Shown: positions 1 to 64,000 of the stretch, piece after piece
Layout of the letters: the number at the start of each line of letters is the position of its first letter
Numbering within the stretch: position 1 is the first letter of the stretch
NCBI RefSeq assembly: GCF_002854065.1
Contig: NZ_CP024147.1
Source: Escherichia coli
GTDB taxonomy: Bacteria; Pseudomonadota; Gammaproteobacteria; Enterobacterales; Enterobacteriaceae
Reading direction: 5' to 3' (one strand)
DNA: 64,000 bases
Notes under the pieces: generated by a model
The model's database searches: none
Seen by the model: only the letters and a program-made list of their open reading frames with translations
What the model was told of the DNA's origin: nothing
Made by a program: the position numbers and the translations under genes

Positions 1-515
1 GCCCCTTTAGCGGGTACCATGCCTGCTTTTTCAATTTCTTTGTCATTCGCAAAAAATTGATTAAAGGTAATATTAAAAACTGTCGGATTATCAACGCGGA
101 GCTGATTACCGTTACGCGTAAATCGCAGTTCATTTGGCGCGGTTTTTACATCACCCTTTAAACCTGCCGGGCGATAAAAAAGTTTGATTCGGGTGCGAAC
201 GGCAATCTGCAAAACATTTTTGTTTTCGCTGTCGTCACTTTTAGATGGAATGGCTTTCACATTAACCCAGTAGACCGATTCGCGATCCTGAGGCAGGCCG
301 GGCGTAATATTCACAATACGCAAAATATTGTTCTTTTCTGGATCAAGCTTGAATAGTGGGGGCGTAATAATAAACGGTGTTTTTTTGCTGCCCGCGGCAT
401 CATCCACCCAGGATTGGATAAGAAACTCTTCCGTCTTACTTTTATTCTGTACGGTCAGCGGGTGATGCTGCCAACTTACTGATTTAGTGTATGATGGTGT
501 TTTTGAGGTGCTCCA

Positions 516-791
516 GTGGCTTCTGTTTCTATCAGCTGTCCCTCCTGTTCAGCTACTGACGGGGTGGTGCGTAACGGCAAAAGCACCGCCGGACATCAGC
601 GCTATCTCTGCTCTCACTGCCGTAAAACATGGCAACTGCAGTTCACTTACACCGCTTCTCAACCCGGTACGCACCAGAAAATCATTGATATGGCCATGAA
701 TGGCGTTGGATGCCGGGCAACTGCCCGCATTATGGGCGTTGGCCTCAACACGATTTTACGTCACTTAAAAAACTCAGGCCGCAGTCGGTAA
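516..791 (+). CDS. insA: IS1 InsA
   Basis: 91-aa [46 protein letters not shown]..., recognised as IS1 InsA. Confidence 0.95.
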
Positions 792-1213
792 CCTCGCGCA
801 TACAGCCGGGCAGTGACGTCATCGTCTGCGCGGAAATGGACGAACAGTGGGGCTATGTCGGGGCTAAATCGCGCCAGCGCTGGCTGTTTTACGCGTATGA
901 CAGTCTCCGGAAGACGGTTGTTGCGCACGTATTCGGTGAACGCACTATGGCGACGCTGGGGCGTCTTATGAGCCTGCTGTCACCCTTTGACGTGGTGATA
1001 TGGATGACGGATGGCTGGCCGCTGTATGAATCCCGCCTGAAGGGAAAGCTGCACGTAATCAGCAAGCGATATACGCAGCGAATTGAGCGGCATAACCTGA
1101 ATCTGAGGCAGCACCTGGCACGGCTGGGACGGAAGTCGCTGTCGTTCTCAAAATCGGTGGAGCTGCATGACAAAGTCATCGGGCATTATCTGAACATAAA
1201 ACACTATCAATAA
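710..1213 (+). CDS. insB: IS1 insB' frame, expressed as InsAB' transposase by a -1 frameshift
   Basis: The frame encodes ...[28 protein letters not shown]...HYLNIKHYQ. The A6C slippery run is at 767-773, inside the insA/insB' overlap. Confidence 0.9.
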
Positions 1214-1381
1214 GTTGGAGTCATTACCCGGTCAGCGAGGCTTCTTTCTTACTGCCATCATAAATTACGCGAGTAGAGCTAAGTCCGACGCCACCCGCCA
1301 GAACTGACTGTGAAAGGAACAGAGAGAGAGCCAACGCAACAAATTTACTTTTCATCATTCGATCCATGAACTTTGACGACT

Positions 1382-1405
1382 AATGGCGGCAATTACGCCG
1401 CCATT
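1382..1405 (-). promoter_or_regulatory. Intercistronic hairpin between the major subunit and chaperone genes
   Basis: Inverted repeat AATGGCGGC (1382-1390) / GCCGCCATT (1397-1405) with no following T-run. It resembles the attenuating stem-loops seen after pilin genes in chaperone-usher operons. Confidence 0.45.
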
Positions 1406-1419
1406 TGTAAAACGGACGA

Positions 1420-1944
1420 TTACTCGTAAGACAGGTTGAAATCGACCTGCGCATTGCCGTAACCGGTCGTTACCGTTGCCAGAGTTGAAACGTAGTTGGC
1501 GGTAAAGTAGAGAACCGTCTGGCCTGTTTTCAGGTCAACACTTGCTTTACCACCGTTAAGAGCGACCAGGGTGTTGCTGTTATCATAAATACCGATACCA
1601 ACACCTTTGGCCGCACCTGCTTCAGTGCTAACAGAAATCAGATCAGATTTATCTGCATCACCAACACCAGTAAAGCTCACATTGGCTTTTTTCATCGTTG
1701 TGGTATCGCAATCTTCCAGTTTGATTTCGAAAGGTTTCGCCGGGGATTTGTCACCAACCGCAGCAAATACAGATTTTTGTACCTGACCCAACACAACTTC
1801 CTGGTTCTGAGAGTCAACGGACAGTACGCAAGGTGAATCCACGATCTCGCCTGTAAATTTAACCGTACCATCACCAGATTCTGCTGCAAATGCAGAGCCG
1901 GAGGTTAACGCCAGTGCAGTTAAGGCAAAAACGACCTTTTTCAT
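1420..1944 (-). CDS. lpfA: Fimbrial major subunit, long-polar-fimbriae type
   Basis: It has a Sec signal MKKVVFALTALALTSGSAFA|AE, a Cys pair and a C-terminal ...NAQVDFNLSYE typical of type-1-like pilins. The start was moved to ATG 1944, which follows a GGAG. The position beside yhjX matches the lpf1 locus of other E. coli (from memory). Confidence 0.8.
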   Translation of the reverse strand: MKKVVFALTALALTSGSAFAAESGDGTVKFTGEIVDSPCVLSVDSQNQEVVLGQVQKSVFAAVGDKSPAKPFEIKLEDCDTTTMKKANVSFTGVGDADKSDLISVSTEAGAAKGVGIGIYDNSNTLVALNGGKASVDLKTGQTVLYFTANYVSTLATVTTGYGNAQVDFNLSYE

Positions 1945-2235
1945 GAAAAACTCCATTTTATTAAATCACATTAATTAGCAAATAGTGATGCTTTAACATT
2001 GCATCAACTTTGAAGGCGGGATTATACAAATAAACAAGGAAAAGAAAATTAAGAGGATAAAATATCAATAAATTAAGAAAGTGTGAATTTTGATTTAAAT
2101 CACTAAGTTGCCTTTCGGGATAAAAAATCAGGAATGATTTTTAGGAAAAAACAAATACAAAATATCAATTAATCAATCCATATACATTCACTTTGTAAAT
2201 ATATAGAGTTTTGTAATCTCCTTATTATTTTAAAC

Positions 2236-2260
2236 GAAAAAAAGGGGCTCTCTCGCCCCT
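2236..2260 (-). terminator. Rho-independent terminator of yhjX
   Basis: Stem GGGGC (2244-2248) / GCCCC (2255-2259), followed on the minus strand by a T-run (plus-strand A-run 2237-2243). Confidence 0.7.
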
Positions 2261-2284
2261 TCGTTAATAACCAACGCCATCTCA

Positions 2285-3487
2285 TTAAATATGCGCCTCA
2301 CGCAACACTTTCTGCTGCGGCTGGCGAATGGTGGTGGAAAGTGCCAGGGAAATAATCAGCAGAGCAAAGATGACGCAGAAAGTCACATAAAATCCACCGA
2401 ATAGCGAGGCGATAATCGAACCGCAAATGCTGCCGATACCAAAACCGAGGTAAATCACACCGTAGTTTTTCGCCAGATTATTGAGGCCGAAGAACTCACT
2501 AACCAGTGACGGGAAAACGGTAATGGTGCCGCCGAAGTTAAATGCTACACAAGCAATCGCGGCGAAGAATGTTAACGCGTTAAGCGGTGCAAACAGCAGA
2601 GCAGCCATGCCCACCAGTGACACTACCTGACCAATGGTGATGACGCGAATACGCGAGATTTTGTCAGACAGAATACCCAGCACCAGGCGCCCGCTAAGGT
2701 TGGCGATGGAAATAACAGTGACTGCATTGGCTGCAGAAACCACATCAAGGTGTGCCAGACTTTGGGCGATATCTTTCGCTACCCCAATCACGTACAGGCC
2801 GCTCATGCAGGCAGTCAGGAACATTACCGCTAACATCCAGTACTGCGGTTTACGCATCGACTCTGCCAGCGTGTAATCTTTCTCCACCACACCATTGCTG
2901 GTTTTCACTTCCTGTTTTGGTGCGTCTTTCATTAACGTTGCGCCGAAAACAATCATCACCAGCGCAATCGCTCCCCAAATCACAAAGGTTTTTTCCAGAC
3001 CGACCGTTTCCAGCAGCTGCGTGTCGATAAATTTGAAACCCAGGCTACCCAGACCATAAGAACCGATAGCGAACGCGGAGATCAGACCTTTACGCTCCGG
3101 GAACCATTTCACGCAGTTAGAGAGCGTCAGCAGGTAACCCGCGCCATCCGCCAGACCGACCAGCACACCGGCGCTTAACCACAGCATCATCAGGTTGTCA
3201 GAATGCGCTGTCAGGAAGAACCCTAATCCCAGCAAAATGCCGGAAGCGATGGTGACGCGTTTAACACCAAAACGTTCCTGCAATTTGCCCGCAACAGAAG
3301 ACGAAATTGCCAGCCCCAGACTTAACAAGCCGAAAGAGAAAGCGACCTGGCTTACCGGCGCATCCAGCTTGGCGGAAAGCGCGCCGTTAAACAGGCTCCA
3401 GGTATAAACCGACCCCAGCGCAAACTGGGTAATGATAGTACCGATGAGTGTCAGCCAGCGGGTACGCTGATAATTTGAAGGTGTCAT
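2285..3487 (-). CDS. yhjX: MFS transporter YhjX (pyruvate-inducible)
   Basis: The protein from MTPSNYQRTRWLTLIGTIITQFALGSVYTW... is recognised as E. coli YhjX. The start was trimmed to ATG 3487. Confidence 0.93.
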   Translation of the reverse strand: MTPSNYQRTRWLTLIGTIITQFALGSVYTWSLFNGALSAKLDAPVSQVAFSFGLLSLGLAISSSVAGKLQERFGVKRVTIASGILLGLGFFLTAHSDNLMMLWLSAGVLVGLADGAGYLLTLSNCVKWFPERKGLISAFAIGSYGLGSLGFKFIDTQLLETVGLEKTFVIWGAIALVMIVFGATLMKDAPKQEVKTSNGVVEKDYTLAESMRKPQYWMLAVMFLTACMSGLYVIGVAKDIAQSLAHLDVVSAANAVTVISIANLSGRLVLGILSDKISRIRVITIGQVVSLVGMAALLFAPLNALTFFAAIACVAFNFGGTITVFPSLVSEFFGLNNLAKNYGVIYLGFGIGSICGSIIASLFGGFYVTFCVIFALLIISLALSTTIRQPQQKVLREAHI

Positions 3488-3570
3488 GGCAGTATTCCTG
3501 CAGTAATAAAAAGGAAAAATCTCTGCCGACAACCATAACGAAGTGCACTTTATGCCTGGGGAAAAACGGC

Positions 3571-3601
3571 ATGAAATGCCATCAGAACGGAATGAAATGC
3601 C
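3571..3601 (-). promoter_or_regulatory. YpdB (LytTR response regulator) binding direct repeat in the yhjX promoter
   Basis: ATGAAATGCC at 3571-3580 and again at 3592-3601, separated by exactly 11 nt. On the yhjX strand this reads GGCATTTCAT-N11-GGCATTTCAT, the motif I recall for YpdB. Confidence 0.7.
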
Positions 3602-3715
3602 TTAGTTCAGGAATGAATGACGCGACAATTATTCACCAAATTTATTATTTGGTAAGTTAGCACCCACTATCGCCACAACTATTGTTATTCAATGGTTTCA
3701 ATTGTGATTGTTACG

Positions 3716-4420
3716 TTAAAATCTGGCACTAACCCCCATCGTATACAGATAATCGCTATTGTTAGTGGTATTTTCTGCCTGAGATAGCGCGGCATAGGCG
3801 GCAATATTTTGATTGAGCAACATATCAGCGCCTACGGTGACATCCAGCCAGTTGCCGTTCTGGTTTGTCGCCGTCATCCGGCTCAGGCCTGATTGCGCCT
3901 TCCAGATATTCTCGCCAAATTGCTGGTTATAGCTGATTTGCGCCCAGGGTCGGAGATCGCCAAGCCGGGAGTCAACACGCCAGCCTAAGGTACTCACGCT
4001 GGCATGCCATAACGGATCGGTCAGCGTGGTAGTACTGTCGCCAAACTCGTTATACATCGAGGTGGTTGTGCCATCGTAATGTAATGCCGCGACCGGGCCA
4101 GTTGTAACCTGTTCATATAAAGGAAAATTCCAGCCCATACTCATACTGCTGGTCACATCCACAGGGGTTTCTTCCGCCAGATTGACTTCCAGTCCCAGCG
4201 CCCTTTGGCTACTTTGAATACGTTGCGACAAAATATCGTTGTAATCAGGTTGATGATCACTATCCCAGGTGTAACGCTCTGTGGAATGCCCGGGTTGCGT
4301 ATCAACGATATATTCTTGTTGCCAGGCGTAAGCTGTGTTGAGAAAAAAGGCACTGATTACCACACTCGCCAGCAGGCTTAGCTGCCAGCGACCACCGCTT
4401 TTTTTTATGATCATTAACAC
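3716..4420 (-). CDS. yhjY: Putative outer-membrane beta-barrel protein YhjY
   Basis: 234-aa ORF with signal-like N-terminus ...WQLSLLASVVISAFFLNTAYA and a C-terminal ...YLYTMGVSARF (terminal Phe). Recognised as YhjY. Confidence 0.85.
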   Translation of the reverse strand: MLMIIKKSGGRWQLSLLASVVISAFFLNTAYAWQQEYIVDTQPGHSTERYTWDSDHQPDYNDILSQRIQSSQRALGLEVNLAEETPVDVTSSMSMGWNFPLYEQVTTGPVAALHYDGTTTSMYNEFGDSTTTLTDPLWHASVSTLGWRVDSRLGDLRPWAQISYNQQFGENIWKAQSGLSRMTATNQNGNWLDVTVGADMLLNQNIAAYAALSQAENTTNNSDYLYTMGVSARF

Positions 4421-4571
4421 GACTCCAGGGAAGAGCCGAATTCGGCAATATTATTGTCATTGTATGAAGGATATCGGGCATAGTAGCCCTGTATTAAATA
4501 TTGACTTTTTCACCGATGCGTCAAGAAAAGCGGCTGAAATTTTTACGATCGGGTACATAGCGAGGGAAAGT

Positions 4572-5135
4572 ATGGAACGTTGCGGCTGGGTGAGTCAGGA
4601 CCCGCTTTATATTGCCTACCATGATAATGAGTGGGGCGTGCCTGAAACTGACAGTAAAAAACTGTTCGAAATGATCTGCCTGGAAGGGCAGCAGGCTGGG
4701 TTATCGTGGATCACCGTCCTCAAAAAACGCGAAAACTATCGCGCCTGCTTTCATCAGTTCGATCCGGTGAAGGTTGCCGCAATGCAGGAAGAGGATATCG
4801 AAAGACTGGTACAGGACGCCGGGATTATCCGCCATCGCGGGAAAATTCAGGCAATTATTGGTAATGCGCGGGCGTACCTGCAAATGGAACAGAACGGCGA
4901 ACCGTTTGCCGACTTTGTCTGGTCGTTTGTAAATCATCAGCCACAGGTGACACAAGCCACAACGTTGAGCGAAATCCCCACATCTACGCCCGCCTCCGAC
5001 GCCCTATCTAAGGCACTGAAAAAACGTGGTTTTAAGTTTGTCGGTACCACAATCTGTTACTCCTTTATGCAGGCATGTGGGCTGGTGAATGATCATGTGG
5101 TTGGCTGCTGTTGCTATCCGGGAAATAAACCATGA
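4572..5135 (+). CDS. tag: 3-methyladenine DNA glycosylase I
   Basis: MERCGWVSQDPLYIAYHDNEWGVPETDSKKLFEMICLEGQQAGLSW... is recognised as Tag. The ORF-track start at 4335 is an upstream extension. Confidence 0.95.
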   Translation: MERCGWVSQDPLYIAYHDNEWGVPETDSKKLFEMICLEGQQAGLSWITVLKKRENYRACFHQFDPVKVAAMQEEDIERLVQDAGIIRHRGKIQAIIGNARAYLQMEQNGEPFADFVWSFVNHQPQVTQATTLSEIPTSTPASDALSKALKKRGFKFVGTTICYSFMQACGLVNDHVVGCCCYPGNKP

Positions 5136-5572
5136 TTAGGGAAGCGCAACGTTCAGAACTCCCCGCGATCCTCGAACTGTGGCTGGAAAGTACAACCTGG
5201 GGCCATCCCTTTATAAAAGCGAATTACTGGCGCGAGTGCATTCCGCTGGTGCGGGATGCCTATCTTGCCAACGCACAAAACTGGGTCTGGGAAGAAGACA
5301 GTAAGCTTCTCGGTTTTGTCAGCATTATGGAAGGCCGATTTCTGGCAGCGATGTTTGTCGCACCGAAGGCCGTCAGGCGCGGTATTGGTAAGGCGCTGAT
5401 GCAGTATGTGCAACAGCGCCATCCCCATCTGATGCTGGAGGTTTATCAAAAAAATCAACCGGCGATAGATTTTTACCAGGCGCAGGGTTTTCACATTGTC
5501 GATTGCGCATGGCAGGATGAAACCCAACTACCCACCTGGATTATGAGCTGGCCGGTGGTTCAAACGCTGTAA
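5132..5572 (+). CDS. yiaC: GNAT-family N-acetyltransferase YiaC
   Basis: 146-aa ORF whose start overlaps the tag stop (ATGA at 5132-5135). It carries the GNAT motif [11 protein letters not shown]. Confidence 0.9.
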
Positions 5573-7874
5573 GTGTCAGTTCCGGACCGTTGTATTTTTC
5601 TAGCCATGCCAGCGCCGTATTACCCGCACAGCCATTCCCCAGCCGCGAGCTGGGGAGATCTTTGGTCAGCACGTTGACTGCGCCGTTTTTACAAATACCG
5701 TCAGCGGTTAAATCCAAATCCGGCCATGCCCCTTCGTGAATACAAATCACGCCAGGTTTAATTCCCTCGCTAATGACCGCTCCGGCAAGAATTTGCCCGC
5801 GTGCGTTCCACAGCCGAACAGTATCGCCATCTTGTATGCCGCGCGCCTGGGCATCGTCAGGATGAATGGTGACAGGCTCACGGTTTGCCACCGCGTACAA
5901 TTCGCGCAGAGAACTGTAATTCAGCTGGCTGTGCAGACGATGCGCCGGATGAGCAGAAAGTACCTGTAACTGTTCCGGTTCGGCATTGCCCTGCCATTCG
6001 TCCGGCACCAGCCACATTGGATGCCCCGGGCAATCCGGATAAGCGTAATCGGCAATACGCTGCGAGAAGATTTCAATCTTACTGCTGGCGGTTTTTAATG
6101 GATGCACCTGCGGATCCCGGCAAAAATCAGCGAAGCGAATAAACCGCTCGCTGTCCGGGTTTTCCGGCATCTCAATTAACTGATTGGCTTGCCAGAACTC
6201 AGCAAATGGCGGCAATTCAACCTGCTGGCTTGCCCCGCGCTGTCGGGCAACGTTATAAAACGTTTCCAGCCATTGCAGCTCACTTTTTCCTTCCGTAAAA
6301 CGTGCATAACCGCCCTTCTCCCAGCGTTCACTTAACTCGGCAAAAACATCAAAATCATTACGCGCTTCATAGCGTGGCGGCACCACTTGCTTCATCGGCA
6401 CCAGATGCTGATTACTATAATCACCGGTCATGGTGAGATCATTACGCTCAAAAGAGGTAGTCGCAGGCAGAACGATATCCGCGTGTTTCGCCGCCGCCGT
6501 CCAGAAGCATTCAGAGATCACCACCAGCTCCGGTTTTTGCCAGGCACGGATCAGGCGATTGGTATCCTGATGATGAGTAAAGTTGGCACCGCCCGCCCAC
6601 CAGATAAAACGAATATCCGGGAAATGTCGGTCCATACCGTTGTGTTGATATGCGCCACCGGGGTTTTCCAGTGCTTCAACAATGCGGGCGACAGGGATTT
6701 TATCTACCGCATCGCAGCCACCCGGCAAGCTGCCCTGCATGGAAGAGAGTACCGCAGCGCGCCGCGTGGGGTTACCACCATTGGCAAAATGGTAAGAAAG
6801 ACCAAAACCGCCGCCGGGTGTGCCGATTTGCCCCAACATTGCTGCCAGCGTGACGATCATCCAGTGTTTTTGCTCACCAAACTGTTGGCGCTGCATTCCC
6901 CAGCCAGCCATCAGCATGGTGGTATTTTGGTGGAAAATAGCCGCCAGCTCGCGGATTTTCGCTGCGCCAACACCACAAATCTCTGCTGCCCATTCGGCGG
7001 TTTTCGCTATTCCGTCACTCTCGCCCAGCAAATAAGAGGCGAAGACGGCATAACCTGTGGTGCAACGCGCCAGAAACGCTTCGTCGTGCCAACCATTTTC
7101 CACCAGCGTATGGGCGATCCCCAGCATCAGCGCAACATCAGTGCCCATGTGCGGTGCCACCCACTCCATTTTATCGCCAAAGAAATCGACGGTTTCCGAT
7201 CGCATTGGATCAATGCAGATCAGCTTTTTCCCGCTGTCACGCAGTGCAGAAAAGTAAGAAAGCCCCTGCTCATCGGATGCATTCCACGCAATTTTCAGCG
7301 TATTGAGTGGGTTAGCACTCCACAGCACCACGACATCGCTATGTTCCAGCACCAGCGGCCAACTGGTCTGCTGTTGATAAACTTCACTACCACCCACGAC
7401 ATACGGCATGATCGCCTGTGCCGCGCCGGTCGAATAATCCCCCAGATGCCCGGTATAACCGCCTGCCAGCGCCATATAGCGTTGTAATAATGTCGAGGCC
7501 TTATGCAGCACGCCGTTTGAACGCCAGCCGTAGGAACCAGCAAAAATCGATGCCGGACCATAAGCCTCACGAATGCGTTTATGTTGTTGGTGAATAAGAT
7601 CCAGCGCCTCATCCCAACTCACGCGAACAAATTCATCCTGCCCACGAATGCCTTGCGGGTTTTCCGGTGACGCGAGAAAGCCTTTGCGCACCATTGGAAA
7701 TCGTACCCGCGTATTGCTGTGAACCTGGTCGCGAACCGCGCTCTGCAAGGAGTTTTCCATTCCTGTGGCTAACGCGCCACGCGAGCTAAACACGGTTTCG
7801 CCGTCGGTTTCAACCAGCATGGGCCCCCAATGGGCGGCAGTCAGAACGGAATATCGTGAGGATGAGTTGGCCAA
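5541..7874 (-). CDS. bisC: Biotin sulfoxide reductase (molybdopterin enzyme)
   Basis: 777-aa [28 protein letters not shown]..., recognised as BisC. The start codon on the minus strand at 7874-7872 is TTG. The 3' end overlaps yiaC convergently by 32 nt. Confidence 0.93.
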
Positions 7875-8026
7875 ACCGAAGACTCCTGAAAGGTTAGATG
7901 TATTGAGCAGTTAAATATTACTTACAAATTTCCGAGTATTCCCAGGAATAATCTTCATGTTCACGCGGCATAATCTCCCGCCACGGAACCCGTGGCAAAG
8001 AATAAAAAGGTTATTAAGGATTAACA

Positions 8027-8686
8027 ATGAAGAAACGTGTTTATCTTATTGCCGCCGTAGTGAGTGGCGCTCTGGCGGTATCTGGCTGCACAACTAACCC
8101 TTACACCGGCGAACGCGAAGCAGGTAAATCTGCTATCGGCGCAGGTCTGGGCTCTCTCGTGGGCGCGGGTATTGGTGCGCTCTCTTCTTCGAAGAAAGAT
8201 CGCGGTAAAGGCACGCTGATTGGCGCAGCAGCAGGCGCAGCTCTGGGCGGCGGCGTGGGTTATTACATGGATGTGCAGGAAGCGAAGCTGCGTGACAAAA
8301 TGCGCGGCACTGGTGTTAGTGTAACCCGCAGCGGGGATAACATTATCCTCAATATGCCGAACAATGTGACCTTCGACAGCAGCAGCGCGACCCTGAAACC
8401 TGCGGGCGCTAACACCCTGACCGGCGTGGCAATGGTGCTGAAAGAGTATCCGAAAACGGCGGTTAACGTGATTGGTTATACCGACAGCACGGGTGGTCAC
8501 GATCTGAACATGCGTCTCTCCCAGCAGCGTGCGGATTCCGTTGCCAGCGCGTTGATCACCCAGGGCGTGGACGCCAGCCGCATCCGTACTCAGGGCCTTG
8601 GCCCGGCTAACCCAATCGCCAGCAACAGCACCGCAGAAGGTAAGGCGCAAAACCGCCGTGTAGAAATTACCTTAAGCCCGCTGTAA
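8027..8686 (+). CDS. yiaD: OmpA-domain lipoprotein YiaD
   Basis: Lipobox LAVSGC, a Gly-zipper region and a C-terminal OmpA-like motif (GYTDSTG...NRRVEI). Confidence 0.93.
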   Translation: MKKRVYLIAAVVSGALAVSGCTTNPYTGEREAGKSAIGAGLGSLVGAGIGALSSSKKDRGKGTLIGAAAGAALGGGVGYYMDVQEAKLRDKMRGTGVSVTRSGDNIILNMPNNVTFDSSSATLKPAGANTLTGVAMVLKEYPKTAVNVIGYTDSTGGHDLNMRLSQQRADSVASALITQGVDASRIRTQGLGPANPIASNSTAEGKAQNRRVEITLSPL

Positions 8687-8695
8687 TCCCTTTCA

Positions 8696-8732
8696 TGCCA
8701 GGTGATGCAGAAATCACCTGGCATTCTTCAGT
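8696..8732 (+). terminator. yiaD terminator
   Basis: Stem TGCCAGGTGAT (8696-8706) / ATCACCTGGCA (8713-8723), followed by a T-rich tract. Confidence 0.75.
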
Positions 8733-8789
8733 TTTCCTTCATCATATTTCAGGCTAAGGTGATCGCCTTATCAGTGAATGGAGAGAAGC

Positions 8790-9764
8790 ATGAAGCCGTC
8801 CGTTATCCTCTACAAAGCCTTACCTGATGATTTACTGCAACGCCTGCAAGAGCATTTCACCGTTCACCAGGTGGCAAACCTCAGCCCACAAACCGTCGAT
8901 CAAAATGCAGCAATTTTTGCAGAAGCTGAAGGTTTACTGGGTTCAAACGAGAATGTAGATGCCGCATTGCTGGAAAAAATGCCGAAACTGCGTGCCACAT
9001 CAACGATCTCCGTCGGCTATGACAATTTTGATGTCGATGCGCTTACCGCCCGAAAAATTCTGCTGATGCACACGCCAACCGTATTAACAGAAACCGTCGC
9101 CGATACGCTGATGGCGCTGGTGTTGTCTACCGCTCGTCGGGTTGTGGAGGTAGCAGAACGGGTAAAAGCAGGCGAATGGACCGCGAGCATAGGCCCGGAC
9201 TGGTACGGCACTGACGTTCACCATAAAACACTGGGCATTGTCGGGATGGGACGGATCGGCATGGCGCTGGCACAACGTGCGCACTTTGGCTTCAACATGC
9301 CCATCCTCTATAACGCGCGCCGCCACCATAAAGAAGCAGAAGAACGCTTCAACGCCCGCTACTGCGATTTGGATACACTGTTACAAGAGTCAGATTTCGT
9401 TTGCCTGATCCTGCCGTTAACTGATGAGACGTATCATCTATTTGGCGCAGAACAATTCGCCAAAATGAAATCCTCCGCCATATTCATTAATGCCGGACGT
9501 GGCCCGGTGGTTGATGAAAATGCACTGATTGCTGCATTGCAGAAAGGCGAAATTCACGCCGCCGGGCTGGATGTCTTCGAACAAGAGCCACTTTCCGTAG
9601 ATTCGCCGTTGCTCTCAATGGCCAACGTCGTCGCAGTACCGCATATTGGATCTGCCACCCATGAGACGCGTTATGGCATGGCCGCCTGTGCCGTGGATAA
9701 TTTGATTGATGCGTTACAAGGAAAGGTTGAGAAGAACTGTGTGAATCCGCACGTCGCGGACTAA
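8790..9764 (+). CDS. ghrB: Glyoxylate/hydroxypyruvate/2-ketogluconate reductase B
   Basis: [28 protein letters not shown]... with the D-2-hydroxyacid dehydrogenase motif GIVGMGRIG. Start trimmed to 8790. Confidence 0.93.
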
Positions 9765-9782
9765 GCCGCGACTGCGTGGAGT

Positions 9783-9810
9783 AAAGCCCGATAATCGCTC
9801 GGGCTTTTAC
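9783..9810. terminator. Bidirectional terminator shared by ghrB and yiaF
   Basis: Stem AAAGCCCGA (9783-9791) / TCGGGCTTT (9799-9807), with an A-run before it and a T-run after it. Confidence 0.75.
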
Positions 9811-9813
9811 TCT

Positions 9814-10524
9814 TTATTGGGTTGCAGTAACTGCTGTAGTCCAGGCCTGATTAAACGCCTGATGTTGTGCCGGTAATGGCGCAATCAGTTTGTTATATTC
9901 ACTTGCCTGCTGTGAAGTCGGGAACTGGATGCCATTTGCTACAAAGCTCACCTGAGTACCTTGTTGGGCAATGTAGTCTCCAACCATCACCAGTTGTTGC
10001 GTGAAAGTTTGTGCCGCCGGAATCAACGGTTGCAATGCATCAGCTGGCGTCGTTACCACTTTGGTGAATGCCTGATCAAAGACCGGTTTCAGGTCATCAC
10101 TCTGTTTTAGCGCAGAGTGCGCAGCATCGGCCTGCAACTTCGCATTTTGCAGTTGTTGCGCCAGCACACCCAGCGAACCATTCATTTCACGCAGCGGACC
10201 GCTTTGCGTAACGTAATCCTGCGGTACGCGAATTGCGTTAACGCTGTCTACAACCGGGCGCAGACCGGAATCCATCGCCTGATTCACCTGCTGAGAATAA
10301 CCATACAGAATCGCGTAATCAGAGACAAAAGGACCAAACTGTTTTTTCTGATCGGCAGTCAGGGTTGGTAGACGTTCACCGCTACGCATCACTGTATTCT
10401 GCAGGAAGTCGATAAACGCTTTACGCTGATCGCCTTCTTTATCAAAACACCCACTCAGGCTAACTACCATTAATAACGCCGCAAGAGGCGCAAACCAGCG
10501 AGAGCAGGACTTTCCTGTCGCCAT
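9814..10524 (-). CDS. yiaF: Lipoprotein YiaF (DUF3053)
   Basis: MATGKSCSRWFAPLAALLMVVSLSGCFDKEG... (lipobox LSGC). Start trimmed to ATG 10524. Confidence 0.9.
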   Translation of the reverse strand: MATGKSCSRWFAPLAALLMVVSLSGCFDKEGDQRKAFIDFLQNTVMRSGERLPTLTADQKKQFGPFVSDYAILYGYSQQVNQAMDSGLRPVVDSVNAIRVPQDYVTQSGPLREMNGSLGVLAQQLQNAKLQADAAHSALKQSDDLKPVFDQAFTKVVTTPADALQPLIPAAQTFTQQLVMVGDYIAQQGTQVSFVANGIQFPTSQQASEYNKLIAPLPAQHQAFNQAWTTAVTATQ

Positions 10525-10957
10525 TTTCTTACTCCTTTCACCCAAAAAAAGCGCACAACGACACACGCGTGTCTGACGTGACAAGGATAGTCCAGGACAG
10601 GCTTGCAGGATACCCTTTCTACGTAATCTTCCTGGTAAAATCATGGAGAAAATGAAACAAGGTTAATTTGTTGTTTCATTGTTAAAAAATGATATTGCCG
10701 TTGCCTTTTTTGTAGCCAGAGATTTACGCCTTCGCAGAAGGTTAGATTTTCGAAATCTTTACAAACCAGGAGTGGTAAGAGATATATCGGCATTTATCAG
10801 ATCGTTAGGTGGCTATAAGTCACGCTAAATGACTGGCTGAATCGAATCATAGCCAGAGCATGCCCTGACTTCACCCCGCTGTGTCTGCTTTTCCCGACTA
10901 TTCTTAATGAGCTTCGATGCAATTCACGATCCCGCAGTGTGATTTGAGGAGTTTTCA

Positions 10958-11248
10958 ATGGAATATAAAGATCCAATGCATGAGCTGTTGAGCAGCCTGG
11001 AACAGATTGTTTTTAAAGATGAAACGCAGAAAATTACCCTGACGCACAGAACAACGTCCTGTACCGAAATTGAGCAGTTACGAAAAGGGACAGGATTAAA
11101 AATCGATGATTTCGCCCGGGTTTTGGGCGTATCAGTCGCCATGGTAAAGGAATGGGAATCCAGACGCGTGAAGCCTTCAAGTGCCGAACTAAAATTGATG
11201 CGTTTGATTCAAGCCAACCCGGCATTAAGTAAGCAGTTGATGGAATAG
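10958..11248 (+). CDS. yiaG: XRE-family HTH protein YiaG
   Basis: 96-aa ORF behind a GAGGA Shine-Dalgarno. The C-terminal HTH is LKIDDFARVLGVSVAMVKEWESRRVKPSSAELKLMRLI. Confidence 0.9.
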   Translation: MEYKDPMHELLSSLEQIVFKDETQKITLTHRTTSCTEIEQLRKGTGLKIDDFARVLGVSVAMVKEWESRRVKPSSAELKLMRLIQANPALSKQLME

Positions 11249-11273
11249 ACTTTTATCCACTTTATTGCTGTTT

Positions 11274-11300
11274 ACGGTCCTGATGACAGGACCGTTTTCC
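11274..11300 (+). terminator. yiaG terminator
   Basis: Stem ACGGTCCTG (11274-11282) / CAGGACCGT (11287-11295) followed by TTTT. Confidence 0.75.
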
Positions 11301-11304
11301 AACC

Positions 11305-11369
11305 GATTAATCATAAATATGAAAAATAATTGTTGCATCACCCGCCAATGCGTGGCTTAATGCACATCA
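11305..11369 (+). promoter_or_regulatory. cspA promoter with an AT-rich UP element
   Basis: -35 TTGCAT at 11333-11338, a 17-nt spacer, and -10 CTTAAT at 11356-11361 preceded by TG. An AT-rich tract lies upstream. Confidence 0.75.
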
Positions 11370-11528
11370 ACGGTTTGACGTACAGACCATTAAAGCAGTG
11401 TAGTAAGGCAAGTCCCTTCAAGAGTTATCGTTGATACCCCTCGTAGTGCACATTCCTTTAACGCTTCAAAATCTGTAAAGCACGCCATATCGCCGAAAGG
11501 CACACTTAATTATTAAAGGTAATACACT
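11370..11528 (+). promoter_or_regulatory. cspA long 5' UTR (cold-box / RNA thermosensor leader)
   Basis: A 159-nt leader beginning ACGGTTTGACGTACAGACC..., recognised as the cspA mRNA leader. Confidence 0.8.
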
Positions 11529-11741
11529 ATGTCCGGTAAAATGACTGGTATCGTAAAATGGTTCAACGCTGACAAAGGCTTCGGCTTCATCACTCCTGAC
11601 GATGGCTCTAAAGACGTGTTCGTACACTTCTCTGCTATCCAGAACGATGGTTACAAATCTCTGGACGAAGGTCAGAAAGTGTCCTTCACCATCGAAAGCG
11701 GCGCTAAAGGCCCGGCAGCTGGTAACGTAACCAGCCTGTAA
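11529..11741 (+). CDS. cspA: Major cold shock protein CspA
   Basis: [38 protein letters not shown]... is the CspA sequence as I recall it. Confidence 0.98.
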
Positions 11742-11768
11742 TCTCTGCTTAAAAGCACAGAATCTAAG

Positions 11769-11797
11769 ATCCCTGCCATTTGGCGGGGATTTTTTTA
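11769..11797 (+). terminator. cspA terminator
   Basis: Stem ATCCCTGCC / GGCGGGGAT followed by TTTTTTT (11791-11797). Confidence 0.85.
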
Positions 11798-11928
11798 TTT
11801 GTTTTTCAGGAAATAAATAATCGATCGCGTAATAAAATCTAGTATTATTTTTGTGAAAAATAAATTTGGGTGCAATGAGAATGCGCAACGCCGTAAGAAA
11901 GGCGGGAATAACTTCCCGCCGAAGACTC

Positions 11929-12045
11929 TTACTCTTTCAAATTGCAGGCTAAAAATGCCGCCAGCTCATAACCCCCCTGTTTAATATGCAATTCACACAG
12001 TGAATCTCTTATCATCCAGGTGAAAAATAAAAGCGTGAAACAAAT
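11929..12045 (-). pseudogene. hokA: hokA remnant (Hok/Gef toxin family) lacking its start and about the first 12 codons
   Basis: The minus-strand frame reads ...ICFTLLFFTWMIRDSLCELHIKQGGYELAAFLACNLKE*, which is the Hok family core. There is no in-frame start. The frame hits TAA a few codons upstream of the homology. Confidence 0.75.
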
Positions 12046-12057
12046 GGGTGCAGTACA
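12046..12057 (-). mobile_element. Possible IS3-family (IS150-type) terminal inverted-repeat scar
   Basis: The minus strand reads TGTACTGCACCC fused directly to hokA codon ~13. From memory this matches an IS150 end. In K-12, IS150 sits beside hokA at about this distance from glyS. Confidence 0.35.
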
Positions 12058-12140
12058 CTTTTTGATTTATAGTCAGGTGGGACTTTTCTCTGTCTGCCTT
12101 TCGGTGAATACCTGAGACAAACAGTCTCAAGCACCCGTGG
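12058..12140 (-). other. hok-type mRNA 5' leader remnant
   Basis: The minus strand reads GGGTGCTTGAGACTGTTTGTCTCAGGTATTCACCGAAAGGCAGACAG... It has a TGAGAC/GTCTCA hairpin (12112-12129) resembling the 5' stem of hok mRNAs. The mok/Sok-target segment that should follow is missing. Confidence 0.4.
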
Positions 12141-12264
12141 CTATTCTAGCTTAATAAGTTTGTTTCTTCTCCTTGATATAATCCTAAAAAATCTCATAAA
12201 ATTAATATATGAGATAATCTTTATTCAGCAGAAGATTATTAAAGGTTGCTGTATTATTTAGCGA

Positions 12265-12296
12265 TAAAAAAAGCCTGCCAGATGGCAGGCTTTTTA
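12265..12296. terminator. Bidirectional terminator downstream of glyS
   Basis: AAAAAAGCCTGCCAGATGGCAGGCTTTTT: a perfect stem flanked by an A-run and a T-run. Confidence 0.85.
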
Positions 12297-12308
12297 ATAA
12301 CGGCGTTA

Positions 12309-14378
12309 TTACTGCAACAGCGAAATATCCGCAACGCGCAGGAACAGTTCGCGCAGTTTCTCCAGCATGGTCAGACGGTTGATACGCAATTCTTTGTCAT
12401 CAACCATGACCATCACTTTATCGAAGAAGGCATCGACCGGTTCACGCAGCTCTGCCAGTTCGACCAGCGCATCCTGGTAACGACCTTCCGCAAAGTACGG
12501 CTCCAGCTTGTCACGTAGCACCACAACCTGCATCGCCAGTTTAATTTCTTCCGGCTCTTTCAGAGTAGAGGCATTCACGCGATCGCTCAGCACTTCGTCA
12601 GATTTCGCCAGGATGTTAGATACACGTTTGTTCGCCGCCGCCAGTGCTGCAGCTGCTTCCAGGGTACGGAAGTGCGATACCGCTTTCATGCGGGCATCGA
12701 AATCAGCCGGACGAGTCGGACGACGCGCCAGTACCGCCTGGATGGTGTCAACGGTATAACCTTCGTCCTGATACCAGGCGCGGAAGCGACCGAGCATAAA
12801 GTCGATAACATCATCAACTACGTTGGCATTAGTCAGCTTATCGCCATACAGACGCACCGCTTCTTCGGTCAGCGTTTGCAGATCAAGGTTGAGGTTCTTC
12901 TCAACGATAATTCGCAGCACGCCAAGTGCGGCACGACGCAGCGCAAACGGGTCTTTGTCGCCTTTCGGATGCTGACCGATACCGAAGATACCCGCCAGAG
13001 TATCCATCTTATCAGCAATCGCCAGCGCACAAGCTACCGGGTTGGACGGCAGGTCATCACCGGCAAAGCGCGGCTGATACTGCTCATTCAGCGCGACGGC
13101 TACGTCTTCCGCTTCGCCATCGTGACGCGCGTAGTGCATCCCCATAACGCCTTGGGTGTCGGTGAACTCGAAGACCATGTTGGTCATCAGGTCACACTTA
13201 GACAGCAGGCCCGCACGGGTTGCGTGGTTAACGTCAGCGCCAATCTGTTCGGCGATCCAGCCAGCCAGCGCCTGGATGCGGTCAGTTTTGTCACGCAGCG
13301 TACCCAGCTGTTGCTGGAACAGCACGGTTTGCAGACGCGGCAGGTTATCTTCCAGACGTTTTTTACGGTCGGTGTTGAAGAAGAACTCGGCATCAGCCAG
13401 ACGTGGACGAACGACTTTCTCGTTACCAGAGATAATTTGCTGCGGATCTTTCGATTCGATGTTGGCAACGAAGATAAAGTTCGGCAGCAGTTTGCCGTCG
13501 TTCGCATACACCGGGAAGTACTTCTGGTCACCTTTCATGGTGTAAACCAGTGCTTCAGACGGCACCGCGAGGAATTTCTCTTCAAATTTCGCGGTTAGAA
13601 CGACCGGCCACTCCACCAGCGAAGCCACTTCTTCCAGCAGGCTTTCGCTTAAGTCAGCGTTACCGCCAATCTTACGCGCTGCTTCTTCGGCATCGGCTTT
13701 AATCTTCGCCTTACGTTCTTCGTAATCGGCGATGACTTTCCCACGCTCACGCAGAATTTCCGGATACTGATCGGCGTTATCGATGGTGAATTCCGGCTCG
13801 CCCATAAAGCGGTGGCCGCGAATCACGCGATCGGACTGAATGCCCAGAATGGTTGCAGGAATGACTTTGTCGCCCAGCAGCAGGGTCACGGTGTGCACCG
13901 GACGCACGAAGTGCACGTCGCTTGCACCCCAGCGCATCAGTTTCGGAATCGGCAGTTTCGCCAGCGAAGTCGCAACCATATTCGGCAGCAGTGCTTCAGT
14001 GCTTTCGCCCTTCACATGGGCGCGATACAGCAGCCATTCGCCTTTATCGGTAGTCAGACGCTCAGCCTGGTCAACGGTAATACCGCAACCACGCGCCCAA
14101 CCTTCTGCCGCTTTGCTCGGTTTGCCTTCAGCGTCGAACGCCTGGGCAATCGCCGGGCCGCGTTTTTCGATTTCACGATCCGGTTGCGCTTCCGCCAGGT
14201 TAGCTACTTTCAGCGCCAGACGACGCGGAGCAGCAAACCATTGAACGGTGCCGTGTGCGAGGCCAGCGTTATCCAGCTCCGCAGTAAAGTTCGCAGCAAA
14301 GGACTCTGCCAGGCTGCGCAGTGCTTTTGGTGGCAGCTCTTCAGTGCCGATTTCCACCAGAAAAGTTTTCTCAGACAT
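12309..14378 (-). CDS. glyS: Glycine--tRNA ligase beta subunit
   Basis: 689-aa [30 protein letters not shown]..., recognised as GlyS. Confidence 0.97.
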
Positions 14379-14387
14379 AGCCGCCTC

Positions 14388-15299
14388 TTACTTATCTTTG
14401 TTGCACATCGGGAAGCCGAGGGCTTCACGGGAAGCGTAATATGCTTCTGCCACTGCTTTGGTCAGGGTGCGAATGCGCAGAATGTAGCGCTGACGCTCGG
14501 TGACGGAGATGGCTTTACGCGCATCCAGCAGGTTGAAGCTGTGGGCGGCTTTCAGAATACGCTCGTAAGCTGGCAGCGGCAGCGGATTTTCCAGCGCCAG
14601 CAGCTGCTGCGCTTCTTTCTCGTACTGCTCAAAGCAGGTGAACAGGAAGTCCACGTCCGCGTATTCGAAGTTGTAAGTGGACTGCTCCACTTCGTTCTGA
14701 TGGAACACGTCGCCGTAGGTGGTTTTACCCAGCGGGCCGTCGCTCCAGACCAGGTCGTAAACGCTGTCTACGCCCTGAATGTACATGGCCAGACGTTCCA
14801 GACCGTAGGTGATCTCGCCGGTAACCGGTTTACACTCCAGACCACCAACCTGCTGGAAGTAAGTGAACTGCGTCACTTCCATGCCGTTTAGCCACACTTC
14901 CCAGCCCAGTCCCCAGGCACCCAGCGTCGGGTTTTCCCAGTTATCTTCCACGAAACGGATATCGTGGATAGTCGGGTCCATGCCCAGCTCTTTCAGAGAA
15001 CCAAGGTACAGCTCCTGAATATTGTCCGGCGATGGCTTAATGACCACCTGGAACTGATAGTAGTGCTGTAAACGGTTGGGGTTTTCGCCGTAGCGACCAT
15101 CGGTCGGGCGACGAGAAGGCTGAACATAAGCAGCCGCCATCGGTTCTGGCCCCAGCGCGCGCAGACAGGTCATTGGGTGAGAGGTTCCCGCGCCGACTTC
15201 CATGTCCAATGGTTGAACAATGGTGCAGCCCTGGCGAGCCCAGTAATCCTGTAAGGTCAGGATCAAGCCCTGGAAGGTCCTGGTATCAAACTTTTGCAT
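14388..15299 (-). CDS. glyQ: Glycine--tRNA ligase alpha subunit
   Basis: 303-aa [42 protein letters not shown]..., recognised as GlyQ. It ends 9 nt upstream of glyS. Confidence 0.97.
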
Positions 15300-15393
15300 A
15301 TTATTTCGTGCTGGATACGTGTGGATTTAAAGGAAGGGATCAGTATACCCGCTGGATGGAAGATATACAGTATGAAACGGGAAAAAGCAGGGC

Positions 15394-15693
15394 TTAACGC
15401 ATGGAAAGATGCAAAAAATGGCCATCTGCGTCAAAAGAACAGACAAACTGCTCTTTACGGAAGGTATAACCGCGCATTTCATAGCTTCCCTGGAACTGTT
15501 CGAAGGCGGTGACGTCGATTTTTTGCTCGCCGGTGTTATAACGTTTTGCCGCCTGATCCTTGCATAACGCTTCCATATTCAACGAACGCAGAGGATCAAC
15601 CTTTACCCGTTGTGCTTTCTGCACGGGTGACGGTGTAGAACAACCCACTAGCACCATAAGCGCCATTGCCGGAAAGAAAGCGTTCATCATCAT
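15394..15693 (-). CDS. ysaB: Lipoprotein YsaB
   Basis: 99-aa ORF with lipobox LVGC, located upstream of glyQ as in K-12. Confidence 0.85.
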   Translation of the reverse strand: MMMNAFFPAMALMVLVGCSTPSPVQKAQRVKVDPLRSLNMEALCKDQAAKRYNTGEQKIDVTAFEQFQGSYEMRGYTFRKEQFVCSFDADGHFLHLSMR

Positions 15694-15867
15694 TAAATTA
15701 CCGTCTGGTTTGCAGGTGAGTCTTATTATTTATATCGGTATAGTGGCTGATATCTTACGAATTTCCTTAAGCCTCTATAAGCTGTAGTGTTAAAACTCAG
15801 ATTATTCCAGTGCGCCAACTGAATGATTTATCGGTCAGACTTTTTTTAACCAGATACAGAGACACAG

Positions 15868-16863
15868 ATGCAGCCCAAAATTTACTGGATTGATAACCTG
15901 CGAGGGATAGCGTGTTTAATGGTGGTGATGATTCACACCACTACCTGGTATGTGACCAATGCTCATAGTGTTAGCCCCGTCACCTGGGATATCGCCAATG
16001 TTCTGAACTCTGCCTCTCGTGTCAGCGTGCCGCTATTTTTCATGATTTCCGGCTATCTCTTTTTTGGCGAACGCAGCGCCCAGCCGCGCCATTTCTTGCG
16101 TATCGGCTTATGTCTGTTTTTTTATAGCGCAATCGCGCTGCTCTACATTGCACTGTTTACCTCCATTAATGTGGAGTTAGCGCTGAAAAACCTGCTGCAA
16201 AAGCCAGTGTTTTACCACTTATGGTTTTTCTTCGCGATTGCGGTGATTTATCTGGTTTCACCGCTGATTCAGGTGAAGAACGTCGGCGGAAAAATGTTGC
16301 TGGTGCTAATGGTGGTGATTGGTATCATCGCTAACCCAAACACCGTGCCGCAGAAAATCGACGGTTTTGAATGGCTGCCAATTAACTTATATATCAATGG
16401 CGATACTTTTTACTACATTCTGTATGGCATGTTGGGCCGCGCTTTAGGGATGATGGACACACAGCATAAAGCACTGTCGTGGGTGAGCGCCGCACTGTTT
16501 GCGACGGGAGTTTTTATTATCTCTCGCGGGACATTATATGAATTGCAGTGGCGCGGAAATTTTGCCGATACCTGGTATCTTTACTGTGGGCCGATGGTTT
16601 TTATCTGCGCAATCGCGCTATTGACTCTGGTTAAAAACACGCTGGATACGCGTACCATTCGCGGACTTGGCTTAATCTCCCGCCATTCGTTGGGTATATA
16701 CGGATTCCACGCCTTGATTATCCATGCGCTGCGCACCCGGGGAATTGAGCTTAAAAATTGGCCAATACTGGATATTATTTGGATTTTTTGCGCGACGTTG
16801 GCAGCGAGTTTGTTACTTTCTATGCTGGTACAACGAATCGACAGAAACAGATTAGTGAGTTAA
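15868..16863 (+). CDS. wecH: Acyltransferase-3 family membrane protein (ECA O-acetyltransferase WecH/YiaH)
   Basis: 331-aa polytopic [26 protein letters not shown]... (acyltransferase_3 N-terminal motif). Confidence 0.88.
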
Positions 16864-16865
16864 GT

Positions 16866-16900
16866 AAAAGCCCGGTCACATTGGACTGACCGGGCTTACG
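16866..16900. terminator. Hairpin terminator between the convergent wecH and yiaA
   Basis: Stem AGCCCGGTCA (16869-16878) / TGACCGGGCT (16887-16896). Confidence 0.65.
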
Positions 16901-17421
16901 TGAGTTATTCGCTGTATTCTTCCTGGGTAACCTGTGTTTCTTTTGGTGGGTTTATTCCGGCATCACGAATATTTTTCTGCACCGCTACTGCACCAAACAA
17001 GCTTAAGAAGAAAGCCAGTCCATAAAAACCTTTTTCGCTGAGTAATAATGTCGCATTCCACAGACCTACCATCAGTAATGCAACAGAGATAATAAAGACA
17101 GTCAGGCAGGTCATATAATAAATGGAAGTGGTCGGTATGCCTTCATACTTGTCCCGAACAGTCTTTTGATAAGACGCCGCAGAAAACAGTCCTAATACCA
17201 GTACGGCAAAATAATATCCTTTTTCATTTAACTGCATCTCTGCATTCCATAGCCCTAACAGATAGGTAACGATACCACCAACGAGAGCTATCCATGACAC
17301 AATACTAAAGGCCGGTGAATAGGTTGATATTAGACTGGCCCCCTGAATCTCCAGACAACCAATATCACTTAAATAAGTGATAGTCTTAATACTAGTTTTT
17401 AGACTAGTCATTGGAGAACAG

Positions 17422-17787
17422 ATGATTGATGTCTTAGGGCCGGAGAAACGCAGACGGCGTACCACACAGGAAAAGATCGCAATTGTTCAGCAGAGCTTTG
17501 AACCGGGGATGACGGTCTCCCTCGTTGCCCGGCAACATGGTGTAGCAGCCAGCCAGTTATTTCTCTGGCGTAAGCAATACCAGGAAGGAAGTCTTACTGC
17601 TGTCGCCGCCGGAGAACAGGTTGTTCCTGCCTCTGAACTTGCTGCCGCCATGAAGCAGATTAAAGAACTCCAGCGCCTGCTCGGCAAGAAAACGATGGAA
17701 AATGAACTCCTCAAAGAAGCCGTTGAATATGGACGGGCAAAAAAGTGGATAGCGCACGCGCCCTTATTGCCCGGGGATGGGGAGTAA
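17422..17787 (+). CDS. insC: IS2 InsC
   Basis: [56 protein letters not shown]... behind GGAGA. Recognised as IS2 OrfA. Confidence 0.95.
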
Positions 17788-18650
17788 GCTTAGTCAGCCG
17801 TTGTCTCCGGGTGTCGCGTGCGCAGTTGCACGTCATTCTCAGACGAACCGATGACTGGATGGATGGCCGCCGCAGTCGTCACACTGATGATACGGATGTG
17901 CTTCTCCGTATACACCATGTTATCGGAGAGCTGCCCACGTATGGTTATCGTCGGGTATGGGCGCTGCTTCGCAGACAGGCAGAACTTGATGGTATGCCTG
18001 CGATCAATGCCAAACGTGTTTACCGGATCATGCGCCAGAATGCGCTGTTGCTTGAGCGAAAACCTGCTGTACCGCCATCGAAACGGGCACATACAGGCAG
18101 AGTGGCCGTGAAAGAAAGCAATCAGCGATGGTGCTCTGACGGGTTCGAGTTCTGCTGTGATAACGGAGAGAGACTGCGTGTCACGTTCGCGCTGGACTGC
18201 TGTGATCGTGAGGCACTGCACTGGGCGGTCACTACCGGCGGCTTCAACAGTGAAACAGTACAGGACGTCATGCTGGGAGCGGTGGAACGCCGCTTCGGCA
18301 ACGATCTTCCGTCGTCTCCAGTGGAGTGGCTGACGGATAATGGTTCATGCTACCGGGCTAATGAAACACGCCAGTTCGCCCGGATGTTGGGACTTGAACC
18401 GAAGAACACGGCGGTGCGGAGTCCGGAGAGTAACGGAATAGCAGAGAGCTTCGTGAAAACGATAAAGCGTGACTACATCAGTATCATGCCCAAACCAGAC
18501 GGGTTAACGGCAGCAAAGAACCTTGCAGAGGCGTTCGAGCATTATAACGAATGGCATCCGCATAGTGCGCTGGGTTATCGCTCGCCACGGGAATATCTGC
18601 GGCAGCGGGCTTGTAATGGGTTAAGTGATAACAGATGTCTGGAAATATAG
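17745..18650 (+). CDS. insD: IS2 InsD frame (DDE integrase domain, made as an InsCD fusion by a -1 frameshift)
   Basis: ...WCSDGFEF...WLTDNGSCY...[11 protein letters not shown]... (DDE motif). The A6G slippery site is at 17739-17745. Confidence 0.93.
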
Positions 18651-18723
18651 GGGCAAATCCAGATATTTTGTTGTCCATCACAGTATTCCTTTCATTCCTG
18701 AATGTGTAAGAGCTTTATATTGC

Positions 18724-19065
18724 TCATACCGAGCGAAACAAACGCATTTGACCAAACAAGCAGACAAAAAAGGCGATGGGGTAGATCACCATTTCATAAG
18801 CATTGATAGGTGCATTTAAAACACCGATAAACAAGAGACCGATAGTGATTAACGCAACTAACTGGCAAATATGGGTAAAAAAATTATCCAGTTGCCCGCG
18901 TTTTTCTGCGCGAAGATATGCATAGTTGCCAAAAGTTGCTGTCATTAACACGCCAAGAAAATAGCCTTTTCCACTCAACAATGGGCATGAGATCCATAGC
19001 CCAACCAGATAAACCAGCGCCCCGACAACAAATAATAGTTTTGCCACAGTTTTTGAGGTTTTCAT
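18724..19065 (-). CDS. yiaB: Small inner-membrane protein YiaB (YiaA/YiaB family)
   Basis: MKTSKTVAKLLFVVGALVYLVGLWISCPLLSGKGYFLG..., 113 aa. Start trimmed to ATG 19065. Confidence 0.88.
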   Translation of the reverse strand: MKTSKTVAKLLFVVGALVYLVGLWISCPLLSGKGYFLGVLMTATFGNYAYLRAEKRGQLDNFFTHICQLVALITIGLLFIGVLNAPINAYEMVIYPIAFFVCLFGQMRLFRSV

Positions 19066-19233
19066 AACGATCTCCATATCTACCAGCGATACATTACGAG
19101 TAACCAACGAAAGACAAAACTGAAAAATGCCATTAACAAATGATTTTCAGAATAAATTCATACTAAATATTAATTAATTACTGAGATATATAGATGTGAA
19201 TTATCCCCCACCCGGTCAGGCAGGGGATAACGT

Positions 19234-20688
19234 TTACGCCATTAATGGCAGAAGTTGCTGATAGAGGCGACGGAACGTTTCTCGTCGTGGCTGATAAGCG
19301 GCATAACGCTGCGCATCTGGTAGATGCGACTGTTCTAACGGTAGCTGCGGCAACAACTCAATGAGCGATTTCTCTGGATTCGCCGCAATCTGCGCCAGCC
19401 TTGCTGCGCCCAGTGCTGGCCCCACATCCCCCCCCGTACGGTAATCGAGCTGCTGACCGCTGATATCCGCCAGCATCTGACGCCAGTACTCACTACGCGC
19501 CCCGCCACCAATCAACGTAACACTTTGCGGTTTAATGCCGCAGGCATGCACGACATCCATGCCATCTGCCAGCGCATAACCCACGCCTTCCAGCACTGCT
19601 CGCGCCAGTTCATTGGGGCCATGTTGATGAGTCAAACCAAAGAAAACCCCCTTCGCCTGGGGATTATTGTGTGGCGTACGCTCGCCGGAAAGATAAGGCA
19701 GAAACCAAACTGGCTCGGCACTTTCATCAGCCTGTTGAGCTGCAGCGATTAAAGCTGGGACATTGCTCAGGCCGGTTAATTTCGCGGCCCAATCCAGACA
19801 TGACGCTGCACTCAGCATTACAGACATTAAATGCCAACGCTGCGGTAGCGCATGGCAAAAGCTGTGTACGGCGCTTTCTGGCTTGCTTAAAAACCCTTCG
19901 CTGACAGCAAAATAGACCCCCGACGTCCCCAGCGATAACATTGCCTGATTAGCATCAACCATTCCCACACCAACCGCACCAGCTGCATTGTCGCCACCGC
20001 CTGCGATAACTGGCACCGCCGCCATACCCCACGCTTTCGCAATTTCAGGTAACAAAGCACCAGTAATTTCGCTGCCTTCGTATAATGCGGGCATCTGGTC
20101 ACGAGATAAGTCGCAAGCCTGCAGCATGACGTCACTCCAGTCACGCTTTGCGACATCCAGCCACATGGTGCCAGCTGCGTCAGACATATCGCTGGCAAAC
20201 TCCCCCGTCATACGCAGACGCAAGTAATCTTTCGGTAATAATACTTTGTCGATTTGACGGAATATCTCCGGCTCATGCCGCTGGATCCATAGCAATTTAG
20301 GCGCAGTAAATCCGGGCATCATCAGATTGCCGGTAATCACTCGTGATTGCGGAACTCTCGCTTCCAGCAAAGTGCACTCTTGCGCACAGCGCCCGTCGTT
20401 CCACAAAATGGCAGGGCGCAATACCCGTTGTTGAGCATCCAGTAAGGTTGCTCCATGCATCTGGCCGGCAATACCCAATGCTTTAACGTCCTGCAGAGAA
20501 TGCTGATCGCCCAGAGCTTTCATTGCGCGATCAGTTGCCTGCCACCACTGTTCCGGGTCTTGTTCCGACCAGAGTGGATGCGGGCGCGAAACGGTCAGCT
20601 TTTCCGTTTGCGAAGCAACCACCTCACCCTGCTCGTTAAGCAAAATAACTTTTACGCCCGAGGTGCCAAGATCTATCCCGATATACAT
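19234..20688 (-). CDS. xylB: Xylulokinase
   Basis: 484-aa ORF MYIGIDLGTSGVKVILLNEQGEVVASQTEKL..., recognised as XylB. Confidence 0.97.
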   Translation of the reverse strand: MYIGIDLGTSGVKVILLNEQGEVVASQTEKLTVSRPHPLWSEQDPEQWWQATDRAMKALGDQHSLQDVKALGIAGQMHGATLLDAQQRVLRPAILWNDGRCAQECTLLEARVPQSRVITGNLMMPGFTAPKLLWIQRHEPEIFRQIDKVLLPKDYLRLRMTGEFASDMSDAAGTMWLDVAKRDWSDVMLQACDLSRDQMPALYEGSEITGALLPEIAKAWGMAAVPVIAGGGDNAAGAVGVGMVDANQAMLSLGTSGVYFAVSEGFLSKPESAVHSFCHALPQRWHLMSVMLSAASCLDWAAKLTGLSNVPALIAAAQQADESAEPVWFLPYLSGERTPHNNPQAKGVFFGLTHQHGPNELARAVLEGVGYALADGMDVVHACGIKPQSVTLIGGGARSEYWRQMLADISGQQLDYRTGGDVGPALGAARLAQIAANPEKSLIELLPQLPLEQSHLPDAQRYAAYQPRRETFRRLYQQLLPLMA

Positions 20689-20759
20689 ATCGATCGTTCC
20701 TTAAAAAAATGCCCGGTATCGCTACCGATAACCGGGCCAACGGACTGCACAGTTAGCCG

Positions 20760-22082
20760 TTATTTGTCGAACAGATAATGATTTACCAGATTTTCCAGTT
20801 GCTCCTGGCGACCACTCTGATGCACCGGAGACAAATTATGTTCCTGAGCATATTTGGCTAAATCTGCCAGTGACATTTGGCCTTTCAGGATTTGCTGGCC
20901 TAATTCGCTATTCCAGCCGGAATAACGCTGCGCGATGCGTTTATCCAGCTCGCCATCTTCAATCATGCGCGCTGCAATTTTCAGCGCCAGTGCCATCGTA
21001 TCCATCGCGCCGATATGACCGTAAAACAGATCATATTTATCAGTACTTTGACGACGTACTTTGGCATCGAAGTTCAGACCGCCGGTGGTGAAACCGCCTG
21101 CTTTGAGAATTTCATACATTACCAGCGCATTCTCTTCCACACTGTTCGGGAACTGATCGGTGTCCCAGCCCAGTTGAGCATCGCCACGGTTCGCGTCGAC
21201 AGAACCAAACAGGCCAAGCGCAATGGCGGTGGCAATTTCATGATGGAAAGAGTGACCTGCCAGCGTCGCGTGGTTAGCTTCAATGTTCAGTTTAATCTCT
21301 TTTTCCAGACCAAACTGTTTCAGGAAGCCATAGACTGTCGCAGCATCGTAATCATATTGATGTTTAGTCGGTTCTTGCGGTTTCGGTTCGATAAGCAACG
21401 TGCCCTGGAAGCCGATTTTATGTTTATGCTCAACCACCATTTGCATAAAGCGGCCCAGTTGTTCACGCTCCTGACGCAAATCGGTATTTAACAGCGTTTC
21501 GTAACCTTCACGACCGCCCCACAGGACATAGTTTTCACCACCCAATTTATGGGTTGCTTCCATCGCTGTAACAACTTGCGTTGCCGCCCAGCTGAAGACT
21601 TCTGGATCTGGGTTCGTCGCCGCACCCGCGCCATAGCGAGGGTTTGTAAAGCAGTTAGCGGTTCCCCACAGCAGCTTCACGCCGCTCTCTTCTTGCTTGC
21701 CTGCCAGGACATCAACCATTTGCGCAAAATTATTGATGTACTCTTTTAACGACGCGCCCTCAGGGGAAACATCCACATCGTGGAAGCAATAAAATGGCAC
21801 ATGTAACTTGTGGAAAAACTCAAATGCGACATCTGCTTTACGCTTCGCCAACGCCAGTGCCTCACCAGGCTGCTGCCACGGACGATTAAACGCCCCCACA
21901 CCAAACATATCCGCCCCGTTCCAGCAGAAGGTGTGCCAGTAGCAGGCGGCAAATCGCAAGTGCTCTTCCATACGCTTGCCCAACACCAGTTCGTCGGGAT
22001 TGTAGTGACGGAATGCTAACGGGTTTGAGGATTTTGAGCCTTCATAACGAACGCGATCGAGCTGGTCAAAATAGGCTTGCAT
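20760..22082 (-). CDS. xylA: Xylose isomerase
   Basis: [31 protein letters not shown]..., 440 aa. Start trimmed to ATG 22082. Confidence 0.97.
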
Positions 22083-22447
22083 ATTGAACTCCATAATCAG
22101 GTAATGCCGCGGGTGATGGATGATGTCGTAATATTGGGCACTCCCTTTCAGTTGCTCAATTATGTTATTTCACACTGCTATTGAGATAATTCACAAGTGT
22201 GCGCTCGCTCGCAAAATAAAATGGAATGATGAAACTGGGTAATTCCTCGAAGATAAAAATGCAATAAGTACAATTGCGCAACAAAAGTAAGATCTCGGTC
22301 ATAAATCAAGAAATAAACCAAAAATCGTAATCGAAAGATAAAAATCTGTAATTGTTTTCCCCTGTTTAGTTGCTAAAAATTGGTTACGTTTATCGCGGTG
22401 ATTGTTACTTATTAAAGCTGTCCTCTAACTACAGAAGGCCCTACACC
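22083..22447. promoter_or_regulatory. Divergent xylAB / xylFGHR control region (XylR and CRP dependent)
   Basis: A 365-bp AT-rich intergenic region between divergent xylose operons. The call is by position; individual XylR/CRP boxes were not mapped. Confidence 0.6.
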
Positions 22448-23440
22448 ATGAAAATAAAGAACATTCTACTCACCCTTTGCACCTCACTCCTGCTTACCAA
22501 CGTTGCTGCACACGCCAAAGAAGTCAAAATAGGTATGGCGATTGATGATCTCCGTCTTGAACGCTGGCAAAAAGATCGAGATATCTTTGTGAAAAAGGCA
22601 GAATCTCTCGGCGCGAAAGTATTTGTACAGTCTGCAAATGGCAATGAAGAAACACAAATGTCGCAGATTGAAAACATGATAAACCGGGGTGTCGATGTTC
22701 TTGTCATTATTCCGTATAACGGTCAGGTATTAAGTAACGTTGTAAAAGAAGCCAAACAAGAAGGCATTAAAGTATTAGCTTACGACCGTATGATTAACGA
22801 TGCGGATATCGATTTTTATATTTCTTTCGATAACGAAAAAGTCGGTGAACTGCAGGCAAAAGCCCTGGTCGATATTGTTCCACAAGGTAATTACTTCCTG
22901 ATGGGCGGCTCGCCGGTAGATAACAACGCCAAGCTGTTCCGCGCCGGACAAATGAAAGTGTTAAAACCTTACGTTGATTCCGGAAAAATTAAAGTCGTTG
23001 GTGACCAATGGGTTGATGGCTGGTTACCGGAAAACGCATTGAAAATTATGGAAAACGCGCTAACCGCCAATAATAACAAAATTGATGCTGTAGTTGCCTC
23101 AAACGATGCCACCGCAGGTGGGGCAATTCAGGCATTAAGCGCGCAAGGTTTATCAGGGAAAGTAGCAATTTCTGGCCAGGATGCGGATCTCACAGGTATT
23201 AAACGTATTGCTGCCGGTACGCAAACTATGACGGTATATAAACCTATTACATTGCTGGCAAATACTGCCGCAGAAATTGCCGTTGAATTGGGCAATGGTC
23301 AGGAGCCAAAAGCAGATACCTCACTGAATAATGGCCTGAAAGATGTCCCCTCCCGCCTCCTGACACCGATCGATGTGAATAAAAACAACATCAAAGATAC
23401 GGTAATTAAAGACGGATTCCACAAAGAGAGCGAGCTGTAA
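22448..23440 (+). CDS. xylF: D-xylose ABC transporter periplasmic binding protein
   Basis: MKIKNILLTLCTSLLLTNVAAHAKEVKIGMAIDDLRLERW..., 330 aa. Start trimmed to 22448. Confidence 0.96.
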   Translation: MKIKNILLTLCTSLLLTNVAAHAKEVKIGMAIDDLRLERWQKDRDIFVKKAESLGAKVFVQSANGNEETQMSQIENMINRGVDVLVIIPYNGQVLSNVVKEAKQEGIKVLAYDRMINDADIDFYISFDNEKVGELQAKALVDIVPQGNYFLMGGSPVDNNAKLFRAGQMKVLKPYVDSGKIKVVGDQWVDGWLPENALKIMENALTANNNKIDAVVASNDATAGGAIQALSAQGLSGKVAISGQDADLTGIKRIAAGTQTMTVYKPITLLANTAAEIAVELGNGQEPKADTSLNNGLKDVPSRLLTPIDVNKNNIKDTVIKDGFHKESEL

Positions 23441-23517
23441 GCGTTACGCCCCAGCGCGGAGCGGGGGCGTGATTTCTCTCCATGCCGCGTGAATGAATTG
23501 GCTTAGGTGGAGTCGTT

Positions 23518-25059
23518 ATGCCTTATCTACTTGAAATGAAGAACATTACCAAAACCTTCGGCAGTGTGAAGGCGATTGATAACGTCAGCTTGCGGTTGAA
23601 TGCTGGCGAAATCGTCTCACTCTGTGGGGAAAATGGGTCTGGTAAATCAACTCTGATGAAAGTGCTGTGTGGTATTTATCCCCATGGCTCCTACGAAGGC
23701 GAAATTATTTTTGCGGGAGAAGAGATTCAGGCGAGTCACATCCGCGATACCGAACGCAAAGGTATCGCCATCATTCACCAGGAATTGGCCCTGGTGAAAG
23801 AATTGACCGTGCTGGAAAATATCTTCCTGGGTAACGAAATAACCCACAATGGCATTATGGATTATGACCTGATGACGCTACGCTGTCAGAAGCTGCTCGC
23901 ACAGGTCAGTTTATCCATTTCACCTGATACCCGCGTTGGCGATTTAGGGCTTGGGCAACAACAACTGGTTGAAATTGCCAAGGCACTTAATAAACAGGTG
24001 CGCTTGTTAATTCTCGATGAACCGACAGCCTCATTAACTGAGCAGGAAACGTCGGTTTTACTGGATATTATTCGCGATCTACAACAGCACGGTATCGCCT
24101 GTATTTATATTTCGCACAAACTCAACGAAGTCAAAGCGATTTCCGATACGATTTGCGTTATTCGCGACGGACAGCACATTGGTACGCGTGATGCTGCCGG
24201 AATGAGTGAAGACGATATTATCACCATGATGGTCGGGCGAGAGTTAACCGCGCTTTACCCTAATGAACCACATACCACCGGAGATGAAATATTACGTATT
24301 GAACATCTGACGGCATGGCATCCGGTTAATCGTCATATTAAACGAGTTAATGATGTCTCGTTTTCCCTGAAACGTGGCGAAATACTGGGTATTGCCGGAC
24401 TCGTTGGTGCCGGACGTACCGAGACCATTCAGTGCCTGTTTGGTGTGTGGCCCGGACAATGGGAAGGAAAAATTTATATTGATGGCAAACAGGTAGATAT
24501 TCGTAACTGTCAGCAAGCCATCGCCCAGGGGATTGCGATGGTCCCCGAAGACAGAAAGCGCGACGGCATCGTTCCGGTAATGGCGGTTGGTAAAAATATT
24601 ACCCTCGCCGCACTCAATAAATTTACCGGTGGCATTAGCCAGCTTGATGACGCGGCAGAGCAAAAATGTATTCTGGAATCAATCCAGCAACTCAAAGTTA
24701 AAACGTCGTCCCCCGACCTTGCTATTGGACGTTTGAGCGGCGGCAATCAGCAAAAAGCGATCCTCGCTCGCTGTCTGTTACTTAACCCGCGCATTCTCAT
24801 TCTTGATGAACCCACCAGGGGTATCGATATTGGCGCGAAATACGAGATCTACAAATTAATTAACCAACTCGTCCAGCAGGGTATTGCCGTTATTGTCATC
24901 TCTTCCGAATTACCTGAAGTGCTCGGCCTTAGCGATCGTGTACTGGTGATGCATGAAGGGAAACTAAAAGCCAACCTGATAAATCATAACCTGACTCAGG
25001 AGCAGGTGATGGAAGCCGCATTGAGGAGCGAACATCATGTCGAAAAGCAATCCGTCTGA
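23518..25059 (+). CDS. xylG: D-xylose ABC transporter ATPase
   Basis: 513 aa with two ABC cassettes ([17 protein letters not shown]). Confidence 0.96.
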
Positions 25060-26218
25060 AGTGAAATTGGCCGTACCGACATCCGGTGGCTTCTCCGGGC
25101 TGAAATCACTGAATTTGCAGGTCTTCGTGATGATTGCAGCTATCATCGCAATCATGCTGTTCTTTACCTGGACCACCGATGGTGCCTACTTAAGCGCCCG
25201 TAACATCTCCAACCTGTTACGCCAGACCGCGATTACCGGCATCCTCGCGGTAGGAATGGTGTTCGTCATAATTTCTGCTGAAATCGACCTTTCCGTCGGC
25301 TCAATGATGGGGCTGTTAGGTGGCGTCGCGGCGATTTGTGACGTCTGGCTAGGCTGGCCTTTACCACTTACCATCATTGTGACGCTGGTTCTGGGACTGC
25401 TTCTCGGTGCCTGGAACGGATGGTGGGTCGCGTACCGCAAAGTCCCTTCATTTATTGTCACTCTCGCGGGCATGTTGGCATTTCGCGGCATACTCATTGG
25501 CATCACCAACGGCACAACTGTATCCCCCACCAGCGCCGCGATGTCACAAATTGGGCAAAGCTATCTCCCCGCCAGCACCGGCTTCATCATTGGCGCGCTT
25601 GGCTTAATGGCTTTTGTTGGCTGGCAATGGCGCGGAAGAATGCGCCGTCAGGCTTTGGGTTTGCAGTCTCCGGCCTCTACCGCAGTAGTCGGTCGCCAGG
25701 CTTTAACCGCTATCATCGTATTAGGCGCAATCTGGCTGTTGAATGATTACCGTGGCGTTCCCACTCCTGTTCTGCTGCTGACGTTGCTGTTACTCGGCGG
25801 AATGTTTATGGCAACGCGGACAGCATTTGGACGACGCATTTATGCCATCGGCGGCAATCTGGAAGCAGCACGTCTCTCCGGGATTAACGTTGAACGCACC
25901 AAACTTGCCGTGTTCGCTATTAACGGATTAATGGTAGCCATCGCCGGATTAATCCTCAGTTCTCGACTTGGCGCTGGTTCACCTTCTGCGGGGAATATCG
26001 CCGAGCTGGACGCAATTGCAGCATGCGTGATTGGCGGCACCAGTCTGGCAGGCGGCGTCGGGAGCGTGGCTGGAACGGTAATGGGGGCATTCATCATGGC
26101 TTCACTGGATAACGGTATGAGTATGATGGATGTACCGACCTTCTGGCAGTATATCGTTAAAGGTGCGATTCTGTTGCTGGCAGTATGGATGGACTCCGCA
26201 ACCAAACGCCGTTCTTGA
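25037..26218 (+). CDS. xylH: D-xylose ABC transporter permease
   Basis: 393-aa polytopic ORF overlapping the xylG end by 23 nt. Confidence 0.95.
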
Positions 26219-26295
26219 TTTTGATAAAAATTTTCTCAAAGCCGGTAACGTATTACCGGTTTTGAGTTTTTGCATGATTCAGCAGGAAAAGAACC

Positions 26296-27474
26296 ATGTT
26301 TACTAAACGTCACCGCATCACGTTACTGTTCAATGCCAATAAAGCCTATGACCGGCAGGTAGTAGAAGGCGTAGGGGAATATTTACAGGCGTCACAATCG
26401 GAATGGGATATTTTCATTGAAGAAGATTTCCGCGCCCGCATTGATAAAATCAAGGACTGGTTAGGAGATGGCGTCATTGCCGACTTCGACGACAAACAGA
26501 TCGAGCAAGCGCTGGCTGATGTCGACGTCCCCATTGTTGGGGTTGGCGGCTCGTATCACCTTGCAGAAAGTTACCCACCCGTTCATTACATTGCCACCGA
26601 TAACTATGCGCTGGTTGAAAGCGCATTTTTGCATTTAAAAGAGAAAGGCATTAACCGCTTTGCTTTTTATGGTCTTCCGGAATCAAGCGGCAAACGTTGG
26701 GCCACTGAACGCGAATATGCATTTCGTCAGCTTGTCGCCGAAGAAAAGTATCGCGGAGTGGTTTATCAGGGGTTAGAAACCGCACCAGAGAACTGGCAAC
26801 ACGCGCAAAATCGGCTGGCAGACTGGCTACAAACGCTGCCACCGCAAACCGGGATTATTGCCGTTACTGACGCCCGGGCGCGGCATATTCTGCAAGTATG
26901 TGAACATCTACACATTCCCGTACCGGAAAAATTATGCGTGATTGGCATCGATAACGAAGAACTGACCCGCTATCTGTCGCGTGTCGCCCTTTCTTCGGTC
27001 GCTCAGGGCGCGCGGCAAATGGGCTATCAGGCGGCAAAACTGTTGCATCGATTATTAGATAAAGAAGAAATGCCGCTACAGCGGATTTTGGTCCCTCCAG
27101 TTCGCGTCATTGAACGGCGCTCAACAGATTACCGTTCGCTGACCGATCCCGCCGTTATTCAGGCCATGCATTACATTCGTAATCACGCCTGTAAAGGGAT
27201 TAAAGTGGATCAGGTACTCGATGCGGTCGGGATCTCGCGCTCCAATCTTGAGAAGCGTTTTAAAGAAGAGGTGGGTGAAACCATCCATGCCATGATTCAT
27301 GCCGAGAAGCTGGAGAAAGCGCGCAGTCTGCTGATTTCAACCACCTTGTCGATCAATGAGATATCGCAAATGTGCGGTTATCCATCGCTGCAATATTTCT
27401 ACTCTGTTTTTAAAAAAGCATATGACACGACGCCAAAAGAGTATCGCGATGTAAATAGCGAGGTCATGTTGTAG
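26296..27474 (+). CDS. xylR: Xylose operon activator (AraC/XylS family with a periplasmic-binding-protein-like domain)
   Basis: 392-aa ORF MFTKRHRITLLFNANKAYDRQVVEGVGEYL... with a C-terminal AraC-type HTH. Confidence 0.96.
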   Translation: MFTKRHRITLLFNANKAYDRQVVEGVGEYLQASQSEWDIFIEEDFRARIDKIKDWLGDGVIADFDDKQIEQALADVDVPIVGVGGSYHLAESYPPVHYIATDNYALVESAFLHLKEKGINRFAFYGLPESSGKRWATEREYAFRQLVAEEKYRGVVYQGLETAPENWQHAQNRLADWLQTLPPQTGIIAVTDARARHILQVCEHLHIPVPEKLCVIGIDNEELTRYLSRVALSSVAQGARQMGYQAAKLLHRLLDKEEMPLQRILVPPVRVIERRSTDYRSLTDPAVIQAMHYIRNHACKGIKVDQVLDAVGISRSNLEKRFKEEVGETIHAMIHAEKLEKARSLLISTTLSINEISQMCGYPSLQYFYSVFKKAYDTTPKEYRDVNSEVML

Positions 27475-27487
27475 CGATGATGAGAAT

Positions 27488-27568
27488 TGTCGGCGTCGCA
27501 TCAGGTAACTCAGCACAACCACCTGATGCGATCAAAAGCCTTATCCGACCGACAATTCGGATAAGGCT
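27488..27568. repeat. REP/BIME-type palindromic units
   Basis: GTCGGCGTCGCATCAGGT ... ACCTGATGCG ... GCCTTATCCGACCGACAATTCGGATAAGGC: REP-family imperfect palindromes. Confidence 0.75.
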
Positions 27569-27581
27569 CGAGGAAATACAA

Positions 27582-28406
27582 TTACATATGCGCCGCGATT
27601 AACCGTTGGTTATCCTGGTACATTGCGAACAGGTAGTTGTTATAACTCTTCCCTTTGGTCGAGTAGCCCTTCAGCTTGTGAATCATCGCTGTGGCAGTCA
27701 CTTCCTGATCCGCTTTACGCAGCTGTGCACGCGATTTACGGAACGAAGAGTAAGCCGGATGCGTATTGAGGTTAGTGACATAGGCGCTCACCGATTCTTT
27801 GACAGAACTAAACTGTGAGTACCCTTTCACTTTACCTGGCGCATTGGTACAACGTCCTTTCATGCATTTCATGCCGAACAGGTTGTTGTTGTTGCGCGCC
27901 AACTTCGACGTTCCCCAACCGCTTTCTGCTGCAGCCATCGTCGCCACCATACTGGTGGGGATAATGTCTACGCGTTCAAGCAAGGTATTCCACGGGATTT
28001 TTCGCGTATTACCAGACCACTTCACCTTGTAGCGTTTGGCGATGTCTTTCAGACGCGCACGCTCAGCAGGTGACCATTGGCCCTGATACTGTTTTGAAAT
28101 CAGCCAGTTACGTTCTGCAGTAATGGCTGCATTTTGGCTGGTAATGTAAGGCATTACGGTCCGGAGAAACGCCTTTTTCCTTGGTGTTCCGGAAGGGTAT
28201 TTTCGCAAATCAGGAAGTGAACTACTCTTTGCACTATTGCGAGAATACTCTTGTTTACTGCTTACCTGTTTATTACTAGCTTTAGTTAAGTGGGACTTTT
28301 GACTCGCTGTTGTTGTGTGCGTCTTCGCTAACACCTCACTCGAAAACACCAGAGTGAGTAACATAAGAATCATCGCCCCATATCGTCGTATGGGAGTCAA
28401 AATCAT
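27582..28406 (-). CDS. bax: Bax protein (putative N-acetylglucosaminidase domain)
   Basis: 274-aa ORF with an N-terminal signal/anchor. Recognised as Bax. Confidence 0.88.
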   Translation of the reverse strand: MILTPIRRYGAMILMLLTLVFSSEVLAKTHTTTASQKSHLTKASNKQVSSKQEYSRNSAKSSSLPDLRKYPSGTPRKKAFLRTVMPYITSQNAAITAERNWLISKQYQGQWSPAERARLKDIAKRYKVKWSGNTRKIPWNTLLERVDIIPTSMVATMAAAESGWGTSKLARNNNNLFGMKCMKGRCTNAPGKVKGYSQFSSVKESVSAYVTNLNTHPAYSSFRKSRAQLRKADQEVTATAMIHKLKGYSTKGKSYNNYLFAMYQDNQRLIAAHM

Positions 28407-28631
28407 CAGGTCTCCTGGTCGGATTTAATCATTCCAACACCTTATATTTTTCACAAATTTGAGAGTTGAATCTCAAATCATATCAAAAATAGCTGTCAAG
28501 AGCACCCCAAGGAATAGTCCAAATCTGAAACTATGTCACGTGTTAACGATTCAGATTGGCGCTAAATCGCAGAAAATGTGGGGTTTATCGCAAAATTCAG
28601 CCGTTTTTTGCGCGAGATCGCTCACCCTTGC

Positions 28632-28666
28632 TTCTCATCCTGTGGACTTACCGCTCAGGGATGAGT
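28632..28666 (+). promoter_or_regulatory. Candidate MalT boxes of the malS promoter
   Basis: TTCTCATCCTG (reverse complement CAGGATGAGAA) and CAGGGATGAGT both resemble the MalT box GGGGA(T/G)GAGG. They lie 60-95 nt upstream of the malS ATG. Confidence 0.4.
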
Positions 28667-28725
28667 TTTGTTTGGCTTATCGCTGGCAAACTGTCTGAAA
28701 TCGCAGCAATAAGGACTCATCCGCC

Positions 28726-30756
28726 ATGAAACTCGCCGCCTGTTTTCTGACACTCCTTCCTGGCTTCGCCGTTGCCGCCAGCTGGACTTCTCCGGGGTTC
28801 CCTGCCTTTAGTGAACAGGGAACGGGAACATTTGTCAGCCACGCGCAGTTGCCCAAAGGTACGCGTCCACTAACGCTAAATTTTGACCAACAGTGCTGGC
28901 AGCCTGCGGATGCGATAAAACTCAATCAGATGCTTTCCCTGCAACCTTGTAGCAACACGCCGCCTCAATGGCGATTGTTCAGGGACGGCGAATATACGCT
29001 GCAAATAGACACCCGCTCCGGTACGCCAACATTGATGATTTCCATCCAGAACGCCGCCGAACCGGTAGCAAGCCAGGTCCGTGTATGCCCGAAATGGGAT
29101 GGATTACCGCTCACGCTGGATGTCAGCGCCACTTTTCCGGAAGGAGCCGCCGTACGGGATTATTACAGCCAGCAAATTGCGATAGTGAAGAACGGTCAAA
29201 TAACGTTACAACCCGCTGCCACCAGCAACGGTTTACTCCTGCTGGAACGGGCAGAAACTGACACATCCGCCCCTTTCGACTGGCATAACGCCACGGTTTA
29301 CTTTGTGCTGACAGATCGTTTCGAAAACGGCGATCCCAGTAATGACCAGAGTTACGGACGTCATAAAGACGGTATGGCGGAAATTGGCACTTTTCACGGC
29401 GGCGATTTACGCGGCCTGACCAACAAACTGGATTATCTCCAGCAGCTGGGCGTCAATGCTTTGTGGATAAGCGCCCCATTTGAGCAAATTCACGGCTGGG
29501 TCGGCGGCGGTACAAAAGGTGATTTCCCGCATTATGCCTACCACGGTTATTACACACAGGACTGGACGAATCTTGATGCCAATATGGGCAGCGAAGCCGA
29601 TCTACGGACGCTGGTTGATAGCGCGCATCAGCGCGGTATTCGTATTCTCTTTGATGTCGTGATGAACCACACTGGCTATGCCACGCTGGCGGATATGCAG
29701 GAGTATCAGTTTGGCGCGTTATATCTTTCTGGTGACGAGCTGAAAAAAACGCTGGGTGAACGCTGGAGTGACTGGAAACCTGCCGCCGGGCAAACCTGGC
29801 ATAGCTTTAACGATTACATTAATTTCAGCGACAAAACAGGCTGGGATAAATGGTGGGGAAAAAACTGGATCAGAACGGATATCGGCGATTACGACAATCC
29901 TGGATTTGACGATCTCACTATGTCGCTGGCCTTTTTGCCGGATATCAAAACCGAATCAACGACCGCTTCTGGTCTGCCGGTGTTCTATAAAAACAAAACG
30001 GATACCCACGCTAAAGTCATCGACGGCTTTACCCCTCGCGATTACTTAACCCACTGGTTAAGTCAGTGGGTCCGCGACTATGGGATTGATGGTTTTCGGG
30101 TCGATACCGCCAAACATGTTGAGTTGCCCGCCTGGCAGCAACTGAAAACCGAAGCCAGCGCCGCGCTTCGCGAATGGAAAAAAGCTAACCCCGACAAAGC
30201 ATTAGATGACAAACCTTTCTGGATGACCGGTGAAGCCTGGGGCCACGGCGTGATGCAAAGTGACTACTATCGCCACGGCTTCGATGCGATGATCAATTTC
30301 GATTATCAGGAGCAGGCGGCGAAAGCAGTCGATTGTCTGGCGCAGATGGATACGACCTGGCAGCAAATGGCGGAGAAATTGCAGGGTTTCAACGTGTTGA
30401 GCTACCTCTCGTCGCATGATACCCGCCTGTTCCGTGAAGGGGGCGACAAAGCAGCAGAGTTATTACTATTAGCGCCAGGCGCGGTACAAATCTTTTATGG
30501 TGATGAATCCTCGCGTCCGTTCGGTCCTACAGGTTCTGATCCGCTGCAAGGTACACGTTCGGATATGAACTGGCAGGATGTTAGCGGTAAATCTGCCACC
30601 AGCGTCGCGCACTGGCAGAAAATCAGCCAGTTCCGCGCCCGTCATCCCGCAATTGGCGCGGGCAAACAAACGACACTTTCGCTGAAGCAGGGCTACGGCT
30701 TTGTTCGTGAGCATGGCGACGATAAAGTGCTGGTCATCTGGGCTGGGCAACAGTGA
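28726..30756 (+). CDS. malS: Periplasmic alpha-amylase
   Basis: 676-aa ORF with signal peptide MKLAACFLTLLPGFAVA and GH13 motifs (DVVMNH, GFRVDTAKH, EAWGH, FLSSHD-like). Confidence 0.96.
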   Translation: MKLAACFLTLLPGFAVAASWTSPGFPAFSEQGTGTFVSHAQLPKGTRPLTLNFDQQCWQPADAIKLNQMLSLQPCSNTPPQWRLFRDGEYTLQIDTRSGTPTLMISIQNAAEPVASQVRVCPKWDGLPLTLDVSATFPEGAAVRDYYSQQIAIVKNGQITLQPAATSNGLLLLERAETDTSAPFDWHNATVYFVLTDRFENGDPSNDQSYGRHKDGMAEIGTFHGGDLRGLTNKLDYLQQLGVNALWISAPFEQIHGWVGGGTKGDFPHYAYHGYYTQDWTNLDANMGSEADLRTLVDSAHQRGIRILFDVVMNHTGYATLADMQEYQFGALYLSGDELKKTLGERWSDWKPAAGQTWHSFNDYINFSDKTGWDKWWGKNWIRTDIGDYDNPGFDDLTMSLAFLPDIKTESTTASGLPVFYKNKTDTHAKVIDGFTPRDYLTHWLSQWVRDYGIDGFRVDTAKHVELPAWQQLKTEASAALREWKKANPDKALDDKPFWMTGEAWGHGVMQSDYYRHGFDAMINFDYQEQAAKAVDCLAQMDTTWQQMAEKLQGFNVLSYLSSHDTRLFREGGDKAAELLLLAPGAVQIFYGDESSRPFGPTGSDPLQGTRSDMNWQDVSGKSATSVAHWQKISQFRARHPAIGAGKQTTLSLKQGYGFVREHGDDKVLVIWAGQQ

Positions 30757-30933
30757 CTTTTCCGGCTTCCCGTTCGTCAGTACCTCGGGAAGCCGCCAAC
30801 CAGGATAAAATGTCAGCCCTAATCAGCGTTGCAGGATAAAGCACCACTCACTCTTCAACAGACCGATTTGCACCCCAGCAAATGTAGCGTTATTGTTACC
30901 TTCCTTGCTACAGAGTTCGACAGATATCCCGCT

Positions 30934-32187
30934 ATGACATTCTCCCTTTTTGGTGACAAATTTACCCGCCACTCCGGCATTACGCTGCTGATGGAAGATC
31001 TGAACGACGGTTTACGCACGCCTGGCGCGATTATGCTCGGCGGCGGTAATCCGGCGCAGATCCCGGAAATGCAGGACTACTTCCAGACGCTACTGACCGA
31101 CATGCTGGAAAGTGGCAAAGCGACTGATGCACTGTGCAATTACGACGGTCCACAGGGGAAAACGGAGCTACTCACACTGCTTGCCGGAATGCTGCACGAG
31201 AAGTTGGGTTGGGATATCGAACCACAGAATATTGCACTAACAAACGGCAGCCAGAGCGCGTTTTTCTACTTATTTAATCTATTTGCCGGACGCCGTGCCG
31301 ATGGTCGGGTCAAAAAAGTGCTGTTCCCGCTGGCACCGGAATACATTGGCTACGCTGACGCCGGACTGGAAGAAGATCTGTTTGTCTCTGCGCGTCCGAA
31401 TATTGAACTGCTGCCTGAAGGCCAGTTTAAATACCACGTCGATTTTGAGCATCTGCATATTGGCGAAGAAACCGGGATGATTTGCGTCTCCCGGCCGACG
31501 AATCCAACAGGCAATGTGATTACTGACGAAGAGTTGCTGAAGCTTGACGCGCTGGCGAATCAACACGGCATTCCGCTGGTGATTGATAACGCTTATGGCG
31601 TCCCGTTCCCGGGTATCATCTTCAGTGAAGCGCGCCCGCTATGGAATCCGAATATCGTGCTGTGCATGAGTCTTTCCAAGCTGGGTCTACCTGGCTCCCG
31701 CTGCGGCATTATCATCGCCAATGAAAAAATCATCACCGCCATCACCAATATGAACGGCATTATCAGCCTGGCACCTGGCGGTATTGGTCCGGCGATGATG
31801 TGTGAAATGATTAAGCGTAACGATCTGCTGCGCCTGTCTGAAACAGTCATCAAACCGTTTTACTACCAGCGTGTTCAGGAAACTATCGCCATCATTCGCC
31901 GCTATTTACCGGAAGATCGCTGCCTGATTCATAAACCGGAAGGAGCCATTTTCCTCTGGCTATGGTTTAAGGATTTGCCCATTACGACCGAGCAGCTCTA
32001 TCAGCGCCTGAAAGCACGCGGCGTGCTGATGGTGCCGGGGCACAACTTCTTCCCAGGGCTGGATAAACCGTGGCCGCATACGCATCAATGTATGCGCATG
32101 AACTACGTACCAGAGCCGGAGAAAATTGAGGCGGGGGTGAAGATTCTGGCGGAAGAGATAGAAAGAGCCTGGGCTGAAAGTCACTAA
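30934..32187 (+). CDS. avtA: Valine--pyruvate aminotransferase
   Basis: MTFSLFGDKFTRHSGITLLMEDLNDGLRTPGAIMLGGGNPA..., 417 aa. Start trimmed to 30934. Confidence 0.95.
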   Translation: MTFSLFGDKFTRHSGITLLMEDLNDGLRTPGAIMLGGGNPAQIPEMQDYFQTLLTDMLESGKATDALCNYDGPQGKTELLTLLAGMLHEKLGWDIEPQNIALTNGSQSAFFYLFNLFAGRRADGRVKKVLFPLAPEYIGYADAGLEEDLFVSARPNIELLPEGQFKYHVDFEHLHIGEETGMICVSRPTNPTGNVITDEELLKLDALANQHGIPLVIDNAYGVPFPGIIFSEARPLWNPNIVLCMSLSKLGLPGSRCGIIIANEKIITAITNMNGIISLAPGGIGPAMMCEMIKRNDLLRLSETVIKPFYYQRVQETIAIIRRYLPEDRCLIHKPEGAIFLWLWFKDLPITTEQLYQRLKARGVLMVPGHNFFPGLDKPWPHTHQCMRMNYVPEPEKIEAGVKILAEEIERAWAESH

Positions 32188-32189
32188 AA

Positions 32190-32292
32190 ATTGCCTGATG
32201 CGCTACGCTTATCAGGCCTACATGAGTTCTGCAATATATTGAATTTGGAAGAATTTGTAGGCCGGATAAGGCGTTTACGCCGCATCTGGCAT
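32190..32292. repeat. BIME (two inverted REP units)
   Basis: TGCCTGATGCGCTACGCTTATCAGGCCTACA ... GTAGGCCGGATAAGGCGTTTACGCCGCATCTGGCA. The same core recurs at 53831-53931 and 63150-63238. Confidence 0.9.
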
Positions 32293-32337
32293 AAACAAAG
32301 CGCACTATTCCGGCGTTTAGAAACGCTGGAAAACGTT

Positions 32338-32811
32338 TCAAACAGGCTGCTGCCGTAGCCGATGCCGCTGCACTTTCTCGACATCCATGCACTGCAACGC
32401 CTTTGTCGGGCAGGCTTCAACACAGGCCGGTCCCGTCGCCCGATGCCAGCACAGATCGCACTTAATCGCCCTCGCCTTTTTGCGCGAAGAAACGACCTCC
32501 ATCGCACCAAACGGGCAAGCCAGCATACAGCTTTTACAGCCAATGCAACGTGTTTGTTCAACGAAAATATGCCCATGTTCGCGGCTTATCGCGTCAACAG
32601 GGCAGACATTCGCGCACGGTGCATCTTCACACTGATGACAGGCTACTGCCGTGGTCCAGCTGTGGTCTTTAATGACACGAATACGGGAAATAAACTCGTC
32701 TGGTGACAACGCAGCGCAATCCTGATTCTCCTGATGCGACACTGCGCAAGCCACTTCACAGGTACGGCAACCGATACATTTCGTCGCATCCGCAATAATA
32801 AACCGGTTCAT
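32338..32811 (-). CDS. ysaA: 4Fe-4S ferredoxin-type protein YsaA
   Basis: MNRFIIADATKCIGCRTCEVACAVSH... with four CxxCxxCxxxC(P) clusters, 157 aa. Confidence 0.92.
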   Translation of the reverse strand: MNRFIIADATKCIGCRTCEVACAVSHQENQDCAALSPDEFISRIRVIKDHSWTTAVACHQCEDAPCANVCPVDAISREHGHIFVEQTRCIGCKSCMLACPFGAMEVVSSRKKARAIKCDLCWHRATGPACVEACPTKALQCMDVEKVQRHRLRQQPV

Positions 32812-32912
32812 GATCACTCCTTTGCACTAAAACAGCAGAGTGCCAGAGAGCGCGTCCCTACTGCTTTGATCCAACGAAGGAAATGTTAAAGTTTTGGCAC
32901 TTGTCCAAAGCG

Positions 32913-33053
32913 TTATGTGATCGCGCCCAGGTCATCCCTGACAGTAAATCCCAGTTCATTAGAAATAGCCTGCGCGGTTTCACGCAGTGGTTTCAGGAGA
33001 TTTTTCTCCCCCACCTGTTTCAGACGTGATGTCGAAAGCGAAATCGACACGGC
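32913..33053 (-). pseudogene. yiaJ: 3'-terminal remnant (46 codons plus stop) of the IclR-family repressor gene yiaJ
   Basis: The minus-strand frame gives AVSISLSTSRLKQVGEKNLLKPLRETAQAISNELGFTVRDDLGAIT*, an IclR-type C-terminus matching YiaJ from memory. The homology stops 1 nt from the stop codon of the neighbouring AraC-type gene. Confidence 0.7.
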
Positions 33054-33054
33054 A

Positions 33055-33870
33055 CTACGAATTGATATGTTCCTTGCTGTAACGCCGCTTCCACGCTGCT
33101 GGCGTTAAACCGGTGTGTTTGCGAAAAATCTGCCGGAAATAGCCAACGTCATTAAACCCGCACAACGCCGCCACTTCCGTGAGCGATCGCGCTTCGCTAA
33201 TTAACAGCTTTTCGGCTTCGCGCACCCGCTGGCGATGGATTGCTTCTGTTAACGTCAGATGAAACACCCGCCGGTAGACGCGCCCAAGATAATCGGCATT
33301 GCAGTACAGCTCGCGGGCCAGAAGCGCCGTAGAAAGCGGGCGATGATATTGCGTGCGGATCAGTTTCTGCGCTTTCCAGGCAAGGGTGGTGCCTGCGCCA
33401 TCGGCCTGTTCATCAAGACGCGCGTCACGGGTGAGCTGCTGCAAAATGAGCAGCACAATAAACTCCAGCGCCGGAGTGCGTTGATGCTTTTCCTGTTCGC
33501 TTAAGAACTGGCGAAACAGGGCCACCAGCGCCTGCGGATCGACAACCTTCGTTTGTTGCGGCACGCTAAGATGAGTAAGCCAGCGAGGGTCGTTGTCCGG
33601 CGCTTTAACCTCAAAATGCAGCCAGTAAAATTTGAGATCGGCGGGAAAATCCTCCACCCCAACATGTTGTCGGTTCGGCCAGAGTAATAAACTCTCTCCC
33701 GCATCGACCAGAAATATCCGTTCTTCTTCCTGAATCGTTAATCGACCTTTTTCGACAAAGATAATTTCCCATGACTCCAGCCGCCTTGCAGGATGCCTCC
33801 CTACGCCACGGGAAATAAATAATCCACCATTTTGCACTTTAATCGGTAACGTCATGGATAATTCGAGCAT
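33055..33870 (-). CDS. AraC-family transcriptional regulator (cupin-like sensor plus AraC HTH)
   Basis: 271-aa ORF. The C-terminus ...SLTEVAALCGFNDVGYFRQIFRKHTGLTPAAWKRR is a canonical AraC/XylS HTH. It is divergent from the transporter/hydrolase pair. Confidence 0.85.
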   Translation of the reverse strand: MLELSMTLPIKVQNGGLFISRGVGRHPARRLESWEIIFVEKGRLTIQEEERIFLVDAGESLLLWPNRQHVGVEDFPADLKFYWLHFEVKAPDNDPRWLTHLSVPQQTKVVDPQALVALFRQFLSEQEKHQRTPALEFIVLLILQQLTRDARLDEQADGAGTTLAWKAQKLIRTQYHRPLSTALLARELYCNADYLGRVYRRVFHLTLTEAIHRQRVREAEKLLISEARSLTEVAALCGFNDVGYFRQIFRKHTGLTPAAWKRRYSKEHINS

Positions 33871-34095
33871 TGATATGTAATTTCCCGCTTATTCATTAAT
33901 GATTAAACACATTACCTTTTGATTATTAATCAAAAACATTAATTTCACCTGATCTATTTCACACTTTTAAATTCAGGTCGGAATCGTCACCTTTTTTTAC
34001 TCTTTTCTCGCCTTGTTGATATTCCCGTTCACGGCAGAATTAATCAGGTCATTTCAATAAAACTAAAAATTGCTCCCTATTCACGAGGAATATCT
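33871..34095. promoter_or_regulatory. Divergent control region of the AraC / GPH-GH127 locus
   Basis: A 225-bp AT-rich spacer. It holds a perfect 7-1-7 palindrome TTGATTA-T-TAATCAA at 33919-33933. A CRP-like half-match CCTGA-N6-TCACA lies at 33948-33963. Confidence 0.4.
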
Positions 34096-35496
34096 ATGAC
34101 CTCTACACCGATTACTACCGCTGATATCGCTAAAGGTAAAATTGACGATGCGTTATCTGTACGGGAAAAAATAGGCTACGGCCTGGGTGACGCAGGCGGC
34201 ACCGTAATAACTTGCCTGATCATGAATTTTCTCACCTTTTTCTACACCGACGTTTTTGGATTAACTCCGGCGCTGGTTGGCACGCTGTTTATTGCACTGC
34301 GCGTGTTTGATGCCATCTCCGACCCGGTGATGGGCGTCATTGCCGACCGGACGCAAAGTCGCTGGGGGCGCTTTCGTCCGTGGCAGCTATGGATTGCCAT
34401 TCCCATCGGCATTATCGGCATCCTGACGTTCACCGTGCCAGATGCCAGCATGGGAGTAAAAATCGCCTGGGCGTTCGGTACTTACCTGCTCCTTTCAGTC
34501 GGTTATACCGCCATCAACGTACCGTACTGCGCGCTGATCAACACCATGACCACCCGCCACAATGAAGTGATCTCCTGCCAGTCCTGGCGATTCGTTCTCT
34601 GTGGCGTAGCGGGATTTCTGGTTTCGGTAGGCTTACCGTGGATGGTAGATCTCTTCGGTCAGGGTAATGCCGCGCGCGGCTATCAATTGGGCGTCGGCGT
34701 GCTGTGCGCCATTGCCGTGGTGATGTTCCTGTGCTGTTTTTTCTGGGTTCGTGAACGGGTGCCACTCTCCACAATGGGGAAATTTACCCTGCGCGAACAT
34801 CTTGCCGGGCTGCGGAACAACGACCAACTGCTGCTGATGCTGGTCATGTCTTTCCTGCTGATTAACGTCTTTAACATTCGCGGCGGTGGGTATATGTACT
34901 TCATTACCTACGTCTTACAAGGCAGTACGGGCTACACGTCGCTGTTCTTCACCATGGTCACCTTCGCCTCCATTATCGGCTCGGTGATTGTCAGCCCGTT
35001 AACGCGGCGTTTCGATACCGTCAAAATTTACTACTACACCAACCTGCTCCTCGCTGCGCTGGCAGTGTTGATGTGGTTCCTGCCCTCCGGCCCGGCTTAT
35101 CAAACGCTGTGGCTGGCGGTGATCCTCGGTAATGGCGTAATTCTTGGCTTCACATTGCCACTGCACTTCTCATTGATGGCCTTTGCCGATGACTACGGCG
35201 AGTGGAAAACCCGCGTACGTTCTTCCGGCATGAACTTCGCCTTCAATCTGTTTTTCATCAAGCTGGCCTGGGCCTCCAGCGCCGGGATCATCAGCCTGCT
35301 GTTTATTTTTGTCGCCTACCAGCCTGGCGTGGAAAACCAGACCGCCAGTTCGCTTGGCGGGATCGCGGCGATGGAAACATTACTGCCTGCGCTATTCCAC
35401 CTGCTGCTGGCAGGGGCGATCCGCTTTTGCAAACTCAATCATCCTATGATGTCACGCATAGCTACCGACCTGCGTCAGCGTCATGTACAGCCTTAA
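34096..35496 (+). CDS. Glycoside-pentoside-hexuronide (GPH):cation symporter family transporter
   Basis: 466-aa polytopic ORF behind GAGGA. N-terminal [33 protein letters not shown] and [21 protein letters not shown] are MelB/YicJ-type GPH signatures. Confidence 0.85.
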
Positions 35497-35506
35497 GGAG
35501 CACAAG

Positions 35507-37477
35507 ATGAACATTTCGGAAGTCGATCTGCATAAACTGACGGTCAGCGATCCGTTCCTCGGTCAGTACCAACAACTGGTCCGCGACGTGGTGATTCCTT
35601 ATCAGTGGGATGCTTTGAACGATCGTATCCCAGAAGCGGAACCCAGCCATGCGATTGAAAACTTTCGCATTGCCGCCGGACTTCAGGAGGGTGAATTTTA
35701 CGGGATGGTGTTTCAGGACAGCGACGTCGCCAAATGGCTGGAAGCAGTAGCCTGGTCGCTGTGCCAGAAGCCGGACGCCGAACTGGAAAAAACCGCCGAC
35801 GAGGTGATTGAACTGGTCGCCTCCGCCCAGTGCGAAGACGGCTATCTCAATACTTACTTTACGGTAAAAGCACCCGAAGAACGCTGGAGCAATCTGGCGG
35901 AGTGTCATGAACTTTACTGCGCAGGTCATCTGATTGAAGCCGGAGTCGCCTTCTTCCAGGCCACGGGAAAACGGCGCTTGCTGGGGGTCGTTTGCCGCCT
36001 GGCCGATCATATCGACAGCGTATTTGGTCCAGATGAAAGTAAGTTACACGGTTATCCTGGTCACCCGGAAATTGAACTGGCACTAATGCGCCTGTATGAA
36101 GTGACTGAAGAGCCGCGCTACCTGGCGCTGACGAACTATTTTGTCGAACAGCGTGGTGCGCAACCGCACTATTACGACCAGGAATATGAAAAGCGCGGGC
36201 AGACATCGCACTGGCACACCTACGGCCCGGCATGGATGGTGAAAGACAAAGCCTACAGCCAGGCACATTTGCCCCTTGCGCAACAGCAAACCGCCATCGG
36301 TCACGCGGTACGTTTTGTCTATCTGATGACCGGCGTCGCGCATCTCGCGCGTTTAAGTCACGATGACAGCAAGCGTCAGGACTGCCTGCGGCTGTGGAAC
36401 AATATGGCCCAGCGTCAGTTATATATTACCGGCGGCATTGGCTCGCAAAGCAGCGGCGAAGCGTTCACTAGCGATTACGATCTGCCGAATGACACGGTAT
36501 ACGCTGAAAGTTGCGCCTCCATCGGCCTGATGATGTTTGCCCGACGAATGCTGGAAATGGAAGGCGACAGTCAATATGCCGATGTGATGGAGCGCGCACT
36601 GTACAACACCGTGCTCGGCGGCATGGCGCTGGATGGCAAACATTTCTTCTATGTGAATCCGCTGGAAGTACATCCAAAATCGCTGAAATTCAACCATATC
36701 TACGATCACGTTAAACCGATCCGCCAGCGTTGGTTTGGCTGCGCTTGTTGTCCGCCAAATATCGCCCGCGTGCTGACCTCGATTGGTCATTATCTCTACA
36801 CGCCGCGTGAAGATGCGTTGTATATCAACATATACGCAGGAAACAGCATGGAAGTGCCGGTAGAAAATGGCACGCTGCGCCTGCGGGTTAGCGGGAACTA
36901 TCCGTGGCAGGAGCAGGTGACGATTGCGGTTGAATCGCCCCAGCCGGTACGTCATACGCTGGCTTTACGTCTGCCGGACTGGTGCACACAGCCGCAGATC
37001 ATATTGAATGGGGAAGAGGTCGAGCAGGATATTCGTAAAGGGTATTTGCACATTACCCGCGAATGGCAGGAGGGCGATACGCTGAATCTGACTTTGCCGA
37101 TGCCGGTACGCCGCGTTTACGGTAACCCGCTGGTGCGTCACGTCGCCGGAAAAGTGGCGATTCAGCGCGGCCCGCTGGTGTATTGCCTGGAACAGGCCGA
37201 CAACGGCGAGTCACTGCATAATCTGTGGCTGCCCACCGATGCGCCATTTACGACATTTGAAGGCAAGGGATTGTTTAGCCATAAGATCTTAATCCAGGCA
37301 CCGGGTTACCGGTATGAACAGAGCAATCCAGAGCAGCAACCGCTGTGGCATTACGACAGCGCGCCAGCCAAACGCCAGACGCAAACTCTGACCTTTATCC
37401 CATGGTTTAGCTGGGCCAACCGGGGTGAAGGCGAAATGCGGATCTGGGTGAATGAGGAAAAGCATTGCCATCCGTAG
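35507..37477 (+). CDS. Glycoside hydrolase family 127 (DUF1680; beta-L-arabinofuranosidase-like), cytoplasmic
   Basis: The start was chosen at ATG 35507, which lies 6 nt after AAGGAG. 656 aa with no signal peptide. Numbered from 35507, E318 (GEAF), E334/C336 (YAESCAS) and C414-C415 (WFGCACCPPN) sit at near-identical positions to the acid/base and Zn/Cys nucleophile residues I recall for HypBA1. Confidence 0.85.
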   Translation: MNISEVDLHKLTVSDPFLGQYQQLVRDVVIPYQWDALNDRIPEAEPSHAIENFRIAAGLQEGEFYGMVFQDSDVAKWLEAVAWSLCQKPDAELEKTADEVIELVASAQCEDGYLNTYFTVKAPEERWSNLAECHELYCAGHLIEAGVAFFQATGKRRLLGVVCRLADHIDSVFGPDESKLHGYPGHPEIELALMRLYEVTEEPRYLALTNYFVEQRGAQPHYYDQEYEKRGQTSHWHTYGPAWMVKDKAYSQAHLPLAQQQTAIGHAVRFVYLMTGVAHLARLSHDDSKRQDCLRLWNNMAQRQLYITGGIGSQSSGEAFTSDYDLPNDTVYAESCASIGLMMFARRMLEMEGDSQYADVMERALYNTVLGGMALDGKHFFYVNPLEVHPKSLKFNHIYDHVKPIRQRWFGCACCPPNIARVLTSIGHYLYTPREDALYINIYAGNSMEVPVENGTLRLRVSGNYPWQEQVTIAVESPQPVRHTLALRLPDWCTQPQIILNGEEVEQDIRKGYLHITREWQEGDTLNLTLPMPVRRVYGNPLVRHVAGKVAIQRGPLVYCLEQADNGESLHNLWLPTDAPFTTFEGKGLFSHKILIQAPGYRYEQSNPEQQPLWHYDSAPAKRQTQTLTFIPWFSWANRGEGEMRIWVNEEKHCHP

Positions 37478-37478
37478 G

Positions 37479-37593
37479 TTGGATAAGGCACTCGCGCCGC
37501 ATCCAACGTAAGGAGCACATTGCCTGATGCGACGCTTAACACGTCTTATCAGGCATACAAGTCGGTGCGAGAGCGTAGGCCAGCCGCACCGAC
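37479..37593. repeat. Cluster of three REP units
   Basis: GTTGGATAAGGCACTCGCGCCGCATCCAAC, TGCCTGATGCGACGCTTAACACGTCTTATCAGGCA and GTCGGTGCGAGAGCGTAGGCCAGCCGCACCGAC. Confidence 0.85.
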
Positions 37594-37606
37594 ATCCACC
37601 GGTGAA

Positions 37607-38347
37607 TTAAAAACGCCAGCTCACGCCGGTGACAAAGGTAAAACTCTCATTACGATCAATCATCGGGCTGTCGGTAATCTCTTCCGGCAGCTCGCTGTAT
37701 CCGGCGCTCGCCATCAATACGACGTGCTCTCCTATCGGGTATTTTGCCGTCAGGCTGACATAGGGCACCCAGGCATCCTGCGCGGAATAACTTGCCAGAC
37801 CGCTACGACGGGACTCACTCTCTGAAATGCCATAGTAATAGTCACTGAAATTCTCGTCATAATAGAGAACGCCCAGCGCAGGTGTCAGCGACAGACGACC
37901 TATCTGCATTTTGTGGAATACCGATAGCTCCCCCACCCAGCCGTTGCTGTTATCCAGAACGTCCGCAGCTGCAGAGGCTTTCACGGTTCCCCAACGCTCG
38001 TGGTGATACCAGGCAACCCCCGCCATAGCCGTACTATCACGCTTATCAAGCTGTTGCATGGCATAATCGTCATTATCGGCAGGGTCAAATTCCAGCGGCA
38101 TCCAGGATGCGGTCAGGCTAAGTTCATTTTTTTCACTTTGCGACAGAATAAAACCTAACGTGGTCTGACGAACATAAAAAGAATCACCTTCATAACTAAT
38201 CAGGGGAATTGCCTTTGTATTTTCATTATAACCGCGATAAGGCGATTCATTATAAGCCGCACCAGCACCAATGGATAATTCAGAAGCAGTTGCGCTTGCC
38301 ATAAAAGGCAACGCAAATAACGCCACAATATTGCGGTTAATTAACAT
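37607..38347 (-). CDS. yiaT: MipA/OmpV-family outer-membrane protein YiaT
   Basis: 246-aa ORF with signal peptide MLINRNIVALFALPFMASA and a C-terminal ...FVTGVSWRF. Confidence 0.9.
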   Translation of the reverse strand: MLINRNIVALFALPFMASATASELSIGAGAAYNESPYRGYNENTKAIPLISYEGDSFYVRQTTLGFILSQSEKNELSLTASWMPLEFDPADNDDYAMQQLDKRDSTAMAGVAWYHHERWGTVKASAAADVLDNSNGWVGELSVFHKMQIGRLSLTPALGVLYYDENFSDYYYGISESESRRSGLASYSAQDAWVPYVSLTAKYPIGEHVVLMASAGYSELPEEITDSPMIDRNESFTFVTGVSWRF

Positions 38348-38445
38348 GTCCGGTATTCCATTTTAAAATAAGATAAAAAAGAGTCGGCATAGTAATGCTT
38401 ACAATTTCTCCGGTGCAAGATTCATATTTATATAGTAATATATAA

Positions 38446-38459
38446 AATTATATATAATT
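38446..38459. promoter_or_regulatory. Perfect 14-bp palindrome in the yiaT-yiaU divergent region (candidate LysR operator)
   Basis: AATTATATATAATT, ending 11 nt upstream of the yiaU ATG. The AT-rich context makes a chance occurrence possible. Confidence 0.3.
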
Positions 38460-38470
38460 GGGCTGTTGCG

Positions 38471-39445
38471 ATGACAAAATTACAACTTAAGTACCGGGAG
38501 TTAAAAATTATCTCGGTAATCGCTGCCAGTGAAAATATCAGCCATGCTGCGACTGTACTTGGCATCGCACAGGCCAACGTCAGCAAATACCTTGCTGATT
38601 TTGAATCAAAAGTGGGTTTAAAAGTCTTTGACCGAACCACCCGGCAGCTGATGCTCACACCTTTTGGTACCGCGCTGTTACCGTACATCAACGACATGCT
38701 GGACAGAAACGAGCAGCTTAATAATTTTATTGCAGATTATAAGCATGAGAAACGTGGTCGGGTCACCATCTACGCCCCAACCGGCATAATTACCTATTTA
38801 TCCAAACATGTAATCGATAAAATTAAAGATATCGGTGATATAACCTTATCGCTAAAAACCTGCAATCTTGAGCGTAATGCCTTTTATGAAGGCGTCGAAT
38901 TTCCTGATGATTGTGATGTTTTAATCAGCTACGCTCCACCAAAAGATGAATCGCTGGTTGCCAGTTTTATTACACAATATGCCGTAACCGCTTATGCCAG
39001 CCAGCGCTATCTTGAGAAACATCCTATTAGCCGTCCTGACGAACTCGAACATCACTCCTGTATTTTGATCGACTCGATGATGATCGACGACGCGAATATC
39101 TGGCGCTTCAACGTCGCCGGGAGTAAAGAGGTGCGGGATTATCGCGTGAAGGGAAATTACGTTTGCGACAACACGCAATCTGCGCTGGAGCTGGCACGAA
39201 ATCACCTGGGGATTGTGTTTGCGCCAGACAAAAGTGTGCAGAGAGATCTGCAAGACGGCACGCTGGTGCCCTGCTTTCAGCACCCGTATGAATGGTGGCT
39301 GGATCTGGTGGCTATCTTCCGTAAACGGGAATACCAGCCCTGGCGGGTCCAGTATGTGCTGGATGAAATGCTGCGTGAAATTCGCCACCAGCTTGCTCAG
39401 TCGCAGCAACTGCGGCCTGAACAAGCGGCGGAAAGCGAAGATTAA
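38471..39445 (+). CDS. yiaU: LysR-family transcriptional regulator YiaU
   Basis: 324-aa ORF with the N-terminal HTH ...[23 protein letters not shown].... Confidence 0.9.
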
Positions 39446-40578
39446 TGATCGAGATAAAGGTAATGCACCCAGCTGGTCATGCGTAATAACACTTTGCGCA
39501 TCACCGAGACATGGCTGAAATGATCAGAGTAGACCGCCACCTGGGCGTAAATACCGTCTGGTAAAGCGCTCAAATCAGTGTGCTCATTCAGTTCAATGGT
39601 CGCGATAACGCCATCTGAACCCGGCGCTGTGTTTAACGTCTGTAAGGTGCCGGTCGACTGATAAGCTCCGCCGGGAACGGCTGGACTAATGGCTGCCAGC
39701 TTACCGCTGAATACCTTACCTGGCAGAGCATTAAACACCACTTCCGCATCGTCGCCAGGGGCCAGTCGCAGCAAGGAGTTCTGACGGAACTGCGCCACAA
39801 TTTGTCGTTTCTGATCGGGTATAAACACCATCACCGGACGTAGCGGCAGCGACGCGGCATAGGTACCCGGACGAATCAGTACCTGGGTCACATAACCATC
39901 GCTCGGCGCACGCACTATCGTCTGCTCAAGGTTATATTTTGCTTCCGCGAGCTGCGCTTTCAGGCTGGCGATTTGAGAATGTTCACCCAACACCAGGCTA
40001 TCCAGCTGGCTCTGGATCTGTTTTTGTTCCGCCGCCGATGACTTCACGGAGGCTTCCTGCGCCAGATAATTTTGCCGCGCCACATCGATATCGCGTTCTG
40101 AAAACGGGTTTACTTTCGCCTGGCTGCCGCGTGCGTAACGCTGATACTCTTTAGCGAATTTATCCCGCGTGGCCTTTGCCTGCTGAGTATTCGCCGCCAT
40201 CTCATCTAACTCTGCGCCCAACGCCCGCTGTTTATGTTCTGCGGTAACGATATCCGCCATCAGCCGATCCACCTGCGCCTGATAACGCGTCGGGTCCAGT
40301 CGAAATAGCACCTCACCTTTTTTAATTAGCGTATTTTTCTTGTCCGTCACTTCGATCACCACGCCTGTCACCTGCGGGACAACAGGAATAGAAATAACCG
40401 CTTTTTGCGCTTTAAAGGTATACGGATGGTTATAGTTCATTAACAGAATTAAACCGCTGACAATAAATATTCCACCCAGGGCCGCGGTGGGAATGGTCCA
40501 TTTATTTACAGGAATTTTGAAGATCTTAAACATTGCCCATGCGAAAGCCACATAGGTCAAAATAATCAGTAAATCCAT
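39442..40578 (-). CDS. yiaV: HlyD-family membrane-fusion-like protein YiaV
   Basis: 378 aa with N-terminal hydrophobic segments, a long coiled-coil ([37 protein letters not shown]...) and a beta-barrel region. Recognised as YiaV. Confidence 0.9.
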
Positions 40579-40583
40579 AAGTA

Positions 40584-40907
40584 TTACTCGGCAGAAGAGG
40601 ATTTGATGTCAGCGAGCTGTTTCTCCAGCCCAGCAATACGCTGTTGTAGTTGCACAACGGAGGAGTCATGGTTTTGCATTCCCCATCCCCGCTCCGGGCG
40701 GTAAAGCGTGGCCCAAATCCACAAAAATGGCCAGATAACATGCAGCGTAAAAAGACTCACCCAACCAGCAACATGAATGGCGTCGGCATGAGGATGATTA
40801 CGTTTTTTAGCAATCAGGTAGGGAATATCATGTAAAATAATAATCCCATAGAATATCACCAGAAATACAAAAATAAGCACTCCCAGTGCAAAATAGTCCA
40901 GGAACAT
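40584..40907 (-). CDS. yiaW: Small inner-membrane protein YiaW (DUF3302)
   Basis: [45 protein letters not shown]..., 107 aa. It ends 5 nt upstream of the yiaV start. Start trimmed to 40907. Confidence 0.88.
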
Positions 40908-41337
40908 ATTTCCCTCAGAGAATATAAAAAAGAACAATTAACACATATTATGAAATGCCATGATGCAGTGCAATTTCCTTATTTATATAACGACATATTA
41001 TTTTTTATATACTTTCTGAAGTGTGCTGCGTGGCTTTTCAACAGGTCGAGGTTTATCATATTGAAATAATGGAACTATTGGCCAAATTTATGATTAAAAA
41101 CCGTAAAACATCCACAATGCAGATTAAGCGTATTAAACCTTCAATAATCTACCGTTTATTGCTGATTGTCCTCGGAATACCAATGGTGATTTACGGTCTG
41201 GTTTGCCCGCTCACCATCGAAACGCGAGATTAAACTCCTGGCAAAACACACCCCAGAAACGCACTTTTGTTGGCGTAGTCTGGGTTATTGCACACGTAGG
41301 TTTAAAACGTAAATTGTAACAACGTGCGCTTTGTTTA

Positions 41338-41421
41338 TGCCGGATGCGGCGTGTACGCCTTATCCGGCCTACGGTCAGGTCCCCGTAGGCATGATAAGAC
41401 GCGTAAGCGTCGCATCAGGCA
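41338..41421. repeat. BIME (two REP units) downstream of aldB
   Basis: TGCCGGATGCGGCGTGTACGCCTTATCCGGCCTAC ... GTAGGCATGATAAGACGCGTAAGCGTCGCATCAGGCA. Confidence 0.88.
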
Positions 41422-41451
41422 ATTAATACCCGATGCGACCAGCTTCTTACA

Positions 41452-42990
41452 TCAGAACAGCCCCAACGGTTTATCTGAGTAGCTCACCAGCAGGCACTTG
41501 GTTTGCTGGTAATGCTCCAGCATCATCTTGTGGGTTTCGCGTCCAATGCCTGATTGTTTGTAGCCGCCAAACGCCGCATGTGCCGGGTAAGCGTGATAAC
41601 AGTTGGTCCACACGCGCCCGGCCTGAATGCCGCGCCCCATCTTATAGGCCAGATTACCGTTGCGGCTCCAGACGCCTGCGCCCAGGCCATATTGCGTATC
41701 GTTCGCCAGCTCCAGCGCTTCTTCCATCGTTTTGAAGGTGGTCACCGCCAGCACCGGGCCAAAAATCTCTTCCTGGAACACCCGCATATTGTTCTGACCA
41801 AACAGAATCGTCGGTTCAAGGTAGTAGCCGTCTTTCAGTTCGCCTTCCAGCAGCTTGCGCCGCCCGCCGGTGAGCACGTCTGCGCCCTCTTTTTTACCGA
41901 TATCAATGTAGTTGAGGATGGTTTCCAGTTGCCCGTGAGAAACCTGCGCACCCATTTGCGTCACGCTGTCGAGTGGGTTACCGCTGCGAATGCTTTCGAC
42001 ACGGCGGATGGCGCGTTCCATAAAGCGTTCGTAGATTGACTCCTGCACTAAGGCACGACTCGGACAGGTGCAAACTTCGCCCTGGTTAAAGGCAAACAGT
42101 GCAAAGCCTTCCAGCGCTTTATCGAAAAAGGCATCTTCTTCATCCATCACATCAGCAAAGAAGATATTTGGCGACTTACCGCCCAACTCCAGCGTCACCG
42201 GAATAATGTTTTGCGTTGCGTATTGCATAATTTGTTGGCCCACTTCCGTTGAGCCGGTAAACGCCACTTTGGCGATGCGTTTCGAGGTCGCCAGATATTC
42301 GCCAATTTCCCCACCTGCGCCATTGACCACGTTCACCACGCCCGGCGGCAGTAAATCACCGACAATTTCCATTAGCAGCAGTACAGAAAGCGGGGTAAGA
42401 CGTGCGGGTTTCAGCACCACACAGTTGCCCGCCGCCAGCGCGGGAGCCATTTTCCAGCTCGCCATCAGCAGCGGGAAGTTCCACGGGATAATCTGCCCCA
42501 CCACGCCTAACGGTTCATGGAAATGATAGGCCACGGTTTCGCTATCAACTTCACTGATCCCACCTTCCTGCGCCCGAATACACGAGGCGAAATAGCGGAA
42601 ATGGTCAATCGCCAGCGGTACATCCGCAGCACTGGTTTCGCGAATGGGTTTGCCGTTATCCCAGGTTTCAGCTGTCGCTAACAGCTCGAGGTTTTGTTCC
42701 ATTCGATCGGCAATCTTAAACAGAATCGCCGCGCGATCCTGCACCGAGGTGTGCGCCCATTTATCTTTCACTTTGTGCGCAGCATCCAGCGCCAGATCGA
42801 TGTCTCGTTTGCCCGAAGACGCCACTTCGCACAGCAGCTGCCCGGTCACCGGCGTCAGGTTCTGGTAATACTCACCATCGGCAGGGGCTACCCATTCGCC
42901 GCCAATAAAGTTGTCATAGCGGTTTTTTAACTTGAGGGGGAAACCATACTCGCCGGGCTTAATCTGTGCTGAAGGGGGATTATTGGTCAT
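41452..42990 (-). CDS. aldB: Aldehyde dehydrogenase B
   Basis: [36 protein letters not shown]..., 512 aa, with ALDH motifs (ELGGKSP, catalytic Cys in GEVCTCPSR). Start trimmed to 42990. Confidence 0.95.
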
Positions 42991-43154
42991 GATCGTCTCC
43001 TTGCGGTGTGAGGTATAACAAGGGTAGACGTGACTGGCGAAATCTTCGCCAGTCGGTAACAGCTTTACGACAGCTATCACGAATTTACGGGCAAGGATTA
43101 CAGAGATAGTTGAAAAAGCGGCTGACAATTTGCCAGCCGTTGTTGGAATGATGA

Positions 43155-44167
43155 TTACATTGCGGCGCGATAAATCGCCACAATTTCTTCGTGAGTTGCC
43201 TGGATCGGGTTAGTAAAGCCACAGGCATCTTTCAGGGCATTAGTCGCCAGAACCGCGAAATCTTCTTCTTTCACGTTCAGGTCGCGTAGGCCTGCCGGGA
43301 TATCCACTTTCTTCGCCAGTTCACGGATGGCGTTAATGCAGGCTTCAGCACCTTCCGCGTCGTTTTTACCTGTCACGTTCACGCCCATTGCAGCGGCACA
43401 GTCACGCAGACGTGCAGCGGCGACTTTGCTGTTGAATACCTGAACATGCGGCAGCAGAACGGCGTTACATACACCGTGTGGCAGGTTGTAGAAACCGCCC
43501 AGCTGGTGCGCCATCGCATGAACATAACCCAGAGAAGCATTATTGAACGCCATACCGGCGAGGAACTGGGCATAAGCCATTGCTTCACGCGCTTTCGCAT
43601 TACTGCCATCTTCAACGGCTAACGGCAGGTTTTCGGCAATCATGGTCACGGCTTTCAGTGCACAAGCGTCAGTGATCGGCGTGGCGGCAATAGAAACATA
43701 CGCTTCGATAGCGTGCGTTAAGGCATCCATACCCGTTGCGGCGGTCAGTGACTTCGGCATACCAATCATCAGAGAGGAGTCATTGACAGAAAGCAGCGGA
43801 GTGACATGTTTATCAACAATCGCCATTTTGATATGACGCGCTTCGTCAGTGATGATGCAGAAACGGGTCATTTCAGAGGCCGTACCCGCCGTGGTATTGA
43901 TGGCGATCATCGGCAGCTGCGGTTTTGCAGAGCGGTCAACGCCTTCGTAATCGCGAATATCGCCGCCATTGGCTGCCACCAGCGCAATACCTTTTGCGCA
44001 GTCGTGCGGAGAACCACCGCCTAAGGAAATCACGCTATCGCAATTATTTTCTTTAAGTAATTTCAAACCTGCAGCGACGTTTTCCGTGGTGGGGTTAGGT
44101 TGGGTGCCATCATAAATAATGCTAAAAATATTGCGTTCTTCCAGTGCTTTTTGCACATCGCCCGCCA
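43155..44167 (-). pseudogene. yiaY: Fe-dependent alcohol dehydrogenase YiaY, 5'-truncated by IS1
   Basis: The reading frame abuts the IS1 end at 44167/44168 and begins ...[20 protein letters not shown].... By my recollection of K-12 YiaY, about 46 N-terminal codons and the promoter are missing. Confidence 0.85.
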
Positions 44168-44182
44168 GGTAATGACTCCAAC

Positions 44183-44686
44183 TTATTGATAGTGTTTTAT
44201 GTTCAGATAATGCCCGATGACTTTGTCATGCAGCTCCACCGATTTTGAGAACGACAGCGACTTCCGTCCCAGCCGTGCCAGGTGCTGCCTCAGATTCAGG
44301 TTATGCCGCTCAATTCGCTGCGTATATCGCTTGCTGATTACGTGCAGCTTTCCCTTCAGGCGGGATTCATACAGCGGCCAGCCATCCGTCATCCATATCA
44401 CCACGTCAAAGGGTGACAGCAGGCTCATAAGACGCCCCAGCGTCGCCATAGTGCGTTCACCGAATACGTGCGCAACAACCGTCTTCCGGAGACTGTCATA
44501 CGCGTAAAACAGCCAGCGCTGGCGCGATTTAGCCCCGACATAGCCCCACTGTTCGTCCATTTCCGCGCAGACGATGACGTCACTGCCCGGCTGTATGCGC
44601 GAGGTTACCGACTGCGGCCTGAGTTTTTTAAGTGACGTAAAATCGTGTTGAGGCCAACGCCCATAATGCGGGCAGTTGCCCGGCAT
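44183..44686 (-). CDS. insB: IS1 insB' frame (copy A)
   Basis: 167-aa frame identical to that of copy 1. Confidence 0.9.
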
Positions 44687-44880
44687 CCAACGCCATTCAT
44701 GGCCATATCAATGATTTTCTGGTGCGTACCGGGTTGAGAAGCGGTGTAAGTGAACTGCAGTTGCCATGTTTTACGGCAGTGAGAGCAGAGATAGCGCTGA
44801 TGTCCGGCGGTGCTTTTGCCGTTACGCACCACCCCGTCAGTAGCTGAACAGGAGGGACAGCTGATAGAAACAGAAGCCAC
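44605..44880 (-). CDS. insA: IS1 InsA (copy A)
   Basis: 91 aa, identical to the InsA of copy 1. Confidence 0.95.
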
Positions 44881-44963
44881 TGGAGCACCTCAAAAACACC
44901 ATCATACACTAAATCAGTAAGTTGGCAGCATCACCTATTATTGTTTAGCAAAATTAATCTAAT

Positions 44964-45003
44964 AAAAAGCACATTGTATTCATTAAACAATGTGCTTTTT
45001 TTA
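44964..45003. terminator. Bidirectional hairpin terminator in the 85-bp spacer between the two IS1 copies (original selB terminator)
   Basis: AAAAAGCACATTGT (44965-44978) / ACAATGTGCTTTTT (44988-45001), flanked by an A-run and a T-run. Confidence 0.75.
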
Positions 45004-45035
45004 AAATCATAAGAATTTTGGGTAATGACTCCAAC

Positions 45036-45539
45036 TTATTGATAGTGTTTTATGTTCAGATAATGCCCGATGACTTTGTCATGCAGCTCCACCGATTTTG
45101 AGAACGACAGCGACTTCCGTCCCAGCCGTGCCAGGTGCTGCCTCAGATTCAGGTTATGCCGCTCAATTCGCTGCGTATATCGCTTGCTGATTACGTGCAG
45201 CTTTCCCTTCAGGCGGGATTCATACAGCGGCCAGCCATCCGTCATCCATATCACCACGTCAAAGGGTGACAGCAGGCTCATAAGACGCCCCAGCGTCGCC
45301 ATAGTGCGTTCACCGAATACGTGCGCAACAACCGTCTTCCGGAGCCTGTCATACGCGTAAAACAGCCAGCGCTGGCGCGATTTAGCCCCGACGTATCCCC
45401 ACTGTTCGTCCATTTCCGCGCAGACGATGACGTCACTGCCCGGCTGTATGCGCGAGGTTACCGACTGCGGCCTGAGTTTTTTAAATGGCGGAAAATCGTG
45501 TTGAGGCCAACGCCCATAATGCGGGCGGTTGCCCGGCAT
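45036..45539 (-). CDS. insB: IS1 insB' frame (copy B)
   Basis: 167-aa frame with several substitutions relative to copy A. Confidence 0.9.
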
Positions 45540-45733
45540 CCAACGCCATTCATGGCCATATCAATGATTTTCTGGTGCGTACCGGGTTGAGAAGCGGTGT
45601 AAGTGAACTGCAGTTGCCATGTTTTACGGCAGTGAGAGCAGAGATAGCGCTGATGTCCGGCAGTGCTTTTGCCGTTACGCACCACCCCATCAGTAGCTGA
45701 ACAGGAGGGACAGCTGATAGAAACAGAAGCCAC
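45458..45733 (-). CDS. insA: IS1 InsA (copy B)
   Basis: 91 aa, with one substitution relative to copy A. Confidence 0.95.
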
Positions 45734-45831
45734 TGGAGCACCTCAAAAACACCATCATACACTAAATCAGTAAGTTGGCAGCATCACCGAATTTTGTATT
45801 AATTTATTTTAAAACTTAATTAATCATTTCC

Positions 45832-47676
45832 TTATTTTTCCGGAAATAATAATGCGTCGCGCAATAAATGATCATTTCCACGACGACGCGTAAAGCCAAT
45901 GCGGTCAAAATATTCCAGGATTTGAATCGCCAGTTTTCGCCCAACCCCTAAGCGATCGCGGAAATCCGCCGCGCAGGTTGAACCACATTCCTGATCGAGA
46001 TCGCGGATCATATTGGCAAACTCGACAATCCGATCGTTACGGTAATAACGATCTTTGACGATCGCGGTAATTATCCCCTGTTGGGCCGCCTGGCGTAGCG
46101 TCAGACGCATTGCCTGCTCGTCGGTTCCCGTCTCTTTTGCCAGGTCACGCACCCACCACGGTTCGTCACCAAACAGCGGCTCTGCTTTTTGCCAGATGGC
46201 CTGCTGCTCTTCGCTGAAGCCCGCTTTGTGATCCGGCAGATGCAGCCAACCGTGATGACTGAGGATGTCGCCGCTTTCGCGCATCTTTTCAATCAGCAAC
46301 AGTACCAGCGCTTCATCTTCCATTGGCAACGCCATACGTCGCAGACGTTCGCGCCCAGGACCAGGTTCATCGCGATGTTGCTCATGATAAGTCGCTAATG
46401 TGTCGAGAATTTTCCGCTGCCAGCGGGCGGCAACTGGCGCATTCAACAAGCTATAACCAGCCTGAATATAGCCCGGCTGTTGCAGTAGTTCGCGCATCCC
46501 TTCGCCGTTGAGCTGGCGTGCCCAGGCGAAATCCGCAAGGTTAACCGCTCCGCGTTCCAGATGAACAGATAACGCATCGGCATCGCTCTGCGCCCGTGCA
46601 AGAGACGCCAGCCATTGCAGATATTCCGGCTTACGTTTACCGCGACGCGGCGGGTTAAGCATCACCACACGTGCCCCCGCCAGCGTATTGCGGGCCGAGA
46701 TATCGCGCAACACTAAGCGATCGTTATCCGCCAGCCACAGCGGCGTGTCGAACACCAGCTCGGCAAGGTTATCTTCCAGCAGCGAAACGCGTCCCGTAAC
46801 GTGGCTGGCGGCGTGGTGAATATGCAGCGGCTGCCACTGGGTCAGCGGCGTATGGGTTTGAAGCTCGACAATCACCCGCGTGAACGGCTCTGGCGGCACA
46901 TCGGCAAGCAGCCAGTCGCCACGGTTAATCTGCTCTTTTTCCGCATCCCCCGCGATGTTAAGCGCGATACGCTGGCCGGCATGAGCGGTTTCTGTTGGCT
47001 GGTTTTGTGCATGCAGCGCACGTACACGCATCGGTTTATTTACACCAGTCAGCCATAGTGAATCGCCTACCGTCACTTCCCCGCTTAACGCCGTACCGGT
47101 GACGACCAGCCCGGCACCTTTTACGGTAAATGCGCGGTCGATCGCGAGGCGGAAACTATGTTGGCTGGCGTGTTCACGTTCTGGTAACTGAAGCAGATGC
47201 TCGCGCAGGGCATCAATTCCCCGACCCTCGGTTGCTGCGGTGATAAACAGTTTTGCCTCAGCAAAACCGTATTCCCGCAGCACCTCCTTTACCTGGCGTT
47301 CAACCTCATTAACACGCGCTTCGTCCACGCGATCGGCTTTGGTCAGCGCCACTGTCAGCATCGGGTTACCGGTCAGCTGCAAAATCGCCAGATGCTCACG
47401 GGTCTGTGCCATCACACCGTCATCGCACGCCACCACCAACAGCGCGTGATCGATACCACCAACGCCCGCCAGCATGTTGGAAAGAAACTTTTCATGACCG
47501 GGTACGTCGATAAAACCAGGCACGCGACCATCCGGCTGCGGCCAGTAGGCATAGCCGAGATCGATGGTCATGCCGCGCTTTTTTTCTTCCGGCAGACGAT
47601 CGGCATTTACGCCAGTAATCGCCTGCAATAAGGTTGTTTTGCCGTGGTCAACGTGTCCGGCAGTCGCAATAATCAT
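45832..47676 (-). CDS. selB: Selenocysteine-specific translation elongation factor
   Basis: 614 aa, [45 protein letters not shown]..., recognised as SelB. Confidence 0.96.
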
Positions 47677-49064
47677 TTCAACAACATCTCCAAAAACCGT
47701 TGCTCATCTTCAAGGCAGCGTAAATCCAGCCACAATCGTCCGTCATAAATACGACCAATCACCGGCACTGGCAATTCACGCCAGCGGGCGGCTAATGACT
47801 CAAGGTGGCTACCGCGTCCATCATGGGGTGTAAACGTTAATGCCGCGCTCGGCAGGCGATCAACCGGCAGCGAACCACTGCCAATCTGCGAAAGACATGG
47901 CATAACCTGTACCGCAAACTCCGCGCCGTAATGTGCGGCAAGGGGAGCCTGTAAACGTTGTGCCTGGATTTGAATGACCTCTGCGCTGCGGGTAAGCAGG
48001 CGCAGGGTCGGTAATTTTTCACTCAGAGCTTCAGGGTGTAAATAAAGACGCAACGTGGCTTCCAACGCCGCGAGGGTCATTTTATCCGCGCGTAATGCAC
48101 GCTTCAGCGGGTGGCTTTGCAGGCGGGCGATCATCTCTTTTTTACCAACAATAATTCCTGCCTGCGGCCCGCCTAACAACTTGTCGCCGGAGAAGCTCAC
48201 CAGACTGACGCCCGCCGCAATCAACTCCTGCGGCATTGGCTCTTTCGGCAAACCGTACTGGCTAAGATCGACCAGCGAGCCACTGCCTAAATCAGTCACT
48301 ACGGGAACATCCAGCTCTTTGCCGAGCGCCACCAGTTCAGCTTCGTCTATCGCTTTGGTGAACCCCTGAATGCTGTAGTTACTGGTATGTACTTTCATCA
48401 ACAGTGCGGTATTTTCATTCACCGCCTGACGATAATCATTCGCGTGCGTGCGGTTGGTGGTCCCTACTTCGTGTAGGGTGCAGCCTGCCTGACGCATAAC
48501 ATCGGGAATACGAAACGCGCCGCCAATCTCCACCAGTTCGCCGCGAGATACCACTACCTCTTTCCCGCTGGCAATGGCCGCCAACATCAATAACACCGCC
48601 GCCGCATTGTTATTAACGATACAGGCATCTTCCGCCCCCGTAATACGGCACAGCAACTGCGCCAGCGCACGATCGCGATGTCCGCGTCCGGCGTCGTCCA
48701 GATCGTACTCGAGGGTCACTGGCGAACGCATAGCCTGCGCAACGGCTTCCACCGCGGCTTCCGCCTGTAAAGCTCGCCCAAGGTTGGTATGCAGCACGGT
48801 TCCCGTCAGGTTGATCACCGGACGCAGCGCACTCTGCGCCTCTTTCGTCAACCGGGCATCGACTTCTTGCGCCCAGTTTTCACACCACGCAGGCAGCGTC
48901 TGGCTGCCACGAATCACTTCTCGCGCTTCGTCGAGCATCTGACGCAACAATTCCACCACGCGGGTGTGACCATAAGTATCACGCAAAGAAAGGAAGGAGC
49001 TATCGCGCAATAAGCGATCAATAGCCGGAAGTTGACTATAGAGGGAACGCGTTTCGGTTGTCAT
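47673..49064 (-). CDS. selA: L-seryl-tRNA(Sec) selenium transferase
   Basis: 463 aa, [33 protein letters not shown].... The stop overlaps the selB start (ATGA). Confidence 0.96.
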
Positions 49065-49161
49065 AGGAAACCTGGCTGATCAAGGCCCTCTCACACGGAG
49101 AAGAGCGTTTAACATAACCACGGATTGTAACGTGAGATGGGTCAGGAGGACATATCGCGCA

Positions 49162-49770
49162 TCAAGCCTTTGGCGGTTCGGTGCGAGCAAAACTTTCGCG
49201 GCTAAACAGGTTTTCGACCAGTTTGACTAAGTGTGGGCGGTCGACACACCAACCTGGCGCAACGCGGCGGAAATTGAGATATCCGACGGCACAGGCAATA
49301 GCGATAGTCGCCAGATTGACCGTATCGGTTTTGAGTGTGCCATCGACCAGATATCCTTCCAGCACATCCAGACTGCGGTTGATTTTCTCCCGCTGGCGTA
49401 ACAATTCATCTTCAGACTGCTGCGCCGCTGGACGCGCCTGTTCACGCACCGATACCAGCCCGGCATCCATAATGCCATCCGCCAGTGCCTCAATTTTGCG
49501 CACCCGCAACGACTCCAGCGGATCGCGCGGCAACATCGCCGGAGCGACATTCATTAATTCAATATATTCAGCGATGATCGGCGAATCAAACCAGCATTCG
49601 CCCTCTTCGGTCACCAGCACCGGCACTTTTCCTAACGGGTTAAATTGCGCCACGCCGTTGTCCGCGTTATAGGGCAGTTCATTAATAAATTCGAAAGTTA
49701 TGCCCTTTTCTAACAACAGAATAGAAAGTTTGCGTACAAACGGGCTGGTGTAGCTACCGACGAGTTTCAT
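49162..49770 (-). CDS. yibF: Glutathione S-transferase-like protein YibF
   Basis: 202 aa, [31 protein letters not shown]... (GST N-terminal fold). Confidence 0.92.
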
Positions 49771-49840
49771 GCCGAGTCCTTTGTGCGAGGAAAAATATCA
49801 GTATGGCTCAGGCTCACGCAAAACACAGGTGATATAAGTC

Positions 49841-50977
49841 TCAATGATCCAAATAAAGATAATGCATCCAGCTGGTCATTCTTAGCAGCACTTTTCGCAT
49901 CACCGAAACATGGCTGAAATGGTCGGAGTAAACTGCCACCTGGGCGTAAATGCCGTCGGGTAAGGCATCGATATCATCGTTAGGGTCCAGTTCAATGGTT
50001 CCCAGCACACCGTCCGTGCCGGGCACGACCGTTAATGATTGCAATACCCCCTGCGCCTGATAAGAACCGCCTGGCACGACAGGTAAAATACTGGTCAGTT
50101 TGCCGTGGAACACCTGCCCAGGTAGCGCGTTAAACACCACTTCCGCATCATCGCCAGGTTTCAGACGTAACAGCGAGTTTTGCCGAAATTGGGCGACAAT
50201 TTGCCGTTTTTGCTCGGGGATGAAAACCATCACCGGACGCAACGGCAAGGCAGCTGCGTATGTGCCTGGGCGGATCAGTACCTGAGTGACGTAGCCATTG
50301 CTTGGTGCGCGAATGACGGTCTGTTCAAGGTTATATTTTGCTTCTGTAAGTTGCGCTCTTAAGCTCACAATCTGCGATTGCTCGCCGTTGACCATACTGT
50401 CGAGCTGACTCTGGATCTGCGCCTGCTCCGCCACCGAGCCTTTCACTAACGCATCCTGCGCGAGGAAATTTTGCCGCGCATCGTCGATGTCACGTTCCGA
50501 GAACGGATTCACCGCCGCCTGGCTGCCTTTCAGATAACGTTGATAATTTTTAAACAGACGGTCGCGCTCCGCTGAAACCTGGGTGGTGTTGGCCTGCGCT
50601 TCAGTGAGCTGCGCGCGCAGCGTCTTTATATTATGCGTCGCCGTCATCAGGTCAGCCTGAAGTCTGTCAACTCGCGCCTGGTAACGAACCGGGTCGAGCT
50701 TAAAAAGCACCTCGCCCTTTTGAATAAGCTGATTATTCTTGTCAGTGACTTCAGTAACAATTCCCGTCACCTGTGGCGTGATGGGGATCGCTATCACTGC
50801 CTTTTGCGCGGTAAAAGTGTAAGGGTGGTTGTAGTTCATCAACAAAATCAAACCACTCACCAGAAACACGCCTCCCAGCGCCGCCGTCGCCAGCGTCCAC
50901 TGATTCACCGGAATGCGGAAGATTTTAAAGACCGCCCACGCCAACGCCACGTAAGTTAAAACAATCAATAGATCCAT
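49841..50977 (-). CDS. yibH: HlyD-family membrane-fusion-like protein YibH (paralog of YiaV)
   Basis: 378 aa, collinear with YiaV from MDLLI.LTYVA.AWA.FKIF.IPVN.W to the shared C-terminus [37 protein letters not shown]. Confidence 0.9.
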
Positions 50978-50979
50978 AA

Positions 50980-51342
50980 TTAGATCTCCGGGAACGTGGA
51001 ATAGTCAGTCTTTTTCTCGGCGGCGAGTTGGTGCTCCAGCCGGGAAATTCGGTCAGAAAGTGCGGCGATTTCCGGGTCAGTCGCTTTCTCCTGCGACGCA
51101 ACATGTGACTGCATACCCCAGCCACGCTCCGGTTGATAGAGCGTCGCCCAGATCCACAGAAACGGCCAGATAACATGCAGAGTAAACAGGCTCACCCAGC
51201 CCGCCGTATGAATAGCGTCGGCATGGGGATGGTTGCGCTTTTTGGCAATCAGATAAGGGATGTCATGTATCGCGATGATTCCATAAAAAATCACCAGAAA
51301 GACGAAGATCAGCACTCCCAACGCGAAATAGTTTAGAAACAT
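50980..51342 (-). CDS. yibI: Small inner-membrane protein YibI (DUF3302, paralog of YiaW)
   Basis: 120 aa. The first ~77 residues are nearly identical to YiaW. It ends 2 nt before the yibH start. Confidence 0.88.
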
Positions 51343-51558
51343 ATTTGCCTCGGATTCACGTTTATCAGTGTTGTTTTTTGGCTGGCAGCCAGAAGGGAGT
51401 CAGGCTGATATTTTGACAATAATCCGGGTTCGCGATTCTCGCCATAACACCAAAGAATAATTTTTAGAGGTGATGAGTTGCTTAGTTACATAACGATTGT
51501 ATGACGAAGGCATAACATGCTGTAGATCACATCAGGTGAACGCCGTAAGAAAATATCT

Positions 51559-51735
51559 TGTGATTCAGATCACAAAGATTCAACAAACCATCAAAACAAA
51601 AATGTGACATTAGTCACATTTAAATGCCATTTTTAGCGAAAATCGCCGCCTTGTTGCTTTTTTACACAAGCGTTTTGTGATGAACATCACGTCAATTACC
51701 TCTCTACCCCCTATATTTATGTGATTGATATCACA
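51559..51735 (+). promoter_or_regulatory. mtlADR control region with four CRP-type palindromes
   Basis: TGTGATTCAGATCACA (51559-51574), TGTGACATTAGTCACA (51603-51618), TGTGATGAACATCACG (51676-51691) and TGTGATTGATATCACA (51720-51735) all fit TGTGA-N6-TCACA. Confidence 0.8.
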
Positions 51736-51878
51736 CAAAAGGCCGTCGACTGGACAGTTAACCGATTCAGTGCCAGATTTCGCAGTATCTACAAGGTCCG
51801 GCTACCTCTGCCGCCACATTAACAAAAAACCTCGGGCTTCCAGCCTGCGCGACAGCAAACATAAGAAGGGGTGTTTTT

Positions 51879-53792
51879 ATGTCATCCGATATTAAGATCA
51901 AAGTGCAAAGCTTTGGTCGTTTCCTCAGCAACATGGTGATGCCAAATATCGGCGCGTTTATCGCGTGGGGTATCATCACCGCGTTATTTATTCCAACAGG
52001 GTGGTTACCGAACGAGACGCTGGCGAAGCTGGTCGGGCCGATGATCACTTATCTCCTGCCGCTGCTGATCGGTTATACCGGTGGTAAGCTGGTAGGCGGC
52101 GAACGTGGCGGCGTAGTCGGTGCCATCACCACCATGGGCGTTATCGTCGGCGCAGACATGCCGATGTTCCTCGGTTCTATGATTGCAGGTCCGCTGGGCG
52201 GCTGGTGCATTAAGCACTTCGACCGCTGGGTAGACGGTAAGATCAAATCCGGTTTTGAGATGCTGGTGAATAACTTCTCCGCAGGCATCATCGGGATGAT
52301 CCTCGCCATTCTGGCATTTCTCGGCATTGGCCCGATTGTTGAAGCCCTGTCCAAAATGCTGGCTGCGGGCGTTAACTTCATGGTTGTCCATGACATGCTG
52401 CCGCTGGCGTCTATCTTTGTTGAACCGGCGAAAATCCTGTTCCTCAACAACGCCATTAACCACGGTATCTTCTCGCCGCTGGGTATTCAGCAGTCCCATG
52501 AACTGGGTAAATCCATATTCTTCCTGATTGAAGCTAACCCAGGTCCGGGTATGGGCGTGCTGCTGGCGTACATGTTCTTTGGTCGTGGTAGCGCTAAACA
52601 GTCTGCGGGCGGTGCGGCAATTATCCACTTCCTGGGTGGTATCCACGAAATTTACTTCCCGTATGTGTTGATGAATCCGCGTCTGATCCTGGCCGTTATC
52701 CTCGGCGGTATGACTGGCGTGTTCACGCTGACTATCCTGGGCGGTGGTCTGGTTTCTCCGGCATCTCCGGGTTCTATCCTTGCTGTACTGGCGATGACAC
52801 CAAAAGGTGCTTATTTCGCTAACATCGCGGGTGTGTGTGCGGCGATGGCTGTCTCCTTTGTTGTCTCTGCTATTTTGCTGAAAACCAGCAAAGTGAAAGA
52901 AGAAGATGATATTGAAGCAGCAACTCGTCGTATGCAGGACATGAAAGCTGAGTCTAAAGGTGCATCTCCGCTGTCTGCGGGCGATGTGACTAACGACCTG
53001 AGCCACGTACGTAAAATCATCGTTGCCTGTGACGCCGGTATGGGTTCAAGTGCGATGGGCGCAGGCGTGCTGCGTAAGAAAATTCAGGATGCAGGTCTGT
53101 CGCAGATTTCGGTCACTAACAGTGCGATCAACAACCTGCCGCCAGATGTGGACCTCGTCATCACTCACCGTGACCTGACCGAACGCGCTATGCGCCAGGT
53201 TCCGCAGGCACAGCATATTTCGCTGACCAACTTCCTCGACAGCGGCCTGTACACCAGCCTGACCGAACGTCTGGTTGCTGCCCAGCGCCATACTGAAAAC
53301 GAAGTGAAAGTGAAAGACAGTCTGAAAGACAGCTTTGACGATTCCAGTGCTAACCTGTTCAAACTGGGCGCGGAGAACATCTTCCTCGGTCGCAAAGCGG
53401 CCACCAAAGAAGAAGCGATTCGTTTTGCTGGCGAGCAGCTGGTGAAAGGCGGTTACGTTGAGCCGGAATACGTTCAGGCGATGCTGGATCGTGAAAAACT
53501 GACCCCGACTTATCTGGGTGAGTCTATCGCGGTGCCACACGGTACGGTTGAAGCGAAAGATCGCGTACTGAAAACGGGCGTGGTGTTCTGCCAGTACCCG
53601 GAAGGCGTGCGCTTCGGTGAAGAAGAAGATGACATTGCCCGTCTGGTGATTGGTATTGCTGCCCGTAACAACGAGCACATTCAGGTTATCACCAGCCTGA
53701 CCAATGCACTGGATGATGAGTCCGTCATCGAGCGTCTGGCACACACCACCAGCGTGGATGAAGTGCTGGAACTGCTGGCAGGTCATAAGTAA
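51879..53792 (+). CDS. mtlA: Mannitol-specific PTS enzyme IICBA
   Basis: 637 aa, [42 protein letters not shown]..., recognised as MtlA. Confidence 0.97.
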
Positions 53793-53797
53793 TCCAA

Positions 53798-53992
<195 letters not shown>

Positions 53993-54021
53993 GGGTAAAA
54001 ACATTGATGAAGGTTAATACT

Positions 54022-55170
54022 ATGAAAGCATTACATTTTGGCGCAGGTAATATCGGTCGTGGCTTTATCGGTAAACTGCTGGCAGACGCGGGTATACAAC
54101 TGACGTTTGCCGATGTCAATCAGGTGGTACTTGATGCCCTGAATGCCCGTCATAGCTATCAGGTTCATGTGGTAGGTGAAACCGAGCAGGTAGATACCGT
54201 TTCCGGCGTCAATGCTGTCAGCAGCATTGGTGATGATGTCGTTGATCTCATTGCTCAGGTTGATTTAGTCACTACCGCCGTTGGCCCGGTAGTGCTGGAA
54301 CGTATTGCTCCGGCTATCGCCAAAGGGCTGGTGAAACGTAAAGAACAAGGTAATGAATCTCCGCTGAACATCATCGCTTGTGAAAACATGGTCCGCGGCA
54401 CCACGCAACTGAAAGGCCATGTGATGAACGCCCTGCCGGAAGACGCCAAAGCGTGGGTAGAAGAACACGTTGGCTTTGTCGATTCCGCCGTTGACCGCAT
54501 CGTACCGCCTTCGGCTTCGGCAACTAACGATCCGCTGGAAGTGACGGTAGAAACCTTCAGCGAATGGATTGTCGATAAAACTCAGTTCAAAGGCGCACTG
54601 CCGAACATCCCAGGCATGGAGTTAACCGACAACCTGATGGCATTTGTCGAACGTAAACTCTTCACCCTGAACACGGGTCATGCTATAACCGCGTACCTCG
54701 GAAAACTGGCCGGTCATCAGACCATTCGTGACGCTATTCTCGACGAGAAAATCCGCGCGGTGGTAAAAGGTGCGATGGAAGAAAGTGGCGCGGTACTGAT
54801 CAAGCGTTACGGCTTTGACGCTGACAAGCATGCGGCGTACATCCAGAAAATCCTCGGTCGTTTTGAGAACCCGTATCTGAAAGATGATGTAGAGCGCGTA
54901 GGCCGTCAGCCGCTGCGTAAACTGAGCGCAGGCGACCGTCTGATCAAGCCACTGCTCGGTACGCTGGAATACGGCCTCCCGTACAAAAATCTGATTCAGG
55001 GAATTGCCGCTGCAATGCACTTCCGCAGTGAAGATGATCCACAGGCTCAGGAACTGGCAGCACTGATCGCCGACAAAGGTCCGCAGGCGTCGCTGGCACA
55101 GATTTCCGGGCTTGATGCCAACAGCGAGGTTGTATCTGAGGCGGTAACCGCTTATAAAGCAATGCAATAA
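54022..55170 (+). CDS. mtlD: Mannitol-1-phosphate 5-dehydrogenase
   Basis: [34 protein letters not shown]..., 382 aa. The ORF-track start at 53704 reads through the repeat region and is not real. Confidence 0.97.
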
Positions 55171-55757
55171 TGGTGGACCAGGCGCAGGACACCCTGCGCC
55201 CGAATAACAGATTGTCAGATATGCAGGCAACAATGGAACAAACCCAGGCCTTTGAAAACCGTGTGCTTGAGCGTCTGAATGCTGGCAAAACCGTGCGAAG
55301 CTTTCTGATCACCGCCGTCGAGCTCCTGACCGAGGCGGTAAATCTTCTGGTGCTTCAGGTATTCCGCAAAGACGATTACGCGGTGAAATATGCTGTAGAA
55401 CCGTTACTCGACGGCGATGGTCCGCTGGGCGATCTTTCTGTGCGTTTAAAACTCATTTACGGGTTGGGCGTCATTAACCGCCTGGAATACGAAGATGCGG
55501 AGCTGCTGATGGCATTGCGTGAAGAACTAAATCACGACGGCAACGAGTACGCCTTTACCGACGACGAGATCCTTGGACCCTTTGGTGAACTGCACTGCGT
55601 GGCGGCGTTACCACCGCCGCCACAGTTTGAACCAGCAGACTCCAGTTTGTATGCAATGCAAATTCAGCGCTATCAACAGGCTGTGCGATCAACAATGGTC
55701 CTTTCACTGACAGAGCTGATTTCCAAAATCAGCTTAAAAAAAGCCTTTCAAAAGTAA
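55170..55757 (+). CDS. mtlR: Mannitol operon repressor
   Basis: 195 aa. The start overlaps the mtlD stop (TAATG). Confidence 0.93.
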   Translation: MVDQAQDTLRPNNRLSDMQATMEQTQAFENRVLERLNAGKTVRSFLITAVELLTEAVNLLVLQVFRKDDYAVKYAVEPLLDGDGPLGDLSVRLKLIYGLGVINRLEYEDAELLMALREELNHDGNEYAFTDDEILGPFGELHCVAALPPPPQFEPADSSLYAMQIQRYQQAVRSTMVLSLTELISKISLKKAFQK

Positions 55758-55768
55758 GCAACGTCTGC

Positions 55769-55978
55769 TTACTGCCCCTCTACCTGCTTCGGCCGATAAA
55801 GCCGACGATAATACTCCAGACGTTGTAGATATAACGGCACGCTTTCATCGGGTATTCCGGACGGAATCGCGTTACGGGGAGGAAGTTTTTTCAGATACTC
55901 CCGGAACGCCTGACTTGATGCCATGAAATCTACGGCTTTATCGATAAGAAGCGGAACGTTTTCACCTAATTTGCCCAT
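55769..55978 (-). CDS. yibT: Small protein YibT
   Basis: 69-aa [34 protein letters not shown]..., in the position it holds in K-12. Confidence 0.8.
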
Positions 55979-56262
55979 GATGATATCTCCGTATTACCCC
56001 GCGCCGGGAATGCGCGGCCGCCAATTTTAGTTTAGGTTCCCGGTAAAGATGACATTAAGGAAAACGTGCTGAATCCTCAATAATCATCCGCTTCTGTTTA
56101 TTATCTTTTTTCTATAGATTTCTTAATTAATCAATAAATTGCGTAGTTTTTAAGCATATTAATGATTACGTTGCAGAACTATTGCAATGTCATCAGTTGT
56201 GAACAAAGCACCTGGTCGCGCATACTAGGGGCTATAAATTTATCTTTATCAGAAGCCATCAC

Positions 56263-56625
56263 ATGAAAGAAGTCGAAAAAAACGAAATCAAACGTCTCAG
56301 CGATCGTCTGGACGCCATCCGCCACCAGCAGGCCGATCTGTCGCTGGTTGAAGCCGCAGACAAATATGCCGAGCTGGAAAAAGAGAAAGCCACGCTGGAA
56401 GCAGAAATTGCCCGCCTGCGTGAAGTTCACAGCCAGAAACTGAGTAAAGAAGCACAGAAGCTGATGAAGATGCCGTTTCAGCGCGCAATTACCAAAAAAG
56501 AGCAGGCTGATATGGGCAAGCTGAAGAAAAGTGTTCGCGGACTGGTGGTTGTTCACCCAATGACCGCGCTGGGCCGCGAAATGGGCCTGGAAGAGATGAC
56601 CGGCTTCTCAAAGACCGCGTTTTAA
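56263..56625 (+). CDS. yibL: Ribosome-associated protein YibL (DUF2810)
   Basis: 120-aa [58 protein letters not shown].... Confidence 0.88.
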
Positions 56626-56669
56626 GTCCCCTACTGGTCAATACAACTAAAGTTTCCTCATTTTTATTC

Positions 56670-56700
56670 GCTCCTGCTGGCACATGCAGGAGCATATTTC
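56670..56700 (+). terminator. Candidate yibL terminator
   Basis: Stem GCTCCTGC (56670-56677) / GCAGGAGC (56686-56693), followed by ATATTTC. Confidence 0.55.
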
Positions 56701-56953
56701 AGATATCGAAATCTATTAACATTATCTTTTCAATTCTTCCCACTCACCTGAATAATTTTAGCAGGTTAAAATCTGAAAATATGTTACGCAATAAAAGTTA
56801 ATATATAATTTACAGCTATAAATATCAGCATAAACATGCTTATATCATAACTATTTATTTATATTTTCCAACTCAAACCGTCCTTGTCATCATAAAACAT
56901 TCACCATATAAATATTATCCTTTGCCTTTTTCTCACCTTATCCCTTTAAAAAT

Positions 56954-56983
56954 TTGACATCGATTGACACCAATCATTAGAAT
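56954..56983 (+). promoter_or_regulatory. Near-consensus sigma70 promoter candidate upstream of the lipoprotein-adhesin pair
   Basis: TTGACA (56954-56959), an 18-nt spacer, then TAGAAT (56978-56983). It lies in a ~470-bp AT-rich spacer about 190 nt upstream of the ATG at 57171. Confidence 0.4.
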
Positions 56984-57170
56984 CCGCGCGATTAATATAA
57001 TAATCGGCAACAAACTAAAATATTTCCGCATTGAATAACACATTCACAGTAACGACCAATTAAAAATATTATAAATTTTCACCGTGAATTTATTTAGCTT
57101 AATCATTCATAAAACAAATGATTGTAAAGTAATTTTCAACGCATCAGGATTATGAAAAGGAATTCATCCT

Positions 57171-57854
57171 ATGAATCTAAAAAAGACACTATTAAGCGTG
57201 TTAATGATATCGCCACTCTGCATATTGACAGGGTGTGACTATATTGGAAAAGCAAAACTAATCGACGATCTCTCCAAACAACAAGAGTTGCAAAAAGGTA
57301 AAATAGAGCAACTTGAAAAACAACAAGAACAAGATAAACGCAAGATAGAACTATTTGAAAAACAGCAAACTGCCATCATAAATAGTACCAAAACGCTTGC
57401 TAGTGTGGTGAAGGCGGTTAAAGAAAAGCAGGATGAATTTGTCTTCACAGAATTTAACCCAGCACAAACACAATACTTCATTTTAAATAACGGCTCTGTC
57501 GGTTTGGCGGGTCGGGTGCTGGCTATTGATGCAGTTGAAAACGGCAGCGTTATTCGTATTTCGCTGGTCAACCTATTAAGCGTTCCCGTATCAAATATTG
57601 GTTTTCATGCTACATGGGGCAATGAAAGGCCCACCGATGCCAAAGCTCTGGCGAAGTGGCAACAATTACTTTTCAATACCACCCTGAATTCCACTCTGCA
57701 ATTAATGCCTGGTCAATGGCAAGACATTAATCTGACATTAAAAGGCGTTTCGCCTAATAACCTGAAGTATCTGAAGTTGTCCATCAATATGGACAATCTC
57801 CAGTTCGACACAGTTCAACCTGCTGAAACTCGGCAGCGAAAAAACAAAAAATAA
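57171..57854 (+). CDS. Inner-membrane lipoprotein with an N-terminal coiled coil, SadB-like (trimeric-autotransporter helper)
   Basis: 227 aa. Lipobox LTGC with Asp at +2 (CDY, an inner-membrane retention signal). A heptad-rich segment QQELQKGKIEQLEKQQEQDKRKIELFEKQQ follows. The gene lies immediately upstream of the TAA gene. Confidence 0.75.
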   Translation: MNLKKTLLSVLMISPLCILTGCDYIGKAKLIDDLSKQQELQKGKIEQLEKQQEQDKRKIELFEKQQTAIINSTKTLASVVKAVKEKQDEFVFTEFNPAQTQYFILNNGSVGLAGRVLAIDAVENGSVIRISLVNLLSVPVSNIGFHATWGNERPTDAKALAKWQQLLFNTTLNSTLQLMPGQWQDINLTLKGVSPNNLKYLKLSINMDNLQFDTVQPAETRQRKNKK

Positions 57855-57897
57855 ATGCAGCTTCTGCGCTTATATCAAGGAATAGAGAACATCAATA

Positions 57898-60800
57898 ATG
57901 AACAAAATATTTAAAGTAATCTGGAATCCGGCGACGGGCAGTTATAGCGTTGCCAGCGAAACGGCGAAGAGCCGTGGTAAGAAATCTGGTCGCAGTAAGC
58001 TGTTAATTTCTGCACTGGTTGCGGGTGGAATGTTGTCGTCGTTTGGGGCAAATGCCAGTGCGACACTTGATGGAGGTTCATCTATTGAAGACCCATCAAT
58101 GGGTACTCGCTGGCTTGCAATCGGTGAGGGCGCAAAAGCAACATCCGCGTTACAAGGTGATGGATATACCGTTGCGATAGGGCTTAATGCACTAGCAGAT
58201 GGTCAGGGTAGTCTTGCATTCGGCTACGATACCCACTCATCGGGTGATCGTTCTATCTCTATTGGCCAATATGCTGAATCCGCAGGAAACAGAACCATTG
58301 CTTTCGGTAGTGGGTCCAAGGCAATAGGAGACTATTCGCTTGCATTAGGAGGAACTACCTATACAGGTGGTGACTACTCCATTGCAGTGGGTAGGGATTC
58401 GAGGGTAGAAGACGATGCTGATTACGCCTCCTCTTTTGGTTACGGCGCCAAGGCAGGCGGGGTCTATAGCATGGCATTCGGTTTCGAAACTAAAGCTAAT
58501 GCCGTTGACAGCCTGGCAATGGGACGACTAGCTACAGCCAGTGCAGCAAACGCTATTGCGATAGGTGCAGAGGCTGAAGCCGCTGAAAATGCGATGGCTA
58601 TTGGCAATAATGCGAAGGCAAAAGGGACTAATAGCATGGCAATGGGGTTCGGAAGCCACGCCGATAAAGTCAATACTATCGCATTAGGAAATGGCAGCCA
58701 GGCTCTGGCAGATAATGCAATCGCCATAGGCCAGGGCAACAAAGCTGATGGCGTGGATGCCATCGCTCTGGGTAATGGTAGCCAGTCGAGAGGCTTAAAC
58801 ACCATTGCCTTAGGCACAGCCAGTAATGCAACTGGTGATAAGAGTCTTGCGCTTGGTAGTGATACCACTGCCAACGGTATTAACTCCGTCGCATTGGGTG
58901 CAGGTTCCACTGCGGATTTAGACAATACCGTCTCTGTCGACAATAGTTCATTAAAACGCAAGATCGTTAATGTGAAAAATGGCGCGATCAAGTCTGACAG
59001 TTACGATGCCATTAATGGTTCACAGCTTTATGCCATTAGCGACTCGGTAGCACAAAGGCTTGGGGGAGGATCATCAGTAGATGTTGATGACGGTACTGTT
59101 ACAGCACCAACCTACAATTTAAAAAATGGTAGCAAAAAGAACGTAGGGGCTGCGCTCACTGTACTTGATGAAAACACCCTGCAATGGGACCAAATCAAAG
59201 GCAAATACAGCGCTGCTCATGGTACTAGTAGCCCAACTGCCAGCGTAATCACCGATGTTGCGGATGGCACGATTTCAGCCTCCAGTAAGGAGGCGGTTAA
59301 CGGCTCCCAACTGCAAGCTACCAATGACGATGTTGAGGCCAACACCACCAATATCACCAACCTGACGGATTCCGTTGGTGACCTTCAGGCTGATGCCCTG
59401 CTCTGGAACGAAACTAAAAAGGCATTCAGTGCAGCTCACGGCCAGGATACCACCAGCAAAATCACCAACGTTAAAGATGGCGACCTGACGGCTGGCAGCA
59501 CTGATGCCGTTAACGGCTCTCAGCTGAAAACCACCAACGATGCTGTGGCGACGAATACCACCAATATCGCCAATAACACTTCCAATATTGCCACTAACAC
59601 CACCAACATCTCTAACCTGACTGAGACGGTGACTAACCTTGGTGAAGATGCGCTGAAATGGGATAAGGACAATTGTGTCTTCACGGCAGCTCATGGCACC
59701 GATGCCACCAGCAAAATCACCAATGTTAAAGATGGCGACCTGACGGCTGGCAGCACTGATGCCGTTAACGGCTCTCAGCTGAAAACTACCAACGATGCTG
59801 TGGCGACGAATACCACCAATATCGCCAATAACACTTCCAATATTGCCACTAACTCCACCAACATCTCTAACCTGACTGAGACGGTGACTAATCTTGGTGA
59901 GGATGCTCTGAAATGGGATAAGGACAATGGTGTCTTCACGGCAGCTCACGGCACCGAGGCCACCAGCAAAATCACCAACGTTAAAGATGCCGACCTGACG
60001 GCTGACAGCACCGATGCCGTTAACGGCTCTCAGCTGAAAACCACCAACGATGCCGTGGCGACGAATACCACCAATATCGCCACTAACACTTCCAATATTG
60101 CCACTAACACCACCAACATCTCTAACCTGACTGAGACGGTGACTAACCTTGGTGAAGATGCGCTGAAATGGGATAAGGACAATGGTGTATTCACGGCAGC
60201 TCACGGCACAGAAGCCACCAGCAAAATCACCAACGTTAAAGATGCCGACCTGACGGCTGGCAGCACTGATGCCGTTAACGGCTCCCAGCTGAAAACCACC
60301 AACGATGCTGTGGCGACGAATACCACCAATATTGCCACTAACACCACCAACATCTCTAACCTGACTGAGACGGTGACTAATCTTGGTGAGGATGCGCTGA
60401 AATGGGATAAGGACAATGGTGTATTCACGGCAGCTCATGGCAACAACACCGCCAGCAAAATCACCAATATCCTGGACGGCACAGTCACTGCAACCAGTTC
60501 CGATGCCATTAACGGCAGCCAGCTTTATGACTTAAGCAGCAATATCGCCACCTACTTCGGCGGCAATGCTTCTGTGAATACTGACGGTGTGTTTACCGGT
60601 CCAACCTACAAAATCGGTGAAACAAATTATTATAACGTCGGCGATGCACTGGCTGCGATTAACTCCTCATTTAGCACGTCTCTCGGCGATGCCCTGCTTT
60701 GGGACGCTTCCGTAGATAAATTTAGTGCCAAACACGGTACTAATGGTGACGCAAGCGTGATCACTGATGTCGCAAACGGGGATGTTTCAAGCACAAGCTC

Positions 60801-63111
60801 TGATGCTGTGAACGGCTCGCAACTCTATACCACCAATAAGTACGTCGTAGATGCGCTGGGTGGTGGTGCCGAAGTCAATGCAGACGGCACCATCACTGCG
60901 CCGACGTACACCATTGCTAATGCTGATTACGATAACGTCGGTGATGCCCTGAACGCCATCGACACCACTCTCGATGATGCTCTGCTCTGGGATACGGACG
61001 CCGGTGAAAATGGTGCATTTAGCGCCGCTCACGGAAAAGATAAAACTGCCAGTGTAATCACTAACGTCGCAAACGGTGCAATTTCCTCCACCAGCAGCGA
61101 TGCTGTTAACGGCTCACAACTCTATACTACCAATCAGTACATAGTCGATGCGCTGGGTGGTGACGCAGAAGTTAACGCTGACGGCACCATCACCGCACCG
61201 ACTTACACCATTGCGAATACCGATTACAACAACGTCGGTGACGCCCTGGATGCGCTTGATGATAACGCCCTGCTGTGGGATGAGACTGCCAATGGCGGTG
61301 CAGGAGCCTACAATGCCAGCCATGACGGTAAAGCCAGCATCATCACTAATGTCGCTGATGGCAGTATTAGTGAGGACAGCACCGATGCAGTGAACGGTTC
61401 TCAGTTGAATGCGACGAATATGATGATTGAGCAGAACAGCCAAATCATCAATCAGCTTGCTGGTAATACCGACGCAACCTATATCGAAGAAAATGGCGCT
61501 GGTATCAACTACGTTCGTACTAACGACAACGGTTTAGCCTTTAACGATGCAAGCGCCTCTGGTGTCGGCGCTACAGCTGTAGGTTATAACGCTGTCGCGT
61601 CTGGTGCCAGCAGCGTAGCCATTGGTCAGAACAGCAGCAGCACCGTTGATACCGGTATTGCGCTGGGTAGCAGCTCCGTTTCCAGCCGTGTAATTGCCAA
61701 AGGTTCTCGTGACACTAGCGTAACGGAAAATGGCGTGGTGATTGGTTATGACACCACTGACGGCGAACTGCTAGGTGCATTGTCAATTGGTGATGACGGT
61801 AAATACCGCCAAATCATCAACGTAGCTGATGGTTCAGAAGCCCATGACGCCGTTACGGTTCGTCAGTTGCAGAACGCTATTGGAGCGGTCGCCACTACGC
61901 CAACCAAGTACTTTCACGCCAACTCAACGGCAGAAGACTCACTGGCCGTTGGTGAAGACTCGCTGGCAATGGGTGCGAAAACTGTCGTTAATGGTAATGC
62001 AGGTATTGGTATCGGTTTGAACACTCTGGTTCTGGCTGATGCGATCAACGGCATTGCTATCGGCAGTAACGCACGCGCAAACCATGCAAACAGTATTGCA
62101 ATGGGTAACGGTTCTCAGACCACCCGTGGTGCACAGACTGGCTACACCGCCTACAACATGGACGCACCGCAGAACTCTGTAGGTGAGTTTTCTGTTGGTA
62201 GTGAAGACGGTCAACGTCAGATCACCAACGTCGCAGCTGGTTCAGCGGATACCGATGCGGTTAACGTGGGTCAGTTGAAAGTCACTGATGAGCGCGTAGC
62301 GCAAAATACCCAGAGCATTACTAACCTGAACAATCAGGTCACTAATCTGGATACTCGCGTTACTAATATCGAAAACGGTATTGGCGATATCGTGACCACC
62401 GGTAGCACCAAGTACTTCAAGACCAACACCGATGGCGTAGATGCCAACGCCCAGGGTAAAGATAGCGTTGCGATTGGTTCTGGTTCCATTGCTGCCGCTG
62501 ACAACAGCGTCGCACTGGGTACAGGCTCCGTGGCCAACGAAGAAAACACGATCTCTGTGGGTTCTTCTACCAACCAGCGCCGTATCACCAACGTAGCTGC
62601 CGGTGTTAATGCCACCGATGCGGTTAACGTGTCGCAGCTGAAATCTTCTGAAGCAGGCGGCGTTCGCTACGACACCAAAGCTGATGGCTCTATCGACTAC
62701 AGCAACATCACTCTTGGTGGTGGCAACGGAGGTACGACTCGCATCAGCAACGTTTCCGCAGGTGTGAACAACAACGACGCGGTGAACTACGCGCAGTTGA
62801 AGCAAAGCGTGCAGGAAACAAAGCAATACACCGATCAGCGCATGGTTGAGATGGATAACAAACTGTCTAAAACTGAAAGCAAGTTGAGCGGGGGTATCGC
62901 TTCTGCAATGGCAATGACCGGTCTGCCGCAGGCTTACACTCCAGGTGCCAGCATGGCTTCTATTGGTGGCGGTACTTACAACGGTGAATCGGCAGTTGCT
63001 TTAGGTGTATCGATGGTGAGCGCCAATGGTCGTTGGGTCTACAAATTACAAGGTAGTACCAATAGCCAGGGTGAATACTCCGCCGCACTCGGTGCCGGTA
63101 TTCAGTGGTAA
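57898..63111 (+). CDS. upaG: Trimeric autotransporter adhesin (UpaG/EhaG/SadA family)
   Basis: 1737 aa. Extended signal peptide [29 protein letters not shown]...FGANA. YadA-like head repeats (NSMAMGFGS.., NTIALGNGS.., NAIAIGQGN..). DALL-type (DALLWD) and HANS (KYFHANS) motifs, and necks ([30 protein letters not shown]). C-terminal YadA anchor ending ...AALGAGIQW. Confidence 0.92.
59392..60470 (+). repeat. In-frame tandem repeat, 255-nt (85-aa) unit, about 4.3 copies, within the adhesin stalk
   Basis: Units start at 59392, 59647, 59902, 60157 and 60391. The spacing is 255, 255, 255 and then 234 nt. Copies are near-identical ([85 protein letters not shown]). Confidence 0.95.
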
Positions 63112-63149
63112 TGATCCATTAAGTTAGTGTGACTAAGGGCAAACGCCAA

Positions 63150-63238
63150 ATTGCCTGATGCGCTACGCTTATCAGGCCTACAGGGTGATTCTGCACATTC
63201 CTATAGGCCGAGTAAGGTGTTCACGCCGCATCTGGCAA
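63150..63238. repeat. BIME (two REP units) after the adhesin gene
   Basis: TTGCCTGATGCGCTACGCTTATCAGGCCTACAG ... ATAGGCCGAGTAAGGTGTTCACGCCGCATCTGGCA. Confidence 0.88.
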
Positions 63239-63264
63239 GATAAGGCGCACCGGGTCAACAATCT

Positions 63265-63300
63265 AAGGGCAATTCTCTGATGAGGATTGCCCTTTTCTTT
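63265..63300 (+). terminator. Rho-independent terminator
   Basis: Stem AAGGGCAAT (63265-63273) / ATTGCCCTT (63286-63294), followed by TTCTTT. Confidence 0.75.
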
Positions 63301-63322
63301 ACCAGACATCTCCCCCCACAAG

Positions 63323-63339
63323 AATTGGCCCTACCAATT
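63323..63339 (+). promoter_or_regulatory. LldR operator O1
   Basis: AATTGG-CCCTA-CCAATT has perfect 6-bp palindromic arms. Its centre is 126 bp from the second site, matching the O1/O2 layout I recall for lldPRD. Confidence 0.7.
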
Positions 63340-63448
63340 CTTCGCTTATCTGACCTCTGGTTCACAATTCCCCAATTAAAACTCACATCAATGTTGCCAA
63401 TACATAACATTTAGTTAACCATTCATTGTCATTATCCCTACACAACAC

Positions 63449-63465
63449 AATTGGCAGTGCCACTT
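63449..63465 (+). promoter_or_regulatory. LldR operator O2
   Basis: AATTGGCAGTGCCACTT is an imperfect copy of the O1 palindrome, upstream of the lldP ATG. Confidence 0.65.
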
Positions 63466-63537
63466 TTACACAACGTGTGACAAGGAGATGAGCAACAGAC
63501 TCATTACACGATGTGCGTGGACTCCAGGAGACCTGCA

Positions 63538-64000
63538 ATGAATCTCTGGCAACAAAACTACGATCCCGCCGGGAATATCTGGCTTTCCAGCCTGATAGCA
63601 TCGCTTCCCATCCTGTTTTTCTTCTTTGCGCTGATTAAGCTCAAACTGAAAGGATACATCGCCGCCTCATGGACAGTGGCAATCGCCCTTGCCGTGGCTT
63701 TGCTGTTCTATAAAATGCCGGTCGCTAACGCGCTGGCCTCGGTGATTTATGGCTTCTTCTACGGGTTGTGGCCCATCGCGTGGATCATTATTGCAGCGGT
63801 GTTCGTCTATAAGATCTCGGTGAAAACCGGGCAGTTTGACATCATTCGCTCGTCTATTCTTTCGATAACCCCTGACCAGCGTCTGCAAATGCTGATCGTC
63901 GGTTTCTGTTTCGGCGCGTTCCTCGAAGGAGCTGCAGGCTTTGGCGCACCGGTAGCAATTACCGCCGCATTGCTGGTCGGTCTGGGCTTTAAACCACTGT
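63538..64000 (+). CDS. lldP: L-lactate permease, 5' part (runs off the window end)
   Basis: ATG behind AGGAG. Translation is [61 protein letters not shown]..., recognised as LldP. There is no stop before position 64000. Confidence 0.93.

Follow-up and report, generated by a model that had tools for sequence, protein, structure and literature searches.

A predicted beta-L-arabinofuranoside utilisation locus of Escherichia coli encoding an AraC-family regulator, a GPH symporter and a GH127 hydrolase

Introduction

In Geobacillus stearothermophilus T6, a large cluster for L-arabinan utilisation, which includes ABC transporters together with a number of arabinanases and arabinofuranosidases, ends with the gene for Ara127N (AraN; PDB 4QJY/4QK0). 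In E. coli, melR-melAB, yicJ-yicI, yagG-yagH and uidABC share a GPH symporter co-transcribed with a cytoplasmic glycoside hydrolase, and in melR-melAB an AraC-family regulator is divergently transcribed. HypBA1 of Bifidobacterium longum (GH127; 3WKW/3WKX) is an intracellular enzyme that acts behind a dedicated importer (PMC8106489), a logic also seen in the E. coli locus described here. A paper on O157:H7 states that E. coli is unable to access L-Araf directly (PMC8489885). The preliminary description of the locus held that no such pathway had been described for E. coli and, in the literature searched, we found no experimental description of one and no enzyme assay, growth or expression data for the hydrolase or its enterobacterial orthologues.

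Results

Gene layout

The window is the whole stretch of E. coli DNA analysed (64,000 nucleotides). The locus consists of three intact open reading frames with the following features:

33055-33870, minus strand: AraC-family regulator, 271 amino acids, divergent to the GPH symporter gene
34096-35496, plus strand: GPH cation symporter, 466 amino acids, with a GAGGA Shine-Dalgarno sequence 5′ of the gene
35495-35500, plus strand: hydrolase Shine-Dalgarno sequence AAGGAG
35507-37477, plus strand: GH127 hydrolase, 656 amino acids
37477-37593, plus strand: REP/BIME-type hairpin cluster, immediately 3′ of the hydrolase stop codon

The gene coordinates are exactly those first proposed, including the divergent orientation of the regulator, and agree with the RefSeq gene calls in a 100%-identical E. 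coli genome. The Pfam E-values of all three proteins are far beyond chance expectation. The AAGGAG had been described as overlapping the transporter stop codon and it does so (TAA, 35494-35496), 6 nt from the hydrolase ATG (35507), an arrangement which suggests that translation of the symporter and the hydrolase may be coupled. The downstream cluster folds into three hairpins (-59.6 kcal/mol, z = -5.98) and part of it (37477-37555) matches the REP-derived Rfam family naRNA4 at 58.7 bits, below the cutoff of 59.5; it is likely to be a 3′ mRNA stabiliser or a transcription barrier.

The GH127 hydrolase

All three domains of the GH127 family, catalytic (E = 8.6e-112), middle and C-terminal, were matched in the hydrolase by Pfam, in agreement with the family assignment of the preliminary description. 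The gene is already annotated automatically as 'glycoside hydrolase family 127 protein'. The protein matches PDB 4QJY (782 bits, 54% identity) and HypBA1 (3WKW; 507 bits, 40% identity) over the full length, both of which were named beta-L-arabinofuranosidases by their depositors. The firmly characterised relative is HypBA1, hence the identity to such an enzyme is only 40%.

The active site was compared by direct sequence match to the solved structures, the AlphaFold model being of low confidence. The motifs GEAFT, AESCAS and WFGCACCPPN hold E318, E334 and C336, and C414 and C415, respectively, with the numbering originally given. The numbering of these residues had been noted to lie within 3-4 positions of that of the HypBA1 catalytic centre, and they align exactly with its E322, E338, C340, C417 and C418, without variation in the catalytic Cys and Glu or the Cys3-Glu zinc site among 81 orthologues. 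By homology to the roles described for HypBA1 (PMC8106489), E318 is the predicted acid/base, C414 the predicted nucleophile and E334, C336, C414 and C415 the predicted zinc ligands. The earlier reading that the enzyme has no signal peptide also stands, as no hydrophobic stretch was found at the N-terminus (10-residue Kyte-Doolittle means peak at 0.77 within the first 40 residues). The hydrolase is therefore predicted to be a cytoplasmic GH127 cysteine glycosidase with beta-L-arabinofuranosidase activity.

The GPH symporter and the AraC-family regulator

The symporter is matched over its full length by Pfam MFS_2 (E = 9.8e-73) and by the GPH model TIGR00792 (331.5 bits, cutoff 231). It scores below the cutoff of every named equivalog model and its nearest NCBIfam subfamilies are the YagG and PRK11462 types (pentoside/xyloside-type carriers), which places it among glycoside carriers as had been proposed. 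Its identity to MelB is 30%; D55, D59, T121 and K377 of the cation site are retained while the melibiose-contact residues differ.

In the regulator, a cupin ligand domain at the N-terminus is combined with a double helix-turn-helix at the C-terminus (Pfam HTH_18, E = 2.3e-19; HTH_AraC; AraC_binding). Assignment as an AraC orthologue was rejected, with the AraC equivalog model (cutoff 208 bits) giving a score of only 61. The identity to K-12 AraC is 25%, and the equivalents of AraC Y82 and H93 and the N-terminal arm are missing.

The divergent control region

Conservation of the control region was determined from an alignment of 80 intergenic regions, and the following elements were identified:

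33871-34095, no strand assigned: 225-bp divergent control region in which the spacing of the conserved blocks does not vary
33917-33935, no strand assigned: perfect palindrome TTTTGATTA-T-TAATCAAAA, which holds the conserved block TTGATTATTAA (33919-33929)
33948-33963, no strand assigned: CRP-like site CCTGATCTATTTCACA, 8/10 matches to TGTGA-N6-TCACA
33975-34002, plus strand: near-invariant conserved block AGGTCGGAATCGTCACCTTTTTTTACTC, always separated from the -35 by 10 nt
34013-34040, plus strand: predicted operon promoter, -35 TTGTTG (34013-34018), 16-bp spacer and -10 CAGAAT (34035-34040)

No promoter was found in 33871-34095 by a plain sigma-70 consensus scan, as is expected of an activator-dependent promoter. 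The predicted operon promoter is well conserved: TTGTTG is present in 72/80 sequences, a -10 of CAGAAT or CAAAAT in 75/80 and the 16-bp spacer in all 80, with transcription predicted to start near 34047. The 28-bp block AGGTCGGAATCGTCACCTTTTTTTACTC is, by analogy with araBAD I1-I2, a candidate binding site for an AraC-type activator. It is separated by a fixed gap of 11 nt from the CRP-like site, where the TCACA half is invariant and at least 7/10 matches are found at the aligned position in 80/80 sequences; in most genera the left half is a poor match (GA only). From this motif we infer that CRP may act at 33948-33963. The block TTGATTATTAA is at least 80-90% conserved, with ATTATT in 70/80 sequences, and the palindrome around it is a candidate for the -10 of the regulator promoter (AATAAT, minus strand, 33922-33927) or for an operator.

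Proposed function and alternative substrates

These features suggest that the three-gene module probably imports and splits small plant-derived beta-L-arabinofuranosides, under the control of an activator and probably also under catabolite control. The interpretation first put forward is supported; we infer the substrate and the inducer from sequence. A small glycoside, for example beta-1,2-linked L-arabinofuranobiose or Araf-hydroxyproline fragments from plant extensins, arabinogalactan proteins or pectin, would cross the porins into the periplasm and be imported together with a cation by the GPH symporter. In the cytoplasm, GH127 would remove the terminal beta-L-arabinofuranosyl residue by a retaining cysteine-glycosidase mechanism (Zn-coordinated C414 as the nucleophile and E318 as the acid/base), and the freed L-arabinose would enter the standard araBAD pathway. 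The divergent AraC-family protein would sense the glycoside or its product and activate the weak promoter (TTGTTG, 16 bp, CAGAAT) from the conserved site a short distance 5′ of the -35, with the CRP-like site one step further upstream, as at araBAD. If this is true, about 43% of E. coli strains, not including K-12, could use small plant beta-L-arabinofuranosides.

It is possible, though unlikely, that the same layout serves another substrate, i.e. that GH127 cleaves a different furanoside-type glycoside and the symporter imports that compound. Examples would be an aceric-acid-type or anhydro-sugar glycoside, another beta-L- or alpha-D-configured furanoside, or a plant secondary-metabolite arabinoside in which the aglycone is what matters and the supply of L-arabinose is not the purpose. 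GH127 is polyspecific and the Bacteroides thetaiotaomicron GH127 proteins 6EX6 and 5MQO are among the PDB relatives of the hydrolase. These, however, match only residues 248-648 (386 bits) and 251-648 (319 bits), respectively, whereas the two beta-L-arabinofuranosidase structures match the full length with 782 and 507 bits. The sole NCBIfam match of the hydrolase is to the 'aceric acid hydrolase' model, but the score (454.7) is less than half of the cutoff (950). Another substrate would also fit the finding of linked ara genes in 0/80 loci, and a regulator that does not have the AraC features noted above (Y82, H93 and the arm).

Distribution and history of the locus

The three genes occur together in 80/80 sampled loci of Enterobacterales species, even where the flanks differ, and the regulator gene (63-94% identity) adjoins the GPH gene in 79/80. 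Between genera dN/dS is 0.03-0.13 (regulator, 0.05-0.13; symporter, 0.03-0.08; hydrolase, 0.03-0.09) and compared with Escherichia sp. E1V33 it is 0.03-0.06; all three genes are under purifying selection. Many of the host genera are associated with plants (Pantoea, Kosakonia, Phytobacter, Klebsiella and Enterobacter), which fits a plant-glycan substrate.

The locus is carried by 2324/5426 complete E. coli genomes (43%), including O157:H7 and O145:H28, and is missing from the other 3102 (57%), which means that many niches do not require it. The chromosomal slot, between sgbE and yiaT-yiaU, is common to Citrobacter, Klebsiella, Enterobacter, Lelliottia and others. K-12 does not have an intact locus; fragments with 95% and 89% identity persist at this site as the pseudogenes ysaC and ysaD. 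Although only some E. coli genomes carry it as an accessory locus, the shared synteny and these fragments show that it is ancestral to the Enterobacterales, with lineage-specific deletion, and is not an island.

In the window the locus was kept and the adjoining yiaJ-sgbE operon was deleted, as seen from two features:

32913-33053, minus strand: plaR/yiaJ pseudogene remnant, the C-terminal 141 bp of an IclR-family repressor gene
33043-33053, no strand assigned: deletion joint, where two K-12 matches overlap

The remnant, described by RefSeq in the identical genome as 'IclR ... incomplete; missing N-terminus', marks where the deletion of yiaKLMNO-lyxK-sgbHUE in this lineage has its left edge, and the K-12 alignment over it stops at 33053. 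Direct comparison of the three sequences revealed an imperfect 11-bp repeat (ATCGaCaCGGC) common to the plaR interior and the spacer downstream of sgbE; the joint is a microhomology-type deletion of ~9 kb and is identical in 426/5426 genomes.

This deletion cost the regulator gene half of its downstream hairpin and, together with the loss of the locus from K-12, marks the region as deletion-prone; the locus is missing from more than half of the genomes, and the symporter gene of Pantoea stewartii has an in-frame stop. It could be argued from this that what E. coli has inherited is a remnant, decaying or silent and heading for loss as in K-12. We regard this as improbable, since at least 80% of the length is kept in 2313/2324 carriers, the three reading frames are intact in the window, dN/dS is low both between genera and within Escherichia, the promoter blocks are conserved and the catalytic residues are invariant. 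That the locus is instead a horizontally acquired island of certain pathotypes (e.g. linked to virulence in AIEC or EHEC), as its accessory distribution, its presence in O157:H7 and O145:H28 and a correlation, but only a correlation, of the GH127 gene with Caco-2 invasion among IBD isolates (Kim et al. 2024, a pangenome study; PMC11879602) might suggest, is very hard to credit, being contradicted by the synteny across genera and the K-12 fragments, with all matches chromosomal and no mobile-element gene among the annotated neighbours.

Comparison with known systems

The preferred function, uptake and cytoplasmic cleavage of small beta-L-arabinofuranosides, can be set against four described systems. 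The hydrolase has the three-domain GH127 architecture of HypBA1 and shares its acid/base Glu, nucleophilic Cys and Cys3-Glu zinc site, but does not have a 12-residue loop of HypBA1 (~residues 38-49), which is also missing from 4QJY. The HypBA1 system relies for uptake on an ABC transporter and its beta-Ara2-binding protein, whereas the E. coli locus encodes a single-component GPH symporter and an AraC-type regulator. Unlike the HypBA1 system, it encodes no extracellular GH121 (HypBA2) or GH43 partner, so the bacterium would rely on fragments freed by plants or other microbes.

Ara127N is the closest solved relative (residues 11-650 aligned with 16-647), and the hydrolase has the same, or almost the same, motifs GE(S/A)FT, AE(T/S)CAS and CACCPPN. 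In contrast to the setting of Ara127N, the E. coli enzyme is found in a minimal three-gene module without another glycosidase.

The order of the control elements, and approximately their positions, resemble those of araBAD (CRP at ~-93, AraC I1-I2 at -72 to -35). If transcription starts near 34047, the CRP-like site would be centred at ~-92 and the 28-bp block at ~-72 to -45, followed by a weak -35/-10. In sequence the block bears no relation to the AraC I1/I2 half-sites, and the regulator predicted to bind there is only distantly related to AraC.

In design the locus follows the GPH operons of E. coli, with a divergent AraC-family regulator gene as in melR-melAB. In detail, the cation-site residues of MelB are conserved in the symporter but not its sugar-contact residues, the transporter gene comes first, followed by that of the hydrolase, and the hydrolase is a GH127 cysteine glycosidase. 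Overall, the locus is a typical representative of an established type of sugar locus.

Gene organisation of the locus

The locus between ysaA and yiaT, a divergent AraC-family regulator gene, a GPH symporter gene and a GH127 hydrolase gene (here the triad), is best read as a predicted beta-L-arabinofuranoside utilisation module, the function that the preliminary description had assigned to it from similarity. The genes on this part of the E. coli chromosome run malS, avtA, ysaA, triad, yiaT, yiaU, yiaV and yiaW. The three open reading frames were recovered at the coordinates first described and are identical to the RefSeq calls of a 100%-identical genome, that of strain 100416.

Genes of the locus and its surroundings
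28726-30756, malS
32338-32817, minus strand, ysaA
33055-33870, minus strand, AraC-family regulator (open reading frame and RefSeq call)
34096-35496, plus strand, GPH symporter, RefSeq name 'MFS transporter' (open reading frame and RefSeq call)
35507-37477, plus strand, GH127 hydrolase, RefSeq name 'Glycoside hydrolase family 127 protein' (open reading frame and RefSeq call)
37607-38347, minus strand, yiaT

The Shine-Dalgarno sequence of the hydrolase gene (AAGGAG, 35495-35500) overlaps the TAA stop codon of the transporter gene (35494-35496), as initially noted, and is separated by 6 nt from the ATG at 35507. The hydrolase frame is also open from an in-frame ATG at 35483 (35483-35506), within the terminal part of the symporter gene; 35507 is the more likely start, given the annotation and where the Shine-Dalgarno sequence lies. 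Upstream extensions of a like kind (MFSLKE...) are present in other genera. Three stable hairpins that form a REP/BIME-like cluster (37477-37593) begin at the final base of the hydrolase stop codon; the cluster has a fold z-score of -5.98 and scores just below the cutoff of the Rfam naRNA4 family (58.7 bits, cutoff 59.5). This REP-derived, naRNA4-like element was the only one detected in an Rfam scan of 32300-38500, which revealed no riboswitch or leader.

The hydrolase

The hydrolase matches all three Pfam domains of GH127, as expected from the initial family assignment: the catalytic domain PF07944 (374 bits, cutoff 24.9, E=8.6e-112, residues 12-427) and the middle and C-terminal beta-sandwich domains PF20736 (84 bits) and PF20737 (89 bits). 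Among proteins of known structure the best match is the Geobacillus enzyme Ara127N (4QJY; 782 bits, residues 11-650 against 16-647, 54% identity), followed by the Bifidobacterium longum beta-L-arabinofuranosidase HypBA1 (3WKW; 507 bits, 40% identity). The full-length identities of 54% and 40% to solved structures imply an (alpha/alpha)6-barrel followed by two beta-sandwich domains. The AlphaFold2 model, from an alignment of 18 close homologues (83-87% identical), was poor (mean pLDDT 52.8, pTM 0.46).

In HypBA1 the nucleophile is Cys417, the acid/base is Glu322 and zinc is bound by a Cys3-Glu site (PMC8106489). The preliminary description had placed the corresponding residues of the hydrolase, and the alignment bears this out: C414 and E318 align with the HypBA1 nucleophile C417 and acid/base E322, while E334, C336, C414 and C415, the predicted zinc site, align with the HypBA1 ligands E338, C340, C417 and C418. 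Six Cys and Glu positions of the hydrolase are invariant in 81 orthologous sequences. No hydrophobic segment is found at the N-terminus, in agreement with the reported absence of a signal peptide, and a cytoplasmic location is therefore likely.

These comparisons support the prediction that the hydrolase cleaves terminal beta-L-arabinofuranosides (EC 3.2.1.185). The main alternative, which is less probable, is that it acts on a different furanoside, as GH127 is a polyspecific family. Against this, the match to the aceric acid hydrolase equivalog (NF049879) is sub-threshold (454.7 bits, cutoff 950) and has its best stretch in residues 252-649 only, and the similarity to the Bacteroides GH127 enzymes 6EX6 (386 bits) and 5MQO (319 bits) is far weaker and confined to the C-terminal two-thirds. 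The hydrolase is already auto-annotated by family. Homologue searches with the symporter and hydrolase returned close enterobacterial relatives with generic names only, which gave the taxonomic spread and no functional clue.

The symporter and the regulator

The transporter is a glycoside-type carrier, as the preliminary description had it, with matches to TIGR00792 (GPH; 331.5 bits, cutoff 231.35, residues 25-462) and Pfam MFS_2 (245.6 bits, residues 27-448). It falls short of the cutoffs of all named GPH equivalogs, the nearest being the YagG type (353.8 bits, cutoff 610) and the PRK11462 type (322.9 bits, cutoff 836), followed by MelB (205.9 bits, cutoff 456) and the glucuronide transporter (190.5 bits, cutoff 528), and represents a distinct, unnamed GPH subfamily. 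The symporter and MelB share 30% identity. The MelB residues of the cation site, D55, D59, T121 and K377, are kept as D72, D76, T138 and K389, and the melibiose contacts D19, D124, W128 and R149 are replaced by T, N, C and F. The only in-frame stop among the sequences compared is found near codon 204 of the symporter gene of Pantoea stewartii ATCC 8199 (6590-7984 of its locus), where the regulator and GH127 genes appear intact; the symporter may have been inactivated in this species specifically.

The divergent regulator was correctly placed in the AraC family: it contains a C-terminal double helix-turn-helix (HTH_18, 69.9 bits, cutoff 33.6; HTH_AraC, 40.9 bits, cutoff 26.6) and an N-terminal AraC-like cupin ligand domain (AraC_binding, 39.2 bits, cutoff 21.1). 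It is not AraC itself, as it shares 25% identity with K-12 AraC and scores 61.1 bits against the NF007860 cutoff of 208. The AraC arabinose contacts Y82 and H93 correspond to V and F in the regulator, residues compared at only 25% identity, and the AraC N-terminal arm is absent.

The control region

Alignment of the intergenic regions of 80 enterobacterial loci revealed the following conserved blocks; the gaps of 11, 10 and 16 nt between blocks do not vary in the set.

Conserved blocks between the regulator and symporter genes
33919-33929, TTGATTATTAA, inside a perfect palindrome (33917-33935) in E. coli
33948-33963, CCTGATCTATTTCACA, CRP-like site, 8/10 consensus positions
33975-34002, AGGTCGGAATCGTCACCTTTTTTTACTC, candidate activator site
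34013-34018, TTGTTG, 72/80 sequences
34035-34040, CAGAAT or CAAAAT, 75/80 sequences

The TCACA half of the CRP-like site is invariant and at least 7/10 consensus matches are kept in every one of the 80 sequences. With a start near 34047, the CRP-like site would lie at about -92 and the candidate activator site at about -72 to -45. In the araBAD control region a CRP site is followed by an activator site upstream of the promoter, and the predicted operon promoter, if the start is as assumed, has the same layout. A generic sigma-70 consensus scan returned no promoter within the intergenic region, which fits an activator-dependent promoter; the proposed promoter rests on cross-genus conservation and not on the consensus scan.

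The palindrome in E. coli has perfect 9-nt arms (TTTTGATTA-T-TAATCAAAA). Conservation across genera is limited to the left half, TTGATTATTAA, so the element may be a -10 of the regulator gene and not a dimer operator. The -10 could be AATAAT on the other strand (33922-33927), which would put the CRP-like site near -41 of the regulator gene.

Conservation among the Enterobacterales

In a scan that took one genome for each species, 384 relatives were identified, of which the best 80 (80-96% identical) were analysed. These belong to Escherichia sp., Citrobacter, Kluyvera, Klebsiella, Raoultella, Enterobacter, Lelliottia, Leclercia, Buttiauxella, Cedecea, Scandinavium, Phytobacter, Kosakonia, Superficieibacter, Yokenella, Trabulsiella, Pantoea and Mixta. 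The symporter gene is immediately upstream of the GH127 gene in all 80 loci and the divergent regulator is present in 79, the remaining locus ending at a contig edge. For each of the three genes, dN/dS in pairwise comparisons with six genera lies within 0.03-0.13.

The flanking genes vary by genus, being lyxK-sgbE upstream and yiaT-yiaU downstream, ysaA upstream, or unrelated genes, and the triad therefore travels as a unit without a further conserved partner. In the flanks of the distant genera Pantoea, Buttiauxella, Scandinavium and Mixta, where open reading frames were judged by position and N-terminus, neither a common extra gene nor arabinose genes were found. The unrelated neighbourhoods in genera distant from Escherichia show that the module was relocated as a unit during the evolution of the Enterobacterales. 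In Mixta theicola the triad (353-5345 of its locus) is directly 3' of apparent trpG/D-C-B-A genes. Subspecies arizonae, diarizonae and houtenae of Salmonella enterica commonly have close orthologues of the symporter and hydrolase, and few matches are labelled subspecies enterica, which hints at a presence/absence pattern similar to that in E. coli.

History of the site in E. coli

In K-12 the interval from ysaA to yiaT contains the operon plaR(yiaJ)-yiaKLMNO-lyxK-sgbHUE followed by the small pseudogenes ysaC and ysaD (13814-14110 of the K-12 locus sequence). The first, ysaC (b4648), corresponds to the terminal 116 bp of the region of the regulator gene, at its 3' end (33043-33158 of the window, 94.8% identical), and ysaD (b4649) to an internal piece of the GH127 gene (37180-37369, 89.5% identical, approximately codons 558-621). 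By sequence, both pseudogenes are leftovers of the triad locus. As only these stretches remain, K-12 has lost 33159-37179 and 37370-37579, the latter being 210 bp that include the REP/BIME-like cluster.

The window, in contrast, carries a deletion of approximately 9 kb from inside plaR to just beyond sgbE, by which plaR(yiaJ) has lost its N-terminal part and the entire yiaKLMNO-lyxK-sgbHUE operon is missing; the remnant and joint region is 32913-33054. The joint, one base past the regulator stop codon, is at a repeat of 11 bp that is imperfect (ATCGnCnCGGC, 33043-33053). The regulator frame is intact, but the GC-rich hairpin that in K-12 separates the regulator gene from sgbE has lost one half.

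Among 5426 complete E. coli genomes the internal 4 kb of the locus is present in 2324, with essentially all of it in 2313 of these, and absent from approximately 3100. In 1893 genomes sgbE directly precedes the regulator gene, i.e. both operons are present, and the deletion joint of the window is found in 426, including O157:H7-like positioned records. The haplotypes are both operons (35%), the triad locus only (8%) and, for most of the remaining 57%, yiaJ-sgbE only. All copies are chromosomal, which together with the synteny in other genera shows an ancestral locus with lineage-specific deletions. A horizontally acquired genomic island is rejected on the basis of that synteny and of the K-12 remnants.

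Significance and relation to known systems

No biochemical or genetic study of the locus was found in the literature searched, consistent with the preliminary description of the pathway as undescribed in E. coli. Searches for DUF1680, GH127 or beta-L-arabinofuranosidase in E. coli or the Enterobacteriaceae, and for ysaC and ysaD, returned no characterisation, and no published assay of an enterobacterial GH127 member was found. In IBD isolates the GH127 gene, like other accessory genes, cosegregates with Caco-2 invasion, and its function was derived there from HypBA1 (Kim et al. 2024; PMC11879602; commentary PMC11954838). According to work on O157:H7 in plants, E. coli 'cannot access L-Araf directly' (PMC8489885), although O157:H7 itself carries the locus; if the prediction holds, the locus would give the species direct access to L-arabinofuranosides of plant origin. 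Recent studies tie the metabolism of L-arabinose to gut fitness and virulence control in EHEC and Salmonella (PMC11127945, PMC10016319), and activity-based probes for GH127 enzymes exist (PMC10728902). The locus also accounts for the K-12 pseudogenes, and its clean three-state presence/absence polymorphism is usable in comparative fitness studies.

In the proposed pathway the cation symporter would import a small beta-L-arabinofuranoside, from which the cytoplasmic cysteine glycosidase would free L-arabinose to feed araBAD, with the AraC-type protein turning the operon on. A wider ecological role is a speculative and rather doubtful extension: around 40% of E. coli strains (EHEC O157:H7 and O145:H28 among them) and the majority of the Enterobacteriaceae might harvest beta-linked L-arabinofuranosyl disaccharides or glycopeptides, fragments that they are unable to release on their own and that are left by plant tissue turnover or cross-fed by the extracellular enzymes of bifidobacteria and Bacteroides, as a source of cytoplasmic L-arabinose, such that the polymorphism between ysaA and yiaT contributes to strain-level niche differences, e.g. 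the association with epithelial invasion that is reported for IBD isolates.

What the analysis adds is a specific promoter model and an account of how the site evolved, with three haplotypes and with ysaC and ysaD as remnants; it offers no mechanistic novelty for GH127 enzymes or for operons of the GPH/AraC type. In the bifidobacterial system an extracellular GH121 enzyme first releases beta-1,2-linked L-arabinofuranobiose (beta-Ara2) from extensin-type glycoproteins (PMC8106489; PMC7889515), after which the system works like the route proposed for E. coli. The E. coli locus, unlike the bifidobacterial system, encodes no releasing enzyme, and E. coli would therefore need fragments supplied by plant turnover or by microbes nearby. 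The triad, well conserved and in the standard arrangement of regulator, symporter and hydrolase, is an enterobacterial orthologue of known beta-L-arabinofuranosidase systems.

Follow-up and report, generated by a model that had tools for sequence, protein, structure and literature searches.

Two paralogous gene pairs of Escherichia coli join a DUF3302 protein to an EmrA-like adaptor with no pump gene alongside

Two co-oriented gene pairs

The window, by which we mean the whole 64,000-nucleotide stretch of E. coli DNA that was analyzed, contains two gene pairs of the same architecture, with all four genes on the reverse strand. In the first, yiaW (positions 40584 to 40907; Pfam match) encodes a 107-amino-acid DUF3302 protein, in which a His-rich loop links two hydrophobic helices and a short heptad segment makes up the tail; the gene is followed, after 5 nucleotides, by yiaV (39442 to 40578), assigned on the basis of its open reading frame (ORF), Pfam and AF2/Foldseek as encoding an EmrA-like membrane-fusion (periplasmic adaptor) protein of 378 amino acids. 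In the second, yibI (50980 to 51342; ORF and Pfam), encoding a DUF3302 protein of 120 amino acids, lies 2 nucleotides upstream of yibH (49841 to 50977), whose product was recognized as another 378-amino-acid adaptor by its ORF, its identity to YiaV and its distribution. The length of YiaW is counted from an ATG; an alternative, longer ORF starting with TTG extends to position 40937. Shine-Dalgarno-like stretches can be read 4 nucleotides upstream of the yiaW ATG (GAGGG, 40912 to 40916, reverse strand) and 5 nucleotides upstream of the yibI ATG (GAGG, 51348 to 51351, reverse strand).

The ORF coordinates bear out what a sequence-only reading of this DNA had described: co-oriented cassettes about 10.4 kb apart (10,435 nucleotides start to start), intergenic gaps of 5 and 2 nucleotides and two adaptors of exactly 378 residues. 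A strain-specific double IS1 insertion in yiaY makes up approximately 1.6 kb of these 10,435 nucleotides. That reading had also found no pump or channel partner in the window, and indeed no efflux pump or outer-membrane channel gene is annotated in the collinear region of the closest complete E. coli genome, in which the four genes appear as yiaW, yiaV, yibI and yibH, annotated but uncharacterized y-genes.

The suspected paralogy held up as well. YiaV and YibH, estimated by eye at 70 to 80% identity end to end, can be aligned without gaps and are identical at 290 of 378 positions (77%; 87% similar), with a single differing position in the C-terminal 27 residues. YiaW and YibI share 74% identity overall, and the near-identity proposed for their first 77 or so residues corresponds to five differences read across the first 77 aligned positions. 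Since synonymous sites are saturated in both comparisons while dN is only 0.18 (yiaV/yibH) and 0.058 (yiaW/yibI), the duplication must be old and both copies must be under purifying selection. The pairs yiaW-yiaV and yibI-yibH are true, ancient paralogs of one two-gene module.

Conserved parts of the small protein and the adaptor

Both small proteins are clear members of DUF3302 (PF11742; 147 bits, E = 1.8e-43 for YiaW and 140 bits, E = 2.7e-41 for YibI, against a gathering score of 32), a family that comprises 883 clusters at 50% identity across public proteins. According to the family alignment, its most conserved core corresponds to YiaW residues 26 to 66 (40710 to 40832, reverse strand), a loop followed by a Trp-rich helix, where the most common residue reaches a frequency of 0.79 to 0.83, versus 0.32 in the tail; P29, P39, A43, W49, S51, W59, P60 and W65 are invariant among 26 diverse proteins. 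The heptad segment that both tails had been noted to retain is a family feature, a heptad-like Leu/Ile stretch in which L87 is at least 90% conserved among the same 26 proteins. Counts of Lys plus Arg in YiaW (2.9 for the loop versus 3.5 for the outer segments) do not settle the topology.

The adaptor exceeds the Pfam cutoffs for HlyD_D23 (57.3 bits versus 26.5), HlyD_3 (44.7 versus 30) and CusB_dom_1 (26.5 versus 22.2), values given here for YiaV and similar for YibH. In an AF2 model of YiaV (pLDDT, 80.7), comprising a hairpin and flanking strands, the protein is predicted to have the fold of the adaptor superfamily, i.e., a lipoyl (barrel-sandwich) domain, an alpha-helical hairpin and a beta-barrel. 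Foldseek returned 70 PDB matches at E ≤ 0.001, and all of the 50 listed are adaptor chains; the best, EmrA in EmrAB-TolC (PDB entries 8zar and 8zal; E = 3e-22; TM score, 0.63 to 0.68), is also the best PDB match by sequence (E = 8e-12). The adaptor is nevertheless not a member of any of the named families, as YiaV stays below every NCBIfam cutoff: 112.5 bits versus 390.8 for EmrA/EmrK (TIGR00998), 112.9 versus 376 for MdtN (NF007785), 62.3 versus 400 for AaeA (NF007850) and 52.9 versus 563 for EmrA (NF011715), with similar values for YibH. With MdtN as the top match (E values of about 1e-32 for MdtN and EmrA/EmrK and 1e-17 to 1e-21 for AaeA), it appears by sequence to lie nearest to the MdtN/EmrA/AaeA group, always below the cutoffs. 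PADLOC defense-protein models gave only two marginal matches, both in the alpha-hairpin region of YibH (E = 0.005 and 0.0057).

The membrane-associated parts of both proteins are among their best-conserved parts. In YiaV, residues 1 to 52 (40423 to 40578, reverse strand) comprise, by hydropathy and AF2, two membrane helices (residues 2 to 19 and 28 to 50) with a short basic loop, followed by an invariant NYNHP motif; this region holds 18 of the 60 invariant columns of a 92-sequence alignment. The second N-terminal membrane helix, which the sequence-only reading had not mentioned, is the clearest difference between this adaptor and MdtN, AaeA, YdhJ and EmrA. At the other end, residues 351 to 378 (39445 to 39528, reverse strand; AF2 helices 355 to 366 and 368 to 374) form an amphipathic tail (hydrophobic moment, 0.37 to 0.43), in which R361, R366, W370 and H378 are invariant in the 92-sequence alignment. 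The proposal of a shared, atypical C-terminal tail was thus correct as to its conservation, but the tail is not wholly atypical, as AaeA ends in a related, shorter motif (SFFRKMAHRLREF; AaeA terminus, FFRKMAHRLREF).

Between these ends, residues 97 to 220 (39919 to 40290, reverse strand) are predicted to form the long alpha-helical hairpin (AF2 helices 97 to 152 and 161 to 218). Mean pairwise identity across 15 diverse lineages is 0.60 for the N-terminal membrane hairpin, 0.55 for the C-terminal tail and only 0.28 for the alpha-hairpin, which is 30 to 60 residues shorter in lineages with adaptors of 317 to 345 amino acids; with such variation in length, a fixed periplasm-spanning geometry cannot be universal. 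A poorly conserved hairpin of variable length next to conserved membrane-proximal parts is what one might expect if the pair were no conduit at all but an inner-membrane-anchored periplasmic scaffold or sensor, which would affect envelope permeability, adhesion or stress signaling while moving no substrate. We consider this rather unlikely: the whole adaptor fold is retained in all lineages, including the hairpin and an invariant arginine (R147) near its tip, and the family tip consensus, R-x3-L-x6-A, resembles the R-x3-L-x6-G of EmrA. Nor are we aware of any EmrA-like adaptor that serves a purely structural purpose.

The comparison with EmrA is the closest one available. Like YiaV, EmrA is anchored in the membrane by its N terminus and combines a lipoyl domain with a long alpha-hairpin and a beta-barrel domain; it lacks an MP domain (PMC13139468), and in the YiaV model, only the tail helices follow the barrel, with no further domain. 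However, the two proteins are only 19 to 20% identical, EmrA has one membrane helix where YiaV has two, the C-terminal helix of EmrA packs against the hairpin, unlike the tail of YiaV, which stands apart as a conserved amphipathic segment, and emrA is followed by emrB while yiaV and yibH have no transporter gene. A second comparison, with aaeX-aaeA-aaeB, had been drawn in the sequence-only reading and stands as far as gene architecture is concerned: in aaeXAB, ydhIJK and ytcA-mdtNOP, too, a gene for a small membrane protein or lipoprotein directly precedes that for an EmrA-like adaptor, although there a FUSC/PET-type transporter gene comes next and mdtNOP also includes an outer-membrane factor gene. 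It does not extend to homology of the small proteins. No relationship between DUF3302 and DUF1656 (AaeX and YdhI) was detectable, with hhalign probabilities of 0.1% and 0.5%, and DUF1656 gave no Pfam match to the small proteins even at E ≤ 10. The adaptors AaeA, YdhJ and MdtN are 23 to 25% identical to YiaV and lack its first membrane helix, and the hairpins of AaeA and YdhJ are much shorter.

Gene neighborhoods and distribution

A neighborhood survey of DUF3302-HlyD pairs, suggested as a check on the initial observation, was carried out on approximately 170 loci from Enterobacterales, Aeromonas, Vibrio, Shewanella, Marinobacter, Chromatiaceae, Methyloceanibacter and metagenome lineages, the named taxa being mostly Gammaproteobacteria plus one alphaproteobacterial genome; no third gene was conserved in the sampled lineages. 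In 80 Enterobacterales loci, a DUF3302 gene lies directly upstream of 86 of 87 adaptor genes, mostly with gaps of 2, 4 or 5 nucleotides, and the sole exception is an ORF-calling error. The further loci yielded 61 DUF3302-adaptor pairs and 16 cases in which the contig ends after DUF3302; each locus that initially seemed unpaired turned out to hold a pair or a decayed pair, and look-ups begun from the adaptor likewise found DUF3302 upstream. Contig ends aside, a YiaV-type adaptor gene, or a decayed one, thus directly follows the DUF3302 gene throughout the approximately 170 loci, in the same orientation and with the two genes almost touching.

No ABC, RND, MFS, FUSC or outer-membrane-channel gene recurs near the pair across these loci. 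Pfam scans of up to two genes on either side of 29 diverse pairs revealed no recurrent ABC, MFS, FUSC or OEP family, ACR_tran occurred once in 41 in the scans of flanking genes, and the named genomes of Aeromonas, Vibrio, Shewanella, Marinobacter and Chromatiaceae have unrelated flanks. By its gene neighborhood, the pair does not look like a tripartite efflux pump: a transporter gene is lacking in the region of the window, and none recurs in the survey. Since it is a strict pair without an adjoining transporter gene wherever it was sampled, we conclude that the module is real and conserved.

The sequence-only reading had left the choice between a borrowed distant partner and a self-contained module; the survey favors the latter, with a partner encoded elsewhere still having some chance. 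In such a case, YiaV/YibH and TolC would serve a transporter encoded in trans, and DUF3302 would be a small accessory like AcrZ or AaeX. In sequence and fold, the adaptor comes closest to families of pump adaptors (MdtN, EmrA/EmrK and AaeA, with EmrA by structure), and the gene order of aaeXAB, ydhIJK and ytcA-mdtNOP and the short version of the C-terminal motif in AaeA point the same way. E. coli also encodes the FUSC-family proteins YccS, YhfK and YeeA and many MFS and ABC exporters without an adjacent adaptor. Finally, one Chromatiaceae lineage has an RND pair immediately upstream of the DUF3302-adaptor pair; that pump, however, already has its own adaptor gene. Adaptor genes normally share an operon with their own pump, whereas here approximately 170 loci, including 29 diverse adaptor clusters, are without a linked transporter. 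Moreover, DUF3302, with no detectable kinship to DUF1656, matches the adaptor in conservation and is never missing, which goes beyond what a dispensable accessory would predict. On balance, a partnership in trans seems to us a serious but not a likely explanation.

The two copies are not equivalent. The yibIH pair occurs in 5,406 of 5,426 complete E. coli genomes (99.6%) and is spread across Enterobacterales, whereas yiaWV, a paralog of Escherichia and Citrobacter, is carried by 70% of the complete E. coli genomes; the adaptors of other Enterobacterales resemble YibH more closely than YiaV. These comparisons indicate that yibIH is the ancestral, core copy and yiaWV a lineage-restricted one that is often lost or decayed. 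The absence of yiaWV from 30% of complete E. coli genomes, its frameshift in one Shigella flexneri genome and the reduction of yiaV to a 28-codon stub in Pseudocitrobacter might suggest that the pairs once belonged to three-gene efflux operons and now persist only as decaying, functionless remains. This is very improbable in general, and for yibIH, given its near-universal presence in E. coli, it is effectively refuted: of 87 Enterobacterales adaptor copies, 78 are exactly 378 amino acids long, dN stays far short of the saturated dS, and the pair is intact in the named gammaproteobacterial genera, one alphaproteobacterial genome and metagenome lineages.

A possible inner-membrane and periplasmic assembly

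The explanation that we favor, tentatively and at somewhat less than an even chance, is that yiaWV and yibIH are paralogs of one conserved, obligatorily paired module, in which DUF3302 and a dedicated EmrA-like adaptor form an inner-membrane/periplasmic assembly. Produced jointly, the two proteins would form a complex in the inner membrane, probably of 6:6 stoichiometry by analogy with the EmrA hexamer. Such a complex would have approximately 24 membrane helices and six surface-lying tails, if we place the tails correctly relative to the helices; the same position in EmrAB-TolC, of stoichiometry TolC3:EmrA6:EmrB1 (PMC13139468), is filled by 6 helices from EmrA and 14 from a single EmrB. If they do assemble jointly, DUF3302 would therefore be the inner-membrane partner of the adaptor rather than an accessory to a linked pump, and would occupy the place held by the pump in EmrAB-TolC. 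The hairpin/lipoyl/barrel tube would project into the periplasm, and long-hairpin forms such as the E. coli proteins could reach TolC. The most likely role would be that of a conduit, of low activity and used under specific conditions, through which a small molecule or ion is exported or vented, with the conserved His/Asp residues of the DUF3302 loop and the adaptor NYNHP motif as candidate binding or proton-relay sites.

Besides the variable hairpin length and the weak published phenotypes, two further points count against this proposal. Every characterized relative of the adaptor (EmrA, MdtN and AaeA) works with a real transporter, and YiaV and YibH have a glycine at the conserved leucine position of the family tip. 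Compared with the R-x3-L-x6-S type of tip motif for docking to TolC or another outer-membrane factor, they retain the arginine but also carry a 2-residue insertion. In a bolder version, to which we give only a small chance, the pair would be a trans-envelope conduit of a fourth kind. Instead of an ABC, RND, MFS or PET transporter, its inner-membrane component would consist of small two-helix proteins arranged in a ring and interdigitating with the two-helix anchors of the adaptor, and this minimal system would work alone or with TolC. Orphan periplasmic adaptors have been noted in reviews, e.g., BACEGG_01895 (PDB entry 4L8J; PMC8277102), and, like YiaV, they have the adaptor fold but no transporter assigned to them. 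They are, however, single cases from structural genomics, whereas the orphan state of the DUF3302-linked adaptors is family-wide and coupled to a specific small membrane partner.

The published phenotypes are weak. In uropathogenic E. coli (UPEC), the yibI promoter is induced in urine, and a yibI deletion mutant is less fit there (competitive index, 0.33) and adheres less to bladder cells (PMC5404293). A yiaW deletion raises Ca2+-mediated transformation efficiency, according to a secondhand report, and yiaV is mildly induced in mixed biofilms. These observations, together with the lack of any drug phenotype in the searchable literature, would fit a scaffold or sensor that moves no substrate. 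The same literature contains no report of TolC-dependent substrate export by the pair; an insertion in yiaW left the only trait assayed, the association of phagosomes with LAMP1 in macrophages, unchanged, and yibH serves as a neutral integration site.

To our knowledge, the only understood task of periplasmic adaptors is to link an energized inner-membrane pump to an outer-membrane channel. The conserved, pump-less DUF3302-adaptor pair is a real, still uncharacterized envelope module. An adaptor family that is always linked to one small membrane protein and never to a pump points to either a minimal, unrecognized envelope conduit or a hidden partnership in trans. With either answer, four E. 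coli y-genes, including a core pair, would gain a function, and the catalog of TolC-related systems that matter for efflux and the physiology of the envelope would grow; the urine-fitness and adhesion defects of the UPEC yibI mutant hint at relevance in the host.

Two old, non-equivalent copies

The sequence-only reading had placed two co-oriented paralogous cassettes in the window, and the coordinates of all four ORFs match exactly. On the minus strand, yiaW (40584-40907; 107 aa, DUF3302 by Pfam) is followed after 5 nt by yiaV (39442-40578; 378 aa, HlyD/CusB adaptor domains by Pfam), and yibI (50980-51342; 120 aa, DUF3302) is followed after 2 nt by yibH (49841-50977; 378 aa, with the same adaptor domains). 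YiaV and YibH align without gaps across all 378 residues at 77% identity, within the range of 70 to 80% that had been estimated by eye; YiaW and YibI are 74% identical, with five differences read within the first 77 alignment residues, the part that had been described as nearly identical. A Shine-Dalgarno-like GAGG(G) precedes the ATG of both yiaW and yibI by 4 to 5 nt. In short, the feature is real and correctly described, and its genes are known and uncharacterized: in the searchable literature, we found no functional study of yiaW, yiaV, yibI, or yibH, and the YiaU/LpsR paper nowhere mentions yiaW or yiaV.

Synonymous sites between the cassettes are saturated, dN is low (0.18 between yiaV and yibH; 0.058 between yiaW and yibI, compared over their first 80 codons), and nucleotide identity is 70%; on these grounds, the duplication is old and both copies are under purifying selection. 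Gene conversion between the cassettes was considered and ruled out, since the identity is even along the genes, with no near-identical stretch, the synonymous sites are saturated, and the regions upstream of yiaWV and yibIH are unrelated; by sequence comparison, then, no recent conversion has occurred.

The copies are, nevertheless, not equivalent. Adaptors of Serratia, Yersinia, Pantoea, Klebsiella, Enterobacter, and others share 0.76 to 0.94 identity with YibH (a range that leaves out two divergent copies scoring lower) versus 0.72 to 0.79 with YiaV, and YiaV-type adaptors (identity of at least 0.87) are limited to Escherichia, Citrobacter, and a single unclassified Enterobacteriaceae genome, in every case next to yiaU. 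Among 5,426 complete E. coli genomes, yibIH is present in 5,406 and yiaWV in 3,800. In some lineages, yiaW-yiaV is decaying: both genes carry frameshifts in Shigella flexneri SFBU0723 (locus L046:10001-11460), and in Pseudocitrobacter cyperus (locus L008:10001-10413), yiaW is intact and yiaV is cut to its first 28 codons. Intact yibI-yibH is kept in the latter genome and in the E. coli collection, and the notion that the cassettes are decay products, which suits the patchy yiaWV copy only, is hardly credible.

The window is collinear with, and 99.9 to 100% identical to, strain 100416, the closest complete E. coli genome, save for three IS insertions. At 44168-45788, two tandem IS1 copies on the minus strand (sharing a 300-nt repeat at 100% identity, the two repeat starts being separated by 853 nt) replace approximately 286 bp of the yiaY 5' end, leaving a truncated 333-aa ORF (43155-44156); yiaY is intact in strain 100416. 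The other two are an IS1-sized insertion of 768 bp (461-1228) and another IS-sized element of 1,330 bp (17332-18661). Finally, yibF and yibH are spaced by only about 70 nt (49771-49840), whereas the K-12 interval contains rhsA, yibJ, yibG, and yibV (PMC11551758), so the RhsA element is absent from this site in the window strain.

Pairing without a third gene

The survey of DUF3302-HlyD neighborhoods that had been proposed was run four ways: on species-representative genomes, on named non-Enterobacterales genomes, by a metagenome scan, and by adaptor-first lookups. Each collection scan covered the best 80 loci, many metagenome contigs were short, the named taxa were mostly Gammaproteobacteria, and the ORFs of fetched loci were defined by simple in-house calling and clustering. 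Within this scope, no third gene is conserved and the pair itself is the conserved unit; the original observation that the cassettes lack a pump or channel partner holds as well, and no transporter family recurs beside the pairs.

Searching the species-representative genomes with a DUF3302 alignment yielded a best 80 loci that were all from Enterobacterales. A DUF3302 gene lay directly upstream, on the same strand, of 86 of their 87 YiaV-like genes, mostly with gaps of 2, 4, or 5 nt, and the sole exception came from faulty ORF calling. Of the 87 adaptors, 78 had a length of exactly 378 aa, and no pump gene was found beside the pair at any of these loci, where the flanks vary (mtlA, yibF, yiaU, aldB, and many others). 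In Aeromonas, Vibrio, Shewanella, Marinobacter, and one Chromatiaceae genome, DUF3302 is likewise followed by an adaptor (317 to 381 aa) amid unrelated neighbors. The metagenome scan, for which distant DUF3302 proteins served as seeds, contributed a further best 80 loci; together with nine loci from the named genomes, these comprised 61 pairs and 16 contigs ending after DUF3302, and every locus that initially looked unpaired proved to be a pair or a decayed pair. The adaptors of this set form 29 clusters when grouped at 80% identity, full-length members being 34 to 45% identical to YiaV, and Pfam scans of up to two flanking genes per side of these pairs revealed no recurrent ABC_tran, MFS, FUSC, or OEP domain; ACR_tran occurred once in 41. 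Adaptor-first lookups, including one in a Methyloceanibacter (Alphaproteobacteria) genome, again placed DUF3302 upstream, with no transporter gene near the pair. At the operon level, the cassette is very probably self-contained, an obligate module of two genes. A trans-encoded partner would accord with the fact that every characterized relative of the adaptor serves a pump, but linkage to a transporter is wholly absent across many lineages, and we consider such a partner rather unlikely.

Several individual neighborhoods deserve mention. In one Chromatiaceae genome (L087/L088:3331-9299), the pair is directly preceded, on the same strand, by genes for an RND adaptor and an AcrB-family pump and by a 92-aa ORF; this pump, the only one seen near a pair, has its own adaptor gene. 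Genes for MscS-family mechanosensitive channels were found at most two genes upstream of the pair for 3 of 41 upstream proteins scanned (L084:6115-6738, L143:185-3634, and one more locus, with coordinates inferred from ORF size and annotation), too few for an association, and were treated as unproven. At four loci, a gene for an approximately 150-aa soluble protein immediately follows the adaptor gene (L178:1904-2356 in Methyloceanibacter and, on metagenome contigs, L180:8182-8655, L156:3937-4407, and L139:8971-9426); it shares the strand of the adaptor gene at three of these loci and lies on the other strand at the fourth. Its copies are 64 to 72% identical and have no significant Pfam family match. 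Being confined to these loci, it was rejected as a general third gene, and it could be an associate specific to one clade or mere shared synteny. No natural DUF3302-adaptor fusion that could have served as topology evidence was found: the 446-aa protein P0391 is an internal duplication artifact, and a 495-aa ORF in locus L170 is a product of frameshifts. On one metagenome contig (L114:7731-8459), a deletion has fused DUF3302, with the reading frame kept, to the final 25 or so adaptor codons (…IRRILLRMRSWQNYIFMEGH), the remaining adaptor being gone; as a single case, this was too weak to use.

Adaptor fold and conserved membrane elements

By sequence, the adaptors are nearest to MdtN, EmrA/EmrK, and AaeA, although far under each curated NCBIfam cutoff, and their best PDB sequence match is EmrA; defense-system models gave no real match to the cassette proteins. 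An AF2 model of the YiaV monomer was poor from a single sequence (pLDDT of 52) and reached a pLDDT of 80.7 with a 92-sequence alignment. The latter has N-terminal helices at residues 2-19 and 28-50, strands of the lipoyl and barrel domains, a hairpin with arms of about 56 residues (97-152 and 161-218), and short C-terminal helices (355-366 and 368-374); the structure that it matches best is that of EmrA as seen by cryo-EM in EmrAB-TolC (E value, 3e-22; TM score, 0.63 to 0.68; 20% identity). When YiaV and YibH were aligned with E. coli MdtN, AaeA, YdhJ, and EmrA (19 to 25% identity), the first membrane helix was found in YiaV and YibH only, whereas the barrel motif W-x-R-x-x-Q-R-x-P-V-R, present in all four relatives, was missing from both; among the relatives, only in AaeA does the C-terminal tail have an equivalent, and a short one. 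Since the periplasmic domains are necessarily periplasmic, we infer that helix 2 crosses the membrane from the inside outward, which would make the basic interhelix loop cytoplasmic and the N terminus periplasmic. At the hairpin tip, the consensus of DUF3302-paired adaptors, R-x3-L-x6-A, is close to the R-x3-L-x6-G of EmrA, but in E. coli YiaV and YibH, the Leu is replaced by Gly and two residues are inserted. Judged from the tip sequence, docking to TolC would be plausible.

Among 15 diverse adaptors, mean pairwise identity is 0.60 for the two-helix membrane anchor with the NYNHP motif that follows it, 0.55 to 0.61 for the lipoyl halves, 0.55 for the C-terminal tail, 0.44 for the beta-barrel, and 0.28 for the alpha-hairpin, of which 30 to 60 residues are missing from the 317- to 345-aa adaptors of several lineages. 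In the 92-sequence alignment, the first 52 residues hold 18 of the 60 invariant columns, and the tail adds the invariant residues R361, R366, W370, and H378. Where an adaptor is anchored by one helix, as is usual, that anchor generally shows little conservation. DUF3302 is best conserved in its loop and Trp-rich second helix, only the heptad pattern being preserved in its tail. That both proteins are so strongly conserved in their membrane parts suggests that these parts contact each other specifically, within or at the membrane. DUF3302 itself showed no detectable relationship to DUF1656 (AaeX, YdhI) and no significant match to other Pfam families; its best PDB match, a rhodopsin helix pair (E value, 0.02), was taken as noise. 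Positive-inside counts for YiaW across 28 non-redundant homologs gave an ambiguous orientation. Were the C termini of YiaW and YibI periplasmic, their heptad tails could reach into the barrel cavity of the adaptor, as the periplasmic helix bundle of EmrB does in its own system.

The variable hairpin would also suit a scaffold or sensor without transport, as would the mild envelope-type phenotypes: yibI is reported to be urine induced, its deletion mutant to compete poorly in urine (competitive index, 0.33) and to adhere less, and deletion of yiaW to increase transformation efficiency. We regard this role as improbable, more so than a partner in trans.

A possible pump-less assembly

The module combines obligate pairing, near-abutting genes, purifying selection on both, no linked pump, and an adaptor in which conserved membrane elements are added to the fold of EmrA. 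Our favored reading, which we hold tentatively and at somewhat less than even chances, is that the DUF3302 protein and the EmrA-like adaptor assemble together, with DUF3302 occupying, as the adaptor's inner-membrane partner, the place of the pump in EmrAB. EmrAB-TolC has the stoichiometry TolC3:EmrA6:EmrB1, with EmrA as a hexamer (PMC13139468). By analogy, a supposed 6:6 complex of DUF3302 and adaptor would have about 24 inner-membrane helices, compared with the 6 + 14 of EmrAB, and the tube of adaptor hairpins may meet TolC in the long-hairpin forms. More speculatively, the conserved His/Asp residues in the DUF3302 loop, the NYNHP motif, and the adaptor tail could serve in ion, metal, or proton handling. 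What is new is the generalization to a subfamily of EmrA-like adaptors that is pump-less and always paired with DUF3302, its defining features being a second membrane helix at the N terminus and the conserved tail.

Follow-up and report, generated by a model that had tools for sequence, protein, structure and literature searches.

Two IS1 copies in the selB-yiaY region of an Escherichia coli chromosome, one of them associated with a 208-bp deletion that removes the start of yiaY

In the 64,000-nucleotide stretch of Escherichia coli DNA that was analysed here (the window; contig NZ_CP024147.1 of assembly GCF_002854065.1), the selB-yiaY region carries two complete IS1 copies in direct orientation, one of which (IS1-A) adjoins a 208-bp deletion that has removed the start of yiaY, and the other of which (IS1-B) is a simple insertion just downstream of selB. 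The favoured explanation, held with slightly better than even confidence, is that two IS1 variants entered this AT-rich region as part of a recent gain of IS elements and that the insertion of IS1-A was followed by an adjacent deletion. The chromosome is of the E. coli type, and an IS1 pair like this one amounts to the routine wear that the genomes of individual strains undergo, not to a feature of a new kind.

The reference for the comparison is the near-identical, IS-free locus of E. coli strain 100416 (L001), to which the chromosome is 99.94-100% identical outside the insertions. The yiaY remnant (43155..44167, minus strand) extends from codon 47 to the stop codon and is identical to yiaY of strain 100416 at 1013/1013 positions. 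It is followed by IS1-A (44168..44935, minus strand), a 768-bp IS1 of the IS1A type having its IRL toward selB and its IRR against yiaY, by a spacer of 85 bp (44936..45020) of native selB-yiaY intergenic DNA, and by IS1-B (45021..45788, minus strand), a 768-bp IS1 of the IS1B type located between the selB stop codon and a hairpin in the spacer. Next comes selB (45832..47676, minus strand), which is listed among the open reading frames with 614 residues; both selB and selA are intact. The two IS1 copies are oriented like selB and yiaY, and their starts are 853 bp apart. All the coordinates given in a preliminary description of this locus are correct to the base.

Both copies have the properties of the IS1 family with respect to length, ends, open reading frames and near-identity to known isoforms. 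IS1 elements carry insA, encoding a zinc ribbon and a helix-turn-helix, and the overlapping insB', encoding the DDE domain, which are fused via a -1 frameshift at an A6C motif. This motif (TTAAAAAAC) is present at nucleotide 305 of both copies, and insA and insB' are intact in IS1-A (44605-44880 and 44183-44686) as well as in IS1-B (45458-45733 and 45036-45539). The Pfam families PF03811, PF12759 and PF03400 match both copies with E-values of 1e-21 to 1e-78. Each copy is bounded by imperfect terminal inverted repeats of about 23 bp (GGTGATGCTGCCAACTTACTGAT / GGTAATGACTCCAACTTATTGAT), and IS1 ends occur three times in the window, compared with 0 occurrences in 100 shuffled sequences. The third copy, IS1-C (461-1228), has a clean 9-bp duplication (CGGTCAGCG) and is identical to IS1-A over all 768 bp. 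IS1-A and IS1-B are 98.8% identical, differing at nine positions, and their longest exact run is 324 bp; the translation gives the insB'-frame peptides NCPHY and FTSLKK for IS1-A and NRPHY and FPPFKK for IS1-B, as had been reported. Copies annotated as IS1A family match IS1-A at 100% identity, and for IS1-B the identity to copies annotated as IS1B family is 99.9-100%. The proposal that the two copies are independent arrivals is thus borne out by their being different isoforms, of the IS1A and the IS1B type.

IS1-B had been described as a simple insertion, and this is what is observed: the 8-bp duplication GAATTTTG is present on both sides (left copy 45013-45020, within the spacer; right copy 45789..45796), and the IS-free reference is uninterrupted at this point, having the target sequence once (L001 positions 5799-5806). 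The spacer, taken together with the 35 bp beyond the right copy of the duplication, is identical to the intergenic region of the reference at 120/120 positions. In 11 other strains, which together have 12 simple IS1 insertions (two of them in one strain), the duplication is 9 bp in 11 cases and 8 bp in one.

The insertion point is 43 nt from the selB stop codon, and 17 nt separate IS1-B from a bidirectional terminator-like hairpin (44964..45003), which is an inverted repeat with T runs on both strands. The hairpin is built from a 9-bp GC-containing core stem, extended by A/U pairs, with a 9-nt loop; on the selB strand it is followed by UUUUUAUUAG, and U/A runs flank it on both sides. A consensus terminator scanner skipped this hairpin because its loop limit is 8 nt, and therefore folding was used instead. 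The fold of 44964-45000 on the selB (-) strand has an energy of -19.1 kcal/mol (z = -5.6), none of 200 shuffled sequences being as stable; on the plus strand the energy is -15.9 kcal/mol, and z is about -5.5 for the two strands. It is the sole strong structure of its kind in the 189-bp selB-yiaY spacer, and judging from its shape and position it is presumed to be the selAB terminator. On the selB strand, the consensus scan predicts no terminator-like site in the 43-nt gap or within IS1, and there is no Rfam match in the region 42800-46300. This geometry agrees with the earlier statement that IS1-B has parted selB from the nearby hairpin. Read-through past IS1-B would still reach the native hairpin ahead of IS1-A.

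The selAB transcripts would now enter IS1-B in the sense direction. They would end inside IS1 by Rho-dependent termination, or else reach the native hairpin about 0.85 kb further on and end there. Such read-through may alter the stability of the selB mRNA and also the activity of IS1-B. It has been reported that upstream transcription increases IS1 transcription and transposition (PMC12428005). A look-up of the exact SelB protein in the public collection gives 300 blocks, in which the locus is IS-free or otherwise rearranged.

The geometry at IS1-A is different. Its flanks, CGCCCGCCA and TATTATTGT, are unlike each other, so that there is no target-site duplication, as previously noted; the boundaries of the element are secure because of its 768-bp identity to IS1-C, which has a clean duplication. 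The preliminary description had proposed an alignment to an IS-free sequence for sizing the deletion. This alignment, with strain 100416, shows that exactly 208 bp are missing beside IS1-A, of which 139 nt belong to yiaY and 69 nt to the intergenic DNA upstream of it, with flanks that are 100% identical. The junction is therefore in codon 47, and the adjoining deletion accounts for the missing duplication of IS1-A. Of 5,426 complete E. coli genomes, 5,362 carry these 208 bp, in keeping with the earlier reading of IS1-A as the site of an IS1-associated deletion.

The remnant of yiaY, a gene for an L-threonine dehydrogenase of the Fe-ADH family, has no start codon and lacks the first 46 codons, the ribosome-binding region and 69 upstream bases. 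Compared with the reference, yiaY has lost its start codon and 139 nt from its 5' end, as anticipated in the preliminary description, and is a pseudogene. This is also seen from the Pfam Fe-ADH match, which begins at profile position 44 of 168 in the remnant and at position 1 in the intact protein. Two observations that could have undone this reading, a natural yiaY start at codon 47 and duplications hidden by misplaced boundaries, do not hold: a yiaY of 383 residues is the norm, and the boundaries of IS1-A are firm. The yiaY promoter has presumably been removed as well; an FNR-box scan of the spacer gives only matches with three mismatches, and for this reason no deleted regulatory site is named. 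In exact-protein look-ups, a 345-aa edge version of the remnant is found in one sibling contig, which already has the same junction, and neither the 333-aa remnant nor a 346-aa edge version is matched.

IS1 has targeted the yiaY junction repeatedly, in strains that are unrelated. Simple IS1 insertions having the duplication CGCCCGCCA occur at exactly the yiaY-side junction of IS1-A in PS2Canimalfeces3 and MB07152, two strains with 44 differences in 3,160 bases, and in strain I3 there is a simple IS1 insertion 1 bp from this junction. In total 18 E. coli genomes have an IS1 in this interval. An orientation bias of IS1 at the locus was considered and dropped, since 11 copies point the same way and 7 the other way.

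For the route of the deletion, transposition has to be compared with IS1xIS1 recombination, these being the two causes to which missing duplications are attributed (PMC11708052). An adjacent deletion is most likely, although sequence alone is not decisive. The IS1B-type copy inserted simply, 43 nt past the selB stop, and generated its 8-bp duplication. The IS1A-type copy would first have inserted in yiaY at the recurrent target (duplication CGCCCGCCA, codons 44-47), and the DNA next to its IRL end would then have been lost, up to an AT-rich site lying 69 bp ahead of the start of the gene, by an adjacent deletion mediated by the IS1 transposase (intramolecular transposition). The precursor, a simple IS1 at yiaY codon 47 with an intact 5' fragment, is not found in siblings of the lineage, and therefore we infer the order of events and the mechanism of the deletion. 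The target preference fits equally well an attack on yiaY from an intergenic IS1, and thus the original end is not fixed by it. A join of the IS1 IRL end to CGCCCGCCATACC would be diagnostic of the precursor state and would fit an adjacent deletion, and a join of the IS1 IRR end to ...ATGATCAG would mark a second parental IS1 and would fit recombination. In the relative CP182139.1, one IS1 without duplication replaces 5,692 bp at the same locus, from yiaY codon 6 into yiaU.

It is possible, if rather unlikely, that there were once two direct IS1 copies 208 bp apart, one in codon 47 of yiaY and the other 69 bp ahead of its start, and that a RecA-dependent crossover between them left a single copy whose two flanks come from different parents. 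Duplications are known to be lost in this way (PMC11708052, PMC7373316); at the present locus, two direct IS1 copies do coexist within less than 100 bp of each other, and the 300-bp region is repeatedly hit by IS1 elsewhere, strain E3 having two IS1 copies in yiaY. However, the intergenic junction (L001 position 5722) is occupied in none of the 18 genomes with an IS1 in the interval, and IS1-A is of pure IS1A type without an IS1B mosaic, so that both parents must have been IS1A or the crossover must have been in an invariant stretch. This route also needs two insertions and a recombination, as compared with one insertion and one transposase event. Much less probable is a one-step insertion with deletion, in which the ends of an incoming IS1 were joined to targets 208 bp apart and a duplication was never made; we know of no documented case for IS1. 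The sequence is compatible with such an event, which has been proposed for other IS families as giving a deletion without duplication, but in long-term evolution lines 14 of 14 cases of an IS with a deletion are prior insertions followed by an adjacent deletion (PMC11708052). A misassembly of reads from repeated IS1 copies, generating the tandem pair or the deletion, is very improbable. Multicopy IS1 repeats are prone to collapse or misjoining, and the double-IS1 structure has no exact match in the searched collections: the two junction probes have no full match among complete E. coli genomes, and the exact junction patterns have 0 matches in GTDB species representatives and 0 in JGI metagenome contigs. 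Nevertheless, the copies differ at nine positions in the manner of two natural isoforms, spacer and flanks are collinear with the reference and 100% identical, IS1-B carries a proper duplication, and the IS1-A/yiaY junction is also present in an independent short-read contig, that of the sibling (Logan SRR23696841), with 0 mismatches in 2,801 bp.

The adjacent deletion beside IS1-A, which remains the preferred reading, is placed in a chromosome where the gain of several IS elements is, in the same explanation and with the same modest preference, recent. Relative to strain 100416, the 64 kb contain four IS insertions, and yiaY, lpfB and yiaA, which are metabolic and fimbrial genes, are inactivated. 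In the exact-protein look-up, a 43-aa lpfB fragment is found in four contigs, each ending in IS1-C, and a 47-aa lpfB fragment has no match. AldB is uninformative as a marker, being listed in 6,094 blocks. A broader suggestion, which we regard as tentative and somewhat less than evenly probable, is that IS1 may have a hot spot across E. coli in the selB-yiaY spacer together with the 5' end of yiaY, where at least four independent insertions would have used one precise target (CGCCCGCCA, codons 44-47) and another target is 12 bp away. The cause might be a DNA feature that is recognised by the transposase or repeated selection for the loss of yiaY, and the activity of IS1-B might be tied to the expression of the selenocysteine operon.

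For the annotation, these results mean that yiaY is to be marked as a pseudogene in this strain. The 3' end of selAB is altered, with a possible effect on the level of SelB and hence on the formate dehydrogenase selenoproteins. The locus would also be unstable, as recombination between the direct copies would delete 853 bp, including the terminator. The yiaY junction points to a precise and reusable IS1 target, and yiaY is one more case of a gene lost through IS1 in an E. coli lineage rich in IS elements. All these events are textbook IS1 behaviour.

The two elements are not different from IS1A and IS1B of E. coli K-12, with which they share the length of 768 bp, the inverted repeats, insA and insB', the A6C site and duplications of 8-9 bp; their positions alone are strain-specific. 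Two intact, direct IS1 copies around a short segment are also reminiscent of a Tn9-type composite transposon, but the 85-bp "passenger" is here native DNA in place, continuous with the flank via the IS1-B duplication. The arrival of a Tn9-like composite as a unit is therefore ruled out, and the tandem structure comes from two separate in-place insertions and not from one mobile unit. With the classical IS1-promoted adjacent deletions (gal, Tn9) and with IS-IS deletions, the locus shares a lone IS without duplication beside missing host DNA, one flank being a normal insertion site, although the deletion here, of 208 bp, is small. IS-driven pseudogenes are common in Shigella and enteroinvasive E. 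coli, and the high IS1 and IS2 load and the inactivated metabolic and fimbrial genes resemble what is known for these bacteria (PMC7373316), a likeness in IS load and lost genes that does not by itself imply membership of those pathotypes.

IS1-A (44168-44935) and IS1-B (45021-45788), as delimited in the sequence of 42800-46200 and by a repeat search, are each 768 bp long and lie in direct orientation, 853 bp start to start, with a spacer of 85 bp. The + strand of both copies opens with GGTAATGACTCCAACTTATTGAT and closes with ...AGTAAGTTGGCAGCATCACC, being the right and left inverted repeats of IS1, respectively, so the transposase genes are on the − strand, shared with selB, selA and yiaY. 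In both copies InsA is intact (91 aa), the insB' frame has 167 aa, the frameshift motif TTAAAAAAC is found at IS1 nt 305, and the Pfam InsA zinc ribbon, InsA HTH domain and IS1 DDE domain are matched over their full length. The copies differ at 9 positions, the longest identical run being 324 bp, and the two peptide strings quoted for the insB' frame in the preliminary description are both present as quoted. Many E. coli copies annotated as IS1A family match IS1-A at 100% identity, and the identity of IS1-B to copies annotated as IS1B family is 99.9-100%. The neighbours are therefore distinct natural isoforms, neither copied from the other, in agreement with the earlier proposal of independent arrivals. 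As a direct-repeat pair they are open to recombination. The third copy of the window, IS1-C (461-1228), points the other way and lies within lpfB, a fimbrial chaperone gene that it disrupts. The duplication of IS1-C is 9 bp long (CGGTCAGCG), and its sequence is the same as that of IS1-A, base for base, over 768 bp.

The flanks of the two neighbours are different. GAATTTTG is present on either side of IS1-B (45013-45020 and 45789-45796), as described previously for a simple insertion with an 8-bp duplication. This length is the minor class for IS1. Among 12 simple IS1 insertions at the selB-yiaY locus of 11 other strains (two in one strain), the duplication is 9 bp in 11 and 8 bp in one. IS1-A has ...CATCGCCCGCCA as its left flank and TATTATTGT... 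as its right flank, which do not match, and the reported absence of a duplication stands; the ends of IS1-A are not movable, because all 768 bp match IS1-C base for base.

The extent of the loss at IS1-A becomes clear when the window flanks are placed on the IS-free sequence of E. coli 100416. In this strain and in K-12 MC1061, intact yiaY is 1,152 nt long (383 aa) and shares its strand with selB, which is situated 189 bp upstream. The alignment to an IS-free relative suggested earlier sizes the deletion next to IS1-A at 208 bp, made up of 139 nt at the beginning of yiaY and 69 nt immediately ahead of the start codon (the boundary is ambiguous by 2 bp, TA), and the DNA kept around it (1,013 bp and 120 bp) is the same as 100416 at every position. 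The lost segment is present in 5,362 of 5,426 E. coli genomes, so its absence in the window is derived. The remaining part of yiaY (43155-44167, − strand) is 100% identical to that of 100416 and occurs in 5,368 of 5,426 complete E. coli genomes; it joins IS1-A at codon 47, and its Fe-ADH domain match starts at profile position 44 of 168. With neither start codon nor ribosome-binding region left, yiaY is a pseudogene in the window. Of the earlier claim that start and promoter were removed, the loss of the start codon is borne out by the 208-bp comparison; that the promoter was lost with the deletion we infer. In Shigella flexneri, anaerobic induction of yiaY is FNR-dependent (PMC4229854), and no convincing FNR box was found in the spacer.

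An assembly artefact is very unlikely, given two sets of independent contigs. A Logan short-read contig of run SRR23696841 matches window 41394-44194 over 2,801 bp with 0 mismatches, including 27 nt of IS1 end fused to yiaY codon 47, and four further contigs from public short-read or metagenome data stop in IS1-C inside lpfB, two of the four with 0 mismatches. No match to the complete double-IS1 structure turned up in the E. coli complete genomes, GTDB representatives and JGI metagenomes searched.

The yiaY-side junction of IS1-A is a site taken by IS1 independently in other strains. PS2Canimalfeces3 and MB07152, which differ from each other locally at 44 of 3,160 bases, have simple insertions at exactly this junction, in opposite orientation and with the 9-bp duplication CGCCCGCCA, and in strain I3 the insertion is 1 bp away. 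Two recurrent targets can be distinguished (5504-5525 of the extracted reference locus, L001, corresponding to window 44159-44167 and deleted bases beyond): the first, with duplication CGCCCGCCA (or TCACCCGCC), is used in I3, PS2Canimalfeces3, MB07152 and the window, and the second, 12 bp further and ending at 5525, in RS571 (8-bp duplication), 22F46 and 23CRST022 (9-bp each) and probably GZ2408P. In total, IS1 lies in the 5' end of yiaY or in the selB-yiaY spacer in 18 of 5,426 genomes (11 in the same and 7 in the opposite orientation); all 13 inspected are simple insertions, and none of the 18 has IS1 at the intergenic junction of IS1-A. E. coli E3 (NZ_CM130010.1) has two IS1B copies inside yiaY, in inverted orientation, each with a 9-bp duplication.

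The most economical history of IS1-A is that a simple insertion at the recurrent yiaY site would have been followed by loss of the DNA adjoining its left end, in an adjacent deletion by intramolecular transposition. Such deletions are well documented for IS1, reportedly by Reif and Saedler (1975) and by Turlan and Chandler (1995). The same product would result if two IS1A-type copies in direct orientation had recombined, and the IS1-A/IS1-B pair shows that direct copies so closely spaced can exist; we regard this route as less likely but quite possible. Insertion and deletion in one step (PMC11708052) would be a remote further possibility. IS1-associated deletions recur at this locus, as seen in CP182139.1, a close relative with 3 base differences from 100416 over 7.9 kb of selA-selB: a single IS1 without duplication (8050-8817 of the extracted locus, L013) has taken the place of 5,692 bp between yiaY codon 6 and the interior of yiaU, and yiaY, aldB, yiaW, yiaV and part of yiaU are lost.

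Within the IS1-A/IS1-B spacer, at 44964-45000, lies a hairpin bordered on either side by T or A runs; the selB-yiaY intergenic region has no other strong one. Its folding energy is −19.1 kcal/mol for the selB strand, against −15.9 kcal/mol for the opposite strand (z-scores about −5.5, no shuffle folding as well), and the consensus scanner missed it for no other reason than its 9-nt loop. IS-free genomes have this hairpin about 60 nt past the selB stop; in the window, the 768 bp of IS1-B are inserted between stop and hairpin. The order on the − strand is selB stop, 43 nt, IS1-B (left end first), 17 nt, hairpin, 28 nt, IS1-A (left end first) and yiaY from codon 47. The consensus scan predicts no terminator-like site on the selB strand in the 43-nt gap or within IS1, so the conclusion of the preliminary description, that selAB transcripts must enter IS1, follows from the geometry. 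IS1 insertions are polar via Rho-dependent termination, and an internal terminator in IS1 was reportedly described by Huebner, Iida and Arber in 1987. Judged from the sequence, transcripts escaping termination inside IS1 would reach the native hairpin before IS1-A. Sense read-through has been reported to change IS1 activity in either direction: cointegration is repressed according to Machida et al. 1983, as cited in PMC12428005, and insAB' transcription and transposition are stimulated according to the later study (PMC12428005). Both selB (45832-47676, 614 aa) and selA (463 aa) are intact. In a short-read genome with identical SelB (GCA_965266025.1), the contig stops in the loop of the hairpin, 75 bp past the selB stop, which suggests another repeat or IS inserted there.

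The paired-IS1 observation is confirmed overall and its interpretation supported. All features are standard IS1 biology, namely known isoforms, a simple insertion, a pseudogene-making IS1-associated deletion and a directly repeated pair prone to recombination; the sole mildly notable extra is that unrelated strains have IS1 insertions at the same nucleotide-precise sites in yiaY.

The window is collinear with 100416 throughout (99.94-100% identity), save for IS1-C, IS1-A with its deletion, IS1-B and an IS2 (17331-18661; 1,331 bp) inserted in the 5' end of yiaA, which has a 5-bp duplication (GATAT) and is absent from 100416. The YadA-like adhesin gene (59339-60468) has tandem repeats of about 255 bp each and a small length difference from 100416 at about 59340-59355. 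The window aldB (41452-42990) is intact, its 512-aa product having a very widespread exact sequence; aldB of the otherwise near-identical 100416 has an internal stop. Four insertions in 64 kb relative to a near-identical genome point to recent, burst-like IS activity, a pattern also described for Shigella and enteroinvasive E. coli (PMC7373316).

Follow-up and report, generated by a model that had tools for sequence, protein, structure and literature searches.

The sadBA operon sits between the mtl and lld operons, and in K-12 a deletion of ~5 kb covers sadBA and leaves both neighbouring operons intact (Grin et al. 2014, PMC3953254). SadB of Salmonella enhances the display of SadA; it is also the only SadB for which a trimer boosting the surface display of the adhesin has been shown (PMC3953254). 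The positional orthologs in pathogenic E. coli are EhaG (EHEC) and UpaG (UPEC; Valle 2008, Totsika 2012), which have been reported to bind extracellular matrix proteins and to mediate autoaggregation and biofilm formation. Repression of UpaG by H-NS is mentioned in PMC5012682, with reference to Totsika 2012, and the mention of such repression in an earlier reading of the sequence thus has its counterpart in the literature.

The locus described here lies in a window of 64,000 nt, by which we mean the whole stretch of DNA that was analysed. It resembles Salmonella sadBA in its position between mtl and lld, the two-gene layout, the gap of 43-44 nt between the genes and the homology of SadB (E 1.6e-72). 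It differs from SadA in that the adhesin counts 1737 aa, with another head and repeat content. EhaG and UpaG share its ESPR-head-stalk-anchor architecture; their C-terminal 200 aa are identical to those of the adhesin in the window, and identity over the last 400 aa is 95-100%. From sequence and gene order we classify the adhesin as a positional ortholog of UpaG, EhaG and SadA and as an allele of the UpaG/EhaG locus that is identical to neither named protein.

Gene content and control signals between yibL and lldP

In the window 6912 bp separate the end of yibL (56625) from the lldP ATG (63538), against 371 bp in K-12-like strains. The near-identical strain 100416 has lldP annotated in RefSeq from the same start. 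A reading made from the sequence only (hereafter the sequence-only reading) had estimated 6.9 kb here and a few hundred bp in K-12, and these distances bear it out; the K-12-like strains were also looked at for the 6.9-kb interval, and 371 bp was found. The elements it had listed (yibL, leader and promoter, SadB gene, trimeric autotransporter gene, BIME, terminator, O1 and O2) all lie at or near where it had placed them. Coordinates are provided in Table 1. Apart from sadB and the adhesin gene the interval has no long plus-strand ORF; its minus-strand ORFs lie inside these two.

Table 1. Features of the yibL-lldP interval and its flanks, in positions of the window
Feature	Start	End	Strand	Description and basis
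yibL, left flank	56263	56625	+	120 aa; NCBIfam PRK11020 equivalog, E 7.5e-57
AT-rich leader upstream of sadB	56626	57170	+	545 bp, 30% GC; composition
Segment missing from K-12-type genomes	56627	63177		6551 bp; K-12 has 10 nt AACACAGTAT instead
Hairpin after yibL	56670	56693	+	GCTCCTGC-loop-GCAGGAGC; RNA fold
Conserved box AAAATCTGAAAAT	56767	56779	+	invariant columns in 7-way leader alignment
Putative sadBA promoter	56954	56983	+	TTGACA-N18-TAGAAT; 11/12 consensus positions
sadB	57171	57854	+	227 aa; match to PDB 4C47 (Salmonella SadB), E 1.6e-72
Trimeric autotransporter adhesin gene	57898	63111	+	1737 aa; Pfam ESPR, YadA_head, YadA_stalk, YadA_anchor
Four tandem 255-nt (85-aa) repeats in adhesin stalk	59425	60489	+	repeat search, family D1
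REP1 of BIME (shortened REP)	63153	63181	+	aligned to canonical REPs elsewhere in window
REP2 of BIME (inverted, near-canonical)	63204	63237	-	aligned to canonical REP; weak Rfam naRNA4 (REP-derived) match
Intrinsic terminator of adhesin operon	63265	63300	+	13-bp stem and T-tract; terminator scan; fold -20.9 kcal/mol
LldR box O1	63323	63339		AATTGGCCCTACCAATT; exact palindrome
LldR box O2	63449	63465		AATTGGCAGTGCCACTT; reverse complement of second LldR box in PMC10272880
lldP 5' part, right flank	63538	64000	+	RefSeq annotation of matching records

Residues 23-227 of SadB align to residues 3-207 of the 4C47 chain, i.e. the whole mature protein, and the two proteins are ~53% identical. No Pfam or NCBIfam match was obtained for SadB at E 1e-3, but its identity is settled because the match to 4C47 is decisive; in RefSeq its homologs carry the name SadB/YajI family lipoprotein. 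The signal peptide (MNLKK...CILTGC-DY) ends in the lipobox LTGC, followed by Asp at +2, and Asp at this position is the inner-membrane retention rule of Lol sorting. The product of sadB is thereby predicted to be an inner-membrane lipoprotein and a helper in the export of the trimeric autotransporter adhesin.

The adhesin gene follows on the same strand after 43 nt. No plus-strand terminator is predicted between the two genes in the terminator scan, and we expect sadB and the adhesin gene to be co-transcribed. Pfam assigns to the adhesin an ESPR at 1-48, nine YadA_head and 14 YadA_stalk matches and a YadA_anchor at 1677-1737, and conservation is strong over the C-terminal 300 aa. Its top PDB matches, both in the stalk, are 2YO0 and 2YO3, which we take as GCN4 fusions of SadA fragments. 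In BLASTP the adhesin is 98.6% identical to that of strain 100416, from which it differs by 63 nt in length near 59355, just upstream of the tandem repeats. Identity is lower for annotated EhaG (71%) and the B2-type LF82 allele (62%), both aligned end-to-end; the sadB partners of these two alleles are 68% and 82% identical to the one in the window. Its function as an adhesin is predicted.

The leader accounts for the AT-rich spacer of ~470 bp with a near-consensus promoter that the sequence-only reading had described: the AT-rich portion is the part of the yibL-sadB spacer beyond the hairpin after yibL. Between allele classes the leader cannot be aligned, save for two conserved blocks in a 7-way alignment of E. 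coli alleles, E. fergusonii, Salmonella and Pseudocitrobacter. The hairpin after yibL is probably the yibL terminator, judging from its fold. It is kept in the alleles of the window, O145, E1V33, LF82 and MAG L006 and in Pseudocitrobacter vendiensis, and is absent from K-12; it fails the T-tract rule of the terminator scan.

Promoter-like sites are, in total, no more frequent in the 7.4-kb scanned region than in shuffles (12 against 10.6 expected). The putative sadBA promoter is the top-scoring one, and its core (TTGACA-N17/18-TAnnAT) is retained in all 10 alleles and species examined while the surrounding leader is divergent. In the eight alleles measured the core sits 173-223 nt 5' of the sadB ATG. 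The AAAATCTGAAAAT box lies ~185 bp upstream of the core. The ribosome-binding region is strongly conserved as well. This sigma-70 promoter may well be the one used to transcribe sadB and the adhesin gene, and the AT-rich leader may be silenced by H-NS.

Downstream of the adhesin gene two REPs in opposite orientation (REP2 being compared as reverse complement) are joined by a short linker and form a BIME. It is followed by the terminator, whose hairpin spans 63265-63294 and whose T-tract reaches 63300. O1 starts 23 nt past this T-tract, and PMC10272880 lists its sequence among the LldR boxes, placing it between yibL and lldP. The O1-O2 spacing is 126 bp, the same as in K-12, and is kept in eight of nine loci checked (125 bp in P. 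vendiensis). With two 17-bp boxes at fixed spacing upstream of lldP, the region has the layout of an LldR-regulated lldPRD promoter. The sequence-only reading had held that the lldP control region was untouched, with O1 23 nt after the terminator and the spacing preserved; the region is intact and both distances hold. An Rfam scan gave two sub-threshold matches only, STnc380 and naRNA4; the former was assigned to the lldP upstream region rather than to the segment, because K-12-like DNA shows it too.

Taken together, a sigma-70 promoter in the AT-rich leader would drive sadB and the gene for the 1737-aa adhesin. SadB would act as an inner-membrane trimeric lipoprotein that aids display of the adhesin, and the transcript would end at the BIME and the intrinsic terminator, just before the LldR-controlled lldPRD promoter.

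Breakpoints of the K-12 deletion and origin of the locus

Breakpoints were obtained with blastn and MAFFT by comparing a K-12-like genome (L001) and isolate F1267 (L011) with the window. Both empty-site lineages break at 56626/56627 and 63177/63178, i.e. 1 nt past the yibL stop on the left and inside REP1 on the right. From 63178 to 64000 the K-12-like sequence is 97.9% identical to the window without gaps. Since the alignment resumes at 63178, REP2 and the terminator are kept in K-12 and do not belong to the missing segment: REP2 is present in the K-12-like genome, and the terminator stands there downstream of yibL. The right boundary between 63240 and 63320 proposed in the sequence-only reading thus has to be moved into the BIME. 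Relative to the allele in the window, the ~5-kb deletion of Grin et al. measures 6551 bp, with ends now mapped to the base.

A comparison of the interval across genomes had been suggested for presence, absence and breakpoints. Leader and sadB were located in 4151 of 5426 complete E. coli genomes, and the K-12-type junction, queried as a sequence matching in one place, in 1263 (~23%). One genome is without the locus through an IS1-associated rearrangement. No operon-bearing genome that was sampled yielded the 10-nt filler AACACAGTAT; in each of them the match ended on the G that follows the yibL stop. The likeliest source of the filler is the start of an unsampled leader allele (a progenitor leader beginning TAAGAACACAGTAT).

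The gene order mtlADR-yibT-yibL-sadB-adhesin-lldPRD is shared by E. fergusonii, Salmonella and Pseudocitrobacter, and for this reason K-12 is read as carrying a deletion. We assign a probability of roughly 0.9 to the interval being an ancestral enterobacterial sadBA-type operon, lost from K-12 and ~23% of complete E. coli genomes by one deletion. This single event would run from 1 nt past the yibL stop to the end of REP1 and spare REP2, the terminator and all of the lld control region. Two empty-site genomes were aligned, and their identical breakpoints point to one event.

The opposite polarity, a horizontally acquired island inserted between yibL and lldP with the K-12 state as the ancestral empty site, could draw on the AT-richness of leader and sadB (28-40% GC) and on the presence/absence polymorphism within E. 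coli. It would have to explain, however, why three other taxa show identical synteny, and why the K-12 junction keeps half of the BIME and the operon terminator while lacking the conserved hairpin after yibL. A mobile island was rejected as well: no tRNA genes occur in the whole 64,000-nt window, no direct repeats flank the segment and no integrase or other mobility gene is among the long plus-strand ORFs of the interval, an absence that the sequence-only reading had claimed and that the ORF list, tRNA scan and repeat search uphold. An acquired island is hardly credible on these grounds. The idea of an old, non-mobile and differentially lost segment, also put forward in that reading, is supported by the synteny and by PMC3953254.

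Neither does the operon look like a decaying remnant, silent or pseudogenised and on its way to being lost. Its absence from 23% of genomes, the IS1-associated loss and the H-NS silencing of UpaG reported in PMC5012682 might indicate such a fate. Both ORFs are nevertheless intact over their full length and encode signal sequences and the anchor domain, and the promoter core, ribosome-binding region and adhesin C-terminus have stayed strongly conserved. We regard decay as improbable, if slightly less so than acquisition, and retain the ancestral operon lost by deletion.

Allele classes of the leader, sadB and adhesin head

The sequence-only reading had treated the locus as a single static island. 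Instead, its leader, sadB and adhesin head form a hypervariable cassette whose alleles are as divergent as those between genera. Compared with the EhaG-type allele that is common in E. coli, sadB shows 70% nucleotide identity, against 97-99% for mtlR, yibL and lldP; E. fergusonii (80%) and Pseudocitrobacter (76%) are closer. The window carries a third, rarer class, common to O145:H28, O169:H41 and strain 100416, which about 1% of E. coli genomes carry; its allele occurs at at least 90% identity in ~54 of the 4151 operon-bearing genomes. Even to the closest class (O145) the adhesin head region 58050-58506 cannot be aligned.

These divergences fit a reading that complements the ancestral operon rather than competing with it. 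The locus would be old, but its leader-sadB-head allele would have come from another Escherichia or enterobacterial lineage through homologous replacement, as an exchangeable cassette with its left anchor in yibL and its right anchor in lldP or the conserved 3' part of the adhesin gene. In its favour, besides the rarity of the allele and the lower identity of sadB than of its flanks, similarity between classes stops exactly 1 nt past the yibL stop, the SadB tree is discordant with the species tree (E. marmotae has three allele classes) and the SadB protein is 98% identical to that of Escherichia sp. E1V33. Balanced alleles long maintained by diversifying selection would, however, look the same without any recent transfer, and we put replacement at even odds.

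A wider version can be offered only tentatively, at somewhat less than even odds. Here the cassette would be a trans-species polymorphism, with classes predating the split of the Escherichia species and swapped by homologous recombination, the left edge lying exactly at the yibL stop and the right anchor in the 3' half of the adhesin gene, which is conserved. The promoter core and the AAAATCTGAAAAT box would then mark a conserved regulatory input.

Significance of the locus

Summarizing, the locus and its deletion in K-12 have already been published, and the finding is correct but ordinary. What is added here are the exact breakpoints, the promoter core shared across genera and the deep divergence of sadB alleles within E. 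coli. Beyond annotation the significance is small: the adhesin of this strain is a rarer allele of the UpaG/EhaG locus, and the ends of the K-12 deletion are now given at base level. The control region of the lactate operon, the adhesin terminator and one REP are common to the operon-bearing and the empty state. The conservation of the promoter core across genera provides a concrete target for studying how a usually silent adhesin is switched on.

Gene content of the yibL-lldP interval

The distance between yibL and lldP is 6912 bp in the window against 371 bp in K-12-like genomes. The only long plus-strand ORFs in this interval are sadB and the adhesin gene, which are separated by 43 nt; the minus-strand ORFs sit inside these two. 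Coordinates and gene content of the ~6.5-kb adhesin island described in the sequence-only reading are borne out. Between 55 and 64 kb the window is E. coli chromosome and practically the same as strain 100416, which comes from human stool in Gambia: identity is 100% for 55001-59355 and 99.9% for 59339-64000. The two differ here only by an indel of 63 nt (21 aa) near 59355, at a boundary between repeats of the adhesin stalk (9730-9777 in the comparison locus L010), which indicates repeat-number variation between close relatives.

The 227-aa SadB protein matches the Salmonella SadB crystal-structure sequence (PDB 4C47, 'inner membrane lipoprotein') over residues 23-227 (E 1.6e-72) and contains the lipobox LTGC followed by Asp. 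Pfam and NCBIfam searches of this protein gave no match at 1e-3; homologs are named DUF3251 or SadB/YajI family lipoprotein in RefSeq. The adhesin contains an ESPR, nine YadA_head and fourteen YadA_stalk stretches and a C-terminal YadA_anchor. Its closest solved relatives are PDB 2YO0 and 2YO3, which we take to be SadA fragments fused to GCN4. End-to-end identity amounts to 71% with an annotated EhaG, 62% with the LF82 (B2, UpaG-type) allele and 81% with the O145:H28 allele. All three share the final 200 residues with the window's adhesin, and identity over the final 400 is 95-100%.

Features of the locus and its surroundings in window coordinates
Feature	Position	Remarks
yibL	56263-56625	
yibL-sadB spacer (leader)		545 bp; 30% GC
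Conserved post-yibL hairpin	56670-56693	
Invariant leader block	56767-56779	AAAATCTGAAAAT
Putative promoter	56954-56983	TTGACA-N18-TAGAAT
sadB ORF	57171-57854	227 aa
Adhesin ORF	57898-63111	1737 aa
Tandem repeats in adhesin gene	59425-60489	four of 255 nt
REP1	~63153-63181	shortened, 3' of adhesin stop codon; aligns to canonical REPs elsewhere in window
REP2	~63204-63237	inverted, near-canonical; aligns to canonical REPs elsewhere in window
Canonical REPs	32258-32286, 41343-41371, 53900-53928	references for the degenerate REPs
Terminator hairpin	63265-63294	13-bp stem; T-tract to 63300
LldR box O1	63323-63339	AATTGGCCCTACCAATT
LldR box O2	63449-63465	AATTGGCAGTGCCACTT
lldP ATG	63538	

The K-12-type junction and the ancestry of the operon

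Alignment of K-12-like DNA to the window runs to 56626, one nucleotide past the yibL stop codon, and resumes at 63178, from where it continues without gaps at 97.7-97.9% identity. Ten unrelated bases, AACACAGTAT, occupy the junction, and the same junction is found in isolate F1267, a second empty-site lineage with flanks that are 97-98% identical. The alignment ends and the matching junction of F1267 therefore define a K-12-type state without 56627-63177. In this state the post-yibL hairpin is missing and REP1 is reduced to its final four bases; REP2, the terminator and the lld control region are kept in full.

The order mtlA-mtlD-mtlR-yibT-yibL-sadB-TAA-lldP-lldR (TAA, trimeric autotransporter adhesin) was found in assemblies of E. 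fergusonii and Salmonella, with flanks ~81-85% identical to the window, and also in two Pseudocitrobacter species. No tRNA genes were found within the 64-kb window and no direct repeats flanking the segment. Given this synteny across genera and the absence of tRNA genes, flanking repeats and other long plus-strand ORFs, the operon is ancestral, and K-12 has lost it by deletion. The sequence-only reading, which took the island for an old, differentially lost segment rather than a mobile element, was right in substance but wrong at one boundary: its right end (63240-63320) lies 60-140 bp too far to the right, and the terminator it assigned to the island is common to both states, standing directly 3' of yibL in K-12. 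The operon was already known, and its absence from K-12 already published: Grin et al. 2014 locate sadA, in Escherichia, Salmonella and Shigella alike, between the mtl and lld operons, demonstrate that it shares an operon with sadB, and describe a ~5-kb deletion in K-12 that removes both genes and leaves both neighbouring operons intact (PMC3953254).

The K-12-type junction occurs, in one place, in 1263 of 5426 complete E. coli genomes, and the leader and sadB occur in 4151. At least one genome outside these two groups lost the locus via an IS1-associated rearrangement that starts right after the post-yibL hairpin: in L009 (NZ_CP195347.1, 3964-4850), yibL and this hairpin are followed first by IS1 and next by a truncated gene for a fimbrial usher, which marks an independent loss or rearrangement of sadBA associated with IS1.

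None of the sampled operon-bearing genomes contained the 10-nt filler; in every one of them the match ends at the G after the yibL stop. Because leader alleles diverge from exactly the base after this stop, the simplest inference is that the filler would represent the first bases of a leader allele outside the sample. In K-12-type genomes the final 58 nt of yibL (4240-4297 in the K-12-like L001) are a haplotype of their own, separated by 4-6 differences from each of the operon-bearing genomes sampled; the sample thus does not include the allele from which the deletion arose.

Leader and lldP control region

The best sigma-70 match in the region (11/12 positions) is the putative promoter; the total of promoter-like sites does not exceed shuffled expectation. 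The weight of this site comes from conservation: TTGACA, a 17-18 nt spacer and TAnnAT are kept in all ten leaders examined (window, O145, E1V33, LF82, a MAG, EhaG-type, two Pseudocitrobacter, E. fergusonii and Salmonella), which are otherwise largely unalignable. The motif ends 173-223 nt before the sadB ATG in the eight alleles measured. Another block, which lies ~185 bp 5' of the -35 hexamer, shows no variation among the E. coli allele classes, E. fergusonii, Salmonella and Pseudocitrobacter and may be a regulator site. UpaG is named in PMC5012682 as one of the autotransporters repressed by H-NS, with Totsika 2012 as the source; the 30% GC of the window's leader would fit such control.

On the other side, O1 and O2 are the two LldR boxes given for the yibL/lldP spacer (PMC10272880). 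Their start-to-start spacing is 126 bp in the window and in the K-12-like, EhaG-type, LF82, Escherichia sp. E1V33, E. fergusonii, Salmonella and P. cyperus loci, and 125 bp in P. vendiensis. Aguilera et al. in 2008 reportedly placed O1 at -105 to -89 and O2 at +22 to +38; with these positions and the box spacing, the lldP transcription start presumably lies near 63428. Rfam gives a full-length but sub-threshold match to STnc380, a Salmonella sRNA family (minus strand, 63256-63364; E 2e-4 and 37 bits, the gathering score being 60), which spans the adhesin terminator and O1 on the other strand. Since it also occurs in K-12-like DNA (L001, 4386-4494), it is part of the lldP upstream region that both states share.

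In EhaG-type strains one hybrid REP (L002, 10417-10540) takes the place of the window's two (63112-63240), a difference that a deletion between the inverted REPs of the BIME could explain. This spacer has at least three length classes in E. coli genomes, the match of the K-12-type junction query starting at query position 209, 250/254 or 294.

Allelic divergence within a fixed frame

Nucleotide identity of the window to other operon-bearing loci
Locus	Flanking genes	sadB
E. coli EhaG-type	97-99% (mtlR, yibL, lldP)	70%
E. coli LF82 (UpaG-type)	94.5-98.5%	81%
E. fergusonii	~84-85%	80%
P. vendiensis	~80-82% (mtlR, yibL)	76.5%
Salmonella (GCA_010666005)	~82-85%	72%

Within E. coli, sadB alleles differ by up to 30% of nucleotides against 1-3% in the flanking genes (57171-57854 compared with L002, L004, L007, L012 and L015). 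By these identities the window's sadB is closer to the alleles of other species and genera, E. fergusonii and Pseudocitrobacter among them, than to the common EhaG-type allele of E. coli, and its leader cannot be aligned to the common EhaG-type locus at all. At 90% identity or more, the leader and sadB allele of the window occur in only ~54 of the 4151 operon-bearing genomes; the closest complete genomes are O145:H28 and O169:H41 strains. Species are intermixed in the SadB tree, with three allele classes within E. marmotae, and the adhesin head segment 58050-58506 is unalignable even to O145.

This allelic structure is a feature that the sequence-only reading did not see. Judged from the allele divergence, the mixed SadB tree and the unalignable head, the locus is a mosaic, hypervariable adhesin cassette in a fixed frame, an arrangement typical of surface adhesins. 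The pattern could reflect allelic exchange or balanced alleles of long standing.

Follow-up and report, generated by a model that had tools for sequence, protein, structure and literature searches.

Within the stalk of a predicted surface adhesin of Escherichia coli, the window (the whole 64,000-nucleotide stretch of DNA analyzed here) contains an in-frame array of long tandem repeats, raising the question of what the repeats build and whether their number changes between strains or within populations. The explanation that we consider probable is that they are stacked structural spacer modules of the adhesin stalk, and that unequal recombination and slippage have given rise to an allelic polymorphism in fibre length.

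The adhesin gene (57898..63111, plus strand) was identified from its open reading frame and translation and from Pfam searches as encoding a 1737-aa trimeric autotransporter adhesin of the EhaG/UpaG/SadA type. Pfam places an ESPR signal at aa 1-48 (59.4 bits, above the cut-off) and a YadA anchor (PF03895) at aa 1677-1737 (68.4 bits versus a cut-off of 22.7), with YadA_head (171.8 bits, 12 stretches) and YadA_stalk (425.1 bits, 14 stretches) also above their cut-offs. This layout of signal peptide, head repeats, necks, coiled stalk and YadA-like anchor is that of a trimeric autotransporter (type Vc secretion), and homology to the trimeric SadA and AtaA crystal fragments predicts a homotrimer on the cell surface. 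An EhaG- or UpaG-specific model was absent from the NCBIfam scan, which returned generic TAA models only, every one below its cut-off; in RefSeq, this allele type goes under 'YadA-like family protein' and the 2-unit alleles under 'EhaG'. An antisense ORF of 387 aa at 59275-60438 was taken as a by-product of repetitive codon composition.

A sadB-type inner-membrane lipoprotein gene (57171..57854, plus strand, 227 aa, from the ORF list) lies 43 nt upstream of the adhesin gene. Its product matches the SadB structure (PDB 4C47, E 1.6e-72), and RefSeq labels the orthologues DUF3251 or SadB-YajI family lipoprotein. Two genomes come closest, matching the window at 99.9-100% in the flanks, and in both the gene order is mtlA-mtlD-mtlR-yibT-yibL-sadB-adhesin-lldP; the sadBA operon is known to be located between the mannitol (mtl) and L-lactate (lld) operons (PMC3953254). 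Judged by the mtl-lld position, the adjoining upstream sadB and the DALL2/long-neck modules of its stalk, the window gene is a member of the E. coli sadB-linked SadA/UpaG/EhaG orthologous group; for the SadA/EhaG family we drew on PMC4786415, PMC3953254, PMC7247746 and PMC7247748.

In the translated ORF, units begin with DAL[LK]W at aa 499, 584, 669, 754 and 832, that is, at positions 59392, 59647, 59902, 60157 and 60391, and the spacing of 255, 255, 255 and 234 nt is exactly that claimed in an earlier note on this DNA. Units 1 (59392..59646), 2 (59647..59901) and 3 (59902..60156) are each 255 nt (85 aa), with the protein's only cysteine (aa 593) in unit 2, and unit 4 (60157..60390) is 234 nt (78 aa), with five heptads rather than six. 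Unit alignment bore out the description of the 234-nt unit as being without one 21-nt heptad of an internal triple; the direct repeat AATAT[C/T]GCCACTAACAC lets this gap be placed at eight equivalent positions. Ahead of these, unit 0 (59173..59391) begins NTLQW and has 73 aa, versus 94 aa in close relatives. Tandem Repeats Finder reported 59424-60467 (period 255, 4.2 copies, 91% matches, score 1703), a period-234 row at 60092-60524, and 21-nt heptad micro-repeats at 59557-59610, 59812-59865 and 60067-60120 (2.6 copies, 72-78% matches). Further downstream, the more diverged repeats of about 290 nt that had been said to continue to roughly 61350 are three units of 297, 288 and 288 nt (60391..61263, starting at 60391, 60688 and 60976), running to about 61264. 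All of these units lie on the plus strand.

The substitutions that had been quoted between copies were all found (DNCV versus DNGV, KDGDL versus KDADL, NTTNIS versus NSTNIS). Calling the copies near-perfect fits the protein better and overstates the likeness of the DNA, where identity between units ranges from 88.6% (1 versus 2, 1 versus 3) through 94.5% (2 versus 3) to 95.7% (4 versus 2 or 3). Modules have exact stretches of 37-100 nt in common, the longest of which, at 100 nt, has its copies at 59574..59673 and 60084-60183 on the plus strand.

In each 85-aa module, a DALL2 connector leads into a long neck, which is followed by a coiled coil comprising 'efg' and six heptads. Connector and neck have matches among the crystallised SadA fragments (2YNZ, E 2e-18; 3ZMF, E 7e-12; 2YO2, E 1e-11), and the Asn-rich coil has a weak sequence match to the SadAK3 fragments 2WPR and 2WPQ (E 7e-5 and 6e-4). 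We fixed the register from both ends (neck efg leading into DALL2 abcdefg, then the beta-layer) with the motifs of Table 2 in PMC4786415, and it is unbroken across exactly 6, 5 or 3 heptads. As the earlier note had proposed, the Asn-rich heptads carry Asn at d; in this motif-based register the residue at a is aliphatic and the flanking elements follow on continuously, IATNTTN being one such heptad. Each 85-aa unit has three consecutive heptads with Asn at d, whereas the 78-aa unit has two and unit 0 a single one; in SadA fragments, core Asn side chains at d coordinate an anion (Hartmann et al. 2009, summarised in PMC4786415). The diverged units keep the DALL2 connector and neck and have an FGG-type insert in place of the Asn-rich coil, and this FGG-like stretch aligns with AtaA 3WPA and SadA 2YO2.

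Both the number of whole units and the number of heptads differ between strains, as the earlier note had expected. A comparison of ehaG/upaG alleles gave one, two, three or four units in complete genomes, set apart by clean 234- and 255-nt gaps. Unit lengths of 78, 85 and 92 aa were seen, and the arrays found among 120 protein cluster representatives, with unit 0 first, were (94,85,85,85,85), (94,85,85,85,78), (73,85,85,85,78), (94,85,85,78), (94,85,92,78), (94,85,78,78), (94,85,85), (94,85,78), (94,85) and (87,78). UpaG-type alleles have 3-7 units of 76-78 aa, those in this set of representatives having 5-7 units of 78 aa. The window's array of 85, 85, 85 and 78 aa recurs in 100416 and in the complete genome CUWW06, each unit being 99-100% identical to its counterpart at the same position; these are the only complete genomes with this head variant, and each has four units. 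Orthologs of unit 1 in the first position of other alleles are 96-100% identical to it. The earlier note was right that a 234-nt unit exists and had assumed the direction of change in calling it shortened: a 78-aa terminal unit is common to most EhaG-type alleles and 78 aa is the standard UpaG-type length, so that this unit is an old feature rather than one newly arisen, and the derived length may instead be 85 aa.

How often such differences arise is a separate matter. Of 60 rows evenly sampled from the 3,115 matching complete genomes, 35 have the 85+78 architecture, in strains that span O157:H7, ETEC, animal and environmental isolates; this two-unit form is dominant, in roughly 1,800-2,000 complete genomes. 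Divergence among units 2-4 is about 5%, their similarity within an allele is no greater than between alleles, and units group by position rather than by genome. Recent duplication or homogenization in situ is thus not evident, nor is there any sign of rapid switching within populations, and the suggestion of rapid or within-population variation in the earlier note gained no support. Concerted evolution within one allele was likewise considered and rejected, given the clustering by position across genomes.

These same observations speak for the reading that survives best among the alternatives, although we regard it as unlikely: that the array is essentially stable, that copy-number differences are old allelic states spread by whole-gene homologous replacement rather than products of continuing slippage or unequal crossing-over in situ, and that the ladder of lengths among draft assemblies is collapse. 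Consistent with this, complete-genome alleles of unequal unit number differ by 1-7% elsewhere in the gene; most differences in unit number among the complete genomes are either old or arrived through allele replacement. Between the O157:H7 strains TR01 and FRIK804 the gene differs by 6% over its length, a pattern that resembles such replacement.

The warning about short-read assembly collapse was legitimate. Draft GCA_005041505.1, with 2 SNPs in 8.6 kb and a 2-unit array, is missing 510 nt, and the gap falls precisely on the 100-nt exact repeat. An assembler skipping a loop would do so at that very repeat. Among the draft assemblies, backgrounds at most 5 aa apart carry deletions of 21, 78, 85, 163, 170, 248 and 262 aa, with four breakpoints each for the 85-aa and 170-aa deletions and with recurrence in two sub-lineages (A12S/D348G and G1264V/A1348S). 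At least eight architectures occur there, with the backgrounds 99.3-100% identical outside the repeats. Many of these draft-only architectures could be assembly collapse, and the ladder on near-identical backgrounds, which comes from draft assemblies only, counts against the explanation that we prefer. Against wholesale collapse, the 4-unit 1737-aa allele was recovered identically in 7 assemblies, six of them draft contigs, which argues that short-read assemblers can traverse the array correctly, and some variants recur on multiple contigs (protein P0031 on 12, P0009 on 5).

A change in the window allele itself also speaks against a stable array. Relative to strain CUWW06, the window gene differs by one SNP and a 63-nt deletion that removed three heptads from unit 0 between copies of a 17-nt exact direct repeat. 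The kept copy, CCAACACCACCAATATC, lies at 59339..59355 on the plus strand and marks the junction of the deletion relative to both CUWW06 and 100416. The two alleles thus split by this event are one SNP apart, CUWW06 is complete, and the window allele is on a 4.64-Mb contig. A deletion between short direct repeats, in line with the changes that the earlier note had anticipated, is thus visible in this allele; it falls upstream of the repeats that the note had described. It is the clearest recent event at the locus.

A bolder reading would make the array a fast-evolving length dial that gains and loses units and heptads often enough to give at least eight fibre lengths on one clonal background (at most 5 aa differences), with crossovers concentrated at the 100-nt repeat, selection matching the projection of the head to O-antigen or capsule thickness, and SadB needed for keeping the three chains of near-identical modules in register. 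We find this doubtful, a little more so than a stable array. More improbable by some distance is a true contingency locus, in which units or heptads would change at high frequency in clonal populations and produce phase-variation-like heterogeneity in fibre length and antigenicity. The at least eight architectures on near-identical backgrounds and the recurrence of events in two sub-lineages would fit such a locus. Against it, these repeats are long and match one another at just 72-96%, which sets them apart from the simple-sequence tracts of contingency loci; a single architecture prevails among the complete genomes; the 4-unit allele is unchanged in its 7 assemblies; and >1,000 contigs carry a 1709-aa allele whose length variants are singletons. 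Nor do the repeats form an on/off frameshift tract: all periods (21, 234 and 255 nt) are multiples of three, and the variant alleles examined are all in frame except for one annotated frameshifted pseudogene. That the window array itself is an artefact of falsely duplicated or collapsed units can be dismissed as very improbable, even though repetitive adhesin genes are prone to mis-assembly (BadA repeats were under-called in short-read and Sanger assemblies; PMC8859334), since the array is present in two independent RefSeq chromosome assemblies (CUWW06 and 100416), a protein identical to the window adhesin (P0001) is found on 7 contigs, and the units bear distinguishing substitutions with a longest exact repeat of only 100 nt.

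Stacked spacer modules remain the most probable explanation. The anatomy, the register, the allelic ladder and the one recent 63-nt deletion are shown by the sequences, whereas the recombination pathways, the rates, the length estimates and any selective value are inferred. Occasional unequal homologous recombination would add or remove whole 255- or 234-nt modules, which is possible given their 89-96% DNA identity and shared exact stretches. Short-homology slippage would add or remove heptads, whose codons form 21-nt direct repeats. Because neither type of change disturbs the reading frame or the coiled-coil register, length-variant products should stay functional. By our estimate each heptad would lengthen the fibre by about 1 nm and each module by roughly 8-10 nm, and fibre length plausibly sets how far the adhesive head projects past the O-antigen or capsule.

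Both the phenomenon and the gene are known, variation in length and modules is ordinary for this protein family, and the current understanding of the family is unchanged. The main practical value lies in annotation and typing. As length differences among ehaG/upaG genes correspond to whole stalk modules or heptads, gene length alone is no sign of truncation, and caution is due with short-read assemblies of this gene. Alleles with 1-4 modules and 5-7 heptads per module form a natural test set for relating fibre length to adhesion behind O-antigen or capsule, and could also be used to ask whether register control requires SadB.

Among known systems, BadA of Bartonella henselae sets a precedent: it too is a trimeric autotransporter, and its repeated neck and stalk domains number from 18 to 34 depending on the strain, a spread ascribed to recombination and slipped-strand mispairing (PMC8859334). 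BadA is far larger and has other domain types, and pseudogene copies on its flanks serve as partners in recombination; nothing comparable was seen at the window gene. SadA of Salmonella enterica shares the operon with SadB, homologous DALL2 and long-neck modules and coiled coils with Asn at d (2WPQ, 2WPR), and its fibre structure has been assembled from crystal fragments. It belongs to another species, has 1461 aa with unit lengths and numbers unlike those of the window, and is highly conserved within Salmonella (review PMC7247748). UpaG-type alleles of uropathogenic E. coli (1750-1909 aa) are positional orthologs with the same DALL2-neck-coiled-coil principle and the same anchor (PMC7247748). 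Their modules have five heptads and junction sequences unlike the window's, and identity to the window protein is about 54% in the N-terminal part and about 87% in the C-terminal part. EhaG, which has 1588 aa in E. coli O157:H7 and is represented by further 'ehaG' alleles in RefSeq, shares the locus (sadB then adhesin, mtl-lld) and the domain order. Across the EhaG-type length classes, identity to the window protein is about 98-100% over the C-terminal approximately 900 aa. EhaG has another mosaic variant of the head, with many indels and mismatches of about 7-8%, its unit 0 has 94 aa rather than 73, and it has two units (85+78) where the window allele has four. The unit types are nonetheless the same, the first 85-aa unit being 98% and the terminal 78-aa unit 95% identical in DNA.

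All repeat rows returned by Tandem Repeats Finder fall within one open reading frame (57898-63111, + strand, 1737 aa). They comprise a 255-nt period array at 59424-60467 (4.2 copies, 91% matches, score 1703), a period-234 row at its 3' end, and three 21-nt micro-repeats (2.6 copies each, 72-78% matches). When the protein was cut at the DAL[LK]W motif, units started at aa 499, 584, 669, 754 and 832 (nt 59392, 59647, 59902, 60157 and 60391, + strand), exactly the spacing of 255, 255, 255 and 234 nt that the earlier note had claimed; every substitution quoted there was found, unit 4 is indeed short by one heptad of a triple VATNTTN-IA(N/T)..., and the more diverged repeats downstream proved to be three units of 297, 288 and 288 nt, extending to about 61264. 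Its term 'near-perfect' needs correcting, as DNA identity between units is 88.6% (1 versus 2, 1 versus 3), 94.5% (2 versus 3) or 95.7% (4 versus 2 or 3), and the longest exact repeat within the array is 100 nt, with copies at 59574 and 60084. Eight equivalent placements of the 21-nt gap of unit 4 are possible, because the flanking AATAT[C/T]GCCACTAACAC is itself a direct repeat. A minus-strand ORF of 387 aa (59275-60438) covers the entire array; rather than being a gene, it most likely results from a codon composition that is repetitive and poor in stops.

ESPR, YadA head repeats, YadA stalk motifs and the YadA anchor all score over the Pfam cut-offs in the adhesin, and the 227-aa ORF that precedes it by 43 nt hits 4C47, the crystal structure of SadB, at E 1.6e-72. 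The 7.8 kb upstream of the adhesin gene is 100% identical to E. coli strain 100416 and 99.9% to CUWW06, where the gene order is mtlA-mtlD-mtlR-yibT-yibL, a lipoprotein gene, the adhesin, then lldP. The lipoprotein gene and the adhesin make up the sadBA-type operon that Salmonella, Shigella and Escherichia carry between mtl and lld (PMC3953254); its E. coli adhesins are named UpaG and EhaG (review PMC7247748). RefSeq labels the commonest related alleles 'ehaG' and the window allele type 'YadA-like family protein'.

Among solved SadA fragments, the stalk unit matches 2YNZ (E 2e-18, with about 60% of 73 aa identical), 3ZMF and 2YO2; for its Asn-rich part, the matches to the SadAK3 fragments 2WPR and 2WPQ are weak. 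The register of the SadA DALL2 domain, VAGLAEDALLWDESI (abcdefg, then a beta-layer), and of the long neck (beta-layer, then efgabcdefg) was taken from Table 2 of PMC4786415. Applied to the window unit, both yield a single consistent reading: AVN, GSQ (efg), heptads of which VTNLGED is the last, and the ALK beta-layer belonging to the following DALL2. An 85-aa unit thus consists of a DALL2, a long neck and precisely six heptads; in three of these, position a is aliphatic and position d is Asn. The 78-aa unit contains five heptads, with two such N@d layers; in SadA fragments, the asparagines of these layers coordinate an anion (summarised in PMC4786415). The Asn-rich coiled coil proposed earlier is borne out by Asn at d and a continuous register between neck and next DALL2; on this reading the register at both ends would survive whole-heptad changes only. 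The sole cysteine of the adhesin (aa 593, nt 59674, DNCV in unit 2) is polymorphic: the window and CUWW06 have Cys, and 100416, like most other alleles, has Gly. A trimer with Cys at this position would carry three thiols at one level of a DALL2 domain.

To compare alleles, 120 cluster representatives from one protein search were split into units in the same way. The arrays (unit lengths in aa) were (94,85,85,85,85), (94,85,85,85,78), the window's (73,85,85,85,78), (94,85,85,78), (94,85,92,78), (94,85,78,78), (94,85,85), (94,85,78) and (94,85); UpaG-type arrays have five to seven 78-aa units. A further array, (87,78), includes a hybrid unit (P0043/P0045, two representatives of 1496 aa) in which Asn-rich heptads of unit 0 are joined to a later unit's tail, which shows that the heptad tract can host crossovers, or assembler joins, even where the two units are unlike in other respects. 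Among 14 fetched RefSeq chromosome assemblies, EhaG-type unit number was one in BE2-5, two in O157:H7 FRIK804, EH41 and EC11, three in O169:H41 and four in 100416 and CUWW06, and the differences were clean 234- or 255-nt gaps. Strain-to-strain variation is therefore real, at unit and heptad level. The 78-aa terminal unit, common to most EhaG-type alleles, is old; polarity between 85 and 78 aa is not callable, and the 'shortened copy' direction falls.

The head region (57898-59170) is the gene's most mosaic part; with an identity threshold of 99%, only 2 of 5,426 complete genomes have the window head variant. Further differences between alleles are an 84-nt (28-aa) indel (FRIK804 versus locus L013, gene position ~651) and many shorter indels, which probably correspond to complete YadA-head repeats. 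The ehaG genes of the complete O157:H7 genomes TR01 and FRIK804 are 6% different (units 94,76,78 versus 94,85,78), a contrast suggesting that recombination has replaced the allele within this one serotype. In strain 158274-3 (NZ_CP159137.1), ehaG is annotated as a frameshifted pseudogene of 4877 nt, which may reflect either real inactivation or a long-read homopolymer error.

A recent change lies in unit 0, upstream of the repeats first described. Across the adhesin gene, the window differs from CUWW06 by one SNP (59292) and a 63-nt deletion removing three heptads; over 16 kb there are two SNPs, a 4-nt TTTA indel and this deletion. An exact direct repeat of 17 nt, CCAACACCACCAATATC, flanks the deletion, and a single copy of it is left (59339-59355); this is the hallmark of slippage or short-homology deletion. 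Seven contigs (one >1 Mb, six from draft assemblies) encode exactly this 1737-aa protein, with identical DNA in both contigs fetched; the deletion is therefore no one-off sequencing error. The TTTA indel (56852-56860; CTATTTATTTATATTTT in the window and 100416, CTATTTATATTTT in CUWW06), the sole other indel in these 16 kb of near-identical sequence, lies in the AT-rich yibL-sadB intergenic region, upstream of the sadB-adhesin operon.

Proteins within 5 residues of the 1758-aa reference carry deletions of 21, 78, 85, 163, 170, 248 and 262 aa, the 85- and 170-aa deletions with four breakpoints each. In two sub-lineages (markers A12S/D348G and G1264V/A1348S), deletions recur. Such variants on a near-identical background, in every case on draft contigs, suggest rapid change. 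The one compared at DNA level, GCA_005041505.1, has two SNPs against the window in 8.6 kb and is missing 510 nt precisely where the 100-nt exact repeat lies. Either a RecA-mediated crossover or an assembler skipping the loop would act there, so the two are inseparable from sequence alone; the correct recovery of all four units in six draft assemblies carries some weight against the assembler. The only two complete genomes with the window head variant both have four units, and complete-genome alleles of unequal unit number are 1-7% different elsewhere in the gene. The two-unit span occurred in 35 of 60 rows evenly sampled from 3,115 matching complete genomes, by extrapolation roughly 1,800-2,000 genomes of very different pathotypes. 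Clustering across genomes revealed no concerted evolution, because units group by position and not by genome. The 1709-aa allele is found on >1,000 contigs, and its length variants are singletons. The prevalence of the two-unit form, the position-wise clustering and these singletons argue against the within-population instability envisaged earlier; allele, draft-contig and complete-genome comparisons gave no evidence of phase-variation-like switching. The array is thus polymorphic on an evolutionary scale.

Exact stretches of 37-100 nt common to units could support RecA-dependent recombination, being longer than the minimum generally accepted for it in E. coli, and the 21-nt heptad repeats would supply 11-17-nt direct repeats fit for RecA-independent slippage. 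One heptad lengthens a coiled coil by about 1 nm. With 45 coiled-coil residues and a DALL2-neck knob, a unit would measure roughly 8-10 nm, and the window's four-unit stalk would exceed the common two-unit EhaG by ~15-20 nm. Because SadA function is masked by LPS and fimbriae (review PMC7247748), selection could plausibly act on how far the fibre projects relative to surface polysaccharide. Grin et al. proposed that SadB assists in bringing three chains with near-identical repeats into register (PMC3953254).

The observation correctly describes a feature that was already known, here in a four-unit allele, rare in itself, of a known gene: earlier work reports that the stalks of SadA, UpaG and EhaG contain repetitive modules and that upaG and ehaG alleles vary extensively in sequence (PMC7247748, PMC3953254). 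The earlier interpretation stands for structure and strain-level variation, and not for direction of shortening or within-population instability. Size likewise varies between STEC strains in Saa (review PMC7247748), and in BadA the number of neck/stalk modules differs through recombination, with short-read under-calling documented (PMC8859334).
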